From the NCBI GenBank assembly GCA_963846655.1, contig CAWJWT010000002.1, positions 519,376 to 583,375 on the forward strand: a DNA stretch of 64,000 bases, written 5' to 3'. This DNA comes from an uncultured beta proteobacterium (GTDB lineage: Bacteria; Pseudomonadota; Gammaproteobacteria; Burkholderiales; JACQAP01). A model generated the notes under the pieces. It did not search any database. It saw only the letters and a list, made by a program, of their open reading frames with translations, and was not told where the DNA came from. Position numbers and translations under genes: made by a program. Positions 1 to 64,000 of the stretch are shown here, one piece after another. Every line of letters begins with the position of its first letter. The stretch's first letter is position 1.

Positions 1-1
1 C

Positions 2-343
2 ATCGTCTCGCACAGTCTGGGTGCGACCATGGCCAATCAGTACCTCATCCATGCCGATTCCACGCCGGTCAAGGCCTGGGTATTCATCGGCATCATCAAT
101 GGTCTGGAAGAAATGTTCCGCATCAAGATCCCGGTGCTGGACGTGTTCGGCAGCAAGGATTGGGAAATCACCCAGGTGGGTGCTTATGAACGCAAGAAGC
201 AGATCGTCAAGGTTCCTGGCTCCGATCAGGTTGTCGTTGCGGATGCGCAGCACTTCTTCGAGGGACGCGAGGAAGAGCTGGTGAAGGTCATCGTGACCTT
301 TCTTGATGACCGGTTCGGCATGGCAAAAAGCGCCGGCAAGTAG
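2..343 (+). CDS. Alpha/beta-hydrolase-fold protein (DUF3530-like), 5' truncated by window edge
   Basis: Frame is open from position 2 and reads IVSHSLGATMANQYL, a nucleophile-elbow-like S-H-S-L-G. It also has DVFGSKD and a C-terminal AQHFF His motif. Confidence 0.6.
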   Translation: MVSHSLGATMANQYLIHADSTPVKAWVFIGIINGLEEMFRIKIPVLDVFGSKDWEITQVGAYERKKQIVKVPGSDQVVVADAQHFFEGREEELVKVIVTFLDDRFGMAKSAGK

Positions 344-462
344 GCCGTTATTGTGCAAGTTATTGATTAAAAATAATTAATGTAGTGCCCACGGCACCCG
401 GACATCGGCTCGTACGCGTATCGGCCAGCCGGGGAACATTCTAGTAATGACCCCCGATAACC

Positions 463-492
463 TTGCGGCTACGCCGGAAAACGGCGTAGAAT
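463..492 (+). promoter_or_regulatory. Putative sigma70 promoter of the rpsP operon
   Basis: TTGCGG-N18-TAGAAT upstream of rpsP. Confidence 0.35.
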
Positions 493-520
493 CGCGCGCT
501 TCGCTTTTGAGGGACAGCAC

Positions 521-775
521 ATGGTAGTTATTCGGCTTTCGCGTGGCGGCGCCAAGAAGCGCCCGTTTTTCAACATGGTCGTGGCGGACTCGCGCAACCC
601 TCGCGATGGTCGTTTCATTGAGCGCGTTGGTTTCTATAATCCCAAGGCGCCGGAAGGTCAGGAAACCCTGCGCATCCAGATGGATCGGCTGACGTATTGG
701 CAGGGCAAGGGTGCGAAGCTTTCCGATACTGCGGCGCGTCTGGTCAAGCAGTTCGGTGACAGCCCCAAGCCCTGA
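521..775 (+). CDS. rpsP: 30S ribosomal protein S16
   Basis: [17 protein letters not shown]...[14 protein letters not shown]; first gene of the trmD operon. Confidence 0.99.
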
Positions 776-1280
776 ACATCGGGGCCCGGAGAATCTGGTG
801 GTCATGGGGCGCATCCGTGCGCCTTACGGATTGAAGGGCTGGGTCAATGTCCAGCCCTTTACGCAGGAGATCGACGGTCTGCTCCGCTATGGGCAGTGGT
901 GGATCGGAAGTGCGGGACAGTGGCAGGAACATCGCATCGCGGAATCGGCCGTTCACGGATCGATGGTGGTTGCCAGGCTGGAAGGGTGCGGTGACCGCGA
1001 CGCAGCGGCCGGATTGAAGGGCAAGGACGTGGCGGTTCCGCGCGACGCCATGCCGGAAATCCAGGCGGGCGAGTATTACTGGAGCGACCTGCTGGGCCTG
1101 GAAGTCACGACCACGGCGTCAGTCAGACTCGGTCTTGTGACCAAGATTCTTGAAACGGGTGCCAATACGGTGCTCGTCGTGCAAGGCGAAAAAGAAGTGC
1201 TGGTCCCGTTCATCGAAGGCGTTATTGCAGAGGTGGACCTGGCGGCCGGGAAGGTGGTAGTGGATTGGGAACCGAATTGA
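756..1280 (+). CDS. rimM: Ribosome maturation factor RimM
   Basis: [41 protein letters not shown]. Start is uncertain (GTG 756 or ATG 804). Confidence 0.96.
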
Positions 1281-1293
1281 CGATGGCGCGGCG

Positions 1294-2067
1294 ATGACGC
1301 ATTTCGACGTAGTCACCTTGTTCCCTGAAATGTTCGAGGCGCTCACCGGCAGCGGCATCACCCAGCGGGCGCGCAGCAACGGCCACTATCAACTTGTGTT
1401 GTGGAATCCGCGGGATTTCAGCAGCAACGCCTACCGCAGCGTGGACGACAGGCCTTACGGGGGCGGCCCGGGCATGGTCATGATGGCCGAGCCGCTGGCC
1501 AAGGCGTTGCGCGCCGCGCGGCAACGGCAGCAAAGCTGCGGATTGAGGCGGTCGCGCATGATTTATCTGTCGCCGCAGGGCCGGCCGCTGACGCAGCGTA
1601 TCGTTGAGGAACTGGGGCAGTACGAAGGTCTGGTCATGCTGGCCGGAAGGTATGAAGGCGTCGATGAGCGCCTGCTGATTGCCGAGATTGAAGATGAGAT
1701 CTCGATCGGCGACTATGTTTTGTCCGGCGGGGAATTGCCTGCAATGGTTTTGATGGATGCACTGATACGGCGCATGCCGGGCGCGCTGAACGACGCGGAG
1801 TCGGCGCAACAGGATTCGTTTGCAAACGGATTGCTCGATTGCCCGCAATACACGCGGCCGGAGATATACGAACACGATGCAGTTCCGCCGGTGCTGTTAT
1901 CCGGGCACCACGCGCAGATTGTGCGCTGGCGCATGAAACAATCGCTGGGCCGGACGTGGTGCAGGCGTCCTGAACTGCTGGCCAACATGGCATTGAGCGC
2001 CGAGCAGGCCGCATTGCTGGAAGAATACAAGTTGGAATCACAAGAAGCGCAGGAGCTGATCAAATGA
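1294..2067 (+). CDS. trmD: tRNA (guanine37-N1)-methyltransferase
   Basis: [41 protein letters not shown]. Confidence 0.99.
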
Positions 2068-2441
2068 ATCTCATACAGAAAATCGAACAGGAAGAAATGA
2101 CCCGTCTGGGGAAGAACATTCCCGCATTTGCGCCGGGTGACACCGTCATCGTCAATGTGAAAGTTGTGGAAGGCGACCGCAAGCGCGTGCAGGCTTACGA
2201 GGGCGTGGTTATTGCGATCCGCAACAAAGGACTTAATTCCTCGTTCATCGTGCGCAAGATGTCGTCCGGTGAAGGCGTGGAGCGCACGTTCCAGACTTAC
2301 TCCCCGTTGATCGCCAGTATCGATCTCAAGCGCCGCGGCGATGTGCGCCGTGCGAAGCTCTACTACCTGCGCGATCGCTCCGGCAAGTCCGCGCGGATTC
2401 GCGAGAAGCTGGAAACCGAAAAGACGGTTGAAGCAGAATAA
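2064..2441 (+). CDS. rplS: 50S ribosomal protein L19
   Basis: [29 protein letters not shown]. Confidence 0.99.
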
Positions 2442-2466
2442 GAAGAACGAGTGGTGTTCGGACATG

Positions 2467-2492
2467 AAGGCGGCGTATGCCGCCTTTTTTTT
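2467..2492 (+). terminator. Rho-independent terminator after rplS
   Basis: AAGGCGGC-GTAT-GCCGCCTT followed by a T run. Confidence 0.85.
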
Positions 2493-2500
2493 GCGCATCG

Positions 2501-3211
2501 CTAGACAACGCGACTACGGTCCGCCAGCAACACCTGCTGGATATAGCTCTGAAGGAGCAATCCTTCGGTTGGATGGAGCTTGCTGAAGCGCACGCCATGG
2601 GAAAATGCGGCTGCTGGACCCTGTTCCTGGCCAATCTTGCGAACGCTCTGGATGTGGGCGGTCGTGGCCAGCTTGACCTCATAATTGTTGGGCTGGACCA
2701 CGAACTTGAATGCGAGGCCGAATTTTTCGCCCGCATCGCCCAGGTTTTGTTCGGTTTCCAGTTGCGCGCCTGAAACGCTCAGGTCGGATAGCACAACCGG
2801 ATGGGGCGCCGAATCGCCTTGCTTCGAATCCGACGCGATGCCCGGCAAGGCGATGCGCACGCGCAGCGCCCCTCTGATCAGCGTCTGCTGCACATGGGCA
2901 GGATATGCCAGATGCAAGTAGGGGTAAGGCAGGCGGCAGACGCGTTCTACGCTGGACTCCATGGTGAACGCATGCCGTCCGGAGAAGGCGCGCACCAGCA
3001 CCTTGACGCCCTCGGGTACTGGAATCGGCACATTCTGCTCCTGGGGCGTGCGCACCAGCACGCTGTGGCCGGGAACGAAGCCGATCAACGTGGTGTAGTA
3101 CTGAAGGGGCGCATCCTGGGCATCGAGTTCCACTTGCAGGCGATCACCCGCGTGAAGCTGTGTTGCCTCGAAACTGCAGGTGGAAACTTTCGATTGGTCA
3201 AGGTTCGTCAT
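2501..3211 (-). CDS. YcgR-like/flagellar-brake PilZ-domain c-di-GMP-binding protein
   Basis: N-terminal YcgR-like domain (PYPYLHLAYP) plus the PilZ motifs RxxxR (RGALR) and DxSxxG (DLSVSG). Confidence 0.85.
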   Translation of the reverse strand: MTNLDQSKVSTCSFEATQLHAGDRLQVELDAQDAPLQYYTTLIGFVPGHSVLVRTPQEQNVPIPVPEGVKVLVRAFSGRHAFTMESSVERVCRLPYPYLHLAYPAHVQQTLIRGALRVRIALPGIASDSKQGDSAPHPVVLSDLSVSGAQLETEQNLGDAGEKFGLAFKFVVQPNNYEVKLATTAHIQSVRKIGQEQGPAAAFSHGVRFSKLHPTEGLLLQSYIQQVLLADRSRVV

Positions 3212-3416
3212 GGATATCTGCTTTCTGCCCGGCGAGAACGTTCGCGCAGTTGCAAAGTATAGCCAAGTCGGATGGCCAACAGCAGCCGGATGGCATTGCT
3301 ACAATGACCGCATCCACCCCGATGTTGTCGCCGAGGGAACAAACGCAAACGCTTGCCCGGATACAGATGAACGTCAGAAGTTGGTGGGTCCATTTCGAAC
3401 ATCCCGGCGCCGCACG

Positions 3417-4313
3417 ATGAATCCGGACGAGGCCTTACTGGATGAATTTGGCGATGCTTTATGGCTGGAGGATGGCCTGTCGCGCAACACACTCGAAAGC
3501 TACCGGCGCGACCTTCGCCTTTTCTCGGCCTGGCTGTCCTCAGGGCGCGGTAAATCCCTGTTGCAGGCGCGCCATGTGGATCTGCTCGATTATCTGGCCT
3601 ACAAGTTCCAACGAAAATCTCGACCGCGTTCGGCCGCGCGCCTGTTGTCGAGCCTGAAGCGCTTTTACCGTTATTTGCTGCGGGAGAACCGGATCCAGAC
3701 CGACCCGACCTTACAAGTCTCCGCGCCGAAACTGCCGCGCAGTTTGCCCAGGACACTGACTGAAGAAGATGTCGATGCCCTGCTCGGTGTGCCCAATGTC
3801 GATACGGCCCTGGGCCTTCGCGACAAGGCCATGCTCGAAACGCTCTACGCCAGCGGGTTGCGCGTCTCCGAACTCGTCACCATGACCGTTATGCAACTGA
3901 GCCAGGACATGGGTGTGGTGCGCGTCATGGGCAAAGGCAGCAAGGAGCGGCTGGTGCCCATTGGCGAGGAAGCGCTCGCCTGGATTCGCCGTTACCTGGA
4001 CAGCGGCCGCCCGGCGATTCTCGACGGCAGGCCAGTCGATGCCCTGTTCGTTACCGCTCGGGGCGCATCGATGACAAGGCAGGCGTTCTGGTATCTGATT
4101 CGACGTTATGCGAAACAGGCTGATATCGGCAAGCAGATCTCCCCGCATACGTTGCGTCACGCCTTTGCTACCCACTTGCTCAACCATGGAGCCGATTTGC
4201 GCGTGGTTCAGATGCTGCTGGGACATGCCGATATTTCCACCACACAGATCTACACGCATATCGCGCGCGAGCGGTTGAAGCAACTACATGCCCGTCATCA
4301 TCCACGGGGATAA
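3417..4313 (+). CDS. xerD: Site-specific tyrosine recombinase XerD
   Basis: GLSRNTLESYRRDL, LYASGLRVSELV, GKGSKERLVP, SPHTLRHAFATHLLNHGADLRVVQMLLGHADISTTQIYTH, HHPRG. Confidence 0.97.
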   Translation: MNPDEALLDEFGDALWLEDGLSRNTLESYRRDLRLFSAWLSSGRGKSLLQARHVDLLDYLAYKFQRKSRPRSAARLLSSLKRFYRYLLRENRIQTDPTLQVSAPKLPRSLPRTLTEEDVDALLGVPNVDTALGLRDKAMLETLYASGLRVSELVTMTVMQLSQDMGVVRVMGKGSKERLVPIGEEALAWIRRYLDSGRPAILDGRPVDALFVTARGASMTRQAFWYLIRRYAKQADIGKQISPHTLRHAFATHLLNHGADLRVVQMLLGHADISTTQIYTHIARERLKQLHARHHPRG

Positions 4314-4325
4314 CGAAGGAACTTT

Positions 4326-4940
4326 ATGCCAATGGCGTCATTCGCATTCATCGTTGCGGCTTATCTGATCGGTTCGATTTCGTTCGCGGTCGTCGTCAGC
4401 TGGTGGTTTCGTCTCCCGGACCCGCATACCTATGGCTCCGGTAATCCTGGAGCGACCAATGTGCTGCGGACGGGAAAGAAGTCTGCCGCGGTGCTGACCT
4501 TGGTCGGCGATGCCGCCAAAGGCGCTGTTGCGCTTTGGCTGGCGATCCGGTTGGCCCCGCAGTTCGGCATTGGCGAGATGACATTGGCAGCCGTTGCCCT
4601 CGCCGCGTTCCTGGGCCATTTGTTCCCGGTGTATTTTCGGTTCAGGGGCGGGAAGGGTGTGTCAACCGCAGCGGGAATCCTGCTGGCATTGGATCTGCGG
4701 ATCGCGGGCGTGGCGCTGATTGCCTGGCTGATCACGGTGCTGGTATTGCGCTATTCCTCCCTGGCCTCGATGTTCGGTGCGATTGCCGCAACGTTCGCGT
4801 CGGTTTATTTCCTGGGGTTCGGCCCTTACGCCTGGATGGTCCTGACGATGACGGTGCTCCTGCTCTGGCGCCACCGGGGCAATATCGATCGACTCGTGCA
4901 TGGCACGGAAAGCCGCGTCAGGCTCTCGCGGGGCGTATAA
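4326..4940 (+). CDS. plsY: Glycerol-3-phosphate acyltransferase PlsY
   Basis: [42 protein letters not shown]. Confidence 0.97.
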
Positions 4941-5940
4941 GTTCTTCCAGGTCCCAGCGCGGCCGGACTGAGAATTCGTGGGATGCGCCCGCGCCGGCGC
5001 GCAGGCGCTGCGCGCCCGCATACGCGATCATCGCGCCGTTGTCCGTGCATAAATCAAGCGGCGGGTAGAACACCTCGAACCCCGCCGATTCCGATGCTTG
5101 CGCCATCGCCTCGCGCAACCGCCGGTTGGCGCCCACACCGCCGGCCACGACCAGCTGCCCCAGCCCGGTTTGCGTGATGGCTGCGCAGGCCTTGGCAACG
5201 AGCACCTCGACAATCGCCTCCTGGAAGGCGGCGGCGATATCGGCCGTGTTCTGCGCGGTGGCCTCTTGGCGGGTCGTCAAGGTGAGCGCCGCAGTTTTCA
5301 AACCGGAAAAGCTGAAATTCAGGTCGCCACTCGCAATCATGGGCCGGGGCAACTTGTAGCGCCGCGCATTGCCCGAACCGGCCAGCTTGGCAAGGGCGGG
5401 CCCGCCGGGGTAGGGCAGCCCCAGCAATTTGGCGGTCTTGTCGAAGGCCTCGCCCGCCGCATCGTCCACGGTTTCGCCCAGCAGGACGTAATCGCCGACC
5501 GCGCCTACTCGCATGATCTGGGTGTGGCCTCCGGATACCAGCAACGCCACGAACGGAAAACGCGGGGCGGGTTCCGCGAGTAACGGCGAGAGCAGATGGC
5601 CCTCCAGATGATGCAGCCCGATGACCGGGATCTTCAGCGCGAAGCCCAGGCTGGCCGCAACGCTGGCCCCCACCAGGAGGGCCCCCGCCAGGCCGGGGCC
5701 CTGGGTATACGCGATGCCGTTCAGGTCCCCCAGGGCCTTGCCGGTTTGCGCCAGCAACTGGCGGGTAAGGGGCAAGAGGCGGCGTACATGGTCGCGCGAT
5801 GCCAGTTCAGGCACGACCCCCCCATAGTCGGCGTGCAGGGCCACCTGCGAGTAGAGCGTATGGCCGAGCAGACCCGCCGTGGTATCGAACAAGGCGACTC
5901 CGGTCTCGTCACAAGAGGTTTCAATGCCTAGAACCAGCAT
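4918..5940 (-). CDS. tsaD: tRNA N6-adenosine threonylcarbamoyltransferase TsaD
   Basis: [48 protein letters not shown]; convergent 23-bp overlap with plsY. Confidence 0.99.
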
Positions 5941-6035
5941 AAGGTGTTGAGTTGATTGGTCCGTTGTGCAGCGCCAGGGCGCTGGGGAAGGTCGGGCCCA
6001 GGGTCATCTACCCGGCCGGGACTCGCTTTAGTGTT

Positions 6036-6063
6036 TTGCAATTCAATGGATTATTGATAGAAT
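6036..6063 (+). promoter_or_regulatory. Putative sigma70 promoter of rpsU (extended -10)
   Basis: TTGCAA-N16-TAGAAT, with TGn before the -10. Confidence 0.5.
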
Positions 6064-6106
6064 TCGACCCTCGTTTTTTAGCCGACCCCTCAGGACAGTA
6101 TTTTTT

Positions 6107-6319
6107 ATGCCGACGATTCGTGTCAAGGAAAATGAACCTTTCGAAGTGGCGATGCGCCGTTTCAAGCGCACCGTTGAAAAAACCGGGCTGCTGACCGAAT
6201 TGCGCGCGCGCGAGTTCTATGAAAAGCCGACATCGGAGCGCAAACGCAAACTTGCCGCCGCGGTCAAGCGCCATCACAAACGGCTGCGCAGCCAGTTGTT
6301 GCCGCCCAAGCTTTACTGA
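6107..6319 (+). CDS. rpsU: 30S ribosomal protein S21
   Basis: [21 protein letters not shown]...REFYEKPT. Confidence 0.99.
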
Positions 6320-6407
6320 GCCTTAAGCAGGGCAAGATCCTAACGGTGAATGGGATGCCATTCACCGTTTTGCTTTTCTGAATTCCGGTCCCCATCTATC
6401 TTTGCGC

Positions 6408-6854
6408 ATGGCACTCAAAGAACGCATCTCCGAGGATATGAAGACCGCAATGCGCGCGAAGGATGCGCCGCGGCTGTCTGCGATCCGCTTGCTGCTCGCC
6501 TCGCTCAAGCAGCGCGAAGTCGATGAGCGCATAGAACTCACTGATGCCGATGTGCTCGCGATCATCGAAAAAATGATCAAGCAGCGGCGCGATTCCATCG
6601 AGCAGTTCACCAAAGGCGCGCGTCAGGATCTCGCGGACAAGGAGCAGTTCGAAATCTCCGTGCTGCAAGCCTACATGCCCGCGGCGATGTCGGTTGCAGA
6701 GATCGATGCCGCAGTCGCCGAGGCTATTTCGAGCACGAGTGCCACGCGCATGGCCGACATGGGCGCCGTGATGGCAATCCTCAAACCCAGGCTGGCGGGT
6801 CGCGCCGATCTCGGCAAAGTGTCCGCCCTGGTCAAGAGCAAACTCGCGGGTTGA
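6408..6854 (+). CDS. GatB/YqeY domain protein
   Basis: LKERISEDMKTAMRAKD, KQRRDSIEQF, MGAVM..LKPRLAGRAD; usual position between rpsU and dnaG. Confidence 0.93.
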   Translation: MALKERISEDMKTAMRAKDAPRLSAIRLLLASLKQREVDERIELTDADVLAIIEKMIKQRRDSIEQFTKGARQDLADKEQFEISVLQAYMPAAMSVAEIDAAVAEAISSTSATRMADMGAVMAILKPRLAGRADLGKVSALVKSKLAG

Positions 6855-7031
6855 CAACAACGCGCCGTGCAATGGCGCGCGGTGCCCTTTGCGCCGCGCG
6901 CTGTTCATTGAACAGGAACGTCCCGATTGCCCGGAAATCCGTAGAATCTGACCTATAATTCGTCCCGAAGCCTGCCCGCAACGGCTGTCGGCCTGAACCA
7001 GCAGGAACTCACGGCGAGACCATTCCGATCC

Positions 7032-8785
7032 ATGATTCCGCAATCTTTTATTCAGGATCTTCTGAATCGCGTGGACATCGTGGACGTCGTCGAGTCTTAT
7101 GTTCCGCTCAAGCGGGCCGGCGCCAATTTCGCCGCCCGCTGTCCGTTTCACAGCGAAAAATCGCCCTCGTTCACCGTAAGCCAGACCAAGCAGTTTTATC
7201 ATTGCTTCGGCTGCGGCGCGCACGGCACCGCCATCAGCTTTCTGATGGAGCATCAGGGCATGGGCTTCGTCGATGCCGTCAAGGACCTCGCCGAGCCGCG
7301 TCGGCATGACGGTGCCCGAGCAGGTGCGCAGATCCGGCGCGCAGGGAAAAAGTGGAGGCCGCCGAGGATCTGACGGAAGTCATGCAGAAGGCCGCACAGT
7401 TTTACAAGGCGCAACTCAAGTCATCCGACAAGGCGGTGGCCTATCTCAAGAATCGCGGACTGACGGGCGAGATCGCGGCGCGCTACGGCATTGGGCTACG
7501 CCCCGGACGGCTGGCAGAACCTGGACGCAGTGTTTGACGATTACCAGGCCAAAGCGTTGAACGAAGCGGGCCTTGTGATCATCAGCGACGAAGGCCGGCG
7601 CTACGACCGCTTTCGCGACCGCGTCATGTTCCCGATCCACAATCAGCGCGGCGTCATCATCGGGTTCGGCGGGCGCGTCATCGACCAGGGCGAACCGAAG
7701 TACCTGAATTCCCCGGAAACGCCGCTGTTCGAGAAAGGCCGCGAGCTCTACGGCCTGTTCCAGGCGAGACGCGCGATTCGCGAAGCCGGGCGCGTCGTCG
7801 TCGTCGAAGGCTATATGGACGTGGTCATGCTGCGCCAGTTTGACATCGGCTACGCGGTGGCAACGCTCGGTACGGCGACCACGCCGTGGCAGGTGCAGAA
7901 ACTGCTGCGCCAGACGGATAACGTCATCTATTGCTTCGATGGCGACGCAGCCGGGCGCCGCGCGGCCTGGCGTGCATTGGAAAACAGCCTGGCCCATCTG
8001 CAGGACGGCAAGCAGGTGCGGTTCCTGTTTCTGCCGGCCGAGCACGATCCCGACAGCTTCGTGCGCGCGAATGGCAGGCAAGCCTTCGAAACACTGCTCG
8101 ATGTGGCGCCGCCGCTGTCTGAAATTCTCGTGCAGGAGCTGACGTCGCGGGTAGACATGCACACCGCCGAGGGCCGGGCAAAGTTCTTGCAAGAAGCCAA
8201 GCCGCTGGTGAAGCAGGTGGCCGCGCCCATGCTCTCGCTGATGTTGCGCAAACACATTGCCGAGCTGGCGGGGCTGTCGCAGGCCGAACTCGATCGCAAT
8301 TTCGAAATCAAAGCATTAACACGTCGCGGGCAGGTGCTGGCGCGACGCGAAGGCGGTCAAACCGTCGATGCCTCGCAAACTGGCCGAGATGCTGGCGCTC
8401 AAGCCTTCGCTGGCGGTGTTGGCCCCGCCTTCAAGTCAGTACGCAGACGTGGCGCGCCAGCCGTTTCCCGTCGAGATGGAGTTTTTGTTCCGGCTGGTTG
8501 ATTTGTGTCTGCATCAGCCCGATTTACGCAGTATCGCGGAGCATTTTCGCGGCGATGCGTTTGAAGAGCTGGCGCGCGAGATCGAGGTGGGCAGTTTCCG
8601 ATGGGAACATCTGGACAGTGCGGAGCTCGAAGTCGAGTTCTCCGGGGCGTGGCAAGGCCTCAATGAACAAGCGCGGATGGCGCGCGCCAGCGTGTATTCG
8701 GAGAAGAAACCTTCCTCCTTCCCAGATGACCGCCGAGGAGAAGGAAATGATTCGTAGCCTGCATCGACGTGATGCGCCGGAATGA
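7032..8785 (+). CDS. dnaG: DNA primase (split by about 5 apparent indels)
   Basis: Zn ribbon CPFHSEKSPSF/YHCFGCG, YDRFRDRVMFPI, PKYLNSPET, TOPRIM VVEGYMDVV/FDGDAAG. Frame switches lie near 7295, 7350, 7492, 8350 and 8720. Confidence 0.95.
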
Positions 8786-8853
8786 GTCCGGTATAATGCG
8801 CGGTTCTTTTTGTCGGCTGCACTTAAGCACTTGTTTTCGAGGGAATAAGGCAC

Positions 8854-10760
8854 ATGGCTAGGGAAAGACGCAAGGACGAACAAGGAGCAGGTCCAGGTTC
8901 AGCAGCCGATCGATGCTGAAGCCCGCCGCATGCGCCTGAAGAATCTGATCGTGCTGGGCAAGGAGCGTGGCTACCTGACCTATGCCGAGATCAACGATCA
9001 TCTGCCCGACGACATGCTCGATGCCGAGCAGATCGAAAACATCATCAGCATGATCAACGACATGGGCATTCAGGTCTACGACGAGGCGCCCGACGCCGAA
9101 ACGCTGCTGATGAATGAGTCCACGCCCGCCGTCGTGCCCGACGAGGACGTGGTCGAGGAAGCCGAGCAGGCCCTGTCCACGGTCGATTCCGAATTCGGCC
9201 GCACCACCGACCCGGTGCGCATGTACATGCGCGAGATGGGCTCGGTCGAGCTGCTCACGCGCGAAGGCGAGATCGAAATCGCCAAGCGCATCGAAGACGG
9301 CCTGAAGCATATGATCCAGGCGATTTCCGCCTGCCCCACGACGATTGCCGAAATCCTGCGCCTTGCCGAAAAAATTGAACGCGAGGAAATGCGCATCGAC
9401 GAAGTCGTCGACGGGCTTGATCGATCCGAACGCGCCCGAAGAAGCGACTTGCCGAAGAAATCTCCGAAGAACAGCTCGAAGAAGATCTCGGCACCGACGA
9501 CGCCGACGACGATGACGGCGCCGCGGTGCAAAACGCAGCGCTGCTGCAACTGAAAGCCGACGCGCTGGAGCGCTTTGCGAAGATGCGCGTGCTCTACACC
9601 AAGATGACCAAGGCGCTGGCGAAGAACGGCTCGCGCAGCCGGCCTTATCAGAAAGCGCAGGAAGAAATCTCCGCCGAGCTGATGTTCATCCGCTTTTCGG
9701 CCAAGCAGGTCGAAGCGCTGTGCGACGGCCTGCGCGGACTGGTGGAGGAAGTGCGTTCGTACGAACGCGCGATCATGGAACTGTGCGTGGAGAAAGCCGG
9801 CATGCCGCGGGCTTACTTCATCAAGAACGTTCCCGGGCAACGAAGAAGACCTGAACTGGGTTGGACGCGAAGTGGCGCGGCCGCAAGCCGTATAGCGAAG
9901 TGCTGTCGCGCTTCACGCCGGCGATCATGGAACAGCAGCAGTCCCTGATCGATCTGCAGAAGCGCGTCGGCATTCCGGTCAAGGACCTGAAGGAAATCAA
10001 TCGCCAGATGTCCACCGGCGAAGCCAAGGCACGCCGCGCCAAGCGCGAAATGACCGAGGCCAACCTGCGCCTGGTGATTTCGATCGCCAAGAAATACACC
10101 AACCGCGGCCTGCAGTTCCTCGACCTGATCCAGGAAGGCAACATCGGCCTGATGAAGGCCGTCGACAAGTTCGAATATCGGCGCGGCTACAAATTCTCGA
10201 CGTACGCGACGTGGTGGATCCGCCAGGCCATCACCCGCTCGATCGCCGACCAGGCGCGCACCATCCGCATTCCGGTGCACATGATCGAAACCATCAACAA
10301 GATGAACCGGATTTCGCGCCAGATCCTGCAGGAGACCGGCGCGGAGCCGGATCCCGCGACGCTGGCGGTGAAGATGGAAATGCCGGAAGAGAAAATCCGC
10401 AAGATCCTGAAGATCTCCAAGGAACCGATTTCGATGGAAACGCCGATCGGCGACGACGACGATTCCCACCTCGGCGATTTCATCGAGGACCAGGCCACCA
10501 TGGCGCCGTCGGACGCGGCGATCTACACCAGCCTGCGCGATGCGACCAAGGAGGTGCTCGATACGCTGACGCCGCGCGAAGCCAAGGTGCTGCGCATGCG
10601 CTTCGGCATCGAAATGAATACCGACCATACGCTCGAAGAAGTCGGCAAGCAGTTCGATGTCACGCGCGAGCGCATACGCCAGATCGAAGCCAAGGCCCTG
10701 CGCAAACTGCGTCATCCGTCGCGCTCCGAACGGCTGCGCAGCTTCCTCGACAACAACTGA
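8854..10760 (+). CDS. rpoD: RNA polymerase sigma factor RpoD (split by apparent indels)
   Basis: Region 1.1 [86 protein letters not shown]. Frame switches lie near 8861, 9420-9450 and 9828-9875. Confidence 0.97.
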
Positions 10761-10783
10761 CGTATTCCCGCAACTGAATCTAG

Positions 10784-10811
10784 AATGGCCGGGCGTCACC
10801 CGGCCATTTTT
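10784..10811 (+). terminator. Rho-independent terminator after rpoD
   Basis: AATGGCCGGG-CGTCA-CCCGGCCATT-TTT. Confidence 0.75.
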
Positions 10812-10830
10812 GTGCGGTGCATTCCTTAAC

Positions 10831-10907
10831 GGGCCTGTAGCTCAGCTGGTTAGAGCAGAGGACTCATAATCCTTTGGTCGTCGGTTCAAGTCCGACCGGG
10901 CCCACCA
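10831..10907 (+). tRNA. ileX: tRNA-Ile2 (CAT anticodon, lysidine type)
   Basis: Cloverleaf GGGCCTGTAGCTCAGCTGGTTAGAGCA-GAGGA-CTCATAA-TCCTT...GGTTCAAGTCC...CCCACCA. Position after rpoD and similarity to ileX favour Ile2 over Met. Confidence 0.93.
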
Positions 10908-10948
10908 ATTTCCTCATCTGTTGCAGTGACTACATTTGACAGACTTTA

Positions 10949-11341
10949 TTGGCTGTGCGAGCAGATTTGCATTTGACTCCCGAAATTGCGAAGTCACTAA
11001 AAATAACGTTACCGGCGCGGCCGTGCGGAACTGATGTTCCAGAGGGCATGCCGCCGAGGCCCGCGTCGATGCTCGACTGGTTGGTGGTCAAGCCCGCGGA
11101 GCTTGCAGCCACCAGCGAATCATCGAAGTCCAGGAAAACCTCGGCCCTCAAGAACATTGCTATCGACTGGAACTGGGCGCAAGGCCTGCGCAATGCCTGC
11201 GGGCTGGCGCCGTTCGAGCGCAAGGACGCATTGGCCGATTTCGCGCAACAGCCCAGTGGATCGGAATCGAAAAAATCCTCGCCTGCGCAATTCTTGCGCG
11301 ATCTGAAGGAGTCCTTACCCGACTGGATGGTTTTGAAGTAG
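10949..11341 (+). CDS. Hypothetical protein (possible remnant after the tRNA)
   Basis: 130-aa ORF with a TTG start and no recognised motif. Confidence 0.35.
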   Translation: MAVRADLHLTPEIAKSLKITLPARPCGTDVPEGMPPRPASMLDWLVVKPAELAATSESSKSRKTSALKNIAIDWNWAQGLRNACGLAPFERKDALADFAQQPSGSESKKSSPAQFLRDLKESLPDWMVLK

Positions 11342-11617
11342 TACTTGGCGAGCGAGAGGAGCTGAGTTGCGGCTTTCTGATTGCACGGCCAATTGCTGCG
11401 TATGGACGAGTTGATTATTGCGCGCCGCCTTGTCCCGGTAGACCGCGAACATTTCTACGGATTGCACCCCTCGAGTTACGCCCTACGCATACGTTAGCGG
11501 GGGTGATGTTCGCGTTGCGTGCGATCCAAAGCCCTGCGTGTACGGCAGAAGCTGCGAGCGGATCAGTGCACACAGCGTGGTGGATGAGGATGTGTCAGAC
11601 GCCTGAGTAGCCAACGC

Positions 11618-11947
11618 TCAGTAGTCGTCCTTCTCCACCAGTTTGCCCAGGTCTTCGTCAGTGTCCTCTTCGTAGAAATCTTCTTCCTCTTCCTGCCACT
11701 CCGCCGATTCGATGGTTTCGTTGACGATGTCGGTGATGCGGCTGCGCACGTCCACTTCGGCCTGGCCGCTGAGGCCTTTGACCTCGAGATAGACTTCTTC
11801 GTCGTCGTCGATCGTAACCGTCGCATCGGGCCATTCTTCCTGCAAGGCCTCGAGCAGCTGGCTCTTGAATTGTTCGTATTCTTCCTCGGACACGACACCG
11901 AGCAGGTCATGGTTGGCAAAATAGGAGATGGTGAATGTAGAGGCCAT
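11618..11947 (-). CDS. Highly acidic DinI-like small protein
   Basis: 109 aa with 35 D/E against 6 K/R. LQEEWPDATVTI...RITDIVNETIESAEW resembles E. coli DinI (FPD...RISEILQETWESADDW). Confidence 0.7.
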   Translation of the reverse strand: MASTFTISYFANHDLLGVVSEEEYEQFKSQLLEALQEEWPDATVTIDDDEEVYLEVKGLSGQAEVDVRSRITDIVNETIESAEWQEEEEDFYEEDTDEDLGKLVEKDDY

Positions 11948-12110
11948 ATCGTTTAGGTTGCAGTCTGAATGATGGCGAAGCTTGCCGAAACGGGGGGTCA
12001 TTTTCCGCAATTCGACGACCATCGTAAACAATTTTCAAGGCCGTGCAAGGCGCGCGCAATCTCAGCACTTCGCGTGCCAGCCAGTGTTCGCTGACGGCAG
12101 AACGCCCCGT

Positions 12111-13583
12111 TCAGGGACTTCCCGGGCGGGTCGGGTTATCGCCCCAGTAAATCGGGGCAGGATGTTTTCTCGCTTTAGGCAAATCCTGCAGATAAAGCGA
12201 GGGCGCCATCTCCCAGGCGTATTCGTTGAAGCGGACCAGCATCTGCTGAACGCGCTCGGGATAGCGCTCAGCGTAGTTGTCTTCCTCCGACGGATCATCG
12301 TGGACGTTGTAAAGTTCGTAACGCACGGGCAGGCGCGCATAGACGATCAGCTTCCAGTTTTCAATCATCAGCGCGCCGCGAAAATCCTCCATGCCCAGCA
12401 ACATTTCCTTGCGGGGCGTAAGTTTTGCTTTGGCGATCGTTTGCCACTGGTCGATGCCGTCGATCGGTTTGGTCTGCTCCAGGCTTGCCCCTGCAAGCGT
12501 GAGCAACGTCGGATACATATCGGCGACATGGATGCGCTCCGCGACGACGCCGGCAGGCAGGGTGCCCGGCCAGGAGGCGAGGGCAACTACGCGTAGTCCC
12601 CCTTCATAGAGACTTCCCTTGCCGTCCCGGTAAGGGCCGTTGTCAGTGACCCCTTTCTGCACGTCGCCGTCCCCGGTGGAGAACTTAGTGGGCAGTGCGC
12701 CCCCGTTATCGCTTTGAAAAACGATCAGCGTAGCGGACGTCAGTTTCCGCCTGTCCAGCGCTTCGACCACGCTGCCGACGGCGTCATCCAGCGCGCTGAC
12801 CATGGCGGCGTAGGTCTTGCGCTGCTCGTCGGCGATGTCCTGGTAGGCGTCCAGATAGGCCTTTGACGCGCGCAAGGGCGCCTGCGGAGCGTTGAACGAC
12901 AGGTAAAGGAACAGCGGCTGCGCCGCGTCATGCCGGTCGATGACGCGTGCAGCCTCCCTGCCGAGCAATGCCGAGCAATCACCTTGGTCCTTGATGAGCC
13001 GTTCGTTACGGTACCAGTCCGCCTGCTGTGCGGGTCCCGCCTTGCGCAGGCAATCGTGGTCGCCATGAAAACTTCCATAGAATGAATCGAAGCCGCGTCG
13101 CGTCGGCCAATAGTCCTTGAGGTAGTGGCCCAGTTGCCATTTGCCGACCATCGCCGTGCGATAACCGGCCGCCTGCAAGGCCTCGGGCAACAACCGCTCG
13201 CTGGTGGGCAGGCCGTACTGGCTCCAGGGCAGGATCGACAGGGTTTGCAGGCCATAGCGCATCGGATAGCGGCCGGTGAGCAGTGCCGCCCGCGCGGAAG
13301 TCGAAAAGGGTTCCGAGTAAAAGCGCTCCAGACGCACGCCCGTCTGCGCGAGCCTGTCCAGGTGCGGCGTGCGGATTTTGCTGCCGTGAAACCCCACGTC
13401 CTTCCAGCCCAGATCGTCGGCAACGATATAGATGATGTGCGGACGCTCGCCGGCGCTGGCGCCGTGCACGGCGCATATCACGAGCGCCGCGCAGGTTACG
13501 GCTGTAAGGCAAGCCCGGATGATGCAGTCGAGGCGTTTGGCGCAGCCCGGTGGCGCCACCGCGAATCGCGAGGCGTTTCTCAT
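12111..13583 (-). CDS. Arylsulfatase (sulfatase family) with signal peptide
   Basis: PHIIYIVADDLGW, RAALLTGRYPMRYG, GKWQLG, RRGFD, SDNGG, KGSLYEGGLRV. Confidence 0.92.
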   Translation of the reverse strand: MRNASRFAVAPPGCAKRLDCIIRACLTAVTCAALVICAVHGASAGERPHIIYIVADDLGWKDVGFHGSKIRTPHLDRLAQTGVRLERFYSEPFSTSARAALLTGRYPMRYGLQTLSILPWSQYGLPTSERLLPEALQAAGYRTAMVGKWQLGHYLKDYWPTRRGFDSFYGSFHGDHDCLRKAGPAQQADWYRNERLIKDQGDCSALLGREAARVIDRHDAAQPLFLYLSFNAPQAPLRASKAYLDAYQDIADEQRKTYAAMVSALDDAVGSVVEALDRRKLTSATLIVFQSDNGGALPTKFSTGDGDVQKGVTDNGPYRDGKGSLYEGGLRVVALASWPGTLPAGVVAERIHVADMYPTLLTLAGASLEQTKPIDGIDQWQTIAKAKLTPRKEMLLGMEDFRGALMIENWKLIVYARLPVRYELYNVHDDPSEEDNYAERYPERVQQMLVRFNEYAWEMAPSLYLQDLPKARKHPAPIYWGDNPTRPGSP

Positions 13584-13690
13584 GAGGCTCCTCCGTTGGA
13601 TGCGTAAATATTACCTGAGAACGGCGCCGCGCCTGCTAGTCATGGCCGCTTCTCGTATGCGATCGGGCCGTGCGCTACAATCCGGCACTC

Positions 13691-15257
13691 ATGAAAGAGC
13701 GCGAAATGATACTCGGCGTGCTGCGCGAACTGAGCCGCCGCCTTTGGATAGCCAGGACGATTCGGGAAACGGCGTTTGTGGTTTGCGTCGTGCTGTTTGG
13801 TCTGGCTTGTTTCGCGTTGGTCGAGCCCGCAATCAGTCCGGAATTGTCTCTCGCTCTCCCGGTCACCCGCGCTGCGTTGTCGCTGGCTGTCGCGGCCGCC
13901 TTCCTCGAACTCGTCAGGCGCAGCATGCGGAGAATTTCCGCGCAGCAGGCTGCTGCGCACGCCGACGCACGGGCGCAACTCAAGGACGAGTTGAAGTCGG
14001 CGCATTGGTTTCTATCGCAGAATGCCGAATCGCCGTTCGCGCAGCTTCAAGTGCAGCGCGCGGCGGCCACGGCGAAACGCCTCGATCTGCCGATGCTGGC
14101 ACCCCATCGCCTTCCTGCGAACGCGCTGGGAGTGGCAGGACTGGGTATTTTGCTCGGAGCGCTGATCTGGATGAATCCGCAGTCTTCCCGTTCCTGGGAG
14201 GGTTTGCCCGACGTTAGCGCTGCAAAAGGCGCGGAAGCCGGAGATTTGCGCGCGTTGCTGGAAGATGCGCCGGAGAACGCCGATATCGCCAAGCTGGATC
14301 GGGCGCTCTCGCAACTGCAGCAAGCCGGGCTCTCGGCCGAGGCCAGAAACCAGGCGCTGGCCGACGCGCGCGATGCCATTGATCAGGCCAATATGGAGGC
14401 TGCTGCCGCCCGCGAGGGGTTGGCTGCGCTCGCGGCGACATTGAAAAGCGACGCGGGCAATGCCGAGGCGGCGCGTGCGCTGGAAGAGGGCCGCGTGGAG
14501 GACGCCATGGCGCTGCTGCGCAAGCCCATGTCCGAAGCGTCCGTTGCCCGGCAGGATGAGGACGCAGGGGGTGACAGTCACGGTGGGCGCGCTCGGAGGG
14601 CCCGGCACCGGACCCTCGTCGGAATCCGGGGCGAAGGATGCTGCGGGCAAGCCCGCCGAGATCAATCAGGATGCCATGGCACGCGTCCTCAGCGCGCTCG
14701 ACCAGGCCAAGGAGCGCCTCGAAGTACAAAGCCGGGTCAATGCGGTCAATCGCCGCATGCAAGCGGGATTGACGGCAACCAACCAGCGCAGTCAGTTGAC
14801 TGCGAGCCAGTTCGATGCACGCGTCAATGCGCCCAATCCCACCCCCTCGCCCGATGCCGGGAACGCCAACATGCGGGGCGGCTCCCTGTTCCGGCAGGCG
14901 GCGGTGGCACGCGAAACCGATGAAAATGCGCCGGATGGCAGCCAGACGGGTGATGCGTCGGGAGAGGCACCGGCACTGCCCGTCGAAGGCAACCCGACCC
15001 GCCGGCTCGAGGCGCAACTGAAGCTCGAAACGCTCGCGCAGCCAGACGACATGAGCGATGACGCTGGCGGCAAAGGCGGCAAGGACTGGTTTTATGCGGC
15101 GAGCCGCGAACAGAAATCGATGCTGCAGGCGCAGGACGTCGAGGCGCGCGGGGCCTATGAGCGTGAAGGGGCTTCGCACCGCGACCCCGTGCCGATCCGG
15201 CAAAAGAACGTCGTCAAGAACTATTTCCTGAACCTGCACGAAAGCGAGAAAAAATGA
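13691..15257 (+). CDS. Membrane-anchored coiled-coil protein heading the MoxR operon (one apparent frameshift near 14550)
   Basis: N-terminal TM helices and a long Ala/Gln-rich helical region. The C-terminus VPIRQKNVVKNYF is typical of MoxR-associated proteins. Its stop overlaps the moxR start. Confidence 0.7.
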
Positions 15258-16252
15258 GTTCCGTGGCCGTTGACCGACAGATCCAGGACTTCCGCGACCA
15301 GTTCCTTCGAGTGCGCGACGAAATCGCGCGCGTGATCGTCGGCAACGAGGAGATCATCACCGGCGTCATGACCTGCCTGCTCGCGCGCGGCCATGTGCTG
15401 CTGGAGGGCATTCCCGGCGTGGGCAAGACCAAGCTGGTACAGACCATGGCCGATGTGCTGCACCTGAAGTTCTCGCGCATCCAGTTCACGCCCGACCTGA
15501 TGCCCGGCGATATCATCGGCACCAACATCGTGCGGGAGGACGAAGCGGGGCGCAAATCGTTCGAATTCCAGCGCGGGCCGATCTTCGCCAACATGGTGCT
15601 GGCCGATGAAATCAATCGGGCGACGCCCAAGACGCAATCGGCCCTGCTGGAAGCCATGCAGGAGAACAGCGTATCGGCCGCCGGGCATACGCATGCGCTC
15701 GATCAGCCGTTTTTTGTGCTCGCCACGCAGAATCCCATCGAGATGGAAGGCACGTATCCGCTGCCCGAAGCGCAGATGGACCGGTTTTTCTTCAAGCTCA
15801 AGCTCGATTTTCCGGACGTCGAGCAGCTGAACCTGATCATTGACCGCACCACGCGCGCCAAAGAACCCTCGGTCGAGCGCGTGCTCGAGCAAGGCCAGAT
15901 CCTGCAGATGCGCGATACCGCGCGCGCCATTCCGGTTGCGCGGCCGGTGCAGGAGTACGCGATCAAACTCACGCTGGCCACCCATCCGGAATCGGATCAG
16001 GCGCACGAAGCGACCCGCAAGTACGTGCGTTTCGGTTCCAGCCCGCGCGGCACGCAGGCGCTGATTCTCGGCGCGAAAGTGCATGCGCTCATGAACGACC
16101 GCATCTACGTATCCTGCGACGATGTGCGCGCCGTGGCATTGCCGGCGCTGCGCCATCGCGTCTTGCTCAATTTCGAGGCCGAAGCGCAGCGCGTGGATGC
16201 CGATGCGATCCTGGCAAGAATCCTGGATTGGGTGCCCGCCGCCGGGGCATGA
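15254..16252 (+). CDS. MoxR-family AAA+ ATPase
   Basis: GHVLLEGIPGVGKT, RIQFTPDLMPGDI, LADEINRATPKTQSALLEAMQE, ATQNPIEMEGTYPLPEAQMDRF. Confidence 0.96.
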   Translation: MSSVAVDRQIQDFRDQFLRVRDEIARVIVGNEEIITGVMTCLLARGHVLLEGIPGVGKTKLVQTMADVLHLKFSRIQFTPDLMPGDIIGTNIVREDEAGRKSFEFQRGPIFANMVLADEINRATPKTQSALLEAMQENSVSAAGHTHALDQPFFVLATQNPIEMEGTYPLPEAQMDRFFFKLKLDFPDVEQLNLIIDRTTRAKEPSVERVLEQGQILQMRDTARAIPVARPVQEYAIKLTLATHPESDQAHEATRKYVRFGSSPRGTQALILGAKVHALMNDRIYVSCDDVRAVALPALRHRVLLNFEAEAQRVDADAILARILDWVPAAGA

Positions 16253-16302
16253 CGACACGCGCGAATGGCGCCCGTCGCGCTGGCGCACCGAGGTAAACCC
16301 AC

Positions 16303-17190
16303 TTGATCCAGGAAAACGTGCTGTTCAGCGAAGAATTCCTTCGCCAACTGGAGCATCTGACGATGCTCACGCGCCGGCCGGTCGCCGGCCACCTGCGCGG
16401 CCACCACCGCTCGCGGCGCACGGGTGCGGGCATGGTATTCACCGATTATCGGCCTTACTCGCCCGGCGATGACACGCGCAATCTCGATTGGGGAACGTAC
16501 CTGCGGCTCGACCGCCTGATCCTGCGGCTGTTCGAAGAAGAGGCGGATCTGCCCGTGTATGTTTTCATCGACGCGAGCCGCTCGATGGATTTCGGCGCAC
16601 CGTCCAAGTTCGACTTCGCGCGCCGCTTCGCAGCCGCCCTGGCGTATATCGCGCTGGTCAATCATGATCGCGTGAGCCTGGTGGCTTTTGCCGACGGTGT
16701 CATGGATGAAATGCCGGCGCGTCGCGGCAAGAACCAGGTCTGGCGCTCATTGCATTTCCTGGAACGTCTCCAGGCCGCCGGTGGCACCAGCCTGTTGCCT
16801 GCCTTTCGCAGTTTCCTGGGTGCGCGGCGAACGCGGGGGCTGGTCATCCTGATCTCGGATTTTCTGGACCGGCAGGGCTTCGAGGCCAGTTTCCAGGCGA
16901 TTCGCGAGTATCGGCATGACGTTTTCGCGATCCATGTGACGAGCCCGGACGAGGACGAGCCCGCGCTGGACGGTGAGGTGCTGCTGGTCGATTCGGAACT
17001 GGGTCATTCCCTGCGCACGCTGGTGACGCCCGAACTGATCAGGGCTTATCACGAGACGTTCACGCGCTATTGCGCGGAAATCGAAGGGTTCTGCCGAAGC
17101 CACGGTTGGGGCTATTTGCGAGCTTCGACGCAGGCATCGTTCGAACAACTGATGCTCAAGGCCTTGCGCGAGGAAGGGCTGTTGCGATGA
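16303..17190 (+). CDS. DUF58 domain protein
   Basis: GHHRSRRTGAGMVFTDYRPYSPGDDTRNLDW, IDASRSM, ILISDF. Confidence 0.92.
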   Translation: MIQENVLFSEEFLRQLEHLTMLTRRPVAGHLRGHHRSRRTGAGMVFTDYRPYSPGDDTRNLDWGTYLRLDRLILRLFEEEADLPVYVFIDASRSMDFGAPSKFDFARRFAAALAYIALVNHDRVSLVAFADGVMDEMPARRGKNQVWRSLHFLERLQAAGGTSLLPAFRSFLGARRTRGLVILISDFLDRQGFEASFQAIREYRHDVFAIHVTSPDEDEPALDGEVLLVDSELGHSLRTLVTPELIRAYHETFTRYCAEIEGFCRSHGWGYLRASTQASFEQLMLKALREEGLLR

Positions 17191-18975
17191 TCGCGGCGGC
17201 ATGGCCCCTCTATCTGGCGGCGCTCGCCGGCGCCATCGGCGTTGTCGCCCTGCTTTACTGGCTCAAACCGCCCCCCCGCGCGGTGGTCGTACCGTCGAGC
17301 CTGGTGTGGGAGCGCGTCTTGCGCGAAAGCCATCCGCGCCCCGACCGCCTGCGTTGGTGGTTGTCCCTGCTGCTCGCCGTGCTGATCGTCTGTGCGCTGG
17401 TCAGTGCTGTGCTGACGCCCGGTCGCACAGCCTCCGACCAAACCGAATCCAGGCTGATCGTCATCGTCGACGATTCGCCGACCATGGCCACGCGCACCAC
17501 CGATGGCGCCTCGCGCTGGGACCATGCCGTAGCCAAGGCCCGAACGGTGATCGAATCCCGTCCGGCCGCCACGCAGGTTTGGCTTGCAGATACCATGCGC
17601 CGGATCGTAACGCCCGTCTTTTCGCTATCGGGACGAGGCACTCGATCAACTGGCGGAGTTGCGTGTCACCCACGGCCTGGCCCCGGTCGTACCACTGCCG
17701 GAACAATCCTCCGCGATCGAAACGCTGGTCATTACCGATGGCGTGACCATCGGCCCCATACCGTCGCACGCCAGACTGGACTCCGTATTCGAATCGGTGG
17801 AGAACGCCGGCATCACGGCGTTCGAGGTCCGGCGGCTGCCGGCGGATCCGCGGCGTTATGTCGCGCATGTCGGCGTGGCCAATGCTAGCGGCATCGAGAA
17901 ACGTCTCGATCTGGCCATCGTCGGCGTCGGCGGCAAGCGTGTGTCCCGCACGATCGCAGTGGAAGCAGGCGGCCTGCGCAGCGAGTTGTTCGACCTCTCG
18001 GCCTTTGACGGCGGCCCAGTGCGTGCGTCCATCGCCATGCCCGGCGACGGGTTTGCGCCCGACGATGTCGCGTATGCAGGCCTGCCGGTGCACCGGGTCA
18101 TGCGCGTGGCACTGGTGAGCGCAGGCAACGCGCTGCTCGAGAAATCCCTGCGATCGCAGCCGCGCGTCGCCCTGACTGTGATCCCGCCGCGTGCCTACGA
18201 TGGCGATCGAGGTTTCGATGCGGTGTTGTTCGACCGCTACGCGCCCGAGGCACGTCCCCAAGTGCCCGCGCTGTTGTTCATGCCCGGCGCCGCCGCATGG
18301 CTGCCGCCACGCGGCAAGGACATCATCAACGTCTCCGTCAGCACATGGAACGCCGCGCACCCGCTGCTCGACAATATTTCACTGCTGGATGTGACGGTGG
18401 ATCGGGCCATTGTCTTCGATCCGGCGGCGCAGCGCGACGGCGCGCCAACCGTGCTGGCCAGCGCAGCGGGTGGCGTGCCGCTTATGATCGCGCACGAAGA
18501 CGAGATGCGCTGGATATCATTGTCGTTCGCGCTGGAGAGCTCGAATTTTCCGTTGCAGGCCGGCTTTCCCATTTTTCTGGATAACGCGCTGAACTGGCTG
18601 CTGGCCGAACAGCCGCTCATGTCGCGGGGGCTCGGTCTGGTCGATGTCCCGGTGCCCCGCGCCCGGGTCGTGGCGGCGGATGGCAAGGAGCTCGCAACCC
18701 TGGCGACCGCCGGCGGCAGCCAGTTCGAAGTCGATGCGCCGGGGCTGTTCTCGGTCGTCTCCGCACATCAACGCCTGTCGGTCGCGGTGAACTTGCTCGA
18801 TCGCCAGATCACCGATGTCAACAATTCCTCGCTTGCGCAAATGGAGCCCGCAGCACAACCGCCGGGCGCGGCGAGCCGCGCGCTGCGCGTGGATCCGACG
18901 CTCGTGCTGTTGCTCGCCGCGGCATTGCTGCTGCTGTTCGAGTGGTGGAGCTGGAACCGGCGGCTGACAGTATGA
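17187..18975 (+). CDS. BatA N-terminal/vWA domain membrane protein (apparent frameshift near 17625)
   Basis: LLYWLKP..VVPSSLVW BatA-type N-terminus, vWA VDDSPTM and ITDG, C-terminal LLLFEWW anchor. Confidence 0.8.
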
Positions 18976-21599
18976 CTGCCGCTTTGACGGTTCAATCCTT
19001 CTGGCCGCTCGTGTTACTAGCGGCAGTGCCGTTGCTGATCTGGCTGGCTCGCGAAAGTCGAACACCGCTCGGGCGCAGGCATTTGCGGACGGTGACGCTG
19101 CTGCGCAGTCTGGCGATCGTGTCGCTTGCCCTGGCATTGATGCGACCCCACTGGAACGGGCTTTCCGACGATGTATCGGTGGTGTATGCGCTGGATATTT
19201 CGCGCAGCGTGTCCCCGTCATTCGTCGAATCCGCCATCCAGTGGATCGAGCAGGCCGACAGTCAGGCCAAGCCGGCGACGGCTCGCTATCTGGCATTCGC
19301 GGATCGCGCCATTACGCTGAACTCGGTGGCCGGGATCCGCAATCTGAGCGTGAGCGACGATCAGGTGCGCCGGGTCGCCGGAGATCCGGATACGATCGAT
19401 CGCATGGCCACCAACCTGGAACAGGCGCTCGACAGCGCGCTGCTGAGTCTGGCGCCCGATCGCGTCAAGCGCATCGTCCTGCTGACCGATGGCAACCAGA
19501 CGACCGGCGATATCTGGCGGGTCCTCCCACGGCTGATACGCTCGCAGGCACGCGTCTATCCGATTGCAGCGAAGATGGCGGACATTCATGATGCGTGGCT
19601 GGCCGGCATCGACGTGCCGGACGGCGTGCGTTCCGCAGAACCCATTGCGGTGACCGTGCGCGTGAACGCCGCGGCCGATATGTCGGCCCGCGTGGTGCTC
19701 AAGGCGGCGAACCGGGTGCTCGGGTCACGCAATGTGCGGCTCAACGCCGGCGTGAATCGCATCGGCTTCGAGATCAGGCTCGCGCACGCCGGAACGGTCA
19801 CGTTGTCTGCAGAAGTCCTCGCTGAAGGCGATCGCGTGGCGGGCAACAATCGCCTGCAGCAATCGCTGTGGGTAAACGCGCGACCGCGGGTCCTCTACGT
19901 CGAAGGCGGCCCGGCCCCGGCAGCGCGCTACCTCGCAAATGCGCTCAACGGGCAAGGCCTCGATACGCGTGTCATCGCACCCGCTTCCGTGCCTGCATCG
20001 GCATCGCAACTGGCCGGCTACGATGCCTTGATCCTGAGCGATGTTCCGGCTTCGGCGCTCACGGCCGGGCAGATGAAGGCGATCGAAGCCTATGTGCGCG
20101 ATCTGGGTGGCGGTTTGCTCTTCGCGAGCGGCGAAAACGTCCACGGCGAGCAAGGCTACAGCGACACGCTGGTGGAAAAAGTACTGCCGCTGCAGTTTCG
20201 CGCGCAACAAAAACGCAAGGATCTCGCCCTGGTGATTGCCATGGACCGCTCGTATTCCATGAAGGGCCGCAAGATGGAAATGGCCAAGGAAGCCGCCCGC
20301 GCCACGCTCGATCTGCTCGAAGAGCAGCACCGTTTCGGCGTGGTGGCATTCGATTCGCAACCTAACATTTCGGTTCCGATGCAGTACGTTCGCGCCAAGC
20401 GCAAGGCGGAGGACCAGATCAGCCGGATCCAGGCCAGCGGACAGACGAATATCTATCCCGCCCTGGGCATCGTTTACCGCTTGCTGCAGAAGACGGATTC
20501 CAAAGCCAAGCATGTGATCCTGCTTTCCGATGGCGATACGCATCCTGCCGACTTCGAAACGCTGGTCAAGCGCATGGCCAGCGAGAACATGGTGGTTTCA
20601 ACCGTGGCCGTCGGTGCCGACGCGGATCGCGCGCTGATGGGCGATATCGCGAAATGGGGCAAAGGCAAGGCCTACATCGCGGAGAGCAGCGACGCGATTC
20701 CGCAGATATTCATCGAGGAGACGAAGCGCGCAGTGCGATCCAATCTGCTCGAAGAGGCGTTCGCGCCCGCGGTCAGGCTTCGCAGCGCGACCTTTCGCGG
20801 CCTGGATGTGGAGCGCCTGCCGGAACTCACAGGCTACGTGAGTGCCAAGGCGCGCGACCACGCGGAGATTCTGCTTGCCACGCCATCCGGTGCGCCGCTG
20901 CTGGCGCGTTGGCAATTCGGTCTGGGAAAGACCGTGGTCTTCACTTCGGACGTGAAGAACCGATGGGCCGCGAGCTGGATTGAATGGCCAGGCTACGCAA
21001 AATTCTGGGCGCAACAGGTGCGCGATCTGCTGCGGCGGGATTCCCGCGAGGAATTCGATTTTCGCGTGACCCGCGAGGGCCGCGAGGCGCTCGTCAGCCT
21101 GTCGCTGCTGACACCCGAAGGCAATTTCCGCGACGGCCTTGCGCCCCAGGTCAAGGTGACGCGCGCGGACGGCCGTAGCTCCCTAGTCGGGCTCGTTCCT
21201 GCGGGGCCCGGCACTTACCAGATGCGCTTGCCCGTCGATGGTTCGATCCATGGGTTGCGTTTCGAACTCGTCGATTCACCCTCCTTGCCGAGGCAGGCGT
21301 CGCGGCGAGCGGGCGTGCGCATGTTGCATCAGAACTACGCCGACGAATACCGCTCGTTTCCGCCTGACGTGGAATTATTGCAGGCACTCGCGCACGCAAC
21401 CGGCGGAAAAATCGGTGCGCCCGTTTCCGAAATATTCGCGCAGCATAGCGACCGGAGTGTGACGACGCACCGATTGTGGCCTTGGTTCGCGGGACTGGCC
21501 TTGATGTTTTACCTGCTGGACATTGCCGCGCGGCGTGCTCCGCTGGCGTGGCGTTGGCTTAATCCGCACGCACGCGCCAATGGCCCTGCGCCGCGCTGA
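18972..21599 (+). CDS. Double vWA domain protein with glutamine-amidotransferase-like (DUF1355-type) region
   Basis: MIDAS-like DISRS/LLTDG and DRSYS/LLSDG, YDALILSDVP, PLLARWQFGLG..WA..W..W, and a C-terminal TM. Confidence 0.85.
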   Translation: MTAALTVQSFWPLVLLAAVPLLIWLARESRTPLGRRHLRTVTLLRSLAIVSLALALMRPHWNGLSDDVSVVYALDISRSVSPSFVESAIQWIEQADSQAKPATARYLAFADRAITLNSVAGIRNLSVSDDQVRRVAGDPDTIDRMATNLEQALDSALLSLAPDRVKRIVLLTDGNQTTGDIWRVLPRLIRSQARVYPIAAKMADIHDAWLAGIDVPDGVRSAEPIAVTVRVNAAADMSARVVLKAANRVLGSRNVRLNAGVNRIGFEIRLAHAGTVTLSAEVLAEGDRVAGNNRLQQSLWVNARPRVLYVEGGPAPAARYLANALNGQGLDTRVIAPASVPASASQLAGYDALILSDVPASALTAGQMKAIEAYVRDLGGGLLFASGENVHGEQGYSDTLVEKVLPLQFRAQQKRKDLALVIAMDRSYSMKGRKMEMAKEAARATLDLLEEQHRFGVVAFDSQPNISVPMQYVRAKRKAEDQISRIQASGQTNIYPALGIVYRLLQKTDSKAKHVILLSDGDTHPADFETLVKRMASENMVVSTVAVGADADRALMGDIAKWGKGKAYIAESSDAIPQIFIEETKRAVRSNLLEEAFAPAVRLRSATFRGLDVERLPELTGYVSAKARDHAEILLATPSGAPLLARWQFGLGKTVVFTSDVKNRWAASWIEWPGYAKFWAQQVRDLLRRDSREEFDFRVTREGREALVSLSLLTPEGNFRDGLAPQVKVTRADGRSSLVGLVPAGPGTYQMRLPVDGSIHGLRFELVDSPSLPRQASRRAGVRMLHQNYADEYRSFPPDVELLQALAHATGGKIGAPVSEIFAQHSDRSVTTHRLWPWFAGLALMFYLLDIAARRAPLAWRWLNPHARANGPAPR

Positions 21600-21654
21600 T
21601 CAGCCGATTGCGCCGGGAGACTGACCGCGACCTGCCTGCCGAAGCAGCCGTAGA

Positions 21655-22101
21655 TTAGTCGCCACTGGCGCTGATCCGCAGGCAGATTCGATTGCGGCCG
21701 TCGACATAGCTGTAGTCGGCTTGCTCGGTCAGGCCGATGGTGATGAAGATACCCAGGCCGCCGATGCGCCGCTCCTTGATGGTGGACTCGATGTCAGTCC
21801 GCTGGCCGGCGGCCAACGGATCAAATTTCGGCGCGGAATCTTCGTACGTCAATACCACGTCGCCGTTATCGACTTCGAAGGCGATATAAACCGGCGCATC
21901 ACTGTCGCCTTGATAGCCGTGCGTCACCGTGTTAGTGAACAATTCTTCGACAATTAACGTCAGTTTGTGGCGATCCTCGCGGCCAATTGCGGCCAGGTCG
22001 CTGAATTCATCGACCAGTGCCTGGACCTGTTCGAATGCTGCCAGACGCGCAGCAAAGATGCGATTCAGGCCATGCATGTTTTTCTCAAATCCGACAGGCA
22101 T
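21655..22101 (-). CDS. RsbW-like anti-sigma factor / Ser kinase (HATPase_c)
   Basis: EELFTNTVTHGY, EDSAPKFDP, GGLGIFI, GRNRI; GAGGGG RBS before the ATG at 22101. Confidence 0.88.
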   Translation of the reverse strand: MPVGFEKNMHGLNRIFAARLAAFEQVQALVDEFSDLAAIGREDRHKLTLIVEELFTNTVTHGYQGDSDAPVYIAFEVDNGDVVLTYEDSAPKFDPLAAGQRTDIESTIKERRIGGLGIFITIGLTEQADYSYVDGRNRICLRISASGD

Positions 22102-22221
22102 TTGCCCCTCAGCGCAAGGGATGGGCCCGCAGCTTGCCGCGGCGCGTGCATGCTTTTTGCACAAACACCCCCTGACCGGTGAGGTTTGCCGATTCTAGGT
22201 TTCGGAACCAAAGGGGACAAC

Positions 22222-22698
22222 ATGACCAAAGTAGCGACATTGCAGCGGGATATCCTGGTGTTCGGGCTCCTGTTGCTGGCCGGTGCGTGGATGAGCTCGC
22301 AGGTGTTCGCGGGCGAAGCCGGGCGCATCAAGGTGTCCAAGGGCGACGTGCAGATCGAGCGCAACGGCAAATGGCAGCCGGCGCCGGTCGGGGCGATCAT
22401 CGAGCCCCAGGATACGGTAAAAACCGGCGCGGACGGCTCGGTAGGCATCACCTTCCATGACAACAGTCTGTTGTCGGCGGGACCGAACAGCGAACTGGTC
22501 ATCGAGCGTTTCGTGTTTGACAGCACGACCCACCAGGGACAATTCGATACGCGCCTGAAAAAAGGCACGCTTGCTGTCGTCTCCGGAAAAATCGTCAAGC
22601 AGACGCCGGAAGCCATGCGCATCAAAACGCCGGCAGCGATCATGGGCGTTCGCGGAACTGAATTCGTCGTCAAAGTGGACGAACCCGCCGCGCGTTGA
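22222..22698 (+). CDS. Exported stand-alone FecR-domain protein
   Basis: Signal peptide; D.VKTGADGSVGITFHDNS..SAGPNSEL, GTLAVVSGKI, KTPAAIMGVRGTEF. Confidence 0.88.
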   Translation: MTKVATLQRDILVFGLLLLAGAWMSSQVFAGEAGRIKVSKGDVQIERNGKWQPAPVGAIIEPQDTVKTGADGSVGITFHDNSLLSAGPNSELVIERFVFDSTTHQGQFDTRLKKGTLAVVSGKIVKQTPEAMRIKTPAAIMGVRGTEFVVKVDEPAAR

Positions 22699-23387
22699 TG
22701 CAACAAGCAGTAGTTACACTGGCCATCATCGTGACGGTGATGGCCGGTTGCATGCAGCCTGGCGCGCGATCCGAAAATTCCGGTGCGGCCGGCTGGACAC
22801 CTTCCACGGCGCCACTTGAACCCGAAGCCCTGCGTCCCGCGGCTGCCCCCTCTCGCAACGATCTGGTCGTCCTGCTGCCCAAACCGGACGGCGCCATTGG
22901 CGGCATCGTCGTCAGGGCGGGCGGCCGCGAGACCGTGTTGAATCGCGCGTATGCCGGCCTGCACATCGGCGGGCCTGGCGTCATGCAACCCGTTGTCTAT
23001 GACGCTCGGCGTACGCAGGAAGAATTCGCCGGCGTCGTATCGGCCTTGCCCGGCCGCCCGGCGACGTTCCTGCTGTATTTTCTCGAAGGCAGGGACGCAC
23101 TGACACCGGAATCCGAGCGCGAAGTGGAGCGTATCGTCGCCGCGATCGCCGCCAGGCCCCATCCGGAAATACTGGTCATCGGCCACACCGACGCGCTTGG
23201 CCACGCGCAGTTCAACGATCAATTGTCGCGGCAACGAGCGCAGCGCGTGCGCGACGACCTGGTCGTCCGCGGCATCCCGCTTCACTGTATCGAAGTATCC
23301 GGCCGCGGCAAGCGCGAACCGTTGATCAGAACGCCGGACGGCGCGCCCGAACCCCGCAACCGGCGTGTGGAGATCAACGTTCGCTGA
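22698..23387 (+). CDS. OmpA-family peptidoglycan-binding lipoprotein
   Basis: Lipobox MAGC, GHTD..G...N..LS.QRA, GRG.REP, RNRRVEI; TGATG coupling to the FecR gene. Confidence 0.9.
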   Translation: MQQAVVTLAIIVTVMAGCMQPGARSENSGAAGWTPSTAPLEPEALRPAAAPSRNDLVVLLPKPDGAIGGIVVRAGGRETVLNRAYAGLHIGGPGVMQPVVYDARRTQEEFAGVVSALPGRPATFLLYFLEGRDALTPESEREVERIVAAIAARPHPEILVIGHTDALGHAQFNDQLSRQRAQRVRDDLVVRGIPLHCIEVSGRGKREPLIRTPDGAPEPRNRRVEINVR

Positions 23388-23431
23388 TCGCCGCGTCACG
23401 TCTCTCGTCGGGTAAGGCGCATCGGCGGCGC

Positions 23432-25600
23432 TCACACGCTGCCCCCCATCCATTGCAGGGCCAGGATCGTAAGGTCATCGGAACGCTCGGTGTCCTTTAC
23501 GAATGCGCGCACGTCGTCCCTCACCACGGCGACCAGGTGCATCGCATCTGGCGCTGCGCCGTTCGAGGCAAGAACGGAAAGCAAGCGTCTTCGACCGTAG
23601 AGTTCGTCAGCCGCGTTCATCGCCTCGGTAACGCCATCGGTGAACAAACACAAAGATTCCCCAGGCACCATGAAATGACGTTCTGCCCGATACGGGTAGC
23701 GTTCGATCACGCATAACGGCGGGCCGGCGTCGCCTTCCAGCCGGGTCGGTTGGCTAGAGCCGGGCGGCATGCTGAAGGGTGCATCATGTCCGGCGTTGCA
23801 CCATGTGAGTTCCCCGTTTTTCAGATTCAGGATGCCCGCGAACACCGTAACGAAAAGCATCTCCGGATTATCGCGGGCAATCTCGGCGTTGGCCGCGCGC
23901 ATGACCTCGCCGATATCCGCGCCATGTTCCATGCGCAACGCGGCGCTCTTGTACAAGGCCTTGCTCACGGCCATGAAAATGCTGGCCGGCAAGCCCTTGC
24001 CCGCGACATCGCCCACCATCAGGAACAAACGGTCCGCATCGAGCTTGAAGAAATCGTACAGATCGCCGCCGACCGATTTCGCAGGCTCGATCAAGGCCTG
24101 CAGGGTAAAGCGCGGATCGCCGTAGAAACTGGCAGAGGGCGGCGGCAGCATGCCCATCTGAATGCGCTGCGCCGCCTCCAGTTCGCCGGCGGCGCGCGCG
24201 GCAGTTTCGCGTTCCGCATCCAGTGCCTGGCGCAAGGTGCGGCGCTGCCGGTCCGCTTCGGCCAGCGTGCCGGTGAGCATGACCCCGAACAACAACGTGC
24301 AGGCCGCAATCGTTCCCGCAATGTCGACCAGCAACTGTTGCCACTCGTACAGTGCGAAGCCGGTCGCGAGCAGGCCCGCGATGATGATCAGGTAGATCAG
24401 TGCAGCGATTCGCGGTTTGGCTGCCGGGACGGCGAGGATGAGAATCGCCCCGCAAAGTACCAGCATCATGCGCTCGAGCGTTGCGAGAAACGCCGGGCGG
24501 TGCAACAGGCTGCCTTCGATGATGTTCTCGAGGATCTGTGCATGAATCTCGATGCCCGGGACGCGCTGGTCGATGGGGGTCGTTTGATAGTCCAGCAATC
24601 CCAGGCCGGTGGCGCCGATCAGTGCGATCTTGCCGCGCATCTGCGCGGGGTCGATGCGGCCTTCCAGAACATCGACGGCGGAGACGAAGCGATCTTCATC
24701 GTGCGGGCCGAAATGGACCCATATGGTGCCGTCCGCGTTGGTGGGTATAAAGAGCTCGCCGACACCGATGCCCTTGACCCGATCGCGTTCGCTGACGACC
24801 ACAAAAGCCGGCGTCTGTGTCGCGATCCTCAAAACTTCGATGGACAAGGCGGGCGTCAGTACGCCATTGACCGAGGCCAGTAACGGAACTTGCCGCACGA
24901 CGCCGCCGCTTGGGTCCACACTCAGCAAGCCATGGCCGGCCGCGGCCGCATCCAATTGGTCGAGACTGCGCAGGGTGCCTGCGAAATGGCGCACCAGCGC
25001 GGCCGGATCGCTGCCACGGATGCGAAAGGGCGCGCTGCGCCCGCCCGCACTGGCTGCGTCGTCCTGTTCGACCCCGGCAATGCCGAGCACCACTGGGTAT
25101 TTCCTGAGTACTTCGGCAAGCAGCGTGTCATTGCTGGGCAAGCGGGCGAGGCGCTCGGCGAGTTTGGGGTCCATTTTTTCGACCAGCCGCGCAATGCTGG
25201 CCGGCGACATCCGGTCCGGTTCCGGCATCAGGACGTCCACGCCGATGGCGGCTGGCTCGTTTTTGCCGATGGCCTCGACGAGTTCTGCGATTTTCGTACG
25301 CGGCCAAGGCCACTGCCCCAGCTCCTGCAGGCTTCGCTCGTCGATGGCGACGATCACCGCGGGCGCGGAGGTCCGCACGCGCGGCGATAGCGTCTGATAA
25401 ATGTCGAACAGCGCTGTTCGCAGCGTGAAAAGCGCATCCAGCGAGGGCAACAGCGAGGGCAACAGCGACAGCGAAAGCAATACGATCAACACCACGGTGC
25501 CCAGCGGCCGCCCTTGCCCGCCCATCAACGACGCCATCAACGTGCGGCCAATGTGCTTGCCTTGCGCGTTTGCCGCGGCGCTGTGGTGGACCTCGCTCAC
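23432..25600 (-). CDS. CHASE2 sensor fused to a SpoIIE/PP2C Ser phosphatase
   Basis: CHASE2 motifs IDERSL..LGQWPWPR and PGIEIHA, then 3 TMs, then PP2C motifs GGDLYDFF, GDVAGKG, NAGH, FTDGVTEA, DDLT. Confidence 0.93.
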   Translation of the reverse strand: MSEVHHSAAANAQGKHIGRTLMASLMGGQGRPLGTVVLIVLLSLSLLPSLLPSLDALFTLRTALFDIYQTLSPRVRTSAPAVIVAIDERSLQELGQWPWPRTKIAELVEAIGKNEPAAIGVDVLMPEPDRMSPASIARLVEKMDPKLAERLARLPSNDTLLAEVLRKYPVVLGIAGVEQDDAASAGGRSAPFRIRGSDPAALVRHFAGTLRSLDQLDAAAAGHGLLSVDPSGGVVRQVPLLASVNGVLTPALSIEVLRIATQTPAFVVVSERDRVKGIGVGELFIPTNADGTIWVHFGPHDEDRFVSAVDVLEGRIDPAQMRGKIALIGATGLGLLDYQTTPIDQRVPGIEIHAQILENIIEGSLLHRPAFLATLERMMLVLCGAILILAVPAAKPRIAALIYLIIIAGLLATGFALYEWQQLLVDIAGTIAACTLLFGVMLTGTLAEADRQRRTLRQALDAERETAARAAGELEAAQRIQMGMLPPPSASFYGDPRFTLQALIEPAKSVGGDLYDFFKLDADRLFLMVGDVAGKGLPASIFMAVSKALYKSAALRMEHGADIGEVMRAANAEIARDNPEMLFVTVFAGILNLKNGELTWCNAGHDAPFSMPPGSSQPTRLEGDAGPPLCVIERYPYRAERHFMVPGESLCLFTDGVTEAMNAADELYGRRRLLSVLASNGAAPDAMHLVAVVRDDVRAFVKDTERSDDLTILALQWMGGSV

Positions 25601-26556
25601 ACCTCTATTTCCATGCCATCGAACGCGGCGCTTACCCGAATCGGGTGATCAGCACGCGTAAGCTGCTCGAAGCGGATGGTTTCGTTGAGCACGGACTGGA
25701 TGCGTTCGTCGTCGAACGCGGGCTCGTGATGAAACATGCACAAATGCTTCACGCGCGCCAGCTGCGCCAGTTCCACGCCGACGATATTGCTCGAGTGACC
25801 CCAGTCTTCCTTGACGGACACCGCGTCGAGCAGCGAGTACATGGCATCGAAAATCACCAGGTCGGCGTTTCGGAAAAACTCGACGAACCCTTCGGTCTCG
25901 GCCGGGTCTTCGAGCTTATGTTCGGAATCGGTCGAGTAAACGATTGTCTTGCCGTCGCGTTCGAGACGATAACCATAGGAGTCCCCGGTATGGCGTTGCA
26001 GTTTGGGGGTCACGCGGAAGCCGGCGATGTCGGTGCTCCTGCCGACTTCGAGCTTGACGAATTCGATCCGCGCAGCGAGTCGGGTAAAATCGACGGGAAA
26101 ACAGGGCGCCGATTGCTGCAGGCGAAAGGCCTGCTCGAGCACGTCGTGGCAACCAAAAATCCGGATGCGTGCCTCTGGCGCGTAAGCCGGGCCGAAGAAA
26201 GGAAAGCCCATGATGTGGTCCCAATGCACATGGGACATCAGAACGTTCACCAGGACCGGTCCGGAGTGCGAGGTAGCCATGATGCGGCTGCCAAAGGCAC
26301 GGGCGCCAGTGCCCATGTCGCAAGCCAGATATTCCGCGGGCTGCGCGGTTTCGAACTCCACGCACGGGGAGTGGCCGCCGTAGGTCTGCGAAACTGAAAA
26401 TTGCAGATCGTTATCAATAAAGGACTGCAGCTTGTCCGCTGAATCCACGCCGCGGGCGATTGCCAGGGACAGGGCAGCCTCGATCTTGCGGCGGATATCG
26501 GCCGAGGTCAGCGCGACCGGGATGGAGCCGCGCGTCCCCCAGAAGCGTACCAGCAT
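25597..26556 (-). CDS. MBL-fold metallo-hydrolase (RNase Z/phosphodiesterase-like)
   Basis: FWGTRGSIP, GGHSPC, DMGTG, SHVHWDHIMGFPFF, STDSE, WGHSS, FHHEP. Confidence 0.9.
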   Translation of the reverse strand: MLVRFWGTRGSIPVALTSADIRRKIEAALSLAIARGVDSADKLQSFIDNDLQFSVSQTYGGHSPCVEFETAQPAEYLACDMGTGARAFGSRIMATSHSGPVLVNVLMSHVHWDHIMGFPFFGPAYAPEARIRIFGCHDVLEQAFRLQQSAPCFPVDFTRLAARIEFVKLEVGRSTDIAGFRVTPKLQRHTGDSYGYRLERDGKTIVYSTDSEHKLEDPAETEGFVEFFRNADLVIFDAMYSLLDAVSVKEDWGHSSNIVGVELAQLARVKHLCMFHHEPAFDDERIQSVLNETIRFEQLTRADHPIRVSAAFDGMEIEV

Positions 26557-26566
26557 CTTTTTGGCT

Positions 26567-26938
26567 CTAGGTCTGCAAGGAATCAAGAGCAGTCGGTGAC
26601 AGGCGCGCGATGGCTGCCTGCACGGTATCGAATGTCTCGAATACCAGCGTGAAGCGGCTGATCTCGAAGATCTCTTTGACTACCGGTTGCATGGCCGCGA
26701 CAACGATCGTGCCGCCTTGTGCCTTGGTCTGTTTTTCCGCGAGCATGAAACAGCGCAATCCGGCGCTGCTGATATAGTCCACATCCCCCAGGTCGAGCAC
26801 GATGCTTTCACCGTCCCTGGTGCACCGATCGATGAAGGGAGCCATGCTGTTGCGAAAATCTTCGCTGTTGGCATGATCGATCCGGCCCGCGGGCGACAAC
26901 ACGAGAATATCGCTGTGGGTCTTGTTGTTGATATTCAT
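26567..26938 (-). CDS. STAS-domain anti-anti-sigma factor (RsbV/SpoIIAA-like)
   Basis: GRID, LDLGDVDYISSAGLR with the phospho-acceptor Ser, IFEISRF. Confidence 0.92.
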   Translation of the reverse strand: MNINNKTHSDILVLSPAGRIDHANSEDFRNSMAPFIDRCTRDGESIVLDLGDVDYISSAGLRCFMLAEKQTKAQGGTIVVAAMQPVVKEIFEISRFTLVFETFDTVQAAIARLSPTALDSLQT

Positions 26939-27110
26939 ATTCACCGGTCCGCGCGCGAGCGCGGACCGGCAATGAACCGGTGGCGACTTCGCGCAAATGA
27001 AAAACGCTGGTTGCCGACCCTCGACGCTTCCCTGAAGGCGCCGACGCCGCAACCAGGCGACAGGTTACATGAATCCTGAAACCGCGGGGCAGCGGGTCAC
27101 GGCAGCCCGG

Positions 27111-28325
27111 TCAGGCGAAGACCGGGAAGGTGTCGAACTTGCCGGAAAGCAACTGGTCAGTGTTGCGATAGCCAAGCCAGCCGTCGATTACGGTGGCATA
27201 GACGCGACGGAAATCCGTGGTATAGACCAGATTATCCCCTTCATCGAGTTCGGTCAGGCTCGGGGCGCGGCCGTAGTGGCCCCCCTTGACCTGTTTGCCG
27301 ACGATGTACATGTGATTAGCCGTGCCGTGATCGGTGCCAAGGCTGGTGTTCTCGGGGACGCGCCGGCCAAATTCCGAGAATACGAGCACCGTCACGTCGT
27401 CGGCACGCCCGATGCGTTCCATGTCTTGCATGAATCCGGCGACCGCATCGGAAACATAGGTCAACAGGCGCTGGTGCAAGTCCGGTTGTTGCACGTGTGT
27501 GTCGAAAGCATTGTGGCGGTACGACGTGTAGTACAGGCGGGTGGGCATGCCGGCGGCGATGAGCGAAGCGACTTTGGGGAGCTGTACGGGCACGATGCCG
27601 TAATCAACCGGCGTCTTGTAGTCTTGCCACGCATCGCGCACCAGCTGTGACGCCTCGCGCGCGCTTCTCGCCACCTCGAGCAGATAGCGCTTCGAGGCAT
27701 TGGCGCCAGGATCCTGGTCCGGGGCACGATCCAGCAGCGGACGCTCCTGGTAGAGGCCCTTGCGCCCGAATTTCTCGGGATCGTCGAACACGACCGGCAC
27801 ATGCTCGCGCGCTCGCACAGCCAGGGATTGCACTTCATCGATATTGACGAGGAAATTCGGTGTCGACTGCTTGTCTATCGCATCGGCGACGCGCCCGACC
27901 CAACCGAACTCCTCGCCTCGGTTGGGCGCGCCGGTGTGCCAGTACGCCATGGACGTGAAATGGGAGAACGAGGGTTGCGCATAGCCGCAACCGTGCACGA
28001 TGGCCATCCGGCCATCCTTGTACAGACGCTCGAACCCCGCCATGCCGGCGTTGAAGCCATAGCGCTCATCGATCTTGCGAACTTTCTCGGGCCGGATGCC
28101 GATCACGGGCCGATGCCGGTAATAAGCATCATCGGCGTATGGAACCAGCGTGTTGAGCCCGTCGTTTCCACCGGACAATTCGAGCACAACCAGAATGCGT
28201 TTGGAGGCGGCCACATCCGCGGCCCCCGCACGCGAAAAGACCATCGGCATTCCGGCTGCGCCGATACCGCACAAGGCGGCGCGCAGGATTTCACGTCGGG
28301 TCCACGGTTTCAGTGTCGTAGTCAT
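27111..28325 (-). CDS. DUF1501 protein with Tat-like signal
   Basis: TRREILR signal, LSGGNDGLNTLVPY, SHF.SM..W, FDTH, SEFGRR..EN...GTDHG, DFRRVY. Confidence 0.92.
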   Translation of the reverse strand: MTTTLKPWTRREILRAALCGIGAAGMPMVFSRAGAADVAASKRILVVLELSGGNDGLNTLVPYADDAYYRHRPVIGIRPEKVRKIDERYGFNAGMAGFERLYKDGRMAIVHGCGYAQPSFSHFTSMAYWHTGAPNRGEEFGWVGRVADAIDKQSTPNFLVNIDEVQSLAVRAREHVPVVFDDPEKFGRKGLYQERPLLDRAPDQDPGANASKRYLLEVARSAREASQLVRDAWQDYKTPVDYGIVPVQLPKVASLIAAGMPTRLYYTSYRHNAFDTHVQQPDLHQRLLTYVSDAVAGFMQDMERIGRADDVTVLVFSEFGRRVPENTSLGTDHGTANHMYIVGKQVKGGHYGRAPSLTELDEGDNLVYTTDFRRVYATVIDGWLGYRNTDQLLSGKFDTFPVFA

Positions 28326-28358
28326 AATTTTTTCGTCTTCGAGGCAACAGTAAAGGGT

Positions 28359-30161
28359 CTATCCGAGCTGGTATTCGGGCAGGGACAGAATCACATGCAA
28401 GGTGCTGCGCAGCGGCTCTTCGAGGTAGCTTGCTGCCGCCGCCAGATCCGCAGTTCCCAACTCGCTTTCCAGGAACTTCGCAATCCGCGTGCGCGTAGCC
28501 TCGTCGACGGGCACCGATACGAAGCGCGCCAGCAGGTAATCGGCAGCTTCCCGCGCGGACTTGCATCCTGCGCGCCCCACCATTCCAGACAGGTCCATCT
28601 GGGCCGTTGCGCGCGGGATGGGTTTGACCTTCTGCAGGGCCATCTGCCAGCCGCGGAAACTGGCGAGCCGTGTGTTGAAATCCTCGTCGCGGTCCGCCTG
28701 CATCGACATCGACGTCATTTCCTTGGCGTCAGGCTTGGTGGCCGTGGTCACGTCCAGGCCCAACGCAAGTTTTTCATTAACCACGCCGATTTTGTAATCG
28801 GCCAGCGGATAGCGATCGGACGGCAGGAAATTGATATCGGGGTACAAGGTGTCGTATACGAAATTCCCGCGCGCCAGCAGCAGGCCTGGCGTGATCCAGC
28901 TTTTGCCGTTGGGCCAGCCTGCGACCGTGGGCGGGAAAAGCAATTTCTGGCCCAGCATTTCGGTGACGTCATTGAAATCGGGTACACCGGGTAATTCCTT
29001 GAGACCCATCTTCTTGTAGGTCGAAATCACCAACTCCACTGGTGATTTGATGTGTGTTGCCACGGCGGCCTCGCTGTAGAAGTCGCGCGACAGGAACACG
29101 GTTTCAAGCAGCGGAGCGATCTCGTAATTCGATTCGCGCAGTTTCGCGCCTAGCTTCGCGCGCAGCGCCGGCGGAAGGTCCTGGCGCACGAAAAACCCGT
29201 AGAGCCTGCCGGCAACGTATTCGCCCGTGACGGGTTTCGTCAGGATCAGGTCGATAATGTCGACGCCGTTGAAATGGCCTTGCTTGCCAAAAAAAGTCTT
29301 GGCCGAGTTGTCATGCTTTTCCGGCGTGACAACGAAATCCAGATTGACGAAATTCCAGCCGGTGAAGGCGCGCGCGGCTTCGCGGATGTCGGTCTCGCTG
29401 TAATTGCCCACGCCCATGGAAAACATTTCCATGATTTCGCGCGCGAAATTTTCGTTGGGCGCGCCCTTGATATTGACCCCTGCGTCGAGGAACGCAAGCA
29501 TCGCGGGATCCTGCGCGACCTTGATCAGCAAATCGCGGAAATTGCCCGTTCCGTGGGCGCGGAACAGTTCGTTCTGCCTGAGCATCTTGCGGTAGTCGCG
29601 CACTTTCTCTTCGCTGGTCGCGAAATGGCCGTGCCAGAACAACGCCATCTTTTCTTCGAGCGGCCGATTCGTGGCAAGCATGCGATTGGCCCACCAGTAG
29701 GCGACGCGATTCGTTTCGAGCCGGCTCGCTCGCAACCAGTAGAAGAATTTGTTCGCCACCGGCTGCAAGCGCCGATTGCCTGCCGGCTTTACCTTGACCC
29801 CCATGGATTCGCCGGTATCCCGGGCGAGGTCCGTGGCAGCGGGTCGCGAGGCCGGAAAAGGCTCCAGTCCCGAATCGTGTACCCCGGACTCATCGAAAGC
29901 GGGCAGATTGTTGGCGATCTTCTTGTGATAGACCAGCCGTCGCACGGCTGCCTGCGGGGTCATCGCCGCGAGTTGCGCGATTTCTTCGGGCGTGCCGCCA
30001 AAGCCGGCGCGCTCCAGCAGGTGCGCGGCGCGCTGTGGATTCCAGTCTTTGGGCCCGATGGGGGTCAAATCCCCGGCCCAATCGTCGGCGGCGGAAATGG
30101 TGAAGGGGGTCAGGAACAGGGCCAGCAGAATGCAGGTGCCCGTCTTTTGGCGTAGGGTCAT
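28359..30161 (-). CDS. DUF1800 protein
   Basis: AAHLLERAGFG, LEEKMALFWHGHFAT, DPAML.FLD, PNENFAREIMEMF, PPTVAGW, PEYQL. Confidence 0.92.
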   Translation of the reverse strand: MTLRQKTGTCILLALFLTPFTISAADDWAGDLTPIGPKDWNPQRAAHLLERAGFGGTPEEIAQLAAMTPQAAVRRLVYHKKIANNLPAFDESGVHDSGLEPFPASRPAATDLARDTGESMGVKVKPAGNRRLQPVANKFFYWLRASRLETNRVAYWWANRMLATNRPLEEKMALFWHGHFATSEEKVRDYRKMLRQNELFRAHGTGNFRDLLIKVAQDPAMLAFLDAGVNIKGAPNENFAREIMEMFSMGVGNYSETDIREAARAFTGWNFVNLDFVVTPEKHDNSAKTFFGKQGHFNGVDIIDLILTKPVTGEYVAGRLYGFFVRQDLPPALRAKLGAKLRESNYEIAPLLETVFLSRDFYSEAAVATHIKSPVELVISTYKKMGLKELPGVPDFNDVTEMLGQKLLFPPTVAGWPNGKSWITPGLLLARGNFVYDTLYPDINFLPSDRYPLADYKIGVVNEKLALGLDVTTATKPDAKEMTSMSMQADRDEDFNTRLASFRGWQMALQKVKPIPRATAQMDLSGMVGRAGCKSAREAADYLLARFVSVPVDEATRTRIAKFLESELGTADLAAAASYLEEPLRSTLHVILSLPEYQLG

Positions 30162-30293
30162 TGTCAGTCCTTCTTCAGTGCGGGTGTTGTCAGGCCGGTG
30201 GTGCCGGAAGCGGGCTCGCTATTGTCGAGGAATTGCGCCGGTCGGGTCCTGCGCAAAAGCTGCAATTGGCGTTCATGATTTTCATGACGAAGC

Positions 30294-30323
30294 TTGACGG
30301 GGCCGGCCGTCCGGGAGTAGTTT
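30294..30323 (+). promoter_or_regulatory. Putative sigma70 promoter of the Ni-transporter gene
   Basis: TTGACG-N18-TAGTTT. Confidence 0.35.
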
Positions 30324-30369
30324 TCCCGGCCTTCAAAGTCAAAACGATTATCGGTCGTTTCTCCTCGCC

Positions 30370-31155
30370 TTGGGTACCACTTTATCGCTGTTGGCGGTCG
30401 GATTCTTCCTCGGTATGCGTCACGCGACCGATGCAGATCATGTGATCGCCATCTCCACGATCGTCACCCGGCAGCGTTCGATGCGCAGCGCCGCACTGAT
30501 CGGTGCGCTGTGGGGCGTCGGGCACACCTTGACCGTGATGCTCGTGGGCGGCGCAATCATCCTGTTCACCATCACGATCCCGCCGCGTCTGGGCCTGGCG
30601 ATGGAATTCGCGGTGGGCGTGATGCTTGTGCTCCTCGGATTTTTCAGCTTGACCGGTATGAACCAGTGGATTCGCGACAACCTGGCGCCCGGATCGTCCA
30701 TGCATGGTCACACCCATGCGCATGGGGATTATGCCCATAGCCATTTGCACGGTCACGGGATCACCGGACATGGCCACAACGAAGAGCAGACGCCCCAGGC
30801 GTGGCTCGACCGCAAACTCGGGAGCGTAGGGGTTTACCAATTGGCGCGCCCCGTAGTGGTCGGCATCGTACATGGCCTTGCCGGCTCGGCCGCGGTCGCT
30901 TTGCTGGTGCTGGCGGCCATCGATGACGCATGGTGGGGCATGGTGTACTTGTTCCTGTTCGGCGTTGGCACGGTGGCCGGCATGATGATGATTACGGTTG
31001 CCATTGCCGCACCGTTTGCCTATTCGACCGGACGCTATCCACGCTTCAACGCCTACCTGCGCGTTGCCTCGGGATTGCTCTCGCTCGGTTTCGGGTTGTT
31101 CCTGATGTTCTATATCGGCTACGTGGACGGGCTGTTCAGCGAACCATCGGGATGA
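30370..31155 (+). CDS. NiCoT/UreH-like Ni/Co transporter
   Basis: GMRHATDADHVIAI (NiCoT signature), WGVGH, His-rich loop HGHTHAHGDYAHSHLHGH, GIVHGLAGSAA. Confidence 0.88.
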   Translation: MGTTLSLLAVGFFLGMRHATDADHVIAISTIVTRQRSMRSAALIGALWGVGHTLTVMLVGGAIILFTITIPPRLGLAMEFAVGVMLVLLGFFSLTGMNQWIRDNLAPGSSMHGHTHAHGDYAHSHLHGHGITGHGHNEEQTPQAWLDRKLGSVGVYQLARPVVVGIVHGLAGSAAVALLVLAAIDDAWWGMVYLFLFGVGTVAGMMMITVAIAAPFAYSTGRYPRFNAYLRVASGLLSLGFGLFLMFYIGYVDGLFSEPSG

Positions 31156-31206
31156 CATCGCGATAAATGAGTCACTCCCGCGCACCTGGTTTAGTGCGTT
31201 GCAGCA

Positions 31207-31235
31207 TTGACGTTGGTCGGCTCACCCATTACATT
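31207..31235 (+). promoter_or_regulatory. Putative sigma70 promoter
   Basis: TTGACG-N17-TACATT just upstream of 31244. Confidence 0.45.
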
Positions 31236-31243
31236 TTTAGACT

Positions 31244-31837
31244 ATGGTTTCAGAGGCTGGCAGGTCGCATCCGTCCCGGGCAGGCGGGTTAAAGGGATTT
31301 GGACTGGGTGCGGTCGTAATGGGCTTGGTTGCCGTGGTGATTTTCGCGGTGGTTCGGGAAAATGCCGGCCCCAGGAATCAACCTGAGGAGGCGAATGCGC
31401 ATTTCGCGGCGGGCCTGGGCCATCACGACGTGCCGCCGCTCCAGCCCGAAGAAGAGGCTTATGCAGCAGCGCTCTGGCCGATACACAGTGAAGTAAAACT
31501 GGCAGCAGTTCGCATGATCTTCGCCGGTCTTGCCTATAAGACGGAAAACAAGGACGCCAGGGCACTGAAGAACAAGGTTCAACCGTTGACCCGCACCTTC
31601 AAGAGCGCAGCCTCTCGCGCGAAAGCGATCAAACCGCCGCCTTCGCTCCAGGCCGCGCACCGCAGCTATCTGGAAGCGCTGGACTTGTACGCTGGTGCGA
31701 CGGTTGAAATGATCAAGGTGGCCGACGATGGCCGCGAAACACACCTGATCGACGCGCAGGCGCGCAGCGAGCGGGCATCGACCGCAATCATCATGCTGAG
31801 CGATACGCTCTGGCCGGGGGAGTACAAACCGAACTAG
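31244..31837 (+). CDS. Hypothetical membrane-anchored helical protein
   Basis: Single N-terminal TM, GHHD, predicted helical bundle, C-terminal LWPGEYKPN. Confidence 0.7.
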   Translation: MVSEAGRSHPSRAGGLKGFGLGAVVMGLVAVVIFAVVRENAGPRNQPEEANAHFAAGLGHHDVPPLQPEEEAYAAALWPIHSEVKLAAVRMIFAGLAYKTENKDARALKNKVQPLTRTFKSAASRAKAIKPPPSLQAAHRSYLEALDLYAGATVEMIKVADDGRETHLIDAQARSERASTAIIMLSDTLWPGEYKPN

Positions 31838-31921
31838 TTGAAACTGCCGTGTTGATTGCGCGCGGCGTGCAAGACGAAAAACGTTGCTGGGATGTACCTT
31901 AACAGTCACTAGGGGGAAAAA

Positions 31922-32926
31922 ATGAAGAAGAATCTGCAACACGCTTTGATCGCCGCGGGCGTTGCTGCCGTGGCGACGCTGGCCGCGCCGGTGGCACAGG
32001 CGCAGCAATATTCGGTCTGGCTGGTCGAGAACAGCCGGTTCATGAATGTGCCTTACGGGGCGTTCATGCCCGATCGCGCATTCGTTCCGGGCAGCACCAG
32101 CAAGTTCAACAACATCAACCTGATCGACCTGCCGGTTAATGTCGGTGTCATCAAGGGAATGGTCAATGGCAAACAGGAAGTCATTCTCGCGGACGCCGGC
32201 TGGAAACAGCAGGATTACCTGAAGATGACCGGCAGCGGACATTATTCGGCCGTTGTCGATCAGCTCAAGTTGCTGGGCATTTCCGCCGATCAGGTCACCA
32301 AGATTGTCGTGGGTCACGGCCACTGGGATCACGCGGGCAGCCTGAGCGATTTCCCTAACGCGGTGCTGTACATCCAGAAGAAGGAACTGGAAGGCATCGA
32401 ATGGGCGCTCAACTACCCGAACCCGCGCATCAGCGCACACAACCTGTCGCCCGGCGGCTGCTATCGCACACCGGCTTGCGGCTATCCGCCCAAGACGCTC
32501 GATGAAGTGTATGGCAAGGTACTGGCCGGTAAAGCGGTGATCGTGGACGGCGAGTATGACGTGTTGCCGGGTGTCAAGATTCACCCGGCATTCCATTCGC
32601 ACACCGCCGGCGCGCAACTGCTGGAAGTCAGAACCGGCACGTCGGTTGGAACACTGGTCTTCGGCAGCGACACTTATTCGTCCTGGCAGGGCATTCGCGA
32701 CTGGATGATCGCCAATCCGCAAAGCAGTGCTGATACGGCGCAACAGTTTCTCGCCTACGAAAAGTGCTACAAGCTGACCGGCGGCTATAACAACTGCATT
32801 TCCGGTCACGAGCCGACCTCCTACACCAAGGATTACCCGATTACGGCAAATTCCTGGGTAGGCGGCAACGGCGCGCGGTTGGCGGAAATTACGCTGGCTC
32901 CGGGCGAGAGCTCCAAGAAGAAGTAA
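31922..32926 (+). CDS. Exported MBL-fold hydrolase (AHL-lactonase-like family)
   Basis: Signal peptide AQA|Q, DAG, HGHWDHAG (HxHxDH), HSHTAG, GSD, SGHE; strong RBS. Confidence 0.88.
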   Translation: MKKNLQHALIAAGVAAVATLAAPVAQAQQYSVWLVENSRFMNVPYGAFMPDRAFVPGSTSKFNNINLIDLPVNVGVIKGMVNGKQEVILADAGWKQQDYLKMTGSGHYSAVVDQLKLLGISADQVTKIVVGHGHWDHAGSLSDFPNAVLYIQKKELEGIEWALNYPNPRISAHNLSPGGCYRTPACGYPPKTLDEVYGKVLAGKAVIVDGEYDVLPGVKIHPAFHSHTAGAQLLEVRTGTSVGTLVFGSDTYSSWQGIRDWMIANPQSSADTAQQFLAYEKCYKLTGGYNNCISGHEPTSYTKDYPITANSWVGGNGARLAEITLAPGESSKKK

Positions 32927-32967
32927 TTCCGGATCGACGCAGATCCTCTGATTTTGGCAAGTCGCAA

Positions 32968-33004
32968 GCGAGGAGTCGGCGGTCCCGACTCCTCGCATTT
33001 TTTT
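32968..33004 (+). terminator. Intra-cluster terminator/stabilising hairpin after the MBL gene
   Basis: GCGAGGAGTCGG-CGGTC-CCGACTCCTCGC-A-T7. Confidence 0.8.
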
Positions 33005-33019
33005 GCTCGCGCCTGACCC

Positions 33020-34186
33020 GTGTTCAATCGCGCATGGTGTTTCGCAGCATGTGTCGCTGCATTGCTGCTTGGCGGCAGGGCGGCCGAAGCGCATGACCCC
33101 AGTGCTTATGGCGGCTTGTTCCGTTCCCGTGACTTTGGCCAGACCTGGCTGAATGCCGACGCGGGTCTGTTCCTCGGCGGAGCCGTTGCCCTCGCCATCG
33201 ATCCAACTGATCCCAATCATCTGCTGCTGGGCACGACGACCAATCTACTGGTCTCCGCCAACGGAGGGCGTACGTGGAATAAAGAGGCGCCGGCAAAGCT
33301 CTCCGGGGCCGTCTTCGCAGTCAGCTTTTTGCCGGACGGGCGATCTGCGCTCTGTGTGACACCTGCCGGCGTGTTTCGCTCCGAGAATGGGGCTTGGCTG
33401 CAAGCGGATGCGCCCGCCGAAGCGGCGCCGGCCCGCGCCATCGTGCCGGGTGTCGAAGCAAAGCAAATTTATTTGATCGGACGCCGCGATTTGTTTCGCA
33501 GCGACGACGGCGGACACCGGTGGAGCCGGGTCGAGCACGCAATGGAGGAACAGCCGGAGTTTACCGAACTGCTGGTGGCTGGCGATGGCCGGGAAACGCT
33601 CTACGCGATTGTGGGCGGGCGCGTGATGGCGAGCGCCGATCGCGGCCACCGGTGGCAGCGTCGCGACGCGGGACTGCCGCAGAAGGCGCTGGAAGCGCTG
33701 ACGCTGGATCGGGCGGGGCCGGCGCGTTTATGGGTCGCCGGGGGCGATCAACTCTATCTGAGCGAAGACGCCGGGGCGCACTGGAAGGCGGTGGGTGCCC
33801 CGCTGCCGGAGCCTGGCACCAGTGTGCGCGGCATTGCCGCCGACGCGGAGCGAAAGACGATCGTGCTGATGACTCACCGCGGCTTGTTGCGCAGCACCGA
33901 CGGCGCCCGAACCTGGAACATGCTCGAAGGCAATCTGCCCGTGCATCTCGAGGGCCGACCTTTGCTGCGCGACGCCTCGAGTGCCAATACCTTGTATGCG
34001 GGCTTTGCGCTGATGCCGTATGGAGAACTCTGGCGCATGGCGGTTGAGGGGGGCAATCTGCTCAATCAGCTCGATCTGACGAGCCTCGCCGGGGGGGCCG
34101 CCTTCCTGCTGTTGCTGGTCATTGCGGGCATCGTCCTGGCGCGCCGGCTGGCCCGCACCAGCCTTTCCAACGACACGAGTAAATGA
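33020..34186 (+). CDS. BNR/Asp-box beta-propeller protein (YCF48-like) with signal peptide and C-terminal TM
   Basis: Repeated S-x-D-x-G-x-x-W boxes (SRDFGQTW, SANGGRTW, SDDGGHRW, SADRGHRW, SEDAGAHW, STDGARTW). Confidence 0.85.
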   Translation: MFNRAWCFAACVAALLLGGRAAEAHDPSAYGGLFRSRDFGQTWLNADAGLFLGGAVALAIDPTDPNHLLLGTTTNLLVSANGGRTWNKEAPAKLSGAVFAVSFLPDGRSALCVTPAGVFRSENGAWLQADAPAEAAPARAIVPGVEAKQIYLIGRRDLFRSDDGGHRWSRVEHAMEEQPEFTELLVAGDGRETLYAIVGGRVMASADRGHRWQRRDAGLPQKALEALTLDRAGPARLWVAGGDQLYLSEDAGAHWKAVGAPLPEPGTSVRGIAADAERKTIVLMTHRGLLRSTDGARTWNMLEGNLPVHLEGRPLLRDASSANTLYAGFALMPYGELWRMAVEGGNLLNQLDLTSLAGGAAFLLLLVIAGIVLARRLARTSLSNDTSK

Positions 34187-35196
34187 ATAGCAAAATGAAT
34201 TCCGACCCGCGCGCGCGATCAACGAATAGCCGGCGATCCCGGTGGTATGCGGCAGTGGCCCTCAGCGTGATAGCAGGGCTCCTCGCAGCCTGGTATGTGG
34301 CCTCGCCGGCAAAACTCAGCGTCGATGAATATCCGATGCTCGACGCCAGGGACATACCGGCCGTGATCGCAGCCGGTGCAGACGGCAGTGTCTGGTTCAC
34401 CATCGATTACGCTGCGGCGATCGGACGCGTACACGAAGGTAAAATACAGCGCATCGCCAAACCTACCGTCAGTCTGGTGCCCGTTGGCCTCGCCGTCGCG
34501 GCCGACGGTGCCGCGTGGTATGCGGATTCCAATGCGCGCGAGATCGCCCGCATCACGCCGGAGGGAAAAATTTCTGCGGTCGCGCTGGGCATGCCGCTCG
34601 CGCGTCTGGGCCAAGTGGCTATCGCACCGGACGGGGGTGTCTGGTTCGCCGAAGCCACGGCATACAGCATCAGCCGGGTCAAGGATGGCAAGCTCGAGCG
34701 CCACGTCATCGACTCCGTTCGCGGCGGCCCATACGGCGTGGCCGTGGCGTCCGACGGGGTGGTGTGGGCAACCTTGCAAAGCGCCAATCAGTTGCTGCGC
34801 ATTGCGCTGGATGGAAAGATGACAACCTACGACATTCCCACGCGCGGCAGCAGCCCGACTGACATCGAAGTCGACGGCAAGGGCGCGGTATGGTTCACGC
34901 AGTTTCGCGGCAACAAAATCGGGCGATTTGCGCAGGGACGGTTTGACGAATGGCCGGTGGGCGACGATAACGCGGGCATCACCGGACTTGGCGTTGCCGG
35001 GGACGGCGCAGTGTGGTTCGGATTGTTGCGCAAAGGCAGCCTGGGGCGCTTGCGGGACGGAAAACTGAAGGAATTCAAACTGCCGCGCGAGCGCGCCCGA
35101 CCTTACAGTGTTGCCGTCGATAACAAGGGCAATGTCTGGTATACGGACCTTAGCGGTTACGTAGGAATGTTAAAGGCAGACGACGCGAGACGATAG
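34183..35196 (+). CDS. Vgb (streptogramin lyase)-like beta-propeller protein with N-terminal TM anchor
   Basis: Repeats of the type (A/G)xDGxVWF...IxRI; ATGA overlap with the upstream gene. Confidence 0.82.
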   Translation: MNSKMNSDPRARSTNSRRSRWYAAVALSVIAGLLAAWYVASPAKLSVDEYPMLDARDIPAVIAAGADGSVWFTIDYAAAIGRVHEGKIQRIAKPTVSLVPVGLAVAADGAAWYADSNAREIARITPEGKISAVALGMPLARLGQVAIAPDGGVWFAEATAYSISRVKDGKLERHVIDSVRGGPYGVAVASDGVVWATLQSANQLLRIALDGKMTTYDIPTRGSSPTDIEVDGKGAVWFTQFRGNKIGRFAQGRFDEWPVGDDNAGITGLGVAGDGAVWFGLLRKGSLGRLRDGKLKEFKLPRERARPYSVAVDNKGNVWYTDLSGYVGMLKADDARR

Positions 35197-35241
35197 CGGG
35201 TCGTGCACGCGCGCGGCGAGCGCGGGGGCGTTTGTCGCCGT

Positions 35242-36135
35242 TCAGGCCAGCGAGCGAAGCGTGCTCCATGCGCGTAGCGAGAGAATCACACCGACGATCA
35301 CGATCAACAACGACGTGCCCACCTGCAAACGCATGGCCCACGGACCCGCCAGCCAGTCCAGAATGCGCTGCCCGACCTTTGCGGCAACGACGCCAACGAT
35401 GACCAGCGTCATGGCGAAACCCACGCTGAACACCACCACCGTACCCAATCCAAGCATGACTTTGCCTTGCGCCAGCGCATTGAGCAAAATGGCGAGGGCG
35501 GCGGGGTCGGGCAACAGTCCGCCGGCAATGCCGAGGCCGATCAATATCCAGAGGCTCGGCCGATTGGTGGTGGCAAGCTTCAGATCGTGCGTGTGTTTGA
35601 ATCCCCAGCCATGGCTGTGGTAACCGGCCTCATCGTGTTGATGCTGCGCATGCTGGCCAGGGCCGTGCGAATGACCGTGCGCGTGCGCAGCATCGTGGAC
35701 ATGGTCGCGGGCAGGTTGATGTGCAAGGGCAAGCGCGCGATCCTGGCCAGGCAATCGAAAGTGCATCGGCGCCGAGGCCTGTGCAGGGACCGCACCGGCA
35801 GGAGCAATACCCTGCAATTGCAGAATCAACTCGCGCTGTGTCCATAATGTCCACAAGCCGATGGCGATCACCAATACTCCGGTAATCAACGCCAGCCAGC
35901 CTTCAATGCGCAGCGTGCCCATGCCCGGCATGCCCAGAGACGCAAGGATGCCGACCAGCACGATGCCGCTGGTATGCGACAGCGTCACGAAAATGCCGAG
36001 AATGACCGCGTCGACGGGACGTCCACGGGCGCCCACAATGTATGCAGCGGCAATGGTCTTGCCGTGTCCGGGCGTAGCGGCATGCACTGCGCCGATCCAG
36101 AACGCGGACGCAAGATAAATCACGGCATCGATCAT
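35242..36135 (-). CDS. RcnA-like Ni/Co transporter with His-rich loop
   Basis: GAVHAATPGHGKT, VTLSHTSG, long His-rich loop, GGLLPDPAA, FSVGFA. Confidence 0.87.
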   Translation of the reverse strand: MIDAVIYLASAFWIGAVHAATPGHGKTIAAAYIVGARGRPVDAVILGIFVTLSHTSGIVLVGILASLGMPGMGTLRIEGWLALITGVLVIAIGLWTLWTQRELILQLQGIAPAGAVPAQASAPMHFRLPGQDRALALAHQPARDHVHDAAHAHGHSHGPGQHAQHQHDEAGYHSHGWGFKHTHDLKLATTNRPSLWILIGLGIAGGLLPDPAALAILLNALAQGKVMLGLGTVVVFSVGFAMTLVIVGVVAAKVGQRILDWLAGPWAMRLQVGTSLLIVIVGVILSLRAWSTLRSLA

Positions 36136-36180
36136 GGGGAGATGAAACGGATGAATCGCTTTGTTCGAAGGGCCGGGGCG

Positions 36181-36209
36181 AGAATAGGTGTGGGGCTCCG
36201 CGCTGTCAA
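36181..36209 (-). promoter_or_regulatory. Putative sigma70 promoter of the rcnA-like gene
   Basis: Minus strand TTGACA-N17-TATTCT. Confidence 0.6.
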
Positions 36210-36321
36210 GCCGGCCAGGCAGCGGTAGCAACCGGTTTACGCTACAGTCCCGAATCAGTCGCGCTGTGAACGGCGGCACGGCGCTGTTGCACGCTCACGC
36301 CCTGCCATGAGGAAACCATAG

Positions 36322-37767
36322 ATGCGCCGCATGTTGATGCTCTTGTCGCTGCTTGCCGCGTGCAACGGTGCTGCTGCCGATACGCGCAAGGGCTACGAAG
36401 CCTATAGCGCCGGCAATTACCAGAGCGCGGTCGAAGAATTTCGCGCGTCCGCAGAACAGGGCGATGCGCTGGCGATGTTCTATCTGGGCGAGAGTTATTT
36501 CAACGGCCGCGGCGTGGTGCAGGATTTCGCCGAGGGCATCAAGTGGTACCGGCAGGCGGCGGCGAAAGGGCAGGTTGAAGCGCAAGAAACCCTGGGCGGG
36601 CTTTATTTTTTCGGCAAGGGCGCCGCGCAGGACTACGCGGAAGCGGCGAAGTGGTACGCGATGGCTGCCGCCCAGGGCAAGGCTTATGCACAGTACCTGC
36701 TCGGCTACATGTACGACCTTGGCAAAGGCGTCGCCCAGGATCAGGCGCAGGCAGCCCAGTGGTTCCGCAAGGCCGCGGAGCAAGGCAATGCCGATGCGCA
36801 GGAAAGTCTGGCTTCGTTATTGTTTTTCGGCCGCGGCGTTCCACAGGATTATGCCGAAGCCGCGAAGTGGTACGCCAAAGTCGCCGAACAGGGTCGCGCT
36901 TATCCTCAATACCTGATGGGGTGGATGTACGACCAGGGCCGCGGCGTGCAGCAGGATTTCGCCAAAGCTGCAGAGTGGTATCGCAAAGCTGCTGAACAAA
37001 ATGATGCGCGCGCGCAGGCCAGCCTCGGCTTTCTCTACTATGCAGGCAAAGGGGTTGCGCAGGACCAGGCGACGGCCGTGAAGTGGTTGCACAACGCGGC
37101 GGCGCAGGATGAAACTTCGGCTTACGCGGGTCTGGCGTGGGCCTACTATCAAGGCAAGGGCGCCGAGCAGGACTATGCGCAGGCGGTGAAGTGGTTCCGT
37201 AAGGCCGCGCAGGCAGGCGACGCGCAATCGGCGTATACGCTGGGTTATCTGTTGGAAGACGGCAAAGGTGTCGCGGCGGATGGGGCTGAAGCGGCCAGGT
37301 GGTATGAGAAGGCTGCCGAAGCAGGCCTGTCGGAAGCCATGGAAAGCCTGGGCGCCTTGTATTTTTTTGGCAAAGGCGTAACGCAGGATTATGCCGCAGC
37401 GGCCAATTGGTATAAGCGTCCTGCCGAGAAAGGCAGCGCCTATGCGCAATATCTCCTCGGCTACTTGTACGAAGAAGGCAAAGGCGTTGCCGCCGATTCC
37501 GCGCAAGCAATGAAATGGTATGGCCTTGCGGCGGAACAAGGCGAGCCGCGCGCGCAAAGCCACCTGGGCTGGATGCTCTGGGAAGGCAAGGGCGCAGCGA
37601 AAGATGCGGTGAAAGCACACATGTGGAGCAACCTCGCCGCATCGCAACTCAGCGGTGAAGAAGCGGAGCGTGTGCGCAAGGTGCGCGATTTCATCGCCTC
37701 GAGCCTTACGCCCGATCAACTGGCGCAAGCGCAGGAATTGGCCCGCAATTGGCGACCCCGCAAATAA
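36322..37767 (+). CDS. Exported Sel1-like repeat protein (about 11 repeats)
   Basis: 36-aa repeats AQ..LG..Y..G.GV.QD...A..WY.KAAEQG, with a signal peptide. Confidence 0.95.
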   Translation: MRRMLMLLSLLAACNGAAADTRKGYEAYSAGNYQSAVEEFRASAEQGDALAMFYLGESYFNGRGVVQDFAEGIKWYRQAAAKGQVEAQETLGGLYFFGKGAAQDYAEAAKWYAMAAAQGKAYAQYLLGYMYDLGKGVAQDQAQAAQWFRKAAEQGNADAQESLASLLFFGRGVPQDYAEAAKWYAKVAEQGRAYPQYLMGWMYDQGRGVQQDFAKAAEWYRKAAEQNDARAQASLGFLYYAGKGVAQDQATAVKWLHNAAAQDETSAYAGLAWAYYQGKGAEQDYAQAVKWFRKAAQAGDAQSAYTLGYLLEDGKGVAADGAEAARWYEKAAEAGLSEAMESLGALYFFGKGVTQDYAAAANWYKRPAEKGSAYAQYLLGYLYEEGKGVAADSAQAMKWYGLAAEQGEPRAQSHLGWMLWEGKGAAKDAVKAHMWSNLAASQLSGEEAERVRKVRDFIASSLTPDQLAQAQELARNWRPRK

Positions 37768-37862
37768 ATGACTTTGGTGTCACGGCACTGCTAAGCAGCG
37801 GCGGCCGGCGCGCGCGTCAGGCGTTACCCACTGCATGGCGGCGTCAGTTTCTGTTACAAAAT

Positions 37863-39041
37863 TTACTTTACACGATATTTCTTGAGCACTTTGGCATCCA
37901 GGTCCATGCCCAGGCCAGGTCGATCGGACAACGTGATATTGCCTTTCCTGTCCACGAGCAAGGGATCCGTTACCAGTTCATCCATGAGGGCATGAGCCGG
38001 AAATACGGTTTCGGCCATGGAGCCGTTGCGCACCGCGCCCAGCAGGTGCACCGCTGCCGCCACGGCCACGGCGGAGCCGTGGATGTGCGGTGCGATGGGC
38101 AGATTTGCGGCCTGTGCCATGTGCGCGATCTTCAATGTTTCTGTAATGCCGCCAGCCCAGGCCACATCGGGCTGCACGAAATGCACCGCGCGCGCAGCAA
38201 TATAGTCATTGAAATCGACGATGCCATAGCTGCAGGTTTCGTACCCCGCTACGGCAATGCCAACTTTCGCGGCCACTTCGGCGCTACCGCGCAAGTCGTC
38301 CGGTGAAACGGGCTCCTCATACCAATAAATGTCATGGCGTTCCATCGCGCGGCCCATGCGCACCGCGGTAGGCACATCCCACGCGCCATTCGCATCCACC
38401 ATGAGTTTGACGGCGGGACCCACTGCCGCTCGCACTGCGGCAACGCGTTTCAAGTCCTGTTCCAGCGTAACTTCGCATATGCCGGCATTGTCCATCACGC
38501 GCAGCGGTGAAAGCTCGATCCCGGCATTGCGGCCGACTTTCATTTTGACCGCGCGAAATCCATGTTTGACATAAGCTTCCATCTCCCGCGACAGTTCCTT
38601 GATACCCTTGCCTCGTGAATAGAATCCGCCCGTTGCATAGGCAGGCACGCGCTGGCGGTAACCGCCGAGCAATCGCCACAACGGCATGCCCGCCATCTTG
38701 CCGCGCAAATCCCAAAGCGCTATGTCGATGCCGCTGATAGCCGCGATGACGATGCCGCCCCGCGCATGTTTGTAGGCGCGCCGGTGCATCATCTCCCAGA
38801 GGTACTCGATGTTGCGCGGGTCCTGACCGATCAGGTAGTTGCGCAATTCATTTTCGATGACTTGTGAAGTCGATGCCATCGGCCCGCCGAAATGCGCGGC
38901 TTCGCCCAATCCGACAAGGCCCTGATCTGTTTCGACTTCGACGAGCAGCGCCGGCTTTGTCGCCATGGTGTAGTTGGCGTCGTAGACGGGTTGCGGGAGC
39001 CTCACTTCGACAGCGAGCGTGCGAACGTCTGTAATGCGCAT
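37863..39041 (-). CDS. Mandelate racemase/muconate-lactonizing enzyme family (enolase superfamily)
   Basis: ISGIDIALWDLRGK, KMKVG, MVDAN, YEEP, GYE, QPD...GG. Confidence 0.92.
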   Translation of the reverse strand: MRITDVRTLAVEVRLPQPVYDANYTMATKPALLVEVETDQGLVGLGEAAHFGGPMASTSQVIENELRNYLIGQDPRNIEYLWEMMHRRAYKHARGGIVIAAISGIDIALWDLRGKMAGMPLWRLLGGYRQRVPAYATGGFYSRGKGIKELSREMEAYVKHGFRAVKMKVGRNAGIELSPLRVMDNAGICEVTLEQDLKRVAAVRAAVGPAVKLMVDANGAWDVPTAVRMGRAMERHDIYWYEEPVSPDDLRGSAEVAAKVGIAVAGYETCSYGIVDFNDYIAARAVHFVQPDVAWAGGITETLKIAHMAQAANLPIAPHIHGSAVAVAAAVHLLGAVRNGSMAETVFPAHALMDELVTDPLLVDRKGNITLSDRPGLGMDLDAKVLKKYRVK

Positions 39042-39164
39042 GGCTTAAACCTTTTTTGAATGCTTGTGTGGAATATTTTATCGCGGCAATCGCGCTGCTG
39101 AAAAAATAAGCAGCCCTAACGGGAACATCAGTTGTAATACTGAGTCGCGCAGATTGCCAGAGCG

Positions 39165-39199
39165 CAATCCACAAGGTTATCCACAGAATTTGTGGATAT
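39165..39199. promoter_or_regulatory. DnaA-box triplet in DARS-like arrangement
   Basis: CAATCCACA-agg-TTATCCACA-gaatt-TGTGGATAT: two tandem boxes plus one inverted box. Confidence 0.75.
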
Positions 39200-39554
39200 T
39201 AATTTTTCCGAAAGTTGTTTGCGATTCACCGTCCAACCACGCATTCTTGTCGGGGTTGAGCGACAGTATGCACCGGGTGCAGTGTTGCACCGATCTGACC
39301 GCGCGCACACGAGCGCCTTTAGATATGATGCGCGACGTTAGCGCTGCGCCATTAGCGACGATTCAGAGCCGCTGGCGGCAATGGGTGCGCTTATTTGCGC
39401 CGCATAATGCAACACGCAGGAACGCTCGGGCGTTATCACCAGGGTAGTCGTTTGTCCCGCAAGTGGATGCTAACTCGTGCGGGGGTGTGGACTGCGTTGC
39501 GGTGAGCGGGCAACCCGGACATGCCGCTTCATCATTTGCCAGGGAGATTTTCCG

Positions 39555-40397
39555 TTGCCCCGATTTGCTGCCAATCTGCATTATCTGTTCAGTGAGTGGC
39601 CCTTTCTGGACCGCTTCGAGGCGGCTGCAGCCGCCGGCTTCGAGGCCGTGGAGTTTCAGGTGCCCTACGACTATCCGGCTGCCGAATTGACGGCTCGGCT
39701 GCGGTCAAATGGTCTGCAGATGGTGCTGTTCGATGCGCCAATGGGTGACTGGAATCGCGGCGACCGCGGCCTTGCCGCCGTGCCAGGCAGGGAAAAAGAG
39801 TTTCGCGACAGCCTTGCGCAGGTTATCGAGTACGGTTCTGCGCTGGCGTGCGACACCGTGCATCTGATGGCCGGCGTGGTCGGTCCGGGCCAGGATTACG
39901 GCACGGCGGAGCGCACCTATCTCGCGAATCTGGCGCATGCCGCCGTTGTGCTGGGCGAGCATGGCATGACAGGTGTCATAGAACCGATCAATAAGAAAAT
40001 GGGCATCGTGCAGAATGGCCCCAGCTACACGACGCAGGGCATGCACGGTTATTTCTTGAATCACACGGACCATGCGCGCCGTGTGCTCGACCAGATTGGC
40101 AGCCCGTATCTGCGCCTGCATCTGGATTGCTATCACATGCAGATGCTCGAAGGGCATCTTGCCGAAACCATTCGCGAACATATCAAATTGCTGCGGCATG
40201 TCCAGATCGCCGGCGTACCCGGCCGGCACGAGCCGGACGTCGGAGAAATCAATTATCCCTATCTTTTCGATCTGCTCGATGAATTGGGTTATCAGGGCTG
40301 GGTTGGCTGCGAATACCGGCCACAGCGCGATACCCTGGCCGGCCTGCGCTGGGCCGCTCCCTTCGGCATTAACGCGGGAACCGCCCGCCGGTCGTAA
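39555..40397 (+). CDS. Hydroxypyruvate isomerase family (Hyi/OtnI-like) TIM barrel
   Basis: PRFAANL, DRFEAAAAAGF.AVE, EPIN, DCYHMQ..EG, HVQIAGVPGRHEP, GWVGCEY; TTG start after AGGGAG. Confidence 0.92.
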   Translation: MPRFAANLHYLFSEWPFLDRFEAAAAAGFEAVEFQVPYDYPAAELTARLRSNGLQMVLFDAPMGDWNRGDRGLAAVPGREKEFRDSLAQVIEYGSALACDTVHLMAGVVGPGQDYGTAERTYLANLAHAAVVLGEHGMTGVIEPINKKMGIVQNGPSYTTQGMHGYFLNHTDHARRVLDQIGSPYLRLHLDCYHMQMLEGHLAETIREHIKLLRHVQIAGVPGRHEPDVGEINYPYLFDLLDELGYQGWVGCEYRPQRDTLAGLRWAAPFGINAGTARRS

Positions 40398-40422
40398 ACG
40401 CTAACTGCAGCATCGTTGCGGC

Positions 40423-40453
40423 AAAAAAAAGAGGGGTGCTTGCGCACCCCTCT
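40423..40453 (-). terminator. Rho-independent terminator (minus strand, possibly bidirectional)
   Basis: Minus strand AGAGGGGTGC-GCAA-GCACCCCTCT followed by a T run. Confidence 0.85.
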
Positions 40454-40500
40454 GAACCACGTAATTCAATCTGTGAAGAGAGTTACGTGGGGGAGGACCG
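40423..40500 (-). ncRNA. Candidate CU-rich (anti-SD) double-hairpin small RNA
   Basis: Minus strand GGTCCTCCCCCACGTAAC-TCTCTTCACAGATTGA-ATTACGTGG-TTCAG followed by the terminator. Confidence 0.45.
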
Positions 40501-40549
40501 TTTTCCCATCGCGCCACGTTCCTGTGCGTGGTCCGCGTGCCCGATCGCG

Positions 40550-40708
40550 CTAGCGAAGAGTCAGGGGAGGTAAGGAAAGGTGCTGCTGTCCTTGGCGGAC
40601 AAGTCCAGCAAGCGCTTGTCGAGCTGAGCCTGCGTCTCGCGGCGCCGCCTGGGGCTCGGGACCGTCAAAGTCATACAGGCGAAGTAAAGCTTCGAATAGT
40701 GATTTCAT
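40550..40708 (-). CDS. Small hypothetical protein (52 aa) divergent from LysR
   Basis: MKSLFEALLRLYDFDG... with a GGAG RBS before the ATG. Confidence 0.45.
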   Translation of the reverse strand: MKSLFEALLRLYDFDGPEPQAAPRDAGSARQALAGLVRQGQQHLSLPPLTLR

Positions 40709-40821
40709 GATCGTCTCCAGCCAGTGCGTATGCGACGATGTGACTTTAGTCTTATGCTGGAAAAACAACTAGACTTCGAAAACGAATAGGATTTATGCAA
40801 TTAAAGTGATAATTTGTCTAG

Positions 40822-41773
40822 ATGGATCGTTTGTATCAAATGCGCCTGTACGTCCGGGTGGTGGAGACCGGCAGTTTTTCTGCGGTCGCTCGCGAATTCG
40901 GCACCATCCAGCCCACGATCAGCAAGCAACTAACTGCTTTAGAAGAACATTTAGGTGTTCGTCTGCTCCAGCGCACGACCCGGCAACTGAGCACGACCGA
41001 GGCCGGACGAAAATACTACGATCGCTGCCGGCACATTCTGGACGAAATAACGGATCTCGAGGGCAGTCTGACGGTCCTGCAGAACAGCCCGACCGGGCTG
41101 TTACGCGTGAATGCACCCGTGGCATTCGGCCAGCTTTACATGCTGCCGCTGGTCTTCCGCTTTCGCCGGCTTTATCCCGGCCTCGCAATCGACCTGACCC
41201 TGAACGACCGCTATGTCGATCTTGTCCAGGAGGGCATCGACGTCGCTATCCGCTTTGGTGAATTGTCCGATTCCCAAGTCGTCGCCCGAAGCGTCGGACG
41301 CGTAACGCGGGTGTGTGTCGCGAGTCCGGCTTATCTGCGAGCCCGCGGCGTGCCCAGAATCGCCGAACGATCTGCTGTCCCATAACTGCATTACTTATAA
41401 CTACCTGTTCACCAACGAATGGCAGTTTGGCGGCCCGCAGGGACCGACCAGCCTGCGAGTAAGCGGTGACTTTCGCGCCAATAGCGCGCTGACGATTCGC
41501 ACCGCGGCGCTGGAGGGCATCGGCATCGCCAATATGCCCGGCGTGTTCGTGCAGCAAGATCTTGGTACGGGCAGCCTGGTGCAGGTTCTGGCCGATTTTG
41601 CCCCGGCGCCCGTCGAAATCCACGTGCTTTATCCTTCCGCAAGATTTCTCGCCAGCAAAGTCAGGCTGTTGCTCGATTTTCTGCGCGATGAATTCCTGCA
41701 GATCCCGGCGTTGCAAGCGACGCTCGCGACGCCCAAACGGGTTCCGCGCATCCGTGCGAAAGTGGCCGGCTGA
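40822..41773 (+). CDS. LysR-family regulator (CrgA/DmlR-like; apparent frameshift near 41355)
   Basis: MDRL..M..YVRVVETGSFSAVARE, LEEHLGVRLLQRTTR, DLVQEGIDVAIR, ASPAYL, KVR...DFL. Confidence 0.92.
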
Positions 41774-41897
41774 TCGGCGCGCAGCTTAGAATACGCGCCG
41801 CACCTGCGCTTGGGCCCGTTGCTCGCCGATCGCAGGGCTTGAAACAAAACAGTTTTCTTATCCAGCACCGCGTCGCTGCGATCTGCTGAAGGAACCC

Positions 41898-43887
41898 ATG
41901 GCCAAAAAACCCAACGCTTATACCGCCGAGGATATCGAGATCCTCGAGGACCTCTCCCCGATCCTGCACCGCCCCGGAATGTACACCGATCCGGCGAATC
42001 CGAATCACGCGCTGGTCGAGATCATCGACAATGCGGCCGACGAAGGCCTGGCGGGATTTGCCAAGACGGTCGAAGTGGTGCTCTACGAGGACGGCTCGGC
42101 GGAAGTCAGCGACGATGGACGCGGCATTCCGGTGGATATCCATCCCAAGAAAAAAGTGCCGGCCGTGCAGGTCATCTTCACCACGTTGCATTCCGGCGGC
42201 AAGTTTCGTAAAACCGACAAGGATGCGGCGTACCGCATCGCCGGCGGCCTGCATGGCGTGGGCGTTTGCGTGCCCAATGCGTTGTCATCGCGTCTCGAAG
42301 TGGAAGTCAAGCGCGATGGCCGAAAAAAACCGCATCGTGTTTGCCGACAACGGCAAAGTGAAAGAGCCGCTCAAAAAAATCGGCACAGTCGGGCCGCGCG
42401 ATACCGGCACGCGCGTGCGTTTTTGGCCGGATCCGAAGTATTTCGATTCGCCGAAAATCAGTGCCACGGACATCGCCGCGTTATTGCGCGCCAAGGCCAT
42501 GCTGCTGCCCGGCGTGAAGTTTTCGCTGGCGATCGAAAAGAACGGGAAGTTCGAAACCCAGACCTGGCATTTTCCCGAGGGCATCAAGGGATACTTTGCA
42601 TCGGCGATGGCGGGCCAGGAGCCGGTTGCGGACACTTTTCTGGGCGAACGCTACATCGCCGCCCAATCCGAGAACGACAACTTCGCTGAAGGCGAGGGCG
42701 CGATGTGGGCGATTGCGTGGACGCCGGAGGGCGAACTGGTCACGGAGTCGTACGTCAACATGATTCCCACGCGCGTGGGCGGCACGCACGTCGCAGGGTT
42801 GCGCGAAGGCGTCTACAACGCGATCAAGAACTTCATCGATCTGCATGCCATGGGCCAGCGCGGGCTCAAGGTTGTGCCCGAGGACGTGTGGTCGCGCACG
42901 TCCTATGTGCTTGCCGTCAAGATGCTCGATCCGCAGTTCAAGGGCCAGGTGAAAAACGAGCTCATTTCGCGCGACGCGGTCAAGCTCACTGCACAGATGG
43001 TGCGCGATCCCTTCGAGTTGTGGTTGAACCAGCACGTCGATGAGGGCAAGCGCATCGCCGAGCTGGTCATCAGCCAGGCCAACGCGCGCACGCGCGCCGC
43101 GCAGAAAGTAGAACGGCGCAAGCAGTCCGGCGTGGCGGTGTTGCCCGGCAAACTGACCGACTGTGCGTCCGAAGACCCCGAGCGCAACGAGTTGTTCATC
43201 GTCGAGGGCGATTCGGCCGGCGGGTCGGCGAAGCAGGCGCGCGACAAGGAATTCCAGGCCGTGCTGCCGCTCAAGGGCAAACCCAAGAATACCTGGCAGG
43301 ACAGCCCCGATACGCTGTATGCCAACAAGGAAATAGAAGCCATTGCGTTGGCGATCGGCGTGGACCACCACAAAGCCGGCGACAATGTCGACCTGGGCGG
43401 TCTGCGATACCGCAAGATCGTCGTGCTGGCCGACGCGGACGTCGACGGCGCGCACATCCAGGTGCTGTTGCTGACGCTTTTCTTCAGGCATTTTCCGAAG
43501 CTCATCGAGCGCGGCAACGTGTATGTGGCGCAGCCGCCGCTGTTTCGCATCGACGTGCCATCGCAGGGCAAGGGCAAGCCGGCGCGAAAACTCTATGCGC
43601 TCGACAAGCAGGAGCTCGAAGGCATCGAAGAGAAACTCGTGGATGAGGGCTTCAAGCCGGATTCATGGGCTGTCAGCCGCTTCAAAGGCCTGGGCGAAAT
43701 GAATCCCGAGCAGCTCTGGGAGACAACGCTCAATCCAGACACCCGTCGCATGCTGCCCGTCCAGTTGGACGAGGGAGACAACATCTCGATCGATATCTTC
43801 AACATGATGATGTCGCGCGAGAACGCATCGCAGCGCCGCGAGTGGATGGAGACCTACGGCAATCTCGTCGAAGCCGACATTTCTTGA
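41898..43887 (+). CDS. parE: DNA topoisomerase IV subunit B (apparent frameshift at an A7 run near 42325)
   Basis: EIIDNAADE, DDGRGIPVD, LHSGGKF, LPGKLTDC, VEGDSAGGSAKQ, DADVDGAHI, RFKGLGEMNP.QL.ETT; lies upstream of parC. Confidence 0.95.
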
Positions 43888-44040
43888 CCGTTCAGCAGAC
43901 GTTCGGAAAGCAGAGAAAGAGCGAGAGGGAGTGCAAAGCAGAGCACCTGATCAAAAGGCAGTGATGCGCATGTGGGAAGCGGGCCTCGTGCTTTTCCGCC
44001 GTCACGCCGTCACGATAGTCACGATAGTCACGGAATCAAC

Positions 44041-46456
44041 ATGGCAGACCAACCTGATTTGTTCGGCGCCGGTGAAGTTGCCGTTGCCGAAAAGAAAGTC
44101 GCAGTAAAAACCGCACCGCCGGCGGGCGGCGGGGGCAACGGCGGCGCGCTGCCGCCCCATTTTGCGCCCATGTCGGGCGAGATGGGCGATGCACTGCCGC
44201 TGGGCAAGTACGCCTCGACGCAATACCTGCAGTACGCGATTGCGACGGTCAAGGACCGCGCATTGCCGCGAGTCGGGGACGGACAGAAGCCGGTGCAGGG
44301 ACGCATTCTTTATTCCATGTGGACCGCCAACACCCGCTCGGGTGCGAAGCGCACCAAATCGGCGGCCGTGGTCGGCGAGGTGCTGGGCAAATTGCATCCG
44401 CACGGAGACCAGTCCGTTTACGACGCGCTCGTGCGCCTCGCGCAGGATTTCACCATGCGCTATCCGTTGATCGATGGCGAAGGCAATTTCGGCTCGCGCG
44501 ATGGCGACGAGGCGGCCGCGTATCGATACACGGAAGCGCGGCTGACCAGGTTCGCTGAAGTGCTGCTCGCGGAGATCGACATGGGCACCGTCGATTTCAT
44601 CCCCAACTACGACGGCACCCGCGAAGAGCCAACGATCCTTCCGGCGCGTCTGCCGGTCGTGTTGCTGAACGGCGCGTCGGGCATCGCGGTGGGCATGGCC
44701 ACGGAAATTCCAAGCCATAACCTCAATGAAGTGGCCGCGGCAGCCGTTGCCATGATTCGCGATCCGGAGCTGAGCATCGCGGGGCTCATGAAGTACATCA
44801 AGGGACCCGACTTCCCCGGCGGCGCGCAGATCATCACGCCGCGCGCAGAACTCAAGGAGGCGTACACCACGGGCCGCGGCGCTGTTCGCGTGCGCGCGCG
44901 CTGGAACATCGAGCGTCTGGCGCGCGGCCAGTGGCAGATGGTGGTGCACGAATTGCCACCGGGCACGTCGGCCCGGAAAGTTCTGGAAGAGATCGACTCG
45001 ATCACCAATCCGCAGAACAAACCGGGCAAAAAATCGCTTACACCGGAACAGGTGCGCGAAAAGCAGTTGATGCTCTCGATGCTCGACAAGGCGCGCGACG
45101 AATCCGACCGCACGCACCCTGTGCGGCTGGTGTTCGAACCCAAGACCTCGCGCGTCGATGAAACCGAATTCATCAACCTGCTGCTTGCCAAGACCGGCAT
45201 GGAAGGCAACGTTCCGATCAACCTGGTCATGGTCGGCCTCGACGGCCGGCCCACGGGCAAGAATCTGCGCGACATCATCACGGAGTGGATTCGCTTCCGT
45301 TTCGACACGGTAACGCGACGCACGCGCCACCGTCTCGCTCAGGTGCTCGACCGCATCCACGTGCTCGAGGGCCGCATGATCGTGCTGCTCAACGTGGACA
45401 AGGTCATCCGCATCATCCGCAACGCGGAGGAGCCCAAGGCGGAGCTCATCAAGGCGTTCCGGCTCTCCGAGCGCCAGGCGGACGACATTCTCGACATCCG
45501 TCTGCGCCAGCTCGCCAGGCTCGAGCACCTCACGCATCGAGCAGGAACTCAAGGATCTGCAGAAGGAACAAAAAGGGCTCGAGAAAATCCTCAAGGATCC
45601 CAAGGCGCTCGCAGAACTGGTGATCACCGAGATCGAGCAGGACGTCAAAACCTTCGGCGACAAGCGACGCACGCGCATCGAGGAATCCGAAAAGGCCGTG
45701 ATCGAAACGCCGGTCATCGACGAGCCGGTCACCGTGATTTTCTCCCGCAAAGGCTGGGTGCGCGCGCGCCAGGGGTGGGAAGTGGAGGCCGCTTCGCTCT
45801 CATTCAAGGAAGGCGACAGCCTCATGTCGCTGATCCGATGCCGCACCGTCGATCCGGTTGTATTTCTGGATTCCAAGGGTCGGGCCTACACAGTCGAGGC
45901 GGGACAGTTGCCGCCGGCGCGCGGCGATGGCGCGCCGGCATCGTCGCTGGTGGAGGTGCAGGATGGGGCGCACATACTCTATTGCCTGAGCGGCAAACCG
46001 GAGACCAAAGTGCTGGTGGCTTCAACGGCGGGCTATGGTTTCCTGTCGAGTATCGGCGACATGATTTCCAACCGCAAGGCGGGGCGCGAGTTCATGGCGG
46101 TTGATGCGGGCCACGTGCCGCTGGCACCATTCATCTACCAGGGGGCATCAGGCAATTACGTCGCCGCTTTGTCCGAAGGCGGCCGCTTGCTGCTGTTCGC
46201 GCTGGACGAACTCAAGGTGCTGGCCCGGGGTCGCGGCATGATCGTCATGGGACTCGACGAGGGCGAGAAGCTGGCCGCGGTTGCCATTTCCAACAAGCAG
46301 ACGCTGACCATTACCGGCATTGGCCAACGCACCGGCAAGGAGAAAACCGTCCTGCTCTCCGGGGCGAAGCTCGTGCATCACATTCTTAAACGCGCGCGCA
46401 TGGGCCGCGTGCTGCCTGAAAAACTCAGAATGCCGCTGGGAATCGCGGTAGAGTGA
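44041..46456 (+). CDS. parC: DNA topoisomerase IV subunit A (apparent frameshift near 45530)
   Basis: RALPRVGDGQKPVQ, HPHGDQSVYDALVR, AAYRYTEARL, LNGASGIAVGMAT, C-terminal pinwheel repeats; no GyrA box seen. Confidence 0.95.
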
Positions 46457-46486
46457 TCGCAAGCGGCACGATCACAGAAGATTGAG

Positions 46487-46523
46487 ACGCAAGAGGGGCG
46501 CGTCGCGCCTCTCCCTCTTGCGT
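46487..46523. terminator. Inverted repeat between parC and cysK
   Basis: ACGCAAGAGGG...CCCTCTTGCGT with no clear U tract. Confidence 0.35.
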
Positions 46524-46564
46524 TGCGATAAACAATCGGCAACGCGCACCCAATCGGAGACAGC

Positions 46565-47491
46565 ATGAAAGCAGACAACATTCTCGCGACCATCGGCAAC
46601 ACGCCGCACATTCGCATCAATCGCCTGTTCGGCAGGGGCGCCGATGTCTGGATCAAGTCCGAGCGCGCCAATCCGGGCGGCTCGATCAAGGACCGCATTG
46701 CGCTGTCGATGATCGAGGACGCCGAAAAAAGCGGCAAGCTCAAGCACGGCGGGACGATCATCGAACCCACTTCGGGCAATACCGGCATCGGCCTGGCGCT
46801 GGTGGGCGCGGTCAAGGGCTATGCGGTCATCCTGGTCATGCCCGACAGCATGTCGGTCGAGCGGCGCCGGTTGATGCTCGCCTATGGCGCCAGGTTTGAA
46901 CTCACGCCGCGCGAGAAGGGCATCAACGGCTCCATCGCGCGCGCGCAGGAACTTGTGGCGCAAACGCCAGGCTCCTGGATGCCGCAACAGTTCGAGAATC
47001 CTTCCAACATCGAGGTGCACGCGCGCACCACGGCGCAGGAGATCCTCGCCGATTTTCCGCAAGGCTTCGATGCGCTCATCACCGGCGTGGGCACGGGCGG
47101 GCATATCACCGGCTGCGCGCAGGTGCTGAAGAAAGCCTGGCCGAAGCTCAAGGTTTTCGCGGTCGAACCCGCGGCCTCACCGGTCATCTCCGGCGGCAAA
47201 CACACGCCGCATCCGCTGCAAGGCATCGGCGCGGGCTTCGTTCCGAAGGTTCTCGATACGGCGTTGCTCGATGGCACCATCCTGGTCGAAGCCGAGGCGG
47301 CCAAGGAGATGGCGCGGCGCGCGGCGCGCGAAGAAGGCATGCTGATCGGGCTGTCTTCCGGGGCCACACTTGCCGCGATCGCGCAGAAGCTCCCGGAACT
47401 GGGGGACGCAGCCAGGGTGATGGGTTTCAACTACGATACCGGCGAGCGCTATCTTTCGGTCGACGGATTTTTACCCGCTGAACAGGGCTGA
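46565..47491 (+). CDS. cysK: Cysteine synthase A
   Basis: [17 protein letters not shown] (PLP lysine), [33 protein letters not shown]. Confidence 0.95.
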
Positions 47492-47549
47492 GGCCCCAGC
47501 GCGCCTGCGCCGTGCACGAATGCGGCCGGCGCACCCCCCGCATCACGCA

Positions 47550-49058
47550 CTAGACGGACGCTGCGAGCGCTTCGTCGCGCAGCGCGGCCGGCATCAGCCA
47601 GCGGTCGAGCATTTCGAAAGCGCCATGCACCAGCAGCGCCAACGCAGCCGCAGGCACTGCGCCCGCCAGCAATGTCGCGTTGTCATTCAACGCCAAACCT
47701 TGCGCGATGCGTTCGCCGAAGCCGCCGGCGCCGATGAAAGCTGCGATGGTCGCGGTGCCGACGTTGATCACCGCGGAGGTCTTCACGCCGGCCAGGATGG
47801 TGCGCGCGGCCAGGGGCAGTTCAACGACCCGCAGCCGGTACGCGGGCGCCAGGCCGAGCGCCAGCGCCGATTCGCGCAGTCCAGGCGCGATGTCCGCCAG
47901 ACCCGCATAGGTATTGCGCACAATCGGCAGCAGCGCATACAGGAACAAGGCAGCAAGCGCCGGGATCGTTCCGATCATGCCGAACAGCGGGATCAGGAAG
48001 GCGAACAGCGCCAGTGAGGGCACAGTCTGGATCAGGCCGACCGAGGACAGCACCCATTGCCGCGCCGCCGGCACGCGATAGGCGAAGATGCCCAACGGAA
48101 GGCCGATTGCCACGGCAACCAGCAGCGAAACGCCCACCAGCATCACGTGCTCGAAGGCAAGTCGCTTGAAATCCGGCGCAAACAGGCGTGCCAGAAAACT
48201 TTCCCGGCGCGGCTGGGTTTGCTGCTCGCCGAGGAATCCTTTGGCCACATCGGTGAAGCTGCGGGCATTCAGTTCCGCTTCGGCGTTCAGCGCGATCATG
48301 CGGCGCTCATCGAGCGTCCCACGCAATGCCTCGAGCGCATGCCACGTTTGCGGCAGCCGCTGCGGCAGATCCGCGCGATACAGCAACACGGCGTCGTAAA
48401 TCGGAAAAAAACGCCTGTCGTCCTTGAGCACGCGCAAGTTGTACCGGCCGATCTTGGCGTCCGTGGTGTAGGCATCGATGACATCGATCTGCGCTGCCGC
48501 GATGGCCTCGTACGCGAGGCCATGCTCCAATCCGCGCGGTGTCGAGTGCGGCAGACCGTAGGCTTTCTTCAGGCCCGGCCAGCCGTCCGCGCGGCCGATG
48601 AATTCCTGGGACAGGCCCAGCACGATGCGCGGATGTGCCGCGAGATCCGAGATGGCGTTGATGCCGAGCGCCTGCGCGCGGTCCTCGCGCATCGCCAGCG
48701 CATAGGTATTGTTGAACCCGAGCGGCACGCCGACCGCCAGCCCGAGGGGCTGCAACGCGGCATTCAAGCCGTCGAGGTCGAGCGGCCGCGCGCTTCTGAG
48801 AATTTCTCGCTCGATGGTGCCCGTGTACTCCGGGTAAACGTCGATCTCGCCATTTGTCAGCGCGGCATAGACGATACCGGTATTGCCCAGACCGGGCCGG
48901 TGCGCGGCTTGCGCTTCGCCGGCGCGCTGCGCGGTCAGGGTAAGGATCTCGCCGAGAATATAAGACTCGGTGAATCTTTTCGATCCAACGCTAAGCGTCT
49001 CGGCGGCGAAGGCGTTGCCGTACAAACTCAATGCCATGGCGACCAGCAGCGCTTTCAT
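47550..49058 (-). CDS. Osmoprotectant (glycine betaine/choline-type) ABC substrate-binding protein fused to permease
   Basis: VGSKRFTESYILGE, IDVYPEYTGT, GFNNTYALAM, QTVPSLAL, EAA-like loop, IGAGGFG. Confidence 0.9.
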   Translation of the reverse strand: MKALLVAMALSLYGNAFAAETLSVGSKRFTESYILGEILTLTAQRAGEAQAAHRPGLGNTGIVYAALTNGEIDVYPEYTGTIEREILRSARPLDLDGLNAALQPLGLAVGVPLGFNNTYALAMREDRAQALGINAISDLAAHPRIVLGLSQEFIGRADGWPGLKKAYGLPHSTPRGLEHGLAYEAIAAAQIDVIDAYTTDAKIGRYNLRVLKDDRRFFPIYDAVLLYRADLPQRLPQTWHALEALRGTLDERRMIALNAEAELNARSFTDVAKGFLGEQQTQPRRESFLARLFAPDFKRLAFEHVMLVGVSLLVAVAIGLPLGIFAYRVPAARQWVLSSVGLIQTVPSLALFAFLIPLFGMIGTIPALAALFLYALLPIVRNTYAGLADIAPGLRESALALGLAPAYRLRVVELPLAARTILAGVKTSAVINVGTATIAAFIGAGGFGERIAQGLALNDNATLLAGAVPAAALALLVHGAFEMLDRWLMPAALRDEALAASV

Positions 49059-49804
49059 GCGGCACTTCCGAGTTGTGCGAGCGGCGAGCGCTGCGCGGAG
49101 ATGAACTCGGCAACGTAGGCATCGGCCGGACGTTTGAGCAGATCGTCCAGTGTGCCGCGTTGCACGATTCTGCCCGCGCGCATCAGTACCATTTCGCCGG
49201 CGAAATGCGCCGCCTCGCCTATGTCGTGCGTCACCATGACCACTGTCTTGCGCAGGCGCGAAAAAATAATTTTCAATTCCTGCTGCAAGGCGCGCCGCGT
49301 GACCGGATCGAGCGCGCCAAGAGGTTCGTCGAGCAACAGCAACGCCGGATCGAGCATCAGCGCGCGCATCAGCGCCACGCGCTGGCGTTGCCCGCCGGAC
49401 AATTCGCCAGGATGACGCGACAACAGAGAAGGCGGCAGGGCCACCAATTCGCAAAGCTCGTCGAGCCGCGTTCGGATGCCGGCTTCCGGACGATTCAGTG
49501 AGCGGGCCACGAGCGCGACATTGGCGCCGGCGCTCAGATGCGGGAACAAGCCGCCTTCCTGAATCACGTAGCCCATGCGCAGCCGCAGATCGCGCACGTT
49601 GTGGTGCTGCATCAGTTCGCCGCCGAAGGTCACGCGCCCACTGTCGGGAACCACCAGGCCCGCCAGCAGACGCAGCACTGTCGATTTGCCGCAACCGCTG
49701 GGTCCGAGCAGCACGCTGGTGGTGCCATTCTCGAATTCGAGCGAGAGCGGCGCAAGGGTGAAGCGCGGGCTCAGTGTTTTAGTGACATGTTCGAGGCGTA
49801 TCAT
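49055..49804 (-). CDS. Osmoprotectant ABC ATP-binding subunit
   Basis: GPSGCGKST, GYVIQEGGLFPH, LSGGQRQRV, LLDEP, VTHD. Confidence 0.93.
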   Translation of the reverse strand: MIRLEHVTKTLSPRFTLAPLSLEFENGTTSVLLGPSGCGKSTVLRLLAGLVVPDSGRVTFGGELMQHHNVRDLRLRMGYVIQEGGLFPHLSAGANVALVARSLNRPEAGIRTRLDELCELVALPPSLLSRHPGELSGGQRQRVALMRALMLDPALLLLDEPLGALDPVTRRALQQELKIIFSRLRKTVVMVTHDIGEAAHFAGEMVLMRAGRIVQRGTLDDLLKRPADAYVAEFISAQRSPLAQLGSAA

Positions 49805-49946
49805 CGGCTGCGGGGGAGTGTATGCTGCACCCCCCCGCGTGGGCAAGGCTTGCCTCGCGCGCTGGATAGCCAGGCAGCGCATGAAGGCGGCATAATGCGC
49901 ACTAAATTTAATTTGCCGTTGCGGTTCGAGGGAACACAGACCAACC

Positions 49947-50387
49947 ATGCAACCCGCACTCGCCTGGCTACTGGCCGGCCTTCTGCTCGTCGTCGTGGAA
50001 CTGATGACAGGGACGTTCTATCTGCTGATCCTCGGCATTGCCGCCGGGATCGGTTCAGTGATGGCGTTTGCCGGTCAGCCGTTCTGGATGCAGGCGCTGA
50101 TGGCCGCGATTGCAGCCATGGTCGGCGGCGTGCTGGTGAACCGCTTTCACCGCGTGGCAAACGCCAGCTCGCCCCAGGACATATCGAACGACATCGGGGA
50201 ACGCGCTACGATCGAAAGCTGGATCAGCGAACCGCAACGGCTTGCGCGGGCACGCTATCGCGGCACCATCTGGGATGCGGAGGTGCTGGGCATGGATCGC
50301 ATCGAGCCCGGTGCGCTGCTGTACGTCGTGGCCACACGCGGCAGCCGCCTAGAACTGTCCACGGTGCGGCCGGCCGAACGCCAATAA
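49947..50387 (+). CDS. NfeD-like (YbbJ) membrane protein
   Basis: WL..G..L..VEL.TGTFYLL, C-terminal OB-fold YRGTIW; lies upstream of an SPFH gene. Confidence 0.88.
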   Translation: MQPALAWLLAGLLLVVVELMTGTFYLLILGIAAGIGSVMAFAGQPFWMQALMAAIAAMVGGVLVNRFHRVANASSPQDISNDIGERATIESWISEPQRLARARYRGTIWDAEVLGMDRIEPGALLYVVATRGSRLELSTVRPAERQ

Positions 50388-50410
50388 TCAGACAACAAGA
50401 AGGAACCTTC

Positions 50411-51419
50411 ATGGGTGCGAAGCTCATCGCAGCGGTCATCCTGACCGCCATCATTTTCATGTATCCGCCCACGCAGGGCTACGCCGTTCCATTCTTCGTC
50501 CTCGCGCTGGCCGTGGTGTTTGTCATCGAGGGCATCAAAGTCGTGCCGCAGCAGAACGCCTGGGTGGTCGAGCGGCTCGGCAAATTCAACGCCATCCTTG
50601 AGCCCGGGCTCAATTTCATCGTGCCCTTCGTCGATCGCGTCGCCTACCGGCATTCGCTCAAGGAAGTGCCGCTCGACGTGCCCGAGCAGGTCTGCATCAC
50701 CAAGGACAACACGCAGCTGTCCGTGGACGGCATCATCTACTATCAGGTGACCGATCCGCGCCTGGCGAGTTACGGCACGTCGAATTACGTATTCGCCATC
50801 ACGCAACTCGCCCAGACCACGCTGCGCTAGCGAAGTCGGCAAGATGGAACTCGATAACACCTTCGAGAGCCGCGACGAAATCAACCGGCAGGTCGTGTCG
50901 GTGCTCGACGAAGCCGGCCGCACCTGGGGGGTGAAGGTGCTGCGCTACGAGATCAAGAACCTGACGCCGCCGGAGGCGATCCTGCGCTCGATGCAGGCGC
51001 AGATCACCGCGGAGCGCGAGAAGCGCGCATTGATCGCCAAGTCGGAAGGCCAGCGCCAGGAGGAGATCAACCTTGCCGATGGCGAAAAGCAGGCGAAAAT
51101 ACTTTCTTCCGAAGGTGATAAAACCGCCCAGATCAACAAAGCGCAGGGCGAAGCCGGGGCCATCAAGATGATCGCGGAAGCGCAGGCCGAAGCGGTTCGC
51201 GTAGTCGGAGCGGCTATCGGCACGGCGGAAGGACTCAGCGCTGCCAATCTCAAAGTCGCCGAATTGTATGTCGCGGCGTTCAAGGAGCTCGCGAAGACCA
51301 ACAACACGCTGATCATTCCGTCGAACCTCAGCGATGCGGCGAGCTTTGTGGCGAGCGCCATGACGGTGCTGGACCGGGCCAAGCTTGGCGTGGAAGGACA
51401 GAAAGTCGTGAGACCCTGA
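50411..51419 (+). CDS. SPFH/band-7 protein (QmcA-like; one extra base near 50827)
   Basis: VVPQQNAWVVERLGKF, VPEQVCITKDN, QLAQTTLR[S]EVGKMELD, WGVKVLRYEIK, AEREKRA. Confidence 0.92.
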
Positions 51420-51501
51420 TGGCCGGAGCGCCGCGACGCCAAGGGCGATGTTCGGGCGCTGCCGCGACAGCGGGCCGGATCGGCGGCAGGGCCGGGCGCC
51501 G

Positions 51502-52131
51502 ATGAAACTGCGGAACAGCGGCCCATCGACGGTCCTTGCGTTGCTAATGTTGCTGTGGGCGTGCGCCCAGCAGCCGCCGCGCGCCGGCAGCCGCGATGTT
51601 TCGGTGATGGTGCTGCCCAAGCCAGATGGCCACGTCGGCGCGGTCGTGGTGCGCCCGCTTGACGGCGGCAAGCCGGTGCTGATCGACAAGCCTTATGTCG
51701 AAGCCCGCATGAGCGACACGAAATCCGTGCGCAGCGTTGCCACCAACCCCAAGGCCGCGGCGCTCGTATTCGGCAAGACCCTGGCAGCCCTGCCGGTCCC
51801 ACCCAGCACCTATCTGGTCTACTTCGTAGAGGGAACGGAGGAACTCAAGCCCGATGCAAAACGAACGATCGACAAGGTGATGGCGGAACTTGGCGCGCGC
51901 GCCTCGCCCGAAATCGCCGTCGTCGGTCATACTGATTTTGTAGGCACCAATCAGTACAACGACGCGCTTTCACTGCAGCGCGCCGTGCGCGTAAAGGATT
52001 TGCTGATCCGCCGTGGCATCCCGGCGAAAATGATTCAGACTGCCGGGCGCGGCAAACGCGAGCCCGTAGTCAAAACGTCGCAAGAGGTCGCGGAACTTCG
52101 CAACCGGCGTGTGGAAATAATCGTGCGCTAG
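51502..52131 (+). CDS. OmpA-family lipoprotein (paralogue of 22698-23387)
   Basis: Lipobox LWAC, VLPKPDG, GHTD.VG...N..LS..RA, RNRRVEI. Confidence 0.9.
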   Translation: MKLRNSGPSTVLALLMLLWACAQQPPRAGSRDVSVMVLPKPDGHVGAVVVRPLDGGKPVLIDKPYVEARMSDTKSVRSVATNPKAAALVFGKTLAALPVPPSTYLVYFVEGTEELKPDAKRTIDKVMAELGARASPEIAVVGHTDFVGTNQYNDALSLQRAVRVKDLLIRRGIPAKMIQTAGRGKREPVVKTSQEVAELRNRRVEIIVR

Positions 52132-52464
52132 AGGCTGGCATTGCGTTCCAGCCACTACCTTCAGGTCATCGGCGCCGCACGCCAGGGTGAAGGGTGTGGC
52201 GCTCGGGCGGCGGCCGCTTTCGCCAAACTGCGGGTCGTTAAAGTGCGGGCCGTTAATCTGCTGACCAGCCCACCTGGTGACCACTGACGCGCTGATCTTC
52301 GCCGTTGCGAACCGGCGCGGTGCGCGCACGACCCCGAGGAACAGGCAGGGCGCACAGCGGTCGAACATGGCCTGAACCCCTGCATCCGCGTTGCGCTTGC
52401 GGACGTATCAGAATGCGTGAAGTCAACGGTCATCCGTCAACGAATTCCTGCATGGATTGAGACA

Positions 52465-53091
52465 ATGAACAAGTTCATACGAATATTCGGTTTCCTGCTG
52501 TCCTTCGCACTATGCGCCAGCGTGATGGCTGAGCAGTCCAGGCCGGCCGGCCCGGCGCAATCGAAACGCACGGCCACGGCGATCTTCGCGGGCGGCTGCT
52601 TCTGGTGCGTGGAAGCCGATTTTGACAAACTGCCCGGCGTGTTGAGTACCGAATCGGGTTATGCGGGGGGCAAGTCACCCAATCCGACGTACGAGCAGGT
52701 GAGCCGCGGCGGCACCGGCCATGCCGAAGTGGTACGCATCACCTATGATCCGGCCCGGATCAGTTTCCCGCAATTGCTGGACTATTTTTGGCGCAGCATT
52801 GATCCCACGGTGGAGGACCGGCAGTTCTGCGACCAGGGCAGCCAGTACCGCTCGGGAATTTTCTATCAGGACGATGCGCAGCGCCTCGCAGCCGAAGCCA
52901 GCAAAGCCGCGCTCGCAAAGAGTGGTGTGTTGCCGCACATATATACCGAGATCGCGCCCGCCGGCACGTTCTATCCGGCCGAGGAATATCATCAGGATTA
53001 TTACACCAAGAATCCGGTACGCTACAAGTTCTACCGGACGTCCTGTGGGCGCGATGCGCGCCTGCGGGAAGTCTGGCAAACGAAGCAGTAA
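52465..53091 (+). CDS. msrA: Peptide-methionine (S)-S-oxide reductase with signal peptide
   Basis: FAGGCFWC, GYAGG, GHAEVV, QF.D.G.QYRSGIF, FYPAEEYHQDY. Confidence 0.95.
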   Translation: MNKFIRIFGFLLSFALCASVMAEQSRPAGPAQSKRTATAIFAGGCFWCVEADFDKLPGVLSTESGYAGGKSPNPTYEQVSRGGTGHAEVVRITYDPARISFPQLLDYFWRSIDPTVEDRQFCDQGSQYRSGIFYQDDAQRLAAEASKAALAKSGVLPHIYTEIAPAGTFYPAEEYHQDYYTKNPVRYKFYRTSCGRDARLREVWQTKQ

Positions 53092-53181
53092 GCGCTTCAT
53101 CGGGTGAGGCGGCGTGCCATCTTGCAATTCTCAGAAATGGCCTCATCTGGGACTTGATCCCCGAACCTTGGTTACAACTGC

Positions 53182-53481
53182 ATGAAAAAACCTCCCACGA
53201 TGGCCGCCCGCTTTCAAAGCAGCATCGCCCGGACCGAAGCGATCGGCGGTACCTCGGAAGTCAAAATTCTGTTCACTGACGAGAGCGGCTTTTCGTTTCA
53301 GGCCGTAGGCAGTGACGCGCAGCCGCTCGTCAATGGCGACGGCGATTCGTTGGCGCAGGAATTTGCCGCCGGCGCGGCCAAGTTCACTTTTCTTGCGGCC
53401 GGCGTGCAACTCGCCTTCAAAGACGGCAGTTCCTGCAACATGAACTTCGGCAAGCCGATCGGGGCATCGCCGCTGCCATGA
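53182..53481 (+). CDS. Hypothetical protein
   Basis: 99-aa ORF with coding-like composition that fills an intergenic gap. Confidence 0.5.
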   Translation: MKKPPTMAARFQSSIARTEAIGGTSEVKILFTDESGFSFQAVGSDAQPLVNGDGDSLAQEFAAGAAKFTFLAAGVQLAFKDGSSCNMNFGKPIGASPLP

Positions 53482-53489
53482 CGCAGCGG

Positions 53490-53690
53490 CTAGTAATGCG
53501 GTGGCGTTTCATCGAGCGCATCGCGGGATTCGGCAGGCAGTGACGCGCGAATCTGTTCGCGCACGGCCTGCAGTTCCTTCTGCAATTGGTCAATTTGTTG
53601 CTGCTGGCGATAAACTGTCTGGTTGAGCGCTTCCAGCAAATCTTCGTTAAAGCTTAATTTGACTTCGATTTCGGCGAGTCGGGATTCCAT
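53490..53690 (-). CDS. slyX: SlyX family protein
   Basis: MESRLAEIEVKLSFNEDLLEALN...QQQ.ID.L...DETPPHY. Confidence 0.92.
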   Translation of the reverse strand: MESRLAEIEVKLSFNEDLLEALNQTVYRQQQQIDQLQKELQAVREQIRASLPAESRDALDETPPHY

Positions 53691-53929
53691 GGGCGCTCCG
53701 CAAGGGGCAGGGACTGGGCTTGCACAACAAGTCGAACGTCGCCGAAGGCCACCACTTGTCCCGCGCGGATCTTGGCGGTTTTGCGGCTTTCGGGCTGGCC
53801 GTCCACCGTAACCCCTCCGCCGGCAACGAGCAGTTTGCCTTGACCACCGCTGTCGGCGAGCCCGCCCAGTTTCAGCAGGTCACACAGCCGCACAAACTCG
53901 CCCGTTAATTGAATTGCCAGAGTTTTCAA
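53654..53929 (-). CDS. S4-domain RNA-binding protein (YbcJ-like)
   Basis: EFVRLCDLLKL.GLADSGGQGK..V..G.VTVDG..E.RKTAKIRAGQVV. Confidence 0.88.
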   Translation of the reverse strand: MKTLAIQLTGEFVRLCDLLKLGGLADSGGQGKLLVAGGGVTVDGQPESRKTAKIRAGQVVAFGDVRLVVQAQSLPLAERPWNPDSPKSKSN

Positions 53930-54253
53930 GGTGATGGCGCGGAAATAATGCGAGAGTTTCCAGAAAATACGGGCAAGCTGTCGCGTCGACGTCGAGAACC
54001 ATGATACCCGGCAATCGGGGCATTAACGGGAACGATCAGTGGCGGGTCAGATTTCAGCTGCGCACCGAACTTTCGCCAAGCTGCGATCGAAAAGCAGTTA
54101 GCGTTGTCAAACAATACGCTAGCCTCGCAAAGGGGCGTCGGGGCGCCAGGTATGCCCCGGTTGCTCGGAGTTGGCCGTTGCTACGGACTTGCTCGAAGTC
54201 GCTCAAGAGCGCAAAATACAAGGTTCCACTCGAAACAACCGCAGGGACACCGG

Positions 54254-54553
54254 ATGAAAGCCAACATTCTTCAATTTTTGAGAACCAACGGCGAACAACT
54301 GGACGCCGAGATCGCCAAGGCACTGCATATTTCCAAACCCCAGGTTTTGACGCACATCTCGGAACTTTCCGCAGCCGGTGACGTAATATGCTGCCAGGTC
54401 ACGCGCTTTCATGGCGGAAAGAAGGTCGAAGGAGTGAGCTGCCGCCTGTCTGCGTATGTGCCGCCCAAGGCGACTGGTCCCAAACCCGGCGCCAAGCGCG
54501 GAGCCGCCAATGCCAATGCTCATAATGCCAATACAGAGATGAATATCGCGTAA
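54254..54553 (+). CDS. Small winged-helix DNA-binding protein
   Basis: ILQFLRTNGEQLDAEIAKAL.IS...V..HI..L...G, and a basic tail PGAKR. Confidence 0.75.
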   Translation: MKANILQFLRTNGEQLDAEIAKALHISKPQVLTHISELSAAGDVICCQVTRFHGGKKVEGVSCRLSAYVPPKATGPKPGAKRGAANANAHNANTEMNIA

Positions 54554-54585
54554 GGCCGAAACCGACCCGATCGCAGCCTGTAACA

Positions 54586-54623
54586 AGAAAACGCCTCGAT
54601 GCTCCCGCATCGAGGCGTTTTCT
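54586..54623. terminator. Bidirectional terminator (17-bp perfect inverted repeat)
   Basis: AGAAAACGCCTCGATGC-TCCC-GCATCGAGGCGTTTTCT. Confidence 0.8.
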
Positions 54624-54668
54624 ATGGTCGAATCGGTTCGATCGGCGGGCCGCATTCAGACGCGCCAA

Positions 54669-54789
54669 TTCATTCGCCCGAAGCTAAGTTTATTCGCCCG
54701 AAGCCAAGCCGCATCGCATTCGATCACGCCGCATTCGATCACGCCGCATTCGATCACGCCGCATTCGATCACGCCGCATTCGATCTCGT
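54669..54789. repeat. Intergenic tandem repeats: 2x 20 bp, then 4 perfect + 1 degenerate 15-bp units
   Basis: TT(C/T)ATTCGCCCGAAGC(T/C)AAG x2 (54669-54708); CGCATTCGATCACGC x4 + CGCATTCGATCTCGT (54715-54789). Confidence 0.95.
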
Positions 54790-54907
54790 CGCGTATGCTC
54801 GTCGCGCTCGGTGCGTTTATGACGGACGGATTTCCCTCCGGCGCGATCGAGAGTAGAGTTCCTGAATTCGGCGTAGGGATAACGTCGAGAAATTGAGGAA
54901 AAGCAAC

Positions 54908-56386
54908 ATGAAACAGCTGATCCGCGCAGGCTTGGTGGTGTTGTTGATCGCGGTTGTTGCGTACCCCGCGGGGGCATGGTATCTCGGCCGCGAAGTCGAG
55001 GGCGCGATCGGCGCCCCCTACCGCCAACTGGCGAATCTGCCCACTCTGAAAGTGGTCGCGCGGGAGTTTCGGCGCGGGGTATTCAGTTCGGAACAGATCG
55101 TGCGATTGGAACTGCTCGGCGAACTGTCCCGATTCATCGAGCACACGCAAGAGCAAGAAACCGCCAACGCTGCGTCACCCTCACCGTTCAAGCCGATTCA
55201 GTTGACGATCAACTCCCACATTCGGCACGGACCCTTGCCCGATGGCCGCACCTTTGCTGCAGCCCTCGTCGACAGCGAACTGGAGGTCGATGAGCGGTTC
55301 AAGCCGTTGCTTGCCGGCGTGCTGGGCGAGCGCAAGCTCTTGAGCGCGCGTACGCTCTATCGTTTCGACGGTGGCGGCGAATCGAATCTCACGAGCCCGC
55401 CGGTGGCGTTCGATTTGTCCGCCGCGTCGCCGACCGCGCGCGGTCGATTGTCCTGGGATGGCATCCGGGCGACGCTGCATTTCACCGAGGATTTTGCGAG
55501 TTACGCCCTTGTGGGCGAGGCGCCGAAACTCGAAATGAGTGTTGAAGGCACGCGCATGCTGATGACCGGCATGCGCTTCGAAACGCAGAGCAAACGCATC
55601 CTGCCGGACGAGCCGCTGCTCTATGCCGGCAAGCAGGCAATATCGGTTGCCCTGGCGGAACTCGATGCGCCGGGCCTGCCCAACCGGCCCATCGTGCTGA
55701 AGAAACTCAGCTACGCAGTCGACGTCCCGGTCGACGGAGAATTTATCGACATCGTCGCCCGGATCGCCGTGCGTGACATCCTCGTCGGACAAAGCAACTA
55801 CGGACCCGCGCACTACGATCTGTCGTTCAAGCACCTGCACGGACGCACGGTCGCGCAACTGCAACGCGCGCTGATGCAAGCCTATGCGGAACCGACGGCT
55901 ATTGCGCAAACGACAAACTCCGCCGAAGCGTTTGCGCACTTGGCAGAACCCGCGCTCAAATTGCTCGAGTTCGATCCGCAGATCAGCCTCGATCGCGTCA
56001 GCTTCAACAGTCCGCACGGCGAAGTGTTGATCGCTGCCCGGGCCAGGCTGGTGGATGCGGGGCCGCAGGATTTTGAGCAACCCGCTTCGTTGCTGGCCAA
56101 GCTGGAGGCGAGCGCACAGGTAACAGTGCCCGAGGGTCTGCTGGCGGCGCAGTGGCGGGGCAATCCTGGCACGGCCGATGCGATGCAAAGGCAGATCGCC
56201 GCACTCATCGAGCAGGGCTATATCCAACGCGAAGGCGCGATGATCAAGTCAACAATCGCCTTTAGCGGCGGTCAACTTACCGTCAACGCCCGGCCGTTCG
56301 ATCCTCGCGCCCTGCAAGGCCCCACCGGACCGCAGCCTGCTTGGCCGAAGCAGCCTGGCACGAACCGGCCCCTGCCGGCGCGGTAG
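54908..56386 (+). CDS. YdgA/DUF945 family protein
   Basis: N-terminal TM with AWYLG, RGVFSS, I.HGP, C-terminal GYI......S...F..G.LTVN. Confidence 0.85.
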   Translation: MKQLIRAGLVVLLIAVVAYPAGAWYLGREVEGAIGAPYRQLANLPTLKVVAREFRRGVFSSEQIVRLELLGELSRFIEHTQEQETANAASPSPFKPIQLTINSHIRHGPLPDGRTFAAALVDSELEVDERFKPLLAGVLGERKLLSARTLYRFDGGGESNLTSPPVAFDLSAASPTARGRLSWDGIRATLHFTEDFASYALVGEAPKLEMSVEGTRMLMTGMRFETQSKRILPDEPLLYAGKQAISVALAELDAPGLPNRPIVLKKLSYAVDVPVDGEFIDIVARIAVRDILVGQSNYGPAHYDLSFKHLHGRTVAQLQRALMQAYAEPTAIAQTTNSAEAFAHLAEPALKLLEFDPQISLDRVSFNSPHGEVLIAARARLVDAGPQDFEQPASLLAKLEASAQVTVPEGLLAAQWRGNPGTADAMQRQIAALIEQGYIQREGAMIKSTIAFSGGQLTVNARPFDPRALQGPTGPQPAWPKQPGTNRPLPAR

Positions 56387-56402
56387 CGCCGGACTTAATC
56401 GA

Positions 56403-57032
56403 TCACTCAGCGATGAACTCGATCACGATGCCGCGCAGCGGCTCGTCCCCAACGTTTTTGACCGTGTGGATGACCGGCGCACTGAACACCGGGCCATCGG
56501 GCACGGTTTCGACGAACTTGGACGCTTCGCCCTCGGGCCACTGCTGCAGGCGCGCACGGTTCAGCTGGATGACGACGCGGTCACTGTGGCTGTGGCGGGC
56601 ACGGGTGTCGCCGGGCGCCAGCTTCTCCTCGAACACGAAAAAATCCCGGTCTTCATAAAGCAGGGCATTTTTTCCGGCGGCAATGCGTTCGCCCGGCGAG
56701 CGGGCCGGCGGATGGTTGGACTTGATGGCTACTTCAAAGAACGCGTCCGCCGGGCGCATGGCGAAAGATTGCGCCGGACCGAACACCGCCACCTGTCCGC
56801 GGCTCAGTTTTTGCGATGTACTGGCGCCGGAGTGAAGCAGTTGCGCGTCGCCCAACGCCACGACCACGCGCGTGGCGCACTGTGCACGCTGTGCAGCCGC
56901 CGGCGCGCACGACACGGCATCGCGCAGCACGCGCACATAATCGTTTTCCAGGACGACCTCGCCAGAAAATACCGAAAATGGCCAGGAAAGCACGAGCAGT
57001 GCGGCACAATCGAGCGCGATTCTCATGGACAT
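56403..57032 (-). CDS. Exported cupin-like protein
   Basis: Signal peptide; LENDYVRV, and L.PGD....HSH.DRVV..L...H.V.N.G..P...IVIE in two cupin-like halves. Confidence 0.65.
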   Translation of the reverse strand: MSMRIALDCAALLVLSWPFSVFSGEVVLENDYVRVLRDAVSCAPAAAQRAQCATRVVVALGDAQLLHSGASTSQKLSRGQVAVFGPAQSFAMRPADAFFEVAIKSNHPPARSPGERIAAGKNALLYEDRDFFVFEEKLAPGDTRARHSHSDRVVIQLNRARLQQWPEGEASKFVETVPDGPVFSAPVIHTVKNVGDEPLRGIVIEFIAE

Positions 57033-57067
57033 ACCCGGCTCCGGGAAACGGTTGCGATACCGAACAG

Positions 57068-57093
57068 AAAAAACGGGCACCGCTGGTGCCCGC
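57068..57093 (-). terminator. Terminator after the Tim44-like gene
   Basis: Minus strand CGGGCACC-AGC-GGTGCCCG-T6. Confidence 0.7.
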
Positions 57094-57128
57094 TTGTGAG
57101 TCGCGACCGGCCAGAAGGACGTGGCCGC

Positions 57129-58076
57129 TTAATGCAACTGCTGAATGCCCGCGAGCAGCCAGCCACTGCGCCCATCCACCGGCTTGGCCAGATTCCAGAC
57201 CTCTTCGAAAGGTTCTGGATTGCCGCCATCTTCACGCAGTGTGCCCGTAAAGCGCACGCTGGCAAGATACTCCGTGAGCGTCGTCTCGATGCCCAGCAGC
57301 GCGGCATCGAGTTGCTCGACGTCCGTCCGGTCGGCCTTGCCAGCGCTTTCGTCTTTCTGCATTTTCATTTCAGCGAACACTTCCGGCGTGGTGAACCGGC
57401 GGATGTCGTCAAAATCCTTGGCGTCCCAGGCGGCCTGCAGGCGCGTGAAATAAACCTTTGCATTGCGCAGAAACGCTGCATCGTCGAAGTCGGCCGGCAC
57501 GTTCCACGTCGAGACCACAGCCGGCGCCGCGGTCGAAGTTGGCCGCAATGGCGTCCCATAGACATTGCTGGACGAGCCGGATCCCGAAGACTGCAATCCG
57601 GTGGATTGCAAGGCCGGGCTGCGCGGTTGGGCGAACATTGCGGGCGCGCGACCAGACGTGGCCCTGCCGCGACCAGACAGCAGGCGCCAGAGCATGACCC
57701 CGCCGAGGATGAGCAGGCCGATCATGAGCACGCTACCCAATGCCGACGCAAACGGGCCCATCAAGCCGAAATGCGATAACAGGGCCGAAATACCCAGTCC
57801 CGCCGCGAGGCCGCCAAGCGCACCCATCCAGCGGTTGCCGGCCGGTTGTGGGGCCGCGGCAGGTGAGGGTGCGGGCGTGGCTGCAGCGCCCTGACTGGGC
57901 TGCTGCGGCGGCGCGGCCTGCCGGTTTACGTTCTGCGACTGGCGCCCAAAACTTTTGCCGCCGCCGATGCGACGCGCCTCGGCATCCTGCATGAACAGCG
58001 AGAGCCCCACCAGGACGACCAGCACGGACGCAGCGCTAGCCAGGGTTTTATGCCATAGGTTCAGTATAGAGGTCAT
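57129..58076 (-). CDS. Tim44-like domain protein
   Basis: AEARRIGGGKSFGRQ, Gly-rich TM segment, FD...FL..AK..F..LQ.AWD, ASVRF.G, EVWNL, W.LAGIQQ. Confidence 0.92.
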   Translation of the reverse strand: MTSILNLWHKTLASAASVLVVLVGLSLFMQDAEARRIGGGKSFGRQSQNVNRQAAPPQQPSQGAAATPAPSPAAAPQPAGNRWMGALGGLAAGLGISALLSHFGLMGPFASALGSVLMIGLLILGGVMLWRLLSGRGRATSGRAPAMFAQPRSPALQSTGLQSSGSGSSSNVYGTPLRPTSTAAPAVVSTWNVPADFDDAAFLRNAKVYFTRLQAAWDAKDFDDIRRFTTPEVFAEMKMQKDESAGKADRTDVEQLDAALLGIETTLTEYLASVRFTGTLREDGGNPEPFEEVWNLAKPVDGRSGWLLAGIQQLH

Positions 58077-58291
58077 AAACTAGTTTCGTGTTGTGGATGG
58101 AAAGCATTTTAACTGACACTCCTCGATATGGGGGCCGCGCAGTCGAACTGCAAGCGGGCCTGCGCCAATGCTCTGGGGCGTACCCCACGCGTACCCCAGC
58201 GGTGCATGAACGCCGGCGTCGCCAGAGTCTGGTCGAGCGCAGCGCGGTTCGATCGCGTGGGGAGTCCGGCAGGATTGCTGCGGACGCTGCG

Positions 58292-59188
58292 CTAGGCCGC
58301 AACCGGGACAGCAATGCCTTCCTGCTCGCAGGTCGGCGCCACATCGGACACCGTGGCGCGCTGCATGTCCCGGGGCCAGCGCAAATCTTCGTAAGCTTTT
58401 CCCCGATGCATGGTGCACCGGTTGTCCCACATCACCAGATCATGCTTCCGCCAGCGATGCGTATACACAAACTGTCGCTGGCTGGCATGCTCGATGAGCT
58501 GTTGCAGCAACGCGTGGCCTTCATCGTCCTTCATGCCGAAAATGCGGCCGGCGTGCGATGCGAGATAAAGTCCCCTGCGCCCGGACCCTGCATGGCGGCG
58601 CACCACGGTTTGCGGTACCGGCGGCAGCATCTGATGCTCCTCATCGGAAAAATCCGTGAATCCCAGCTTGCGGCGTGAATACATGATGGCGTGCTCGGCC
58701 ACCAGGCCATTCAATCTGTGTTTCATCTCATCGGGCAGTGCATCATACGCGGCGCGCAGGTCGGCAAATTCCGTCTGGCCACCGACCGGCGGAATGCTGC
58801 GCGCATACAGCAGCGACGCCTTGGCCGGCAGGCGCCGAAACGAACTGTCCGTATGCCACATGCGATTGCCCAGCTCGAACATGCGTCTGCGGCTTTGCTT
58901 CTCCCAGATCTGATCGCCTTGGCCCAAATTCGATACGTCGGCGATTTCCGCGCGCACGCGCAGCTTCGCATCGCTGCGCGTCGCATGGATCGTAGTTTCC
59001 AGGGGCCCGAAACGGGCCGCGAAGGCCAGATGTTGATCGATCGTGAGCTGCTGCTGCGCAAATACCAGCACCGCATAGCGGTTGAACGCCGTCTCGATCA
59101 CGGCCAGGTCTTCCGGCGATAACGGGCGAGCCAGGTCGAGATCGGCGACTTCCGCCGCAAAATCCTCGTAGACCGGGAAAATTTCCAT
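58292..59188 (-). CDS. TauD/TfdA-family Fe(II)/2-oxoglutarate dioxygenase
   Basis: WHTDSSF, GGQTEFAD.RAAYDAL, W...DLVMWDNRCTMHRG, MQRAT. Confidence 0.93.
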   Translation of the reverse strand: MEIFPVYEDFAAEVADLDLARPLSPEDLAVIETAFNRYAVLVFAQQQLTIDQHLAFAARFGPLETTIHATRSDAKLRVRAEIADVSNLGQGDQIWEKQSRRRMFELGNRMWHTDSSFRRLPAKASLLYARSIPPVGGQTEFADLRAAYDALPDEMKHRLNGLVAEHAIMYSRRKLGFTDFSDEEHQMLPPVPQTVVRRHAGSGRRGLYLASHAGRIFGMKDDEGHALLQQLIEHASQRQFVYTHRWRKHDLVMWDNRCTMHRGKAYEDLRWPRDMQRATVSDVAPTCEQEGIAVPVAA

Positions 59189-59281
59189 CGCGTAACCACC
59201 GCTTGTACGGAGCGGAAAAGTTATCGCCCGGAAGTCCGGTTGTCAACGGGCCGTGCCCCAACCCGCGGTACGCACCGAATT

Positions 59282-59851
59282 TCAATAGTTACGGCGGCGC
59301 CAGGCCGGGATGCCCAAGCCGATCGCCGCGCCCAGGGCAAGCGCGATGGCGCTCACGGCGACGGGGCGGCGGCGGGCGATGGATTGCATGCTGGTACTTG
59401 CCTGGCGCAGTTGCTTGCCGGCCGCGCCGGCGAAATCGCTGGCAGTGGCCATGGTGCTGACGGTGGCGCCAGCAAGCTTGTCCCGCGCCGTGCCGGCGCT
59501 GCGCGACAACAAGCGGCGGGTATCGAGTAGTTTGCCGCGCGCGCCATCCAGGGCGTGTGAAAGCCGCGCGGTCGAACGGGTGCTGTAGGAATAACGCGAC
59601 TTGACTTGCTGACGTGCCGCAATAAGGACTCCAATTACGCCAGCGCCCGCGATGGCTGCCGGCACGGGATGGCGCCGGACGAGGTCGCCTGCCCTGAGCA
59701 CATAGCGGCCCGCCTCATGGCGCGATAGGGTATCCACGCCGTCGCGGATCAACTCTCGCGGCGACAGGCGGTGCTCAAGCTCGCCGAGCGTATTATCCAG
59801 GCGCGCCCGGATGCGATTTATTTCGGCTTCGATCTGTGCAGCTGTTCTCAT
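59282..59851 (-). CDS. DUF3618 domain protein
   Basis: RTAAQIEAEI.R.RARLD.TL.ELE.RLSP, C-terminal P.A...IALALGAAIG..IP. Confidence 0.8.
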   Translation of the reverse strand: MRTAAQIEAEINRIRARLDNTLGELEHRLSPRELIRDGVDTLSRHEAGRYVLRAGDLVRRHPVPAAIAGAGVIGVLIAARQQVKSRYSYSTRSTARLSHALDGARGKLLDTRRLLSRSAGTARDKLAGATVSTMATASDFAGAAGKQLRQASTSMQSIARRRPVAVSAIALALGAAIGLGIPAWRRRNY

Positions 59852-59861
59852 GGAATTTCCC

Positions 59862-60278
59862 TCACTTGATGTGTTCTTTCACAACTTCGACATCGCGCTG
59901 CAGCGCCCGTACCGTGCGCGACGATTTCAGGTTTCCGGTCTGGAGCTTTTTGCGCCCAGCGGCCAACAGGAGCCAGCCTGCCACCAATACGACCGCGCCA
60001 ACCAGCAACGGTGCCAGCCAGGGCGCCTGCGCCTGCGGCAAAGCGATCGCCACCAAGGCAACGACGCCGGACAGCACGAGCAGCAAGCCCGCGAACAGCA
60101 CCGCCCCGCCGATCGCCAGCGCACCGATGCCGGTGCCCACCTCGGAGATCTTTTCGGAAAGCTCGGCTTTCGCCAATTCCGCTTCGTCGCGCAGCAAGGT
60201 TGCGGATTGGCGCCACAGATCGGAAACGAGTCCAAGCAACGGCCGCCGCGTATAGCGGCTGTTCGTCAGTGTCTCCAT
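59862..60278 (-). CDS. Holin-superfamily-III-like (YhjD/DUF1469) membrane protein
   Basis: L..LVSDL..Q...LLRDE.ELAKAEL, two TMs, RT...LQRD; paired with DUF3618. Confidence 0.85.
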   Translation of the reverse strand: METLTNSRYTRRPLLGLVSDLWRQSATLLRDEAELAKAELSEKISEVGTGIGALAIGGAVLFAGLLLVLSGVVALVAIALPQAQAPWLAPLLVGAVVLVAGWLLLAAGRKKLQTGNLKSSRTVRALQRDVEVVKEHIK

Positions 60279-60606
60279 CGTCCACTCCTTTTCATTCAGT
60301 CATGTTGGCGACCATGCCCCAGCCTGCAAGACGGGTCGCAATTCATACACGAGGCAATATGCGTGCCGTTCCCGATCCAGTGGCGCCGGCGCCCGTCCAC
60401 GCCTGGTTCGCGCGCACCGAAGCCGACGCTAATGCCAATGGACCAAGGGCTTAGCCAGCCGGCACGCGGTAGGCAACGCGTACGCACCGTTGCCAGATCG
60501 CGCCATCGGGGCAAATGCTCATTGTAATTTTTGCGACGTGGTTGACGCTCGCAATGGCGGCTGCGGTCCTTGCCCCGGTGCCCGCGCGCCGGTTGCACGA
60601 CGCCCT

Positions 60607-60912
60607 TTAAAGCCTGCTGATGCACAGCGCTCTCACGACGATTTCCTTTTGTTCGAAACGCTGCTCCAGGGTGACGCGATATTGCCGCCACCATTCGCGA
60701 TCGAGCGGGTCTGTCATGACTTCGCAGACCACGATGTCGTCGCGCGCAGTCCCGCCACTTCCTTCCTGCCACAATCCGGTCGCAGGCGCTCTTGCATAAA
60801 GTGTGACGCCGCCGAAGCGTTCACCAAGCTCGCAGGCGACGCGATCGAAGGCGTCGCGCTGCATTAGCGAAGCGCCGCTCTGGACGGGCAGCAGGAGTTG
60901 CACGAGAACCAT
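60607..60912 (-). CDS. Conserved hypothetical protein
   Basis: QLLLP...ERFGGVT.Y.R.PA.GLW...DD.VV.EVM...LD..WW..YR..LE.RF.Q.EI. Confidence 0.75.
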   Translation of the reverse strand: MVLVQLLLPVQSGASLMQRDAFDRVACELGERFGGVTLYARAPATGLWQEGSGGTARDDIVVCEVMTDPLDREWWRQYRVTLEQRFEQKEIVVRALCISRL

Positions 60913-61071
60913 GCACGCTCAGATCGGCTCACGGCGAATTTGGTTCAGCGCGGCAAACGCCGCCCTACGGTATTTTTGGCGCGCACGCCACGCCCCACGC
61001 GGCCCATTGCAGACACTGAACTCCAATGCGAAGCGCTGTCCAAACAAGGCACAACGAGCGCAGGATGGCAA

Positions 61072-61854
61072 ATGAATAGAGGGTGGCCCGAACACCTTTG
61101 GGTCGTGCGTCACGGGCAAAGCGCCGGCAACGTGGCCCGCGATGCTGCCCATGACGCGGGCTTGCCCACCATCGATATTGCGGAGCGGGACATGGATGTG
61201 CCGCTGAGCGCGCTCGGCCATCAACAGTCCGCGGCGCTCGCGCGCTGGTTTGCCGCGATGCCCCCGGGACTGCGCCCGACCACTCTCATGGTATCGCCGT
61301 ACGTGCGCGCACGGCAGACCGCGGCGGCGCTCAAGGAGGCAGGTGGCTTGCATCCGGAGGCATCGAAGCCGCTCGTCGATGAGCGGCTGCGCGAGAAAGA
61401 GTTCGGGATATTGGACCGGCTTACGCACGCCGGCATCGTGACGCGGTTTCCGGATCAGGCGGAGGCACGGCTGCGAACCGGCAAGTTCTACTACCGCCCG
61501 CCCGGCGGCGAGAGCTGGTGCGACGTGATTTTGCGGCTGCGAAGCGTGCTCGATACCATCAGCCTGCATTTTTCCCAGCCTGGCTCGCGCGTGCTGATCG
61601 TCGCCCATCAGGTGATCGTGTTATGCCTGCGCTATCTGATCGAGGAGCTTGAGGAAGGCGACATCCTCGCCATCGATCGCGATGGCGATGTGGCGAATTG
61701 CGGCGTTACCGAATATGCGCTCGTGCGAGCGTCAGGCGCGCCGGGAACGGAACACGCGCGGCTGCGCCTGGTGCGCTACAACTTCATTGCGCCGCTCGAA
61801 GGCGCCGGCGCGGCCGTGACCGCCAGTCCCGATGCGCCGGTGGCACCGCGATGA
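61072..61854 (+). CDS. Histidine phosphatase family protein
   Basis: VVRHGQS, D.PLS.LG..Q, SPY.RA.QT, DERLRE.EFG, PGGESW, VAH. Confidence 0.92.
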   Translation: MNRGWPEHLWVVRHGQSAGNVARDAAHDAGLPTIDIAERDMDVPLSALGHQQSAALARWFAAMPPGLRPTTLMVSPYVRARQTAAALKEAGGLHPEASKPLVDERLREKEFGILDRLTHAGIVTRFPDQAEARLRTGKFYYRPPGGESWCDVILRLRSVLDTISLHFSQPGSRVLIVAHQVIVLCLRYLIEELEEGDILAIDRDGDVANCGVTEYALVRASGAPGTEHARLRLVRYNFIAPLEGAGAAVTASPDAPVAPR

Positions 61855-62753
61855 GCGTGGCAGGGCGCCATCGCCTGGTCACCCGCACGCTGTTGCGCCA
61901 GATGCCCTTGCCGGCCCTGCCCGATGACGGTGACAAGGAAACGCGCGGGCGCGTGCTGGTTGTCGGCGGCAGTATGCTCACACCGGGCGCGATCCTGCTG
62001 GCGGGCATTGCCGCCTTGCGCGCCGGCGCGGGCAAGCTGCAACTCGCCACCGTGCAAGGCGCGGCGGTGCACCTGGGACTTGCGGTGCCGGAGTCGCTGG
62101 TGCTGGCGCTGCCGACGCGCAACGGCGAAATCGCCGGTGCGCGCGCGGCCCGCGCGTTGCACCAGCATGCAGCGCGCGCGCAGGCCGTGCTGGTCGGCCC
62201 CGGCATGGCAGTGGGGCGTTCCGTGCATGGATTGCTCAGCGGGCTGGTGTCCGGGCTTGACGCGGCTGCGCTGCTGATTCTCGATGGCGCCGCCGTCATC
62301 GGATTGCGCAACAACGAGAAACTGCTGGGTGCATTGCCGGGTCGCGTCGTGCTTACGCCTCATGCCGGCGAAGTCGCGTCGCTGATGGGCATCGAACGGC
62401 GCGTGGTGGAAAAGGACGCGCCTGCAATCGCGCGCCATTTGGCGCGGCTGTTCGGTGCCACCGTCGTGCTCAAAGGCGCCCAAAGCTGGATCGCGGAACC
62501 CGGCGGGGCGCTGTTCCGCTTCACCGGCGGGTCGGTCGGCCTCGGAACCTCAGGGTCGGGCGACACGCTGGCCGGCATTGTCGCGGGCCTTGCGGCGACA
62601 GGCGCGCCGGCGTGCACCGCGGCGCTCTGGGGCGTGTGGGCGCATGCGGCGTCGGGTGCGCTGTTAAGCAAACGCATGGGCCAGGTGGGGTTTCTCGCCC
62701 GCGAACTGCTCGCTGACGTGCCCGCGCTGTTGTGCAAGGAGCGGACGCGATGA
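61851..62753 (+). CDS. Stand-alone NAD(P)H-hydrate dehydratase (NnrD/YjeF-C-like)
   Basis: K..RG.VLVVGGS, GA..LAG.AALRAGAG, GPG, LTPHAGE, VLKG, GSGD.LAG; ATGA overlap. Confidence 0.9.
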   Translation: MSVAGRHRLVTRTLLRQMPLPALPDDGDKETRGRVLVVGGSMLTPGAILLAGIAALRAGAGKLQLATVQGAAVHLGLAVPESLVLALPTRNGEIAGARAARALHQHAARAQAVLVGPGMAVGRSVHGLLSGLVSGLDAAALLILDGAAVIGLRNNEKLLGALPGRVVLTPHAGEVASLMGIERRVVEKDAPAIARHLARLFGATVVLKGAQSWIAEPGGALFRFTGGSVGLGTSGSGDTLAGIVAGLAATGAPACTAALWGVWAHAASGALLSKRMGQVGFLARELLADVPALLCKERTR

Positions 62754-62872
62754 GAAGGCGGCGCCCACTGCAGGGCCGGGCATTGCACACCGCGTGAAGA
62801 AGCCGAAGACAGTAAATGTGCGCTGCACGGCCGCCGCCCTGCGCTAGACTTGGAACGTGCATACGGAGCTCC

Positions 62873-63505
62873 ATGAATACGACTTCTAAAGTACCTAAGC
62901 ATTTCTCGATGATCCGCGGGATGCATCTGGCGGACCTGTTCACGCTGGCCAATGCGGCCTGCGGCGTGGCCGGCGTGTTTTTCGCCATGGCCTACGTCGG
63001 CAGCCAGTCGCTGCACCATTTCTTCGCCGCCGCGGCGCTCGCACCCGCAGCCTTCGCCTTCGACGTTCTGGACGGGCGCATCGCGCGCTGGCGCCACACG
63101 CATTCGGCGCTCGGACGCGAGCTAGATTCGCTGGCCGATGTCATTTCATTCGGCGTTGCGCCGGCCGCCCTAGGCTTTGCGGCTGGCCTGCACGGCTTGT
63201 GGGACTGGGCTGCGCTCATTTACTTCGTGTGCTGCGGCGTGAGTCGTCTGGCGCGTTACAACGTCACGGCCGAAGCGCTTTCCGCAGGCACTGAAAAAGT
63301 CGCCTATTTCGAAGGAACGCCGATTCCGACCAGCGTGCTGCTCACGGGGGTGCTGGCGCTGGCCGCCTGGCAGGGCCGGCTGGGCGACCAACTCTATGGC
63401 GGCGTGTGGTCATCTGCATGGGGCGAGTTGCATCCGCTTGCCTTGCTGTTCGTGCTGTCCGGTACCTTGATGATCAGCAAGACGCTGCGGATTCCAAAGC
63501 TCTGA
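62873..63505 (+). CDS. CDP-alcohol phosphatidyltransferase (PssA-like)
   Basis: AD..TL.N, D.LDG.IAR....S.LG.ELDSLAD.ISFGVAP, RLARYN, FEG.PIP, LMISK. Confidence 0.9.
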   Translation: MNTTSKVPKHFSMIRGMHLADLFTLANAACGVAGVFFAMAYVGSQSLHHFFAAAALAPAAFAFDVLDGRIARWRHTHSALGRELDSLADVISFGVAPAALGFAAGLHGLWDWAALIYFVCCGVSRLARYNVTAEALSAGTEKVAYFEGTPIPTSVLLTGVLALAAWQGRLGDQLYGGVWSSAWGELHPLALLFVLSGTLMISKTLRIPKL

Positions 63506-63671
63506 TGCTTCGCCGTCGCGCGGGCTAACGCCGGGCTTGCGGCAATTCCTACAGCGCGTTTGTAAAGTTTGAAACTGCGCGCGGCCAGCGCGCAGCAATC
63601 TCTCCCGCGTGACACGCCCCGGGACGCCTACCTGCGCTGCACACCCTGGCAATAATCTTGCTGACGTTCGT

Positions 63672-63705
63672 CCGTATTAACCGGCCGCCCGTATTAACCG
63701 GCCGC
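63672..63705. repeat. 17-bp tandem duplication upstream of the SDR gene
   Basis: CCGTATTAACCGGCCGC x2. Confidence 0.85.
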
Positions 63706-63781
63706 CGGTATTGAACGTTCGCCGGTAAGAAGGGCCGCCGGTCTCGTCGGCCCGAAAGTCTTTCCCCTTACAGGAGTGTCC

Positions 63782-64000
63782 ATGAACCCTCGCACCGATG
63801 CCCTCAGCAAAGGCAACAGCCAGGATGCACGCGCGGACACCGCGCAAATGCAAGAGCCACGGCCCCCATTTCCCGAACAGCACCAGGAAAGCCCGGGGCT
63901 CGAGTCGCTGCTCGAGCCGCTGCCGCGCTATCAGGCGCAGGCTTACCGGGCCGCGGGCAAGCTCAAGGGCAAAGTGGCGTTGATCACGGGCGGAGACTCC
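63782..64000 (+). CDS. SDR oxidoreductase (YdaD/YghA general-stress type), 3' truncated
   Basis: Translated by hand: ...PPFPEQHQESPGLES.LEP.P.Y....YRAAGKLKGKVALITGGDS; CAGGAG RBS. Confidence 0.85.
   Translation, partial: MNPRTDALSKGNSQDARADTAQMQEPRPPFPEQHQESPGLESLLEPLPRYQAQAYRAAGKLKGKVALITGGDS

Follow-up and report, generated by a model that had tools for sequence, protein, structure and literature searches.

Several described systems resemble parts of the gene cluster that is reported here. NiCoT permeases (HoxN/HupN/NixA) have eight transmembrane (TM) segments and import metal, as has been established experimentally, and RcnA of the NicO family is an exporter, together with which RcnB is said to act in E. 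coli. Quorum-quenching AHL lactonases with an MBL fold (AiiA, AttM, AhlS, AidB, YtnP) contain a binuclear HxHxDH...H...D...H site, and lactonase-type MBL enzymes are known to function with Co. In Vgb, the virginiamycin B or streptogramin B lyase, H228, E268 and H270 are the active-site residues, and periplasmic esterases free iron from trilactone siderophores. HupE/UreJ-2 proteins are nickel permeases and, by experimental precedent, metal importers (PMC12537917). Franco Cairo et al. (2025, Nat Commun; PMC12537917) described "anglerase" and DUF4198 proteins that catch metal in the periplasm. These proteins carry a conserved His as the first residue after signal cleavage (His1), are tethered to the inner membrane near a Ni/Co-type permease and have bimetallic hydrolases among their gene neighbours; the His1 domains that are part of HupE/UreJ-2 permeases bind both Cu and Ni, and DUF4198 binds Ni with its His1 and a second His (Kd 18 nM). 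For Vgb, the Mg/substrate site has been assigned to blades 6-7 (PMC8916777).

The locus is situated in a window, i.e., the whole stretch of DNA that was analysed, of 64,000 nucleotides from an uncultured beta proteobacterium. A preliminary description had listed six genes in a row, and the ORF listing confirmed this array at 30370..36135; the translations and family searches also agreed with every coordinate and quoted motif (Table 1). The ORF of g6 spans 35242-36279 on the reverse strand, with the ATG at 36135 as the likely start, and the public gene call of g2 begins at an internal Met (P0358, 172 aa). The start of g5 overlaps the stop of g4 (ATGA), as was found in 12 of 23 g4/g5 pairs with the starts picked by the script. 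The arrangement was found again, with unrelated flanks, across Burkholderiales, Alphaproteobacteria (Bradyrhizobium, Skermanella, Vineibacter) and MAGs labelled Rokuibacteriota, and its recurrence is far beyond chance. The cluster is a conserved functional unit and, in agreement with the preliminary description, an undescribed one: the database names of its proteins are all generic, and literature searches revealed no paper on it.

Table 1. Genes and sequence elements of the locus (positions refer to the window).
Feature	Position	Strand	Description
15-bp palindrome TCATGA-N3-TCATGA	30273..30287		between divergent DUF1800 gene and g1
g1	30370-31155	+	short NiCoT-like permease (by signature motif)
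g2	31244-31837	+	TM-anchored helical protein, periplasmic domain without family
g3	31922-32926	+	Sec-exported lactonase-branch MBL-fold hydrolase
terminator-like hairpin	32968..33006	+	between g3 and g4; 12-bp stem, 9 GC pairs, then T-run
g4	33020-34186	+	seven-Asp-box BNR propeller, C-terminal TM anchor
g5	34183-35196	+	N-terminal TM anchor, then Vgb-family seven-bladed propeller
g6	35242-36135	-	convergent RcnA-like (NicO family) permease, His-rich loop
sigma-70-like promoter match TTGACA-17-TATTCT	36181..36209	-	upstream of g6; consensus match only

The two permeases are related to their described counterparts to different degrees. The classification of g1 as NiCoT-like is suggested by its signature motif only: it carries RHATDADH and, in the next helix, GH(T/S), which we take to be the NiCoT signatures RHAxDADH and GH(T/S), but it scored below the cut-offs of Pfam NicO (19.3 versus 27.7 bits) and, by far, of TIGR00802 (25 versus 333 bits), and hydropathy predicts only about six TM segments. 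In contrast, g6 scored above the NicO cut-off (37.2 bits) and can be aligned along practically the whole RcnA model PRK10019 (12-281 of 283 positions), albeit below its cut-off (121 versus 195 bits). Like NiCoT and RcnA/NicO proteins, both contain a His-rich loop; the loop motif of g1 is conserved across 52 sequences, and both loops are predicted to be cytoplasmic because of the positive-inside rule (K/R counts).

The hydrolase g3 has a Sec-type signal peptide ahead of an MBL domain that scored above the Lactamase_B cut-off (34.8 versus 22.7 bits). The motifs HGHWDH, CYRTPAC and CYKLTGGYNNC are present in the translation, and the full metal-ligand set and the two Cys pairs, which had been noticed before, turned out to be conserved: the binuclear set H132, H134, D136, H137, H227, D250 and H296 is complete and invariant or nearly so even in comparison with relatives of 25-30% identity, and four Cys are invariant. 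The orthologues (23 sequences, several classes) have a mean column identity of 75% and form a tight clade, the stem of which is 1.54 changes per column long. The best PDB match was 8x78 (E 2e-21, residues 66-333), a "Glyoxylase, beta-lactamase superfamily II" for which no paper was found; the similarity to AiiA (E ~1e-7) lies around the metal motif, and the nearest outgroups are named "N-acyl homoserine lactonase family". While g3 shares the binuclear site with 8x78 and the AHL lactonases, it is set apart from the latter by its signal peptide, the two conserved Cys pairs, a highly conserved N-terminal extension and the long stem, and it stays far below the cut-off of every NCBIfam lactonase equivalog (AiiA, 39 versus 375 bits). 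A paralogous MBL subclade has no adjacent helpers (five clear loci and two too short to judge) and is located beside MgtC and a two-component system, indicating that this enzyme type can exist without them; at least three MAGs with such a stand-alone paralogue also carry the full cluster. All 23 sequences that were folded are predicted to form a stem-loop within about 70 nt past the g3 stop. The terminator-like hairpin suggests that the MBL and the propellers are made in unequal amounts, and a fixed 1:1 complex therefore fits less well.

The domains of g2, g4 and g5 were placed in the periplasm because the single TM segments have K/R-rich cytoplasmic sides. g2 consists of an N-terminal TM anchor and a domain of some 130 aa in the periplasm, for which neither a Pfam family nor a PDB relative was found. 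Each of its 504 homologues is named "hypothetical"; E70, H81 and Y142 are invariant, and the C-terminal tail LWPGEYKP(N/H) is conserved. g5 belongs to the same Pfam family of seven-bladed propellers as Vgb (Vgb_lyase, E 4.7e-68; PDB 2qc5 and 2z2n, E 1e-43 to 1e-52). It lacks the catalytic His/Glu of Vgb, however, and would be catalytically degenerate: the three active-site residues of Vgb meet no His or Glu of g5 in any of three alignment registers, and the g5 orthologues have no invariant His. Furthermore, g5 is TM-anchored and predicted to be periplasmic.

The propeller g4 matched the families BNR, Sortilin-Vps10 and PSII_BNR and contains seven Asp-boxes, which are spaced by about 43 residues. 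It has these repeats in common with Ycf48/HCF136, other BNR propellers and NCBIfam F510_1955, but remains below every family cut-off (Ycf48, 42 versus 326 bits; F510_1955, 106 versus 175 bits) and differs from these propellers by an N-terminal His, a second invariant His, the TM anchor at the C-end and the lack of a photosystem context. Its signal peptide ends in an AXA-type site, which is directly followed by a His (H25), the mature N-terminus, in 60 of 61 distinct orthologues; the second, His309, is part of an LPxHxE motif found in 59 of the 61. g4 thus bears the mark of the anglerase and DUF4198 proteins (PMC12537917), and it resembles them also in the inner-membrane tether, the nearby Ni/Co-type permease and the bimetallic hydrolase neighbour. 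It differs from the anglerase described there (PMC12537917) in being a separate polypeptide with its own TM helix, unfused to the permease, in its fold (BNR propeller versus beta-sandwich), in its usually NiCoT-like partner instead of HupE/UreJ-2, in its company of an MBL and two more anchored proteins, and in that its metal binding is putative. At two loci (L071, L053) a HupE/UreJ-2 protein with a His after the signal peptide directly adjoins the g2-g5 core; the one of L071 matched no PDB chain at E<=0.01, in a search that would cover 9GCE. One genome (L117) contains a bare g1-g4 operon, the g4 of which has the same His features; this is a single case.

It had been considered that homologues of the MBL might mostly lack transporters and propellers; the opposite was found. 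Outside the genus of the window, the core (g2/g4/g5 with the MBL) was kept in 55 of 62 related loci, and a NicO-type or HupE/UreJ-2 permease adjoins it in 48 of the 52 core loci whose flanks were of sufficient length, whereby related loci were counted, which are not independent samples. At least six placements of the permease occur: g6 may be convergent to the core, run in its direction or lie upstream, g1 may be inverted, and HupE/UreJ-2 may lie downstream or be divergent. Pairwise-distance correlations were 0.85-0.96 within g2-g5 and 0.88 for g1 with g6, and 0.66-0.80 between the sets. The locus thus comprises two modules, the core g2-g3-g4-g5 (module A) and the permease pair g1 and g6 (module B), each of which is co-inherited. 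At L115, g1 and g6 are adjacent with no core in between and the same Sel1 gene alongside. Conversely, cores without a nearby permease were found at four assessable loci and at L121. Within the own genus, G020 is nearer to the window than G016 in the flanks and g1 (DUF1800, 85 versus 72%; g1, 88 versus 81%), but farther in the core (g3, 70 versus 90%; g4, 50 versus 61%), which fits a cassette exchange.

This mobility of the core independent of g1 and g6, the core-only loci, the stand-alone paralogues, the lactonase names of the nearest relatives and the lack of a metal regulator gene in the scanned parts of the window would all suit a Zn-using periplasmic hydrolase complex of g2-g5 that has AHLs, a different lactone or ester or a constituent of the envelope as its substrate and is placed beside permeases by shared ancestry or a preferred insertion site. 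Yet the adjacency survives rearrangements and spans classes, two loci without g1 and g6 have a permease of the third, unrelated HupE/UreJ-2 family instead, and without a metal it is difficult to explain why His1 of g4 is invariant (PMC12537917), and a locus free of any link to metal traffic is considered unlikely.

The orientation of the permeases bears on two further readings. The periplasmic proteins could act on the Ni/Co export by g6 as modulators or buffers, in analogy to RcnB and RcnA. The RcnA-like gene is convergent in most loci (24+12 convergent and downstream), and metal sequestration is possible for periplasmic His1 proteins (PMC12537917). However, the core is co-oriented with g1 rather than g6, 15 of the 48 loci that could be assessed outside the genus, about a third, have no g6, buffering needs no intact hydrolase site, and no RcnR- or CsoR-type regulator was found in the scanned parts of the window, so that such an efflux or tolerance accessory is very improbable. 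The preliminary description had proposed a Ni/Co-loaded hydrolase with its own metal supply, which in its strict form means that g1 and/or g6 export Ni/Co to load the exported MBL and that g2, g4 and g5 are maturation factors. The permease adjacency, the full-length homology of g6 to an exporter, the predicted cytoplasmic His-rich loops, as in exporters, the necessity for a Sec-type MBL to obtain its metal outside the cytoplasm and the activity of lactonase-type MBLs with Co are in its favour. Against it, g6 is so often missing, g1 and g6 occur without the core and the core without a permease, the MBL paralogues stand alone, and we know of no Sec-exported Ni/Co hydrolase. In addition, a NiCoT-like protein is the permease that most often shares the orientation of the core, and it and the HupE/UreJ-2 permeases of the two loci are importers by precedent (for HupE/UreJ-2, PMC12537917). 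Import moves metal away from a Sec-exported enzyme. The proposal of a putatively Ni/Co-loaded hydrolase with its own supply is supported only in part, and its strict form is regarded as quite doubtful.

As had been noted, no urease or hydrogenase gene lies in the window: urease matches were on other contigs or outside the window, and a NiFe hydrogenase was not found in the genome (84.7% complete). No riboswitch was found at the locus, and near the cluster neither a TonB-dependent receptor gene nor a gene of chelate biosynthesis is conserved. The palindrome, which presumably resembles a Fur-family box, is identical or nearly so upstream of g1 in loci of the own genus; 42 sites with at most one mismatch occur genome-wide, versus 0 for the reversed control, and a gene for a TonB-dependent receptor has a similar site about 370 bp upstream. 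It could be envisaged that the cluster acquires metal, in that the MBL, perhaps with the propellers, splits an ester or lactone of an organic Ni/Co chelate, g4 catches the ion, g1 or HupE/UreJ-2 imports it and g6 bleeds off the excess. This would be analogous to the release of iron from trilactone siderophores, and it would match the Ni demand of the genome for urease, the co-oriented importer-type permeases and the minimal g1-g4 pair of L117. The missing receptor and chelate genes, the core-only loci and the lost Vgb catalytic residues of g5 argue against it, and to our knowledge no Ni or Co metallophore has an ester ring. Although the MBL belongs to the lactonase branch and g5 to a family that opens cyclic depsipeptides (PMC8916777), a role in metal acquisition has a rather low probability.

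The best explanation of the whole, which is put forward tentatively and as slightly less than an even chance, is an anglerase-like metal capture by g4 beside a permease, combined with a membrane-held MBL. Gene content, conservation, modular co-inheritance, the adjacency of three Ni/Co-type permease families, His1 and the intact MBL site are the observed basis. The catalytic part of module A would be the Sec-exported, disulfide-bonded, binuclear lactonase-branch MBL, and g2, g4 and g5 would be single-pass inner-membrane proteins with periplasmic domains. Next to the permease, on the periplasmic side of the inner membrane, the free N-terminal His of g4, probably together with His309, may capture a divalent transition metal. 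Because of the company that g4 keeps, this would be Ni or Co, with Cu as a possibility. From g4 the metal could go on to the permease, the MBL or both; the MBL should not be loadable in the cytoplasm because it is folded in the periplasm. g2 and g5 may keep the soluble MBL close to the membrane or present its substrate, putatively an ester- or lactone-type compound that is hydrolysed in the periplasm. Against this explanation it has to be considered that no regulator, riboswitch or Ni enzyme ties the locus to a given metal, that cores without permease and lone MBL paralogues exist, that the g1-g4 pair was found only once and that a hairpin follows g3. His1 of g4 is retained in the permease-less core loci L051, L059, L097 and L121, which fits a role of g4 inside the core.

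Taken together, the cluster is conserved and unnamed in soil bacteria and joins an exported two-metal hydrolase and three membrane-tethered helpers with Ni/Co-type transporters. The locus is a genuine, undescribed, metal-linked module of the cell envelope.

The row of six genes that had been read from the sequence was recovered, and all motifs quoted in the preliminary description were present in the translations of the open reading frames. The row consists of a NiCoT-like permease (g1), a TM-anchored helical protein (g2), an MBL-fold enzyme (g3), a BNR propeller (g4), a Vgb-like propeller (g5) and an RcnA-like permease (g6); g2 to g5 are called the core, g1 and g6 the permease pair. The fold-level labels of g3, g4, g5 and g6 were backed by Pfam and NCBIfam, and none of the six proteins reached a curated equivalog or subfamily cut-off. 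Hydropathy and K/R counts revealed single TM anchors at the N-terminus of g2, at the N-terminus of g5 (preceded by five K/R) and at the C-terminus of g4 (followed by four K/R). Simple hydropathy revealed a signal-like segment at the N-terminus of g3, the translation of which is devoid of a twin-arginine motif. Therefore, all four non-permease proteins are predicted to face the periplasm. Searches for urease and NiFe hydrogenase returned no such Ni enzyme within the 64-kb window, as had been claimed before; the genome carries urease elsewhere, plus further HupE/UreJ-type genes.

Positions of the six genes, of two regulatory candidates and of two upstream gene rows in the window
Feature	Position	Strand	Description
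Bat-like row	14460-21596		MoxR (AAA_3) - DUF58 - VWA/GATase1-like
Partner-switching-like set	22065-27052		STAS-domain protein, CHASE2-SpoIIE phosphatase, MBL-fold (Lactamase_B_2) protein
Palindrome	30273-30287		15 bp, TCATGA-N3-TCATGA (TCATGATTTTCATGA), between divergent DUF1800 gene and g1
g1	30370-31155	+	261 aa ORF
g2	31244-31837	+	197 aa ORF
g3	31922-32926	+	334 aa ORF
Hairpin	32968-33006		GC-rich, after g3 stop; T-run 3' in window and Burkholderiales examples
g4	33020-34186	+	388 aa ORF
g5	34183-35196	+	337 aa ORF
g6	35242-36279	-	convergent ORF, likely start 36135

A full-length g3 orthologue (E<=1e-144) was found in 21 of 24 other genomes of the window's genus (its own genome, of an uncultured member of the Burkholderiales, is 84.7% complete) and in one of 16 genomes from the other families of the order, and none was detected at E<=1e-30 in 400 genomes sampled evenly across the class. 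Within the genus synteny is complete, flanks included, which alone says little. A scan of 185,579 species genomes with g3 yielded 191 relatives, 80 of which were kept (64-97% identity). They stem from Burkholderiales MAGs, Bradyrhizobium spp., Skermanella aerolata, Vineibacter terrae, and MAGs labelled Stellaceae, Geminicoccaceae or Rhodospirillales, with two further MAGs labelled Rokuibacteriota. Culturable strains that carry the cluster include Skermanella aerolata KACC 11604, Vineibacter terrae CC-CFT640 and several Bradyrhizobium. In soil metagenomes the cluster is abundant. A word-indexed search returned 1166 MBL homologues, and the best 120 of these 1166 are all at least 68% identical to g3 of the window.

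The 80 kept loci were used to analyze the gene neighborhood. The own genus contributes 18 of them, and the core is present in all 18. Among the 62 other loci, g2, g4 or g5 lies alongside the MBL gene in 55, the MBL gene stands alone within sufficient flanks in five, and the flanks are too short in two. A permease adjoins the core in 48 of these 55 core loci, four lack a permease although both flanks are sufficient, and three could not be judged; the loci are kin to one another, and the counts are not independent trials. The permease arrangement is variable: g1 with convergent g6 (24 of the 48), g1 only (13), g1 with co-directional g6 (3), g1 and g6 both upstream (1), g6 only and downstream (4), g6 upstream (1), or HupE/UreJ-2 (2). 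The latter two loci, L071 (Skermanella) and L053 (Geminicoccaceae), are devoid of g1 and g6, and have a PF13795 gene directly beside the core (E 9e-45 and 5e-46, respectively). The window flanks DUF1501, DUF1800, Sel1 and MR_MLE are not found at comparable identity in the kept loci and are mostly absent, while the six genes are present. Three Ni/Co-annotated permease families, in shifting position and orientation, argue for selection on adjacency and not for frozen synteny. The proposal that the MBL enzyme has permeases and propellers as neighbors thus holds outside the own genus, and the genomic evidence supports the link between the cluster and Ni/Co-type permeases well. The cluster is a real unit that is widespread and has not been described before; literature searches, one set of which was judged from titles, found no paper on it and nothing linking histidine brace, propeller and periplasm.

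When the flank ORFs of five reference loci were compared with the 80 loci, the only conserved extra neighbor was a generic response-regulator/GGDEF gene, recognized by family likeness. A functional link to the DUF1800/DUF1501 pair, Sel1 or MR_MLE was dropped, because their synteny is confined to the genus. Directly upstream of the DUF1501/DUF1800 pair lies the partner-switching-like set; the Bat-like row is located further upstream in the window, and in L115 and L116 of other Burkholderiales the VWA/GATase1-like gene immediately precedes g1. In Skermanella aerolata a PQQ-dependent dehydrogenase gene and an SBP_bac_3 gene lie directly upstream of g2-g5 (L071:3790-6903), in this locus only, and a lanthanide/XoxF link via the dehydrogenase was dropped for that reason.

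Pairwise distances of the 31 loci with all six genes indicate that the row comprises two modules. The distance correlations were 0.85-0.96 among g2 to g5 and 0.88 between g1 and g6, compared with 0.66-0.80 between the two sets. Two genomes of the own genus, G020 and G016, exemplify the conflict. Compared with G016, G020 is closer to the window in g1 and the flanks (DUF1800 85 vs 72%, MR_MLE 90 vs 85%, g1 88 vs 81%), whereas it is farther away in the core (g2 50 vs 63%, g3 70 vs 90%, g4 50 vs 61%, g5 54 vs 68%). In addition, the own genus falls into two clades in the MBL tree. Therefore, the core seems to have been swapped as a cassette, with g1 and g6 staying resident on either side. Both modules also occur by themselves: in L115, which belongs to a different family of the order, the two permease genes g1 and g6 stand face to face by the Sel1 gene with nothing between them, and L121 has the core without any permease.

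The two permeases differ in how closely they match known families. The g1 protein reached only 25.1 bits with TIGR00802 (NiCoT; HoxN/HupN/NixA; cut-off 333), with a match confined to residues 11-70, and 19.3 bits with Pfam NicO, below the cut-off of 27.7; a PDB search returned no relative. It contains GMRHATDADHVIA, an HX4DH motif (RHAxDADH) that is at least 95% conserved in 52 orthologues and that, in an early TM helix, we take to be the NiCoT signature. Judged by sequence, g1 is NiCoT-like solely through this RHATDADH signature. In contrast to g1, g6 exceeded the NicO cut-off of 27.7 with 37.2 bits; it scored 121 bits with PRK10019 (cut-off 195), in an alignment spanning positions 12-281 of 283. 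Genes of the g1 type also occur alone. In one case (L120:1104-2908, genome G455) the stop of a gene for a CobW/HypB/UreG-family (COG0523-like) GTPase coincides with the start of a more distant g1 homologue (38% identity), and this pairing is another hint that the g1 permease family handles a transition metal.

The g3 protein matches Pfam Lactamase_B with 34.8 bits (gathering cut-off 22.7), and its binuclear ligand set is complete. In 36 sequences, including relatives with 25-30% identity, H132, H134, D136, H137, D250 and H296 are invariant, and H227 is conserved to at least 90%. The protein also has four invariant Cys, and its mean column identity across classes is 75%. The scores with equivalogs of AHL lactonases were far below the cut-offs, the best being AiiA (39 bits vs 375), followed by AttM, AhlS, AidB and YtnP (19-33 bits, cut-offs 360-475). 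The closest solved structure is 8x78, a 'Glyoxylase, beta-lactamase superfamily II' (E 2e-21), and a literature search found no paper on this entry. A search of 1.84 billion representatives (clustering at 50% identity) retrieved only 41 matches at E<=1e-30, mostly fragments. Judged by these comparisons, g3 is an offshoot of the lactonase branch that is distinct and under strong constraint: its family forms a compact clade, set apart by a stem of 1.54 changes per column from outgroups named 'N-acyl homoserine lactonase family', it is highly conserved, and the similarity to AiiA-type lactonases is confined to the surroundings of the metal motif.

A subclade of five to seven paralogous MBLs is devoid of g2, g4 and g5 (L045, L056, L058, L061 and L090, and also L062 and L066, the last two being too short to judge). 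Its members are 80-89% identical and adjoin an MgtC-family gene and a two-component system of an OmpR-type regulator and a hybrid dCache/PAS histidine kinase. According to record titles, three MAGs with such a helper-less MBL also carry the full cluster. L045 also has a HupE/UreJ-2-like gene at a distance of about 5 kb. The window's own genome encodes a second HupE/UreJ-2 protein (L124, contig C10:58000-73000), whose leader ends in ...GGAEA and is followed by His; about 4 kb away, beyond ABC-type genes, is an ORF for an exported lactonase-like MBL with an apparent out-of-frame tail.

The g5 propeller matches Pfam Vgb_lyase with 229.5 bits (gathering cut-off 50; E 4.7e-68), and it reached 144-161 bits with the NCBIfam models of Vgb(A) and Vgb(B), the cut-off of which is 600. 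The Vgb residues H228, E268 and H270 (numbered after the chain alignment), which we take to be catalytic, face neither His nor Glu in any of the three HMMER registers (the co-linear register was read by hand): the counterparts in g5 are Y308, with E268 and H270 unpaired, in one register, T267/R306/Y308 in another, and G265/T267 in the third. The 22 g5 orthologues compared share no invariant His. Judged from these residues, g5 is unlikely to be a Vgb-type lyase, the Mg/substrate site of which is located in blades 6-7 according to PMC8916777. For g2, no family was found in Pfam and NCBIfam, a PDB profile search yielded only chance-level helical matches (E 0.097 and 0.25), and a homologue in the Atlas led only to unnamed clusters. 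The invariant residues of g2 are few (E70, H81 and Y142), and the C-terminal tail LWPGEYKP(N/H) is conserved.

The g4 propeller matches the BNR, Sortilin-Vps10 and PSII_BNR models of Pfam and NCBIfam, and with 42.4 bits it is far below the cut-off of 326 of the equivalog for the photosystem II assembly factor Ycf48. A hydrophobic leader with an AXA-type end directly before H(D/N) is found in 60 of 61 distinct full-length orthologues, and mature g4 would thus start with a His (His1; His25 of the precursor), the cleavage site being read from the sequence and not taken from a dedicated predictor. The sole exception, L093, is also a permease-less locus. A second His, H309 in the motif LPxHxE, is present in 59 of the 61 orthologues. 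The protein has seven Asp-boxes with a spacing of about 43 residues, the first of which starts 11 residues past His25; therefore, closure of the propeller must bring the N-terminal strand against the H309-bearing C-terminal segment, and a location of His25 near H309 is plausible.

Two observations bear on the partner of g4. His1 is kept in the permease-less core loci L051, L059, L097 and L121, which favors a role inside the core, e.g., in MBL metallation. A minimal two-gene operon (L117:5493-7616, genome G444), in which a g1-type permease gene is followed by a g4-type gene and which lacks MBL, g2 and g5, favors a hand-off to the permease; its propeller has the same leader|HD start, an LPPHLE motif and a C-terminal anchor. 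A metagenome scan with this protein revealed no further g1-g4 pairs, only BNR relatives with 20-38% identity. Both roles of g4 may hold.

There is a precedent for a His1 protein working with a permease. In a search for proteins with a His immediately past the signal peptide, Franco Cairo et al. 2025 showed that 'anglerases', in which a His1 domain is fused to a HupE/UreJ-2 permease, bind Cu (Kd about 70 nM) and Ni (Kd 220 nM) through this domain, and that DUF4198 binds Ni via His1 and a second His (Kd 18 nM); they proposed that His1 domains capture metal ions and supply them to the permease, and noted bimetallic hydrolases among the neighbors of His1 genes (PMC12537917). Propellers, BNR, lactamase and NiCoT go unmentioned in the text of that paper, the supplement of which may list further families. 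The HupE/UreJ-2 genes of L071 and L053 have the anglerase architecture, with a leader ending in A and then His, and the L071 protein has no PDB match at E<=0.01. As far as the text of PMC12537917 describes them, anglerases share with g4 the conserved His1 on a non-cytoplasmic domain (60 of 61 g4 orthologues). In contrast, the anglerase domain is a beta-sandwich fused to a HupE/UreJ-2 permease, whereas g4 is a separate BNR propeller with its own TM anchor beside a NiCoT-like permease. Thus, g4 looks like the anglerase idea in a different build, a separate TM-anchored propeller next to a NiCoT-like permease. The His1 propeller is the sharpest new lead on the cluster, and the system is directly testable.

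Several elements could be involved in the regulation of the cluster. A strong, GC-rich stem-loop follows the MBL stop codon in 23 of 23 folds, at the same place in L033-L103, with the number of terminator-like sites of the region not exceeding that of shuffles. The hairpin may act as a terminator or attenuator inside the cluster and set the MBL:propeller ratio, and thus g1-g3 and g4-g5 may be expressed at different levels. The g4 and g5 genes overlap by ATGA in the window and in 12 of 23 pairs, by the script's choice of start. The palindrome upstream of g1 is conserved in the own-genus loci as TCATGATTTTCATGA, TCATGATAATCATGA or TCATGATTATCATGA, and the genome contains 42 sites with at most one mismatch, compared with 0 for the reversed control. 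It resembles what we take to be a Fur-family box and may be a Fur-family operator, which could serve either of the divergent genes, DUF1800 or g1. One similar site is located some 370 bp ahead of a gene for a TonB-dependent receptor, and a further one precedes a PqqB-like/radical-SAM gene pair of contig C10. An Rfam search of 27000-39500 at a permissive threshold gave 0 hits, and thus no NiCo or B12 riboswitch, and the scanned parts of the window contained no metalloregulator gene.

We read the locus as a putative periplasmic module for metal capture and use. In this module g4 would catch an ion at the membrane surface and hand it on to the permease, to the Sec-exported MBL or to both, g2 and g5 would tether the MBL or present its substrate, and the MBL would carry out an ester- or lactone-type hydrolysis. 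The strict form of the model in the preliminary description, in which exporters supply Ni/Co to the exported MBL, is weaker: precedent makes the permeases co-oriented with the core importer-like, and 15 of 48 assessable loci have no g6. That the enzyme is loaded with Ni/Co from a supply of its own is so far a hypothesis. Copper is a live alternative for the metal, because His1 sites often prefer Cu. It is tempting to carry the capture-and-use reading further, to a version that we consider improbable. In this version, g2-g5 would be an undescribed, inner-membrane-tethered machine for periplasmic trace-metal acquisition in soil Proteobacteria: g4, as an in-trans propeller anglerase with His1 and His309, would catch Ni/Co, the MBL, presented by g2 and g5, would hydrolyze ester/lactone chelates, and the freed ion would pass to a short NiCoT-like or HupE/UreJ-2 permease. 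If true, this would be the first enzyme-assisted uptake route for Ni/Co and the first His1 metal site on a beta-propeller.

Two questions are open in bacterial metal biology: how proteins that fold outside the cytoplasm obtain the correct metal, and how secondary Ni/Co permeases locate their scarce substrate. The cluster is a compact genetic system that bears on both, combining an exported binuclear hydrolase, a candidate His1 propeller, two anchored partners and interchangeable Ni/Co-type permeases, and its culturable carriers make the hypotheses directly testable. With it, the anglerase concept would gain a new fold, a new permease family and an architecture that is split (in trans).

Follow-up and report, generated by a model that had tools for sequence, protein, structure and literature searches.

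DARS elements are one of the few known routes for re-arming the bacterial replication initiator. Escherichia coli has two, DARS1 in the bioD-uvrB gap and DARS2, which is activated by IHF and Fis, in the rppH-mutH gap. According to Sugiyama et al. 2019 (PMC6868365), DnaA binds the pair of boxes spaced by 5 bp head-to-head and the pair spaced by 3 bp head-to-tail, both spacings being required and conserved, and the consensus middle box nucleates the complex while the head-to-head pair releases ADP. The same study reports Gln208 of E. coli DnaA to be crucial for the release of ADP at DARS. A more general rule is given by Stringer, Fitzgerald and Wade 2024 (PMC11317965), which defines the E. coli DnaA-binding unit as two direct boxes 2–3 bp apart and reports such a double box at 15 of 16 DnaA ChIP regions, ordinary regulated promoters included. 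Since two direct boxes are a general DnaA-binding unit, the direct pair alone signals DnaA binding and the inverted third box is the DARS-specific part; it is an inverted third box at 5 bp that separates the E. coli DARS cores from ordinary double DnaA boxes.

Predicted DARS candidates in 'various bacterial species' are mentioned in PMC6868365; elsewhere candidates are mentioned mainly for close E. coli relatives such as Vibrio (PMC6090056, PMC4245941), with a DARS-like candidate in Vibrio cholerae named in a review, and one sentence in another review (PMC5742627) speaks of DARS in 'beta- or gamma-proteobacterial species'. The literature searched by title for Burkholderia, Pseudomonas and Vibrio contained no experimental DARS study outside E. 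coli. Nor did we find literature on DnaA-reactivating sequences in betaproteobacteria, in a search that lay apart from the candidate list of Fujimitsu et al. 2009, which is said to contain predicted DARS candidates in other species. DARS as a kind of element is already known; what is new here is that one genome combines a triplet with a double-box control, that xseA and priA recur as contexts, and that Gln208 is not conserved.

The locus described here lies in the window, by which we mean the whole 64,000-nucleotide stretch of contig C2 that was analyzed, from an uncultured beta proteobacterium whose genome assembly comprises 4.39 Mb in 13 contigs (62% GC, 84.7% complete). Site A (window positions 39165–39199) reads CAATCCACA-agg-TTATCCACA-gaatt-TGTGGATAT, a 9-3-9-5-9 layout (Table 1), and the original prediction had quoted its letters exactly. 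The DARS loci of E. coli MG1655 were fetched and compared with it directly. The DARS1 core, TAATACACA-tgg-TTATCCACA-ggaat-AGTGGATAA, which the original prediction had given letter-perfect, is identical to site A at 28 of 35 bases, and the DARS2 core, TTCTTCACA-act-CTATCCACA-gaaaa-GGTGAATAA, at 23 of 35. The box orientations and the 3-bp and 5-bp spacers of site A equal those of DARS1, as had been claimed, and those of DARS2 as well.

We consider site A to be, on balance, probably a DARS-type DnaA-reactivating core, a noncoding chromosomal site for three DnaA molecules in fixed geometry. This reading draws on the sequence, geometry, conservation, copy number and off-origin location of the site and on the genome's encoding DnaA, Hda and IHF together with a Fis-like protein. 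Its strong match to the box consensus, together with the published rule on direct boxes 2–3 bp apart, suggests that DnaA binds there; ADP release and regeneration of ATP-DnaA at the site would follow purely by analogy with E. coli.

Table 1. Features at and around site A (window coordinates)
Feature	Position	Strand	Remarks
MR/MLE (enolase-superfamily) gene, left neighbor	37863..39041	-	Pfam MR_MLE_N + MR_MLE_C
Weak DnaA box TATTCCACA	39067..39075	-	2 mismatches; not conserved in relatives
Sigma-70-like promoter candidate for the MR/MLE gene (TTTTCA, 18 bp, TAAAAT)	39075..39104	-	9/12 matches, consensus scan only
Second conserved island, inverted repeat GCTGCTGAAAAAATAAGCAGC	39094..39118		Mean pairwise identity ~0.80 vs 0.45 background
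Left DnaA box CAATCCACA	39165..39173	+	2 mismatches to TTATCCACA; head-to-tail with the middle box; corresponds to DARS box III
3-bp spacer AGG	39174..39176		TGG in E. coli DARS1
Middle DnaA box TTATCCACA	39177..39185	+	Perfect consensus; corresponds to DARS box II; presumed nucleation site
5-bp spacer GAATT	39186..39190
Inverted DnaA box TGTGGATAT (minus strand ATATCCACA)	39191..39199	-	1 mismatch; head-to-head with the middle box; DARS box I counterpart
Hyi-like xylose-isomerase-type TIM-barrel gene, right neighbor	39555..40397	+	Pfam AP_endonuc_2; start uncertain, longest ORF from 39477

Both DARS1 and site A are built from three 9-mer boxes in the same orientations and with the same spacers, around a middle box that is perfect in each; both are small elements with little conserved flank, placed in the upstream region of a gene and not at oriC. 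They differ in setting (uvrB in E. coli, MR/MLE and Hyi catabolic genes at site A), in the nature of the conserved flank, which at site A is a 25-bp inverted repeat overlapping a promoter-like site, and in the cognate DnaA, which for site A has Ser at the position of Gln208 and Tyr at that of Leu214. With DARS2, site A has the core geometry in common but not a recognizable IHF consensus, none being found at site A, and its Fis-like reading was made by eye; the further likeness to DARS2 belongs to a second site in the genome, site B, described below. The E. coli datA locus is also an off-origin DnaA-box cluster acting on the DnaA nucleotide cycle, a role that at site A is proposed by analogy, but the three-box pattern does not match datA. 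The datA locus depends on a larger, differently arranged set of boxes together with an IHF site, and it promotes ATP hydrolysis. The left and middle boxes of site A, 3 bp apart, resemble the generic double DnaA box of PMC11317965, down to a purine-rich spacer and a following G as in the E. coli polA, purH, datA and oriC examples; site A differs in having an extra conserved inverted box 5 bp downstream.

The gene-free gap around site A measures 513 bp with the TTG at 39555 as the start of the Hyi-like gene and 435 bp with the GTG at 39477. Its GC content is 53%, against 62% for the window, with 32–50% in the left 200 bp and 32% as the lowest value of any 50-bp window, in keeping with the roughly 500-bp, partly AT-rich gap between divergent catabolic genes of the original prediction: MR/MLE on the minus and Hyi-like on the plus strand. 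A LysR-type gene is also found near site A. The start site implied by the candidate MR/MLE promoter places site A ~95–130 bp upstream of it.

Perfect TTATCCACA boxes are rare in this genome, numbering only nine in 4.39 Mb, and a box followed at 5 bp by an inverted box occurs only twice genome-wide, at site A and at C2:837610. When the three-box pattern CACANNNYTATCCACANNNNNNGTGRAYA was searched with up to two mismatches, it gave one match in the window and none in 100 shuffles, and a chance origin of the triplet is excluded.

To examine conservation, the 513-bp gap was used as a BLAST query against 40 relatives, 24 from the same genus and 16 from other families. Matches were obtained in 23 (19/24 and 4/16, respectively), all of them covering the core and most of them ending precisely at its right edge; the five same-genus genomes lacking a match are 74–92% complete. 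In the 20 loci then compared (the window's own and 19 retrieved), both the 9-3-9-5-9 layout and the middle box TTATCCACA are kept without exception, so the scan of relatives for a box-N3-box-N5-inverted-box pattern, proposed in the original prediction, came out with the spacing intact and the middle box invariant. The inverted box is TGTGGATAT in 19 loci and TGTGGATAC in one. The left box is more variable (CCATCCACA in nine loci, CAATCCACA in eight, other variants in three), with variation confined to its first two to four bases. Both spacers are constant in length: the 3-bp spacer is AGG in 19 loci and AGC in one, and the 5-bp spacer is GAATT in eight, GATTT and GAAAT in four each, GAATC in two, and GATTC and GACAT in one each. 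Fixed length combined with variable sequence in the 5-bp spacer is the pattern expected where the spacing of two protein sites is constrained. For the 35-bp core the mean pairwise identity is 0.93, for the remaining gap columns it is 0.45, and 0.53–0.65 at the adjacent coding start, making the core the best-conserved stretch of the gap.

The gene context to the left of the core is also largely conserved. The start-codon context of MR/MLE aligns left of the triplet in 17–18 of the 20 loci, Pfam confirmed MR/MLE as left neighbor in the window and in three further loci (L005, L020 and L207), and in most relatives the distance from the triplet down to the MR/MLE start codon is 123 bp, a tie to this gene that makes a promoter role possible. 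Relatives carry a 133-aa ORF without a Pfam family between the triplet and the Hyi-like gene; neither this ORF nor a remnant of it was found in the gap of the window or in the whole genome. One locus from another family (L021) sits between xseA and exbB, which is the setting of site B.

A promoter role is central to the alternative that site A is a high-affinity DnaA site without nucleotide exchange, which controls the MR/MLE promoter (or, at sister sites, DNA-metabolism genes) or titrates free DnaA. Reactivating and titrating roles share the same sequence signature. In addition to the linkage of the triplet to MR/MLE in most relatives, upstream of a promoter-like site, this alternative can draw on the direct boxes 3 bp apart, which PMC11317965 describes as the generic DnaA unit at regulated E. 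coli promoters. However, the inverted box at exactly 5 bp is near-invariant (19/20), yet it is unneeded for double-box binding; a gene of sugar-acid catabolism would hardly be expected in a DnaA regulon; and ~95–130 bp upstream of the putative start site is far for a repressor. Weighing these points with those from the sister sites and from DnaA itself, given below, we regard a DnaA site without nucleotide exchange as possible but doubtful.

Site B (C2:837610–837644), 279 kb from site A, lies between exbB-exbD-lpxK on the minus strand and xseA on the plus strand and, oriented as site A, reads GTGTGCACA-cag-TTATCCACA-aagat-TGTGGACAA. It is kept in 23 of 24 same-genus genomes, and in 20 of 20 loci examined its three boxes and both spacer lengths are intact. 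With this second triplet between exbB and xseA, the genome has the same number of such sites, two, as E. coli with its DARS1 and DARS2. The conserved module at site B extends over ~330 bp, with an IHF-like motif ~115 bp from the core that is kept in the genus and a fourth DnaA box ~180 bp away, and by these features site B is more like DARS2, the larger element, and site A more like DARS1, the smaller; the genome encodes IHF alpha and a short Fis-like protein.

A third locus serves as an internal control within the same genome and genus. The hemE-priA gap (C5:428248–428268) contains TGATCAACA-gat-TTATCCACA followed by nonbox sequence, and across the genus the two direct boxes are kept in 23 of 23 loci, with a variable 9-mer, unlike a box, 5 bp downstream. 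Because the priA double box persists without an inverted third box in 23 of 23 loci, the third box is maintained specifically at sites A and B. That a plain double box without an inverted box is kept upstream of priA in the same genus counts against a DnaA site without nucleotide exchange at site A, as does the confinement of the three-box layout in E. coli to the two DARS. The positions of the sister triplets, upstream of xseA, priA and uvrC|mutL, speak for that alternative, E. coli DARS1 and DARS2 being likewise upstream of uvrB and mutH.

The confinement in E. coli was seen in a scan of the whole K-12 chromosome, where the pattern matched DARS1 and DARS2 only and not oriC, datA, polA, purH or nrdA; as the pattern was designed to include both DARS, only the absence of other matches is informative. 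Its wider distribution was surveyed in 401 genomes drawn evenly from the order of the window, with the reversed pattern as control. The pattern was present in 161 of the 401 genomes and in 80 of 176 genera, including all 11 genomes from the window's genus, most with two copies, and the reversed control gave 0 in every row. The flanks of 40 of these loci were typed by Pfam: nine adjoin xseA and three more adjoin exbB or exbD only, nine (with ten triplets) adjoin priA, five of these having hemE on the other side, and one adjoins MR/MLE. The rest are varied and include uvrC|mutL, a TatD-family gene, an IF-2B-family gene, ABC-F, metG and others. By family, the triplets seem to be paired as xseA with priA or as xseA with MR/MLE, and across the order the triplet does not depend on its gene context.

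In public genomes, a scan gave at least 121 loci, spread over named Betaproteobacteria, Gammaproteobacteria and some Alphaproteobacteria. The matches listed include, among Betaproteobacteria, Bordetella, Azoarcus, Comamonas, Nitrosomonas, Sulfuritalea, Duganella, Snodgrassella and others, among Gammaproteobacteria, Pseudomonas, Stenotrophomonas, Pseudoxanthomonas, Rhodanobacter, Legionella, Citrobacter and Kosakonia, and a few Alphaproteobacteria. When the flanks of sites A and B were compared with the loci listed, the core alone matched.

This distribution bears on whether site A could be the operator of an unrelated local transcription factor, consisting of the palindrome TATCCACA-N5-TGTGGATA and a half-site and controlling the MR/MLE or Hyi genes. 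Perfect 8-bp palindrome arms are typical of dimeric regulators, and the MR/MLE linkage is conserved, with the LysR-type gene nearby. Against this, the palindrome arms are the exact DnaA-box consensus, the three-box layout recurs at an unrelated locus of the same genome, and it is found in many unrelated gene contexts, in 80 genera, and in named Gamma- and Alphaproteobacteria. A spread over unrelated contexts and taxa is not explained by a local regulator, and we judge such an operator to be very unlikely.

The position of site A relative to the origin was assessed by gene content and GC skew. The window contains no dnaA, as the original prediction had it, the only match being on contig C5 at ~276 kb with rpmH upstream, and on C5 the cumulative GC skew reaches a V-shaped minimum at 270–280 kb, at dnaA. 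The window's own contig, C2 (1.04 Mb), has positive skew throughout, without a switch at either triplet or within the window, and the skew is positive on both sides of site A. Because it shows no skew switch, C2 would lie wholly in one replichore, and because C5 continues for 276 kb on one side of dnaA and for 294 kb on the other, site A would then be at least ~0.83 Mb from oriC, assuming correct assembly. No dense DnaA-box cluster was found in the assembly, near dnaA included, and oriC is located to the neighborhood of dnaA only. Site A lies outside oriC, and an oriC at site B is likewise rejected on skew. The predicted placement away from the origin therefore held, and the DARS-type interpretation offered in the original prediction is supported, neither of its two computational checks, GC skew and spacing in relatives, having spoken against it.

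DnaA boxes beside a moderately AT-rich flank might instead mark a replication origin, a secondary origin or an origin remnant, the more so as there is no dense box cluster next to dnaA and the clusters with the best scores include sites A and B. We consider this extremely unlikely: the skew is positive on both sides of site A and along the 1.04-Mb contig, with the V-shaped minimum at dnaA on C5, the site has three boxes only, and no 50-bp window of the gap falls below 32% GC. In addition, closed genomes from other families of the order have triplets that match this pattern at distances of 43 kb to 1.5 Mb from dnaA. Distances were taken in closed or nearly closed genomes of the order, where triplets lie 1.14 Mb from dnaA in a 3.6-Mb genome (G029), 0.79 and 1.55 Mb in G149, 0.09 and 0.86 Mb in G104, and 0.04 and 0.67 Mb in G353. 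The distance of the MR/MLE-type core from dnaA is not conserved, a point against the DARS-type reading: two closed genomes from another family, with identical core sequences, have it at ~143 kb (G343, which has an MR/MLE-type site) and ~271 kb (G402), and here it would be at least ~0.83 Mb.

We turned to the proteins with which a DARS-type core would act. Hda is encoded at C10:105146–105799 (236.9 bits against a cut-off of 194.8 bits), so that a Hda/RIDA system making ADP-DnaA is present and would supply the substrate for reactivation. IHF alpha scored above its cut-off (145 bits), and a short Fis-like ORF scored 83.8 bits, below the family cut-off of 99. The DnaA protein is 58% identical to that of E. 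coli, with R399, P423, D433, H434, T435 and H439, which we take to be the base-contacting residues of domain IV, all identical, as are L290, F239, K243, R285 and R334. Among the residues on which DARS action depends in E. coli (Gln208 as the crucial one, Leu290, and Phe239 with Lys243 as assisting ones), L290, F239 and K243 are identical, but Gln208 is replaced by Ser; Leu214 is replaced by Tyr. With these two replacements, any head-to-head contact must use different chemistry.

Residue 208 was compared in 11 genomes of the order, this one included, and is Ser in nine, Ala in one and Gln in one. The genome with Ala208 carries two triplets, and among the 11 genomes there is no association of residue 208 with triplet presence. 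At residue 208 it is the protein partner that differs, in one species, rather than the DNA element, and this lowers confidence that the mechanism carries over; the nonconservation of Gln208 is also a point in favor of a DnaA site without nucleotide exchange.

If site A is a DARS-type core, by analogy with E. coli its perfect middle box would take ADP-DnaA first, after which a second protomer would be recruited head-to-head onto the inverted box across the 5-bp spacer and another protomer head-to-tail onto the left box across the 3-bp spacer. Head-to-head contact of the AAA+ domains would loosen the nucleotide pocket, allowing ADP to leave, and the apo-DnaA would dissociate and rebind ATP, raising the pool of initiation-competent ATP-DnaA depleted by Hda-dependent hydrolysis.

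A broader reading, which we put forward tentatively and consider rather unlikely to hold as a whole, is that DARS function is older and more mobile than E. coli suggests. An inverted box 5 bp from a double box would convert a plain DnaA site to a reactivating site, the third box would have been gained or lost at different loci by lineage, and DnaA with Ser208, or even Ala208, would release ADP head-to-head through contacts other than Gln208. As part of this same tentative scheme, most families of the order would have two triplets, at xseA and hemE-priA, and this genus and one sister family would have the priA double box only, with the full triplet before a sugar-acid catabolic gene instead. 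Because the triplet would stand at different loci by lineage, its distance from the origin would vary with the lineage, and its dosage over the replication cycle would be reset accordingly.

This genome provides two clearly delimited candidate sites, a built-in negative control in the priA double box, and a DnaA without the residue thought essential. It raises the questions of whether three-box geometry alone suffices for ADP release and whether the Gln208 contact is general. If the sites are active, a DnaA-ATP/ADP cycle with chromosomal reactivating sites would be common to far more Proteobacteria than documented.

Several minor features accompany the core. The weaker box that the original prediction had placed near 39067 is present (minus strand, two mismatches), but it is not conserved in relatives and is probably a chance occurrence outside the element. 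An intrinsic terminator at site A, flagged in a scan by a palindrome with a plus-strand T-rich tail, was rejected: the plus strand has no gene ending upstream of it, and relatives do not keep the T-tail. A structured RNA was likewise rejected, there being no Rfam match at E values up to 1 within 38900–39700. The 25-bp inverted repeat scores poorly as a DNA hairpin, with a z-score of only −1.18. It overlaps the −35 region of the sigma-70-like MR/MLE promoter candidate, and its 15-mer at 39097–39111 matches, as fitted by eye, five of the six specified positions of the Fis consensus quoted in PMC4245941; the repeat could serve as part of a promoter, as an operator or as a Fis-like site.

A second DARS-like module is present in the genome that holds the window (G000), outside the window itself, in the gap between exbB and xseA. 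It consists of a three-box core and a conserved flank of ~300 bp, where a fourth DnaA box occurs together with an IHF-like motif and a GC-rich hairpin, and it is kept in 23 of 24 genomes of the same genus. The hemE-priA gap of G000 holds a double DnaA box from which the inverted third box of the DARS core is absent, as it is at all 23 genus loci inspected (23/23), and in several other families the full triplet is present in this gap. Triplets at other loci adjoin xseA, priA and a TatD-family gene, and one lies between uvrC and mutL; the E. coli triplets neighbor uvrB and mutH. Taken together, triplets tend to favor places adjoining DNA repair and replication genes. Certain genomes carry two triplets, either within one gap, ~400-470 bp apart, or separated by ~27 kb, and these pairs look like local duplications of the DARS-type element.

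Features in and beyond the window (G, genome; C, contig; L, retrieved locus; plain coordinates refer to the window)
Feature	Location	Strand	Context or remarks
Second DARS-like module	G000:C2:837480-837900 (= L024:1440-1860)		Between exbB and xseA
Double DnaA box TGATCAACA-gat-TTATCCACA	G000:C5:428248-428268 (= L221:1600-1620)		hemE-priA gap; conserved
Single perfect DnaA box	Within G000:C5:275700-275890 (L001)		rpmH-dnaA gap
Triplet	L208 (G181:C1:2170444)		uvrC-mutL interval
Triplet pair	L176 (G092:C1:5094450 and 5094915)
Triplet pair	L102
Triplet pair	G294:C1:1158344 and 1158750
Triplet pair	G386:C24:15609 and 16004
Triplet pair	G105:C1:1686388 and 1713537
Inverted repeat GCTGCTGAAAAAATAAGCAGC	39094-39118		Conserved
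133-aa ORF, lysine-rich	L005:1657-2058	-	Triplet-to-Hyi-like-gene interval; counterpart in L020
LysR-type regulator, split	40822-41773		HTH and first half 40822-41385; second half 41315-41773
GyrB/ParE-family topoisomerase subunit B gene, split	41898-43887		ATPase domain 41898-42689; remainder 42031-43887

The GC-skew minimum of G000 falls at dnaA, upstream of which a single perfect DnaA box was detected. No dense DnaA-box cluster that would mark the exact oriC was found across the entire assembly.

Beside the window triplet, the inverted repeat overlaps the -35 region of the promoter-like site of the MR/MLE gene, the left neighbor; it may serve as an operator or as part of the promoter, or may be a Fis-like site. 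The lysine-rich ORF found in relatives belongs to no Pfam family and gave no match in a tblastn search of the G000 genome. To the right of the triplet, the adjacent LysR-type and GyrB/ParE-family genes, the latter probably parE, are each broken across two frames. The G000 assembly is only 84.7% complete despite comprising just 13 contigs, which points to assembly frameshift errors behind both splits more than to true pseudogenes.
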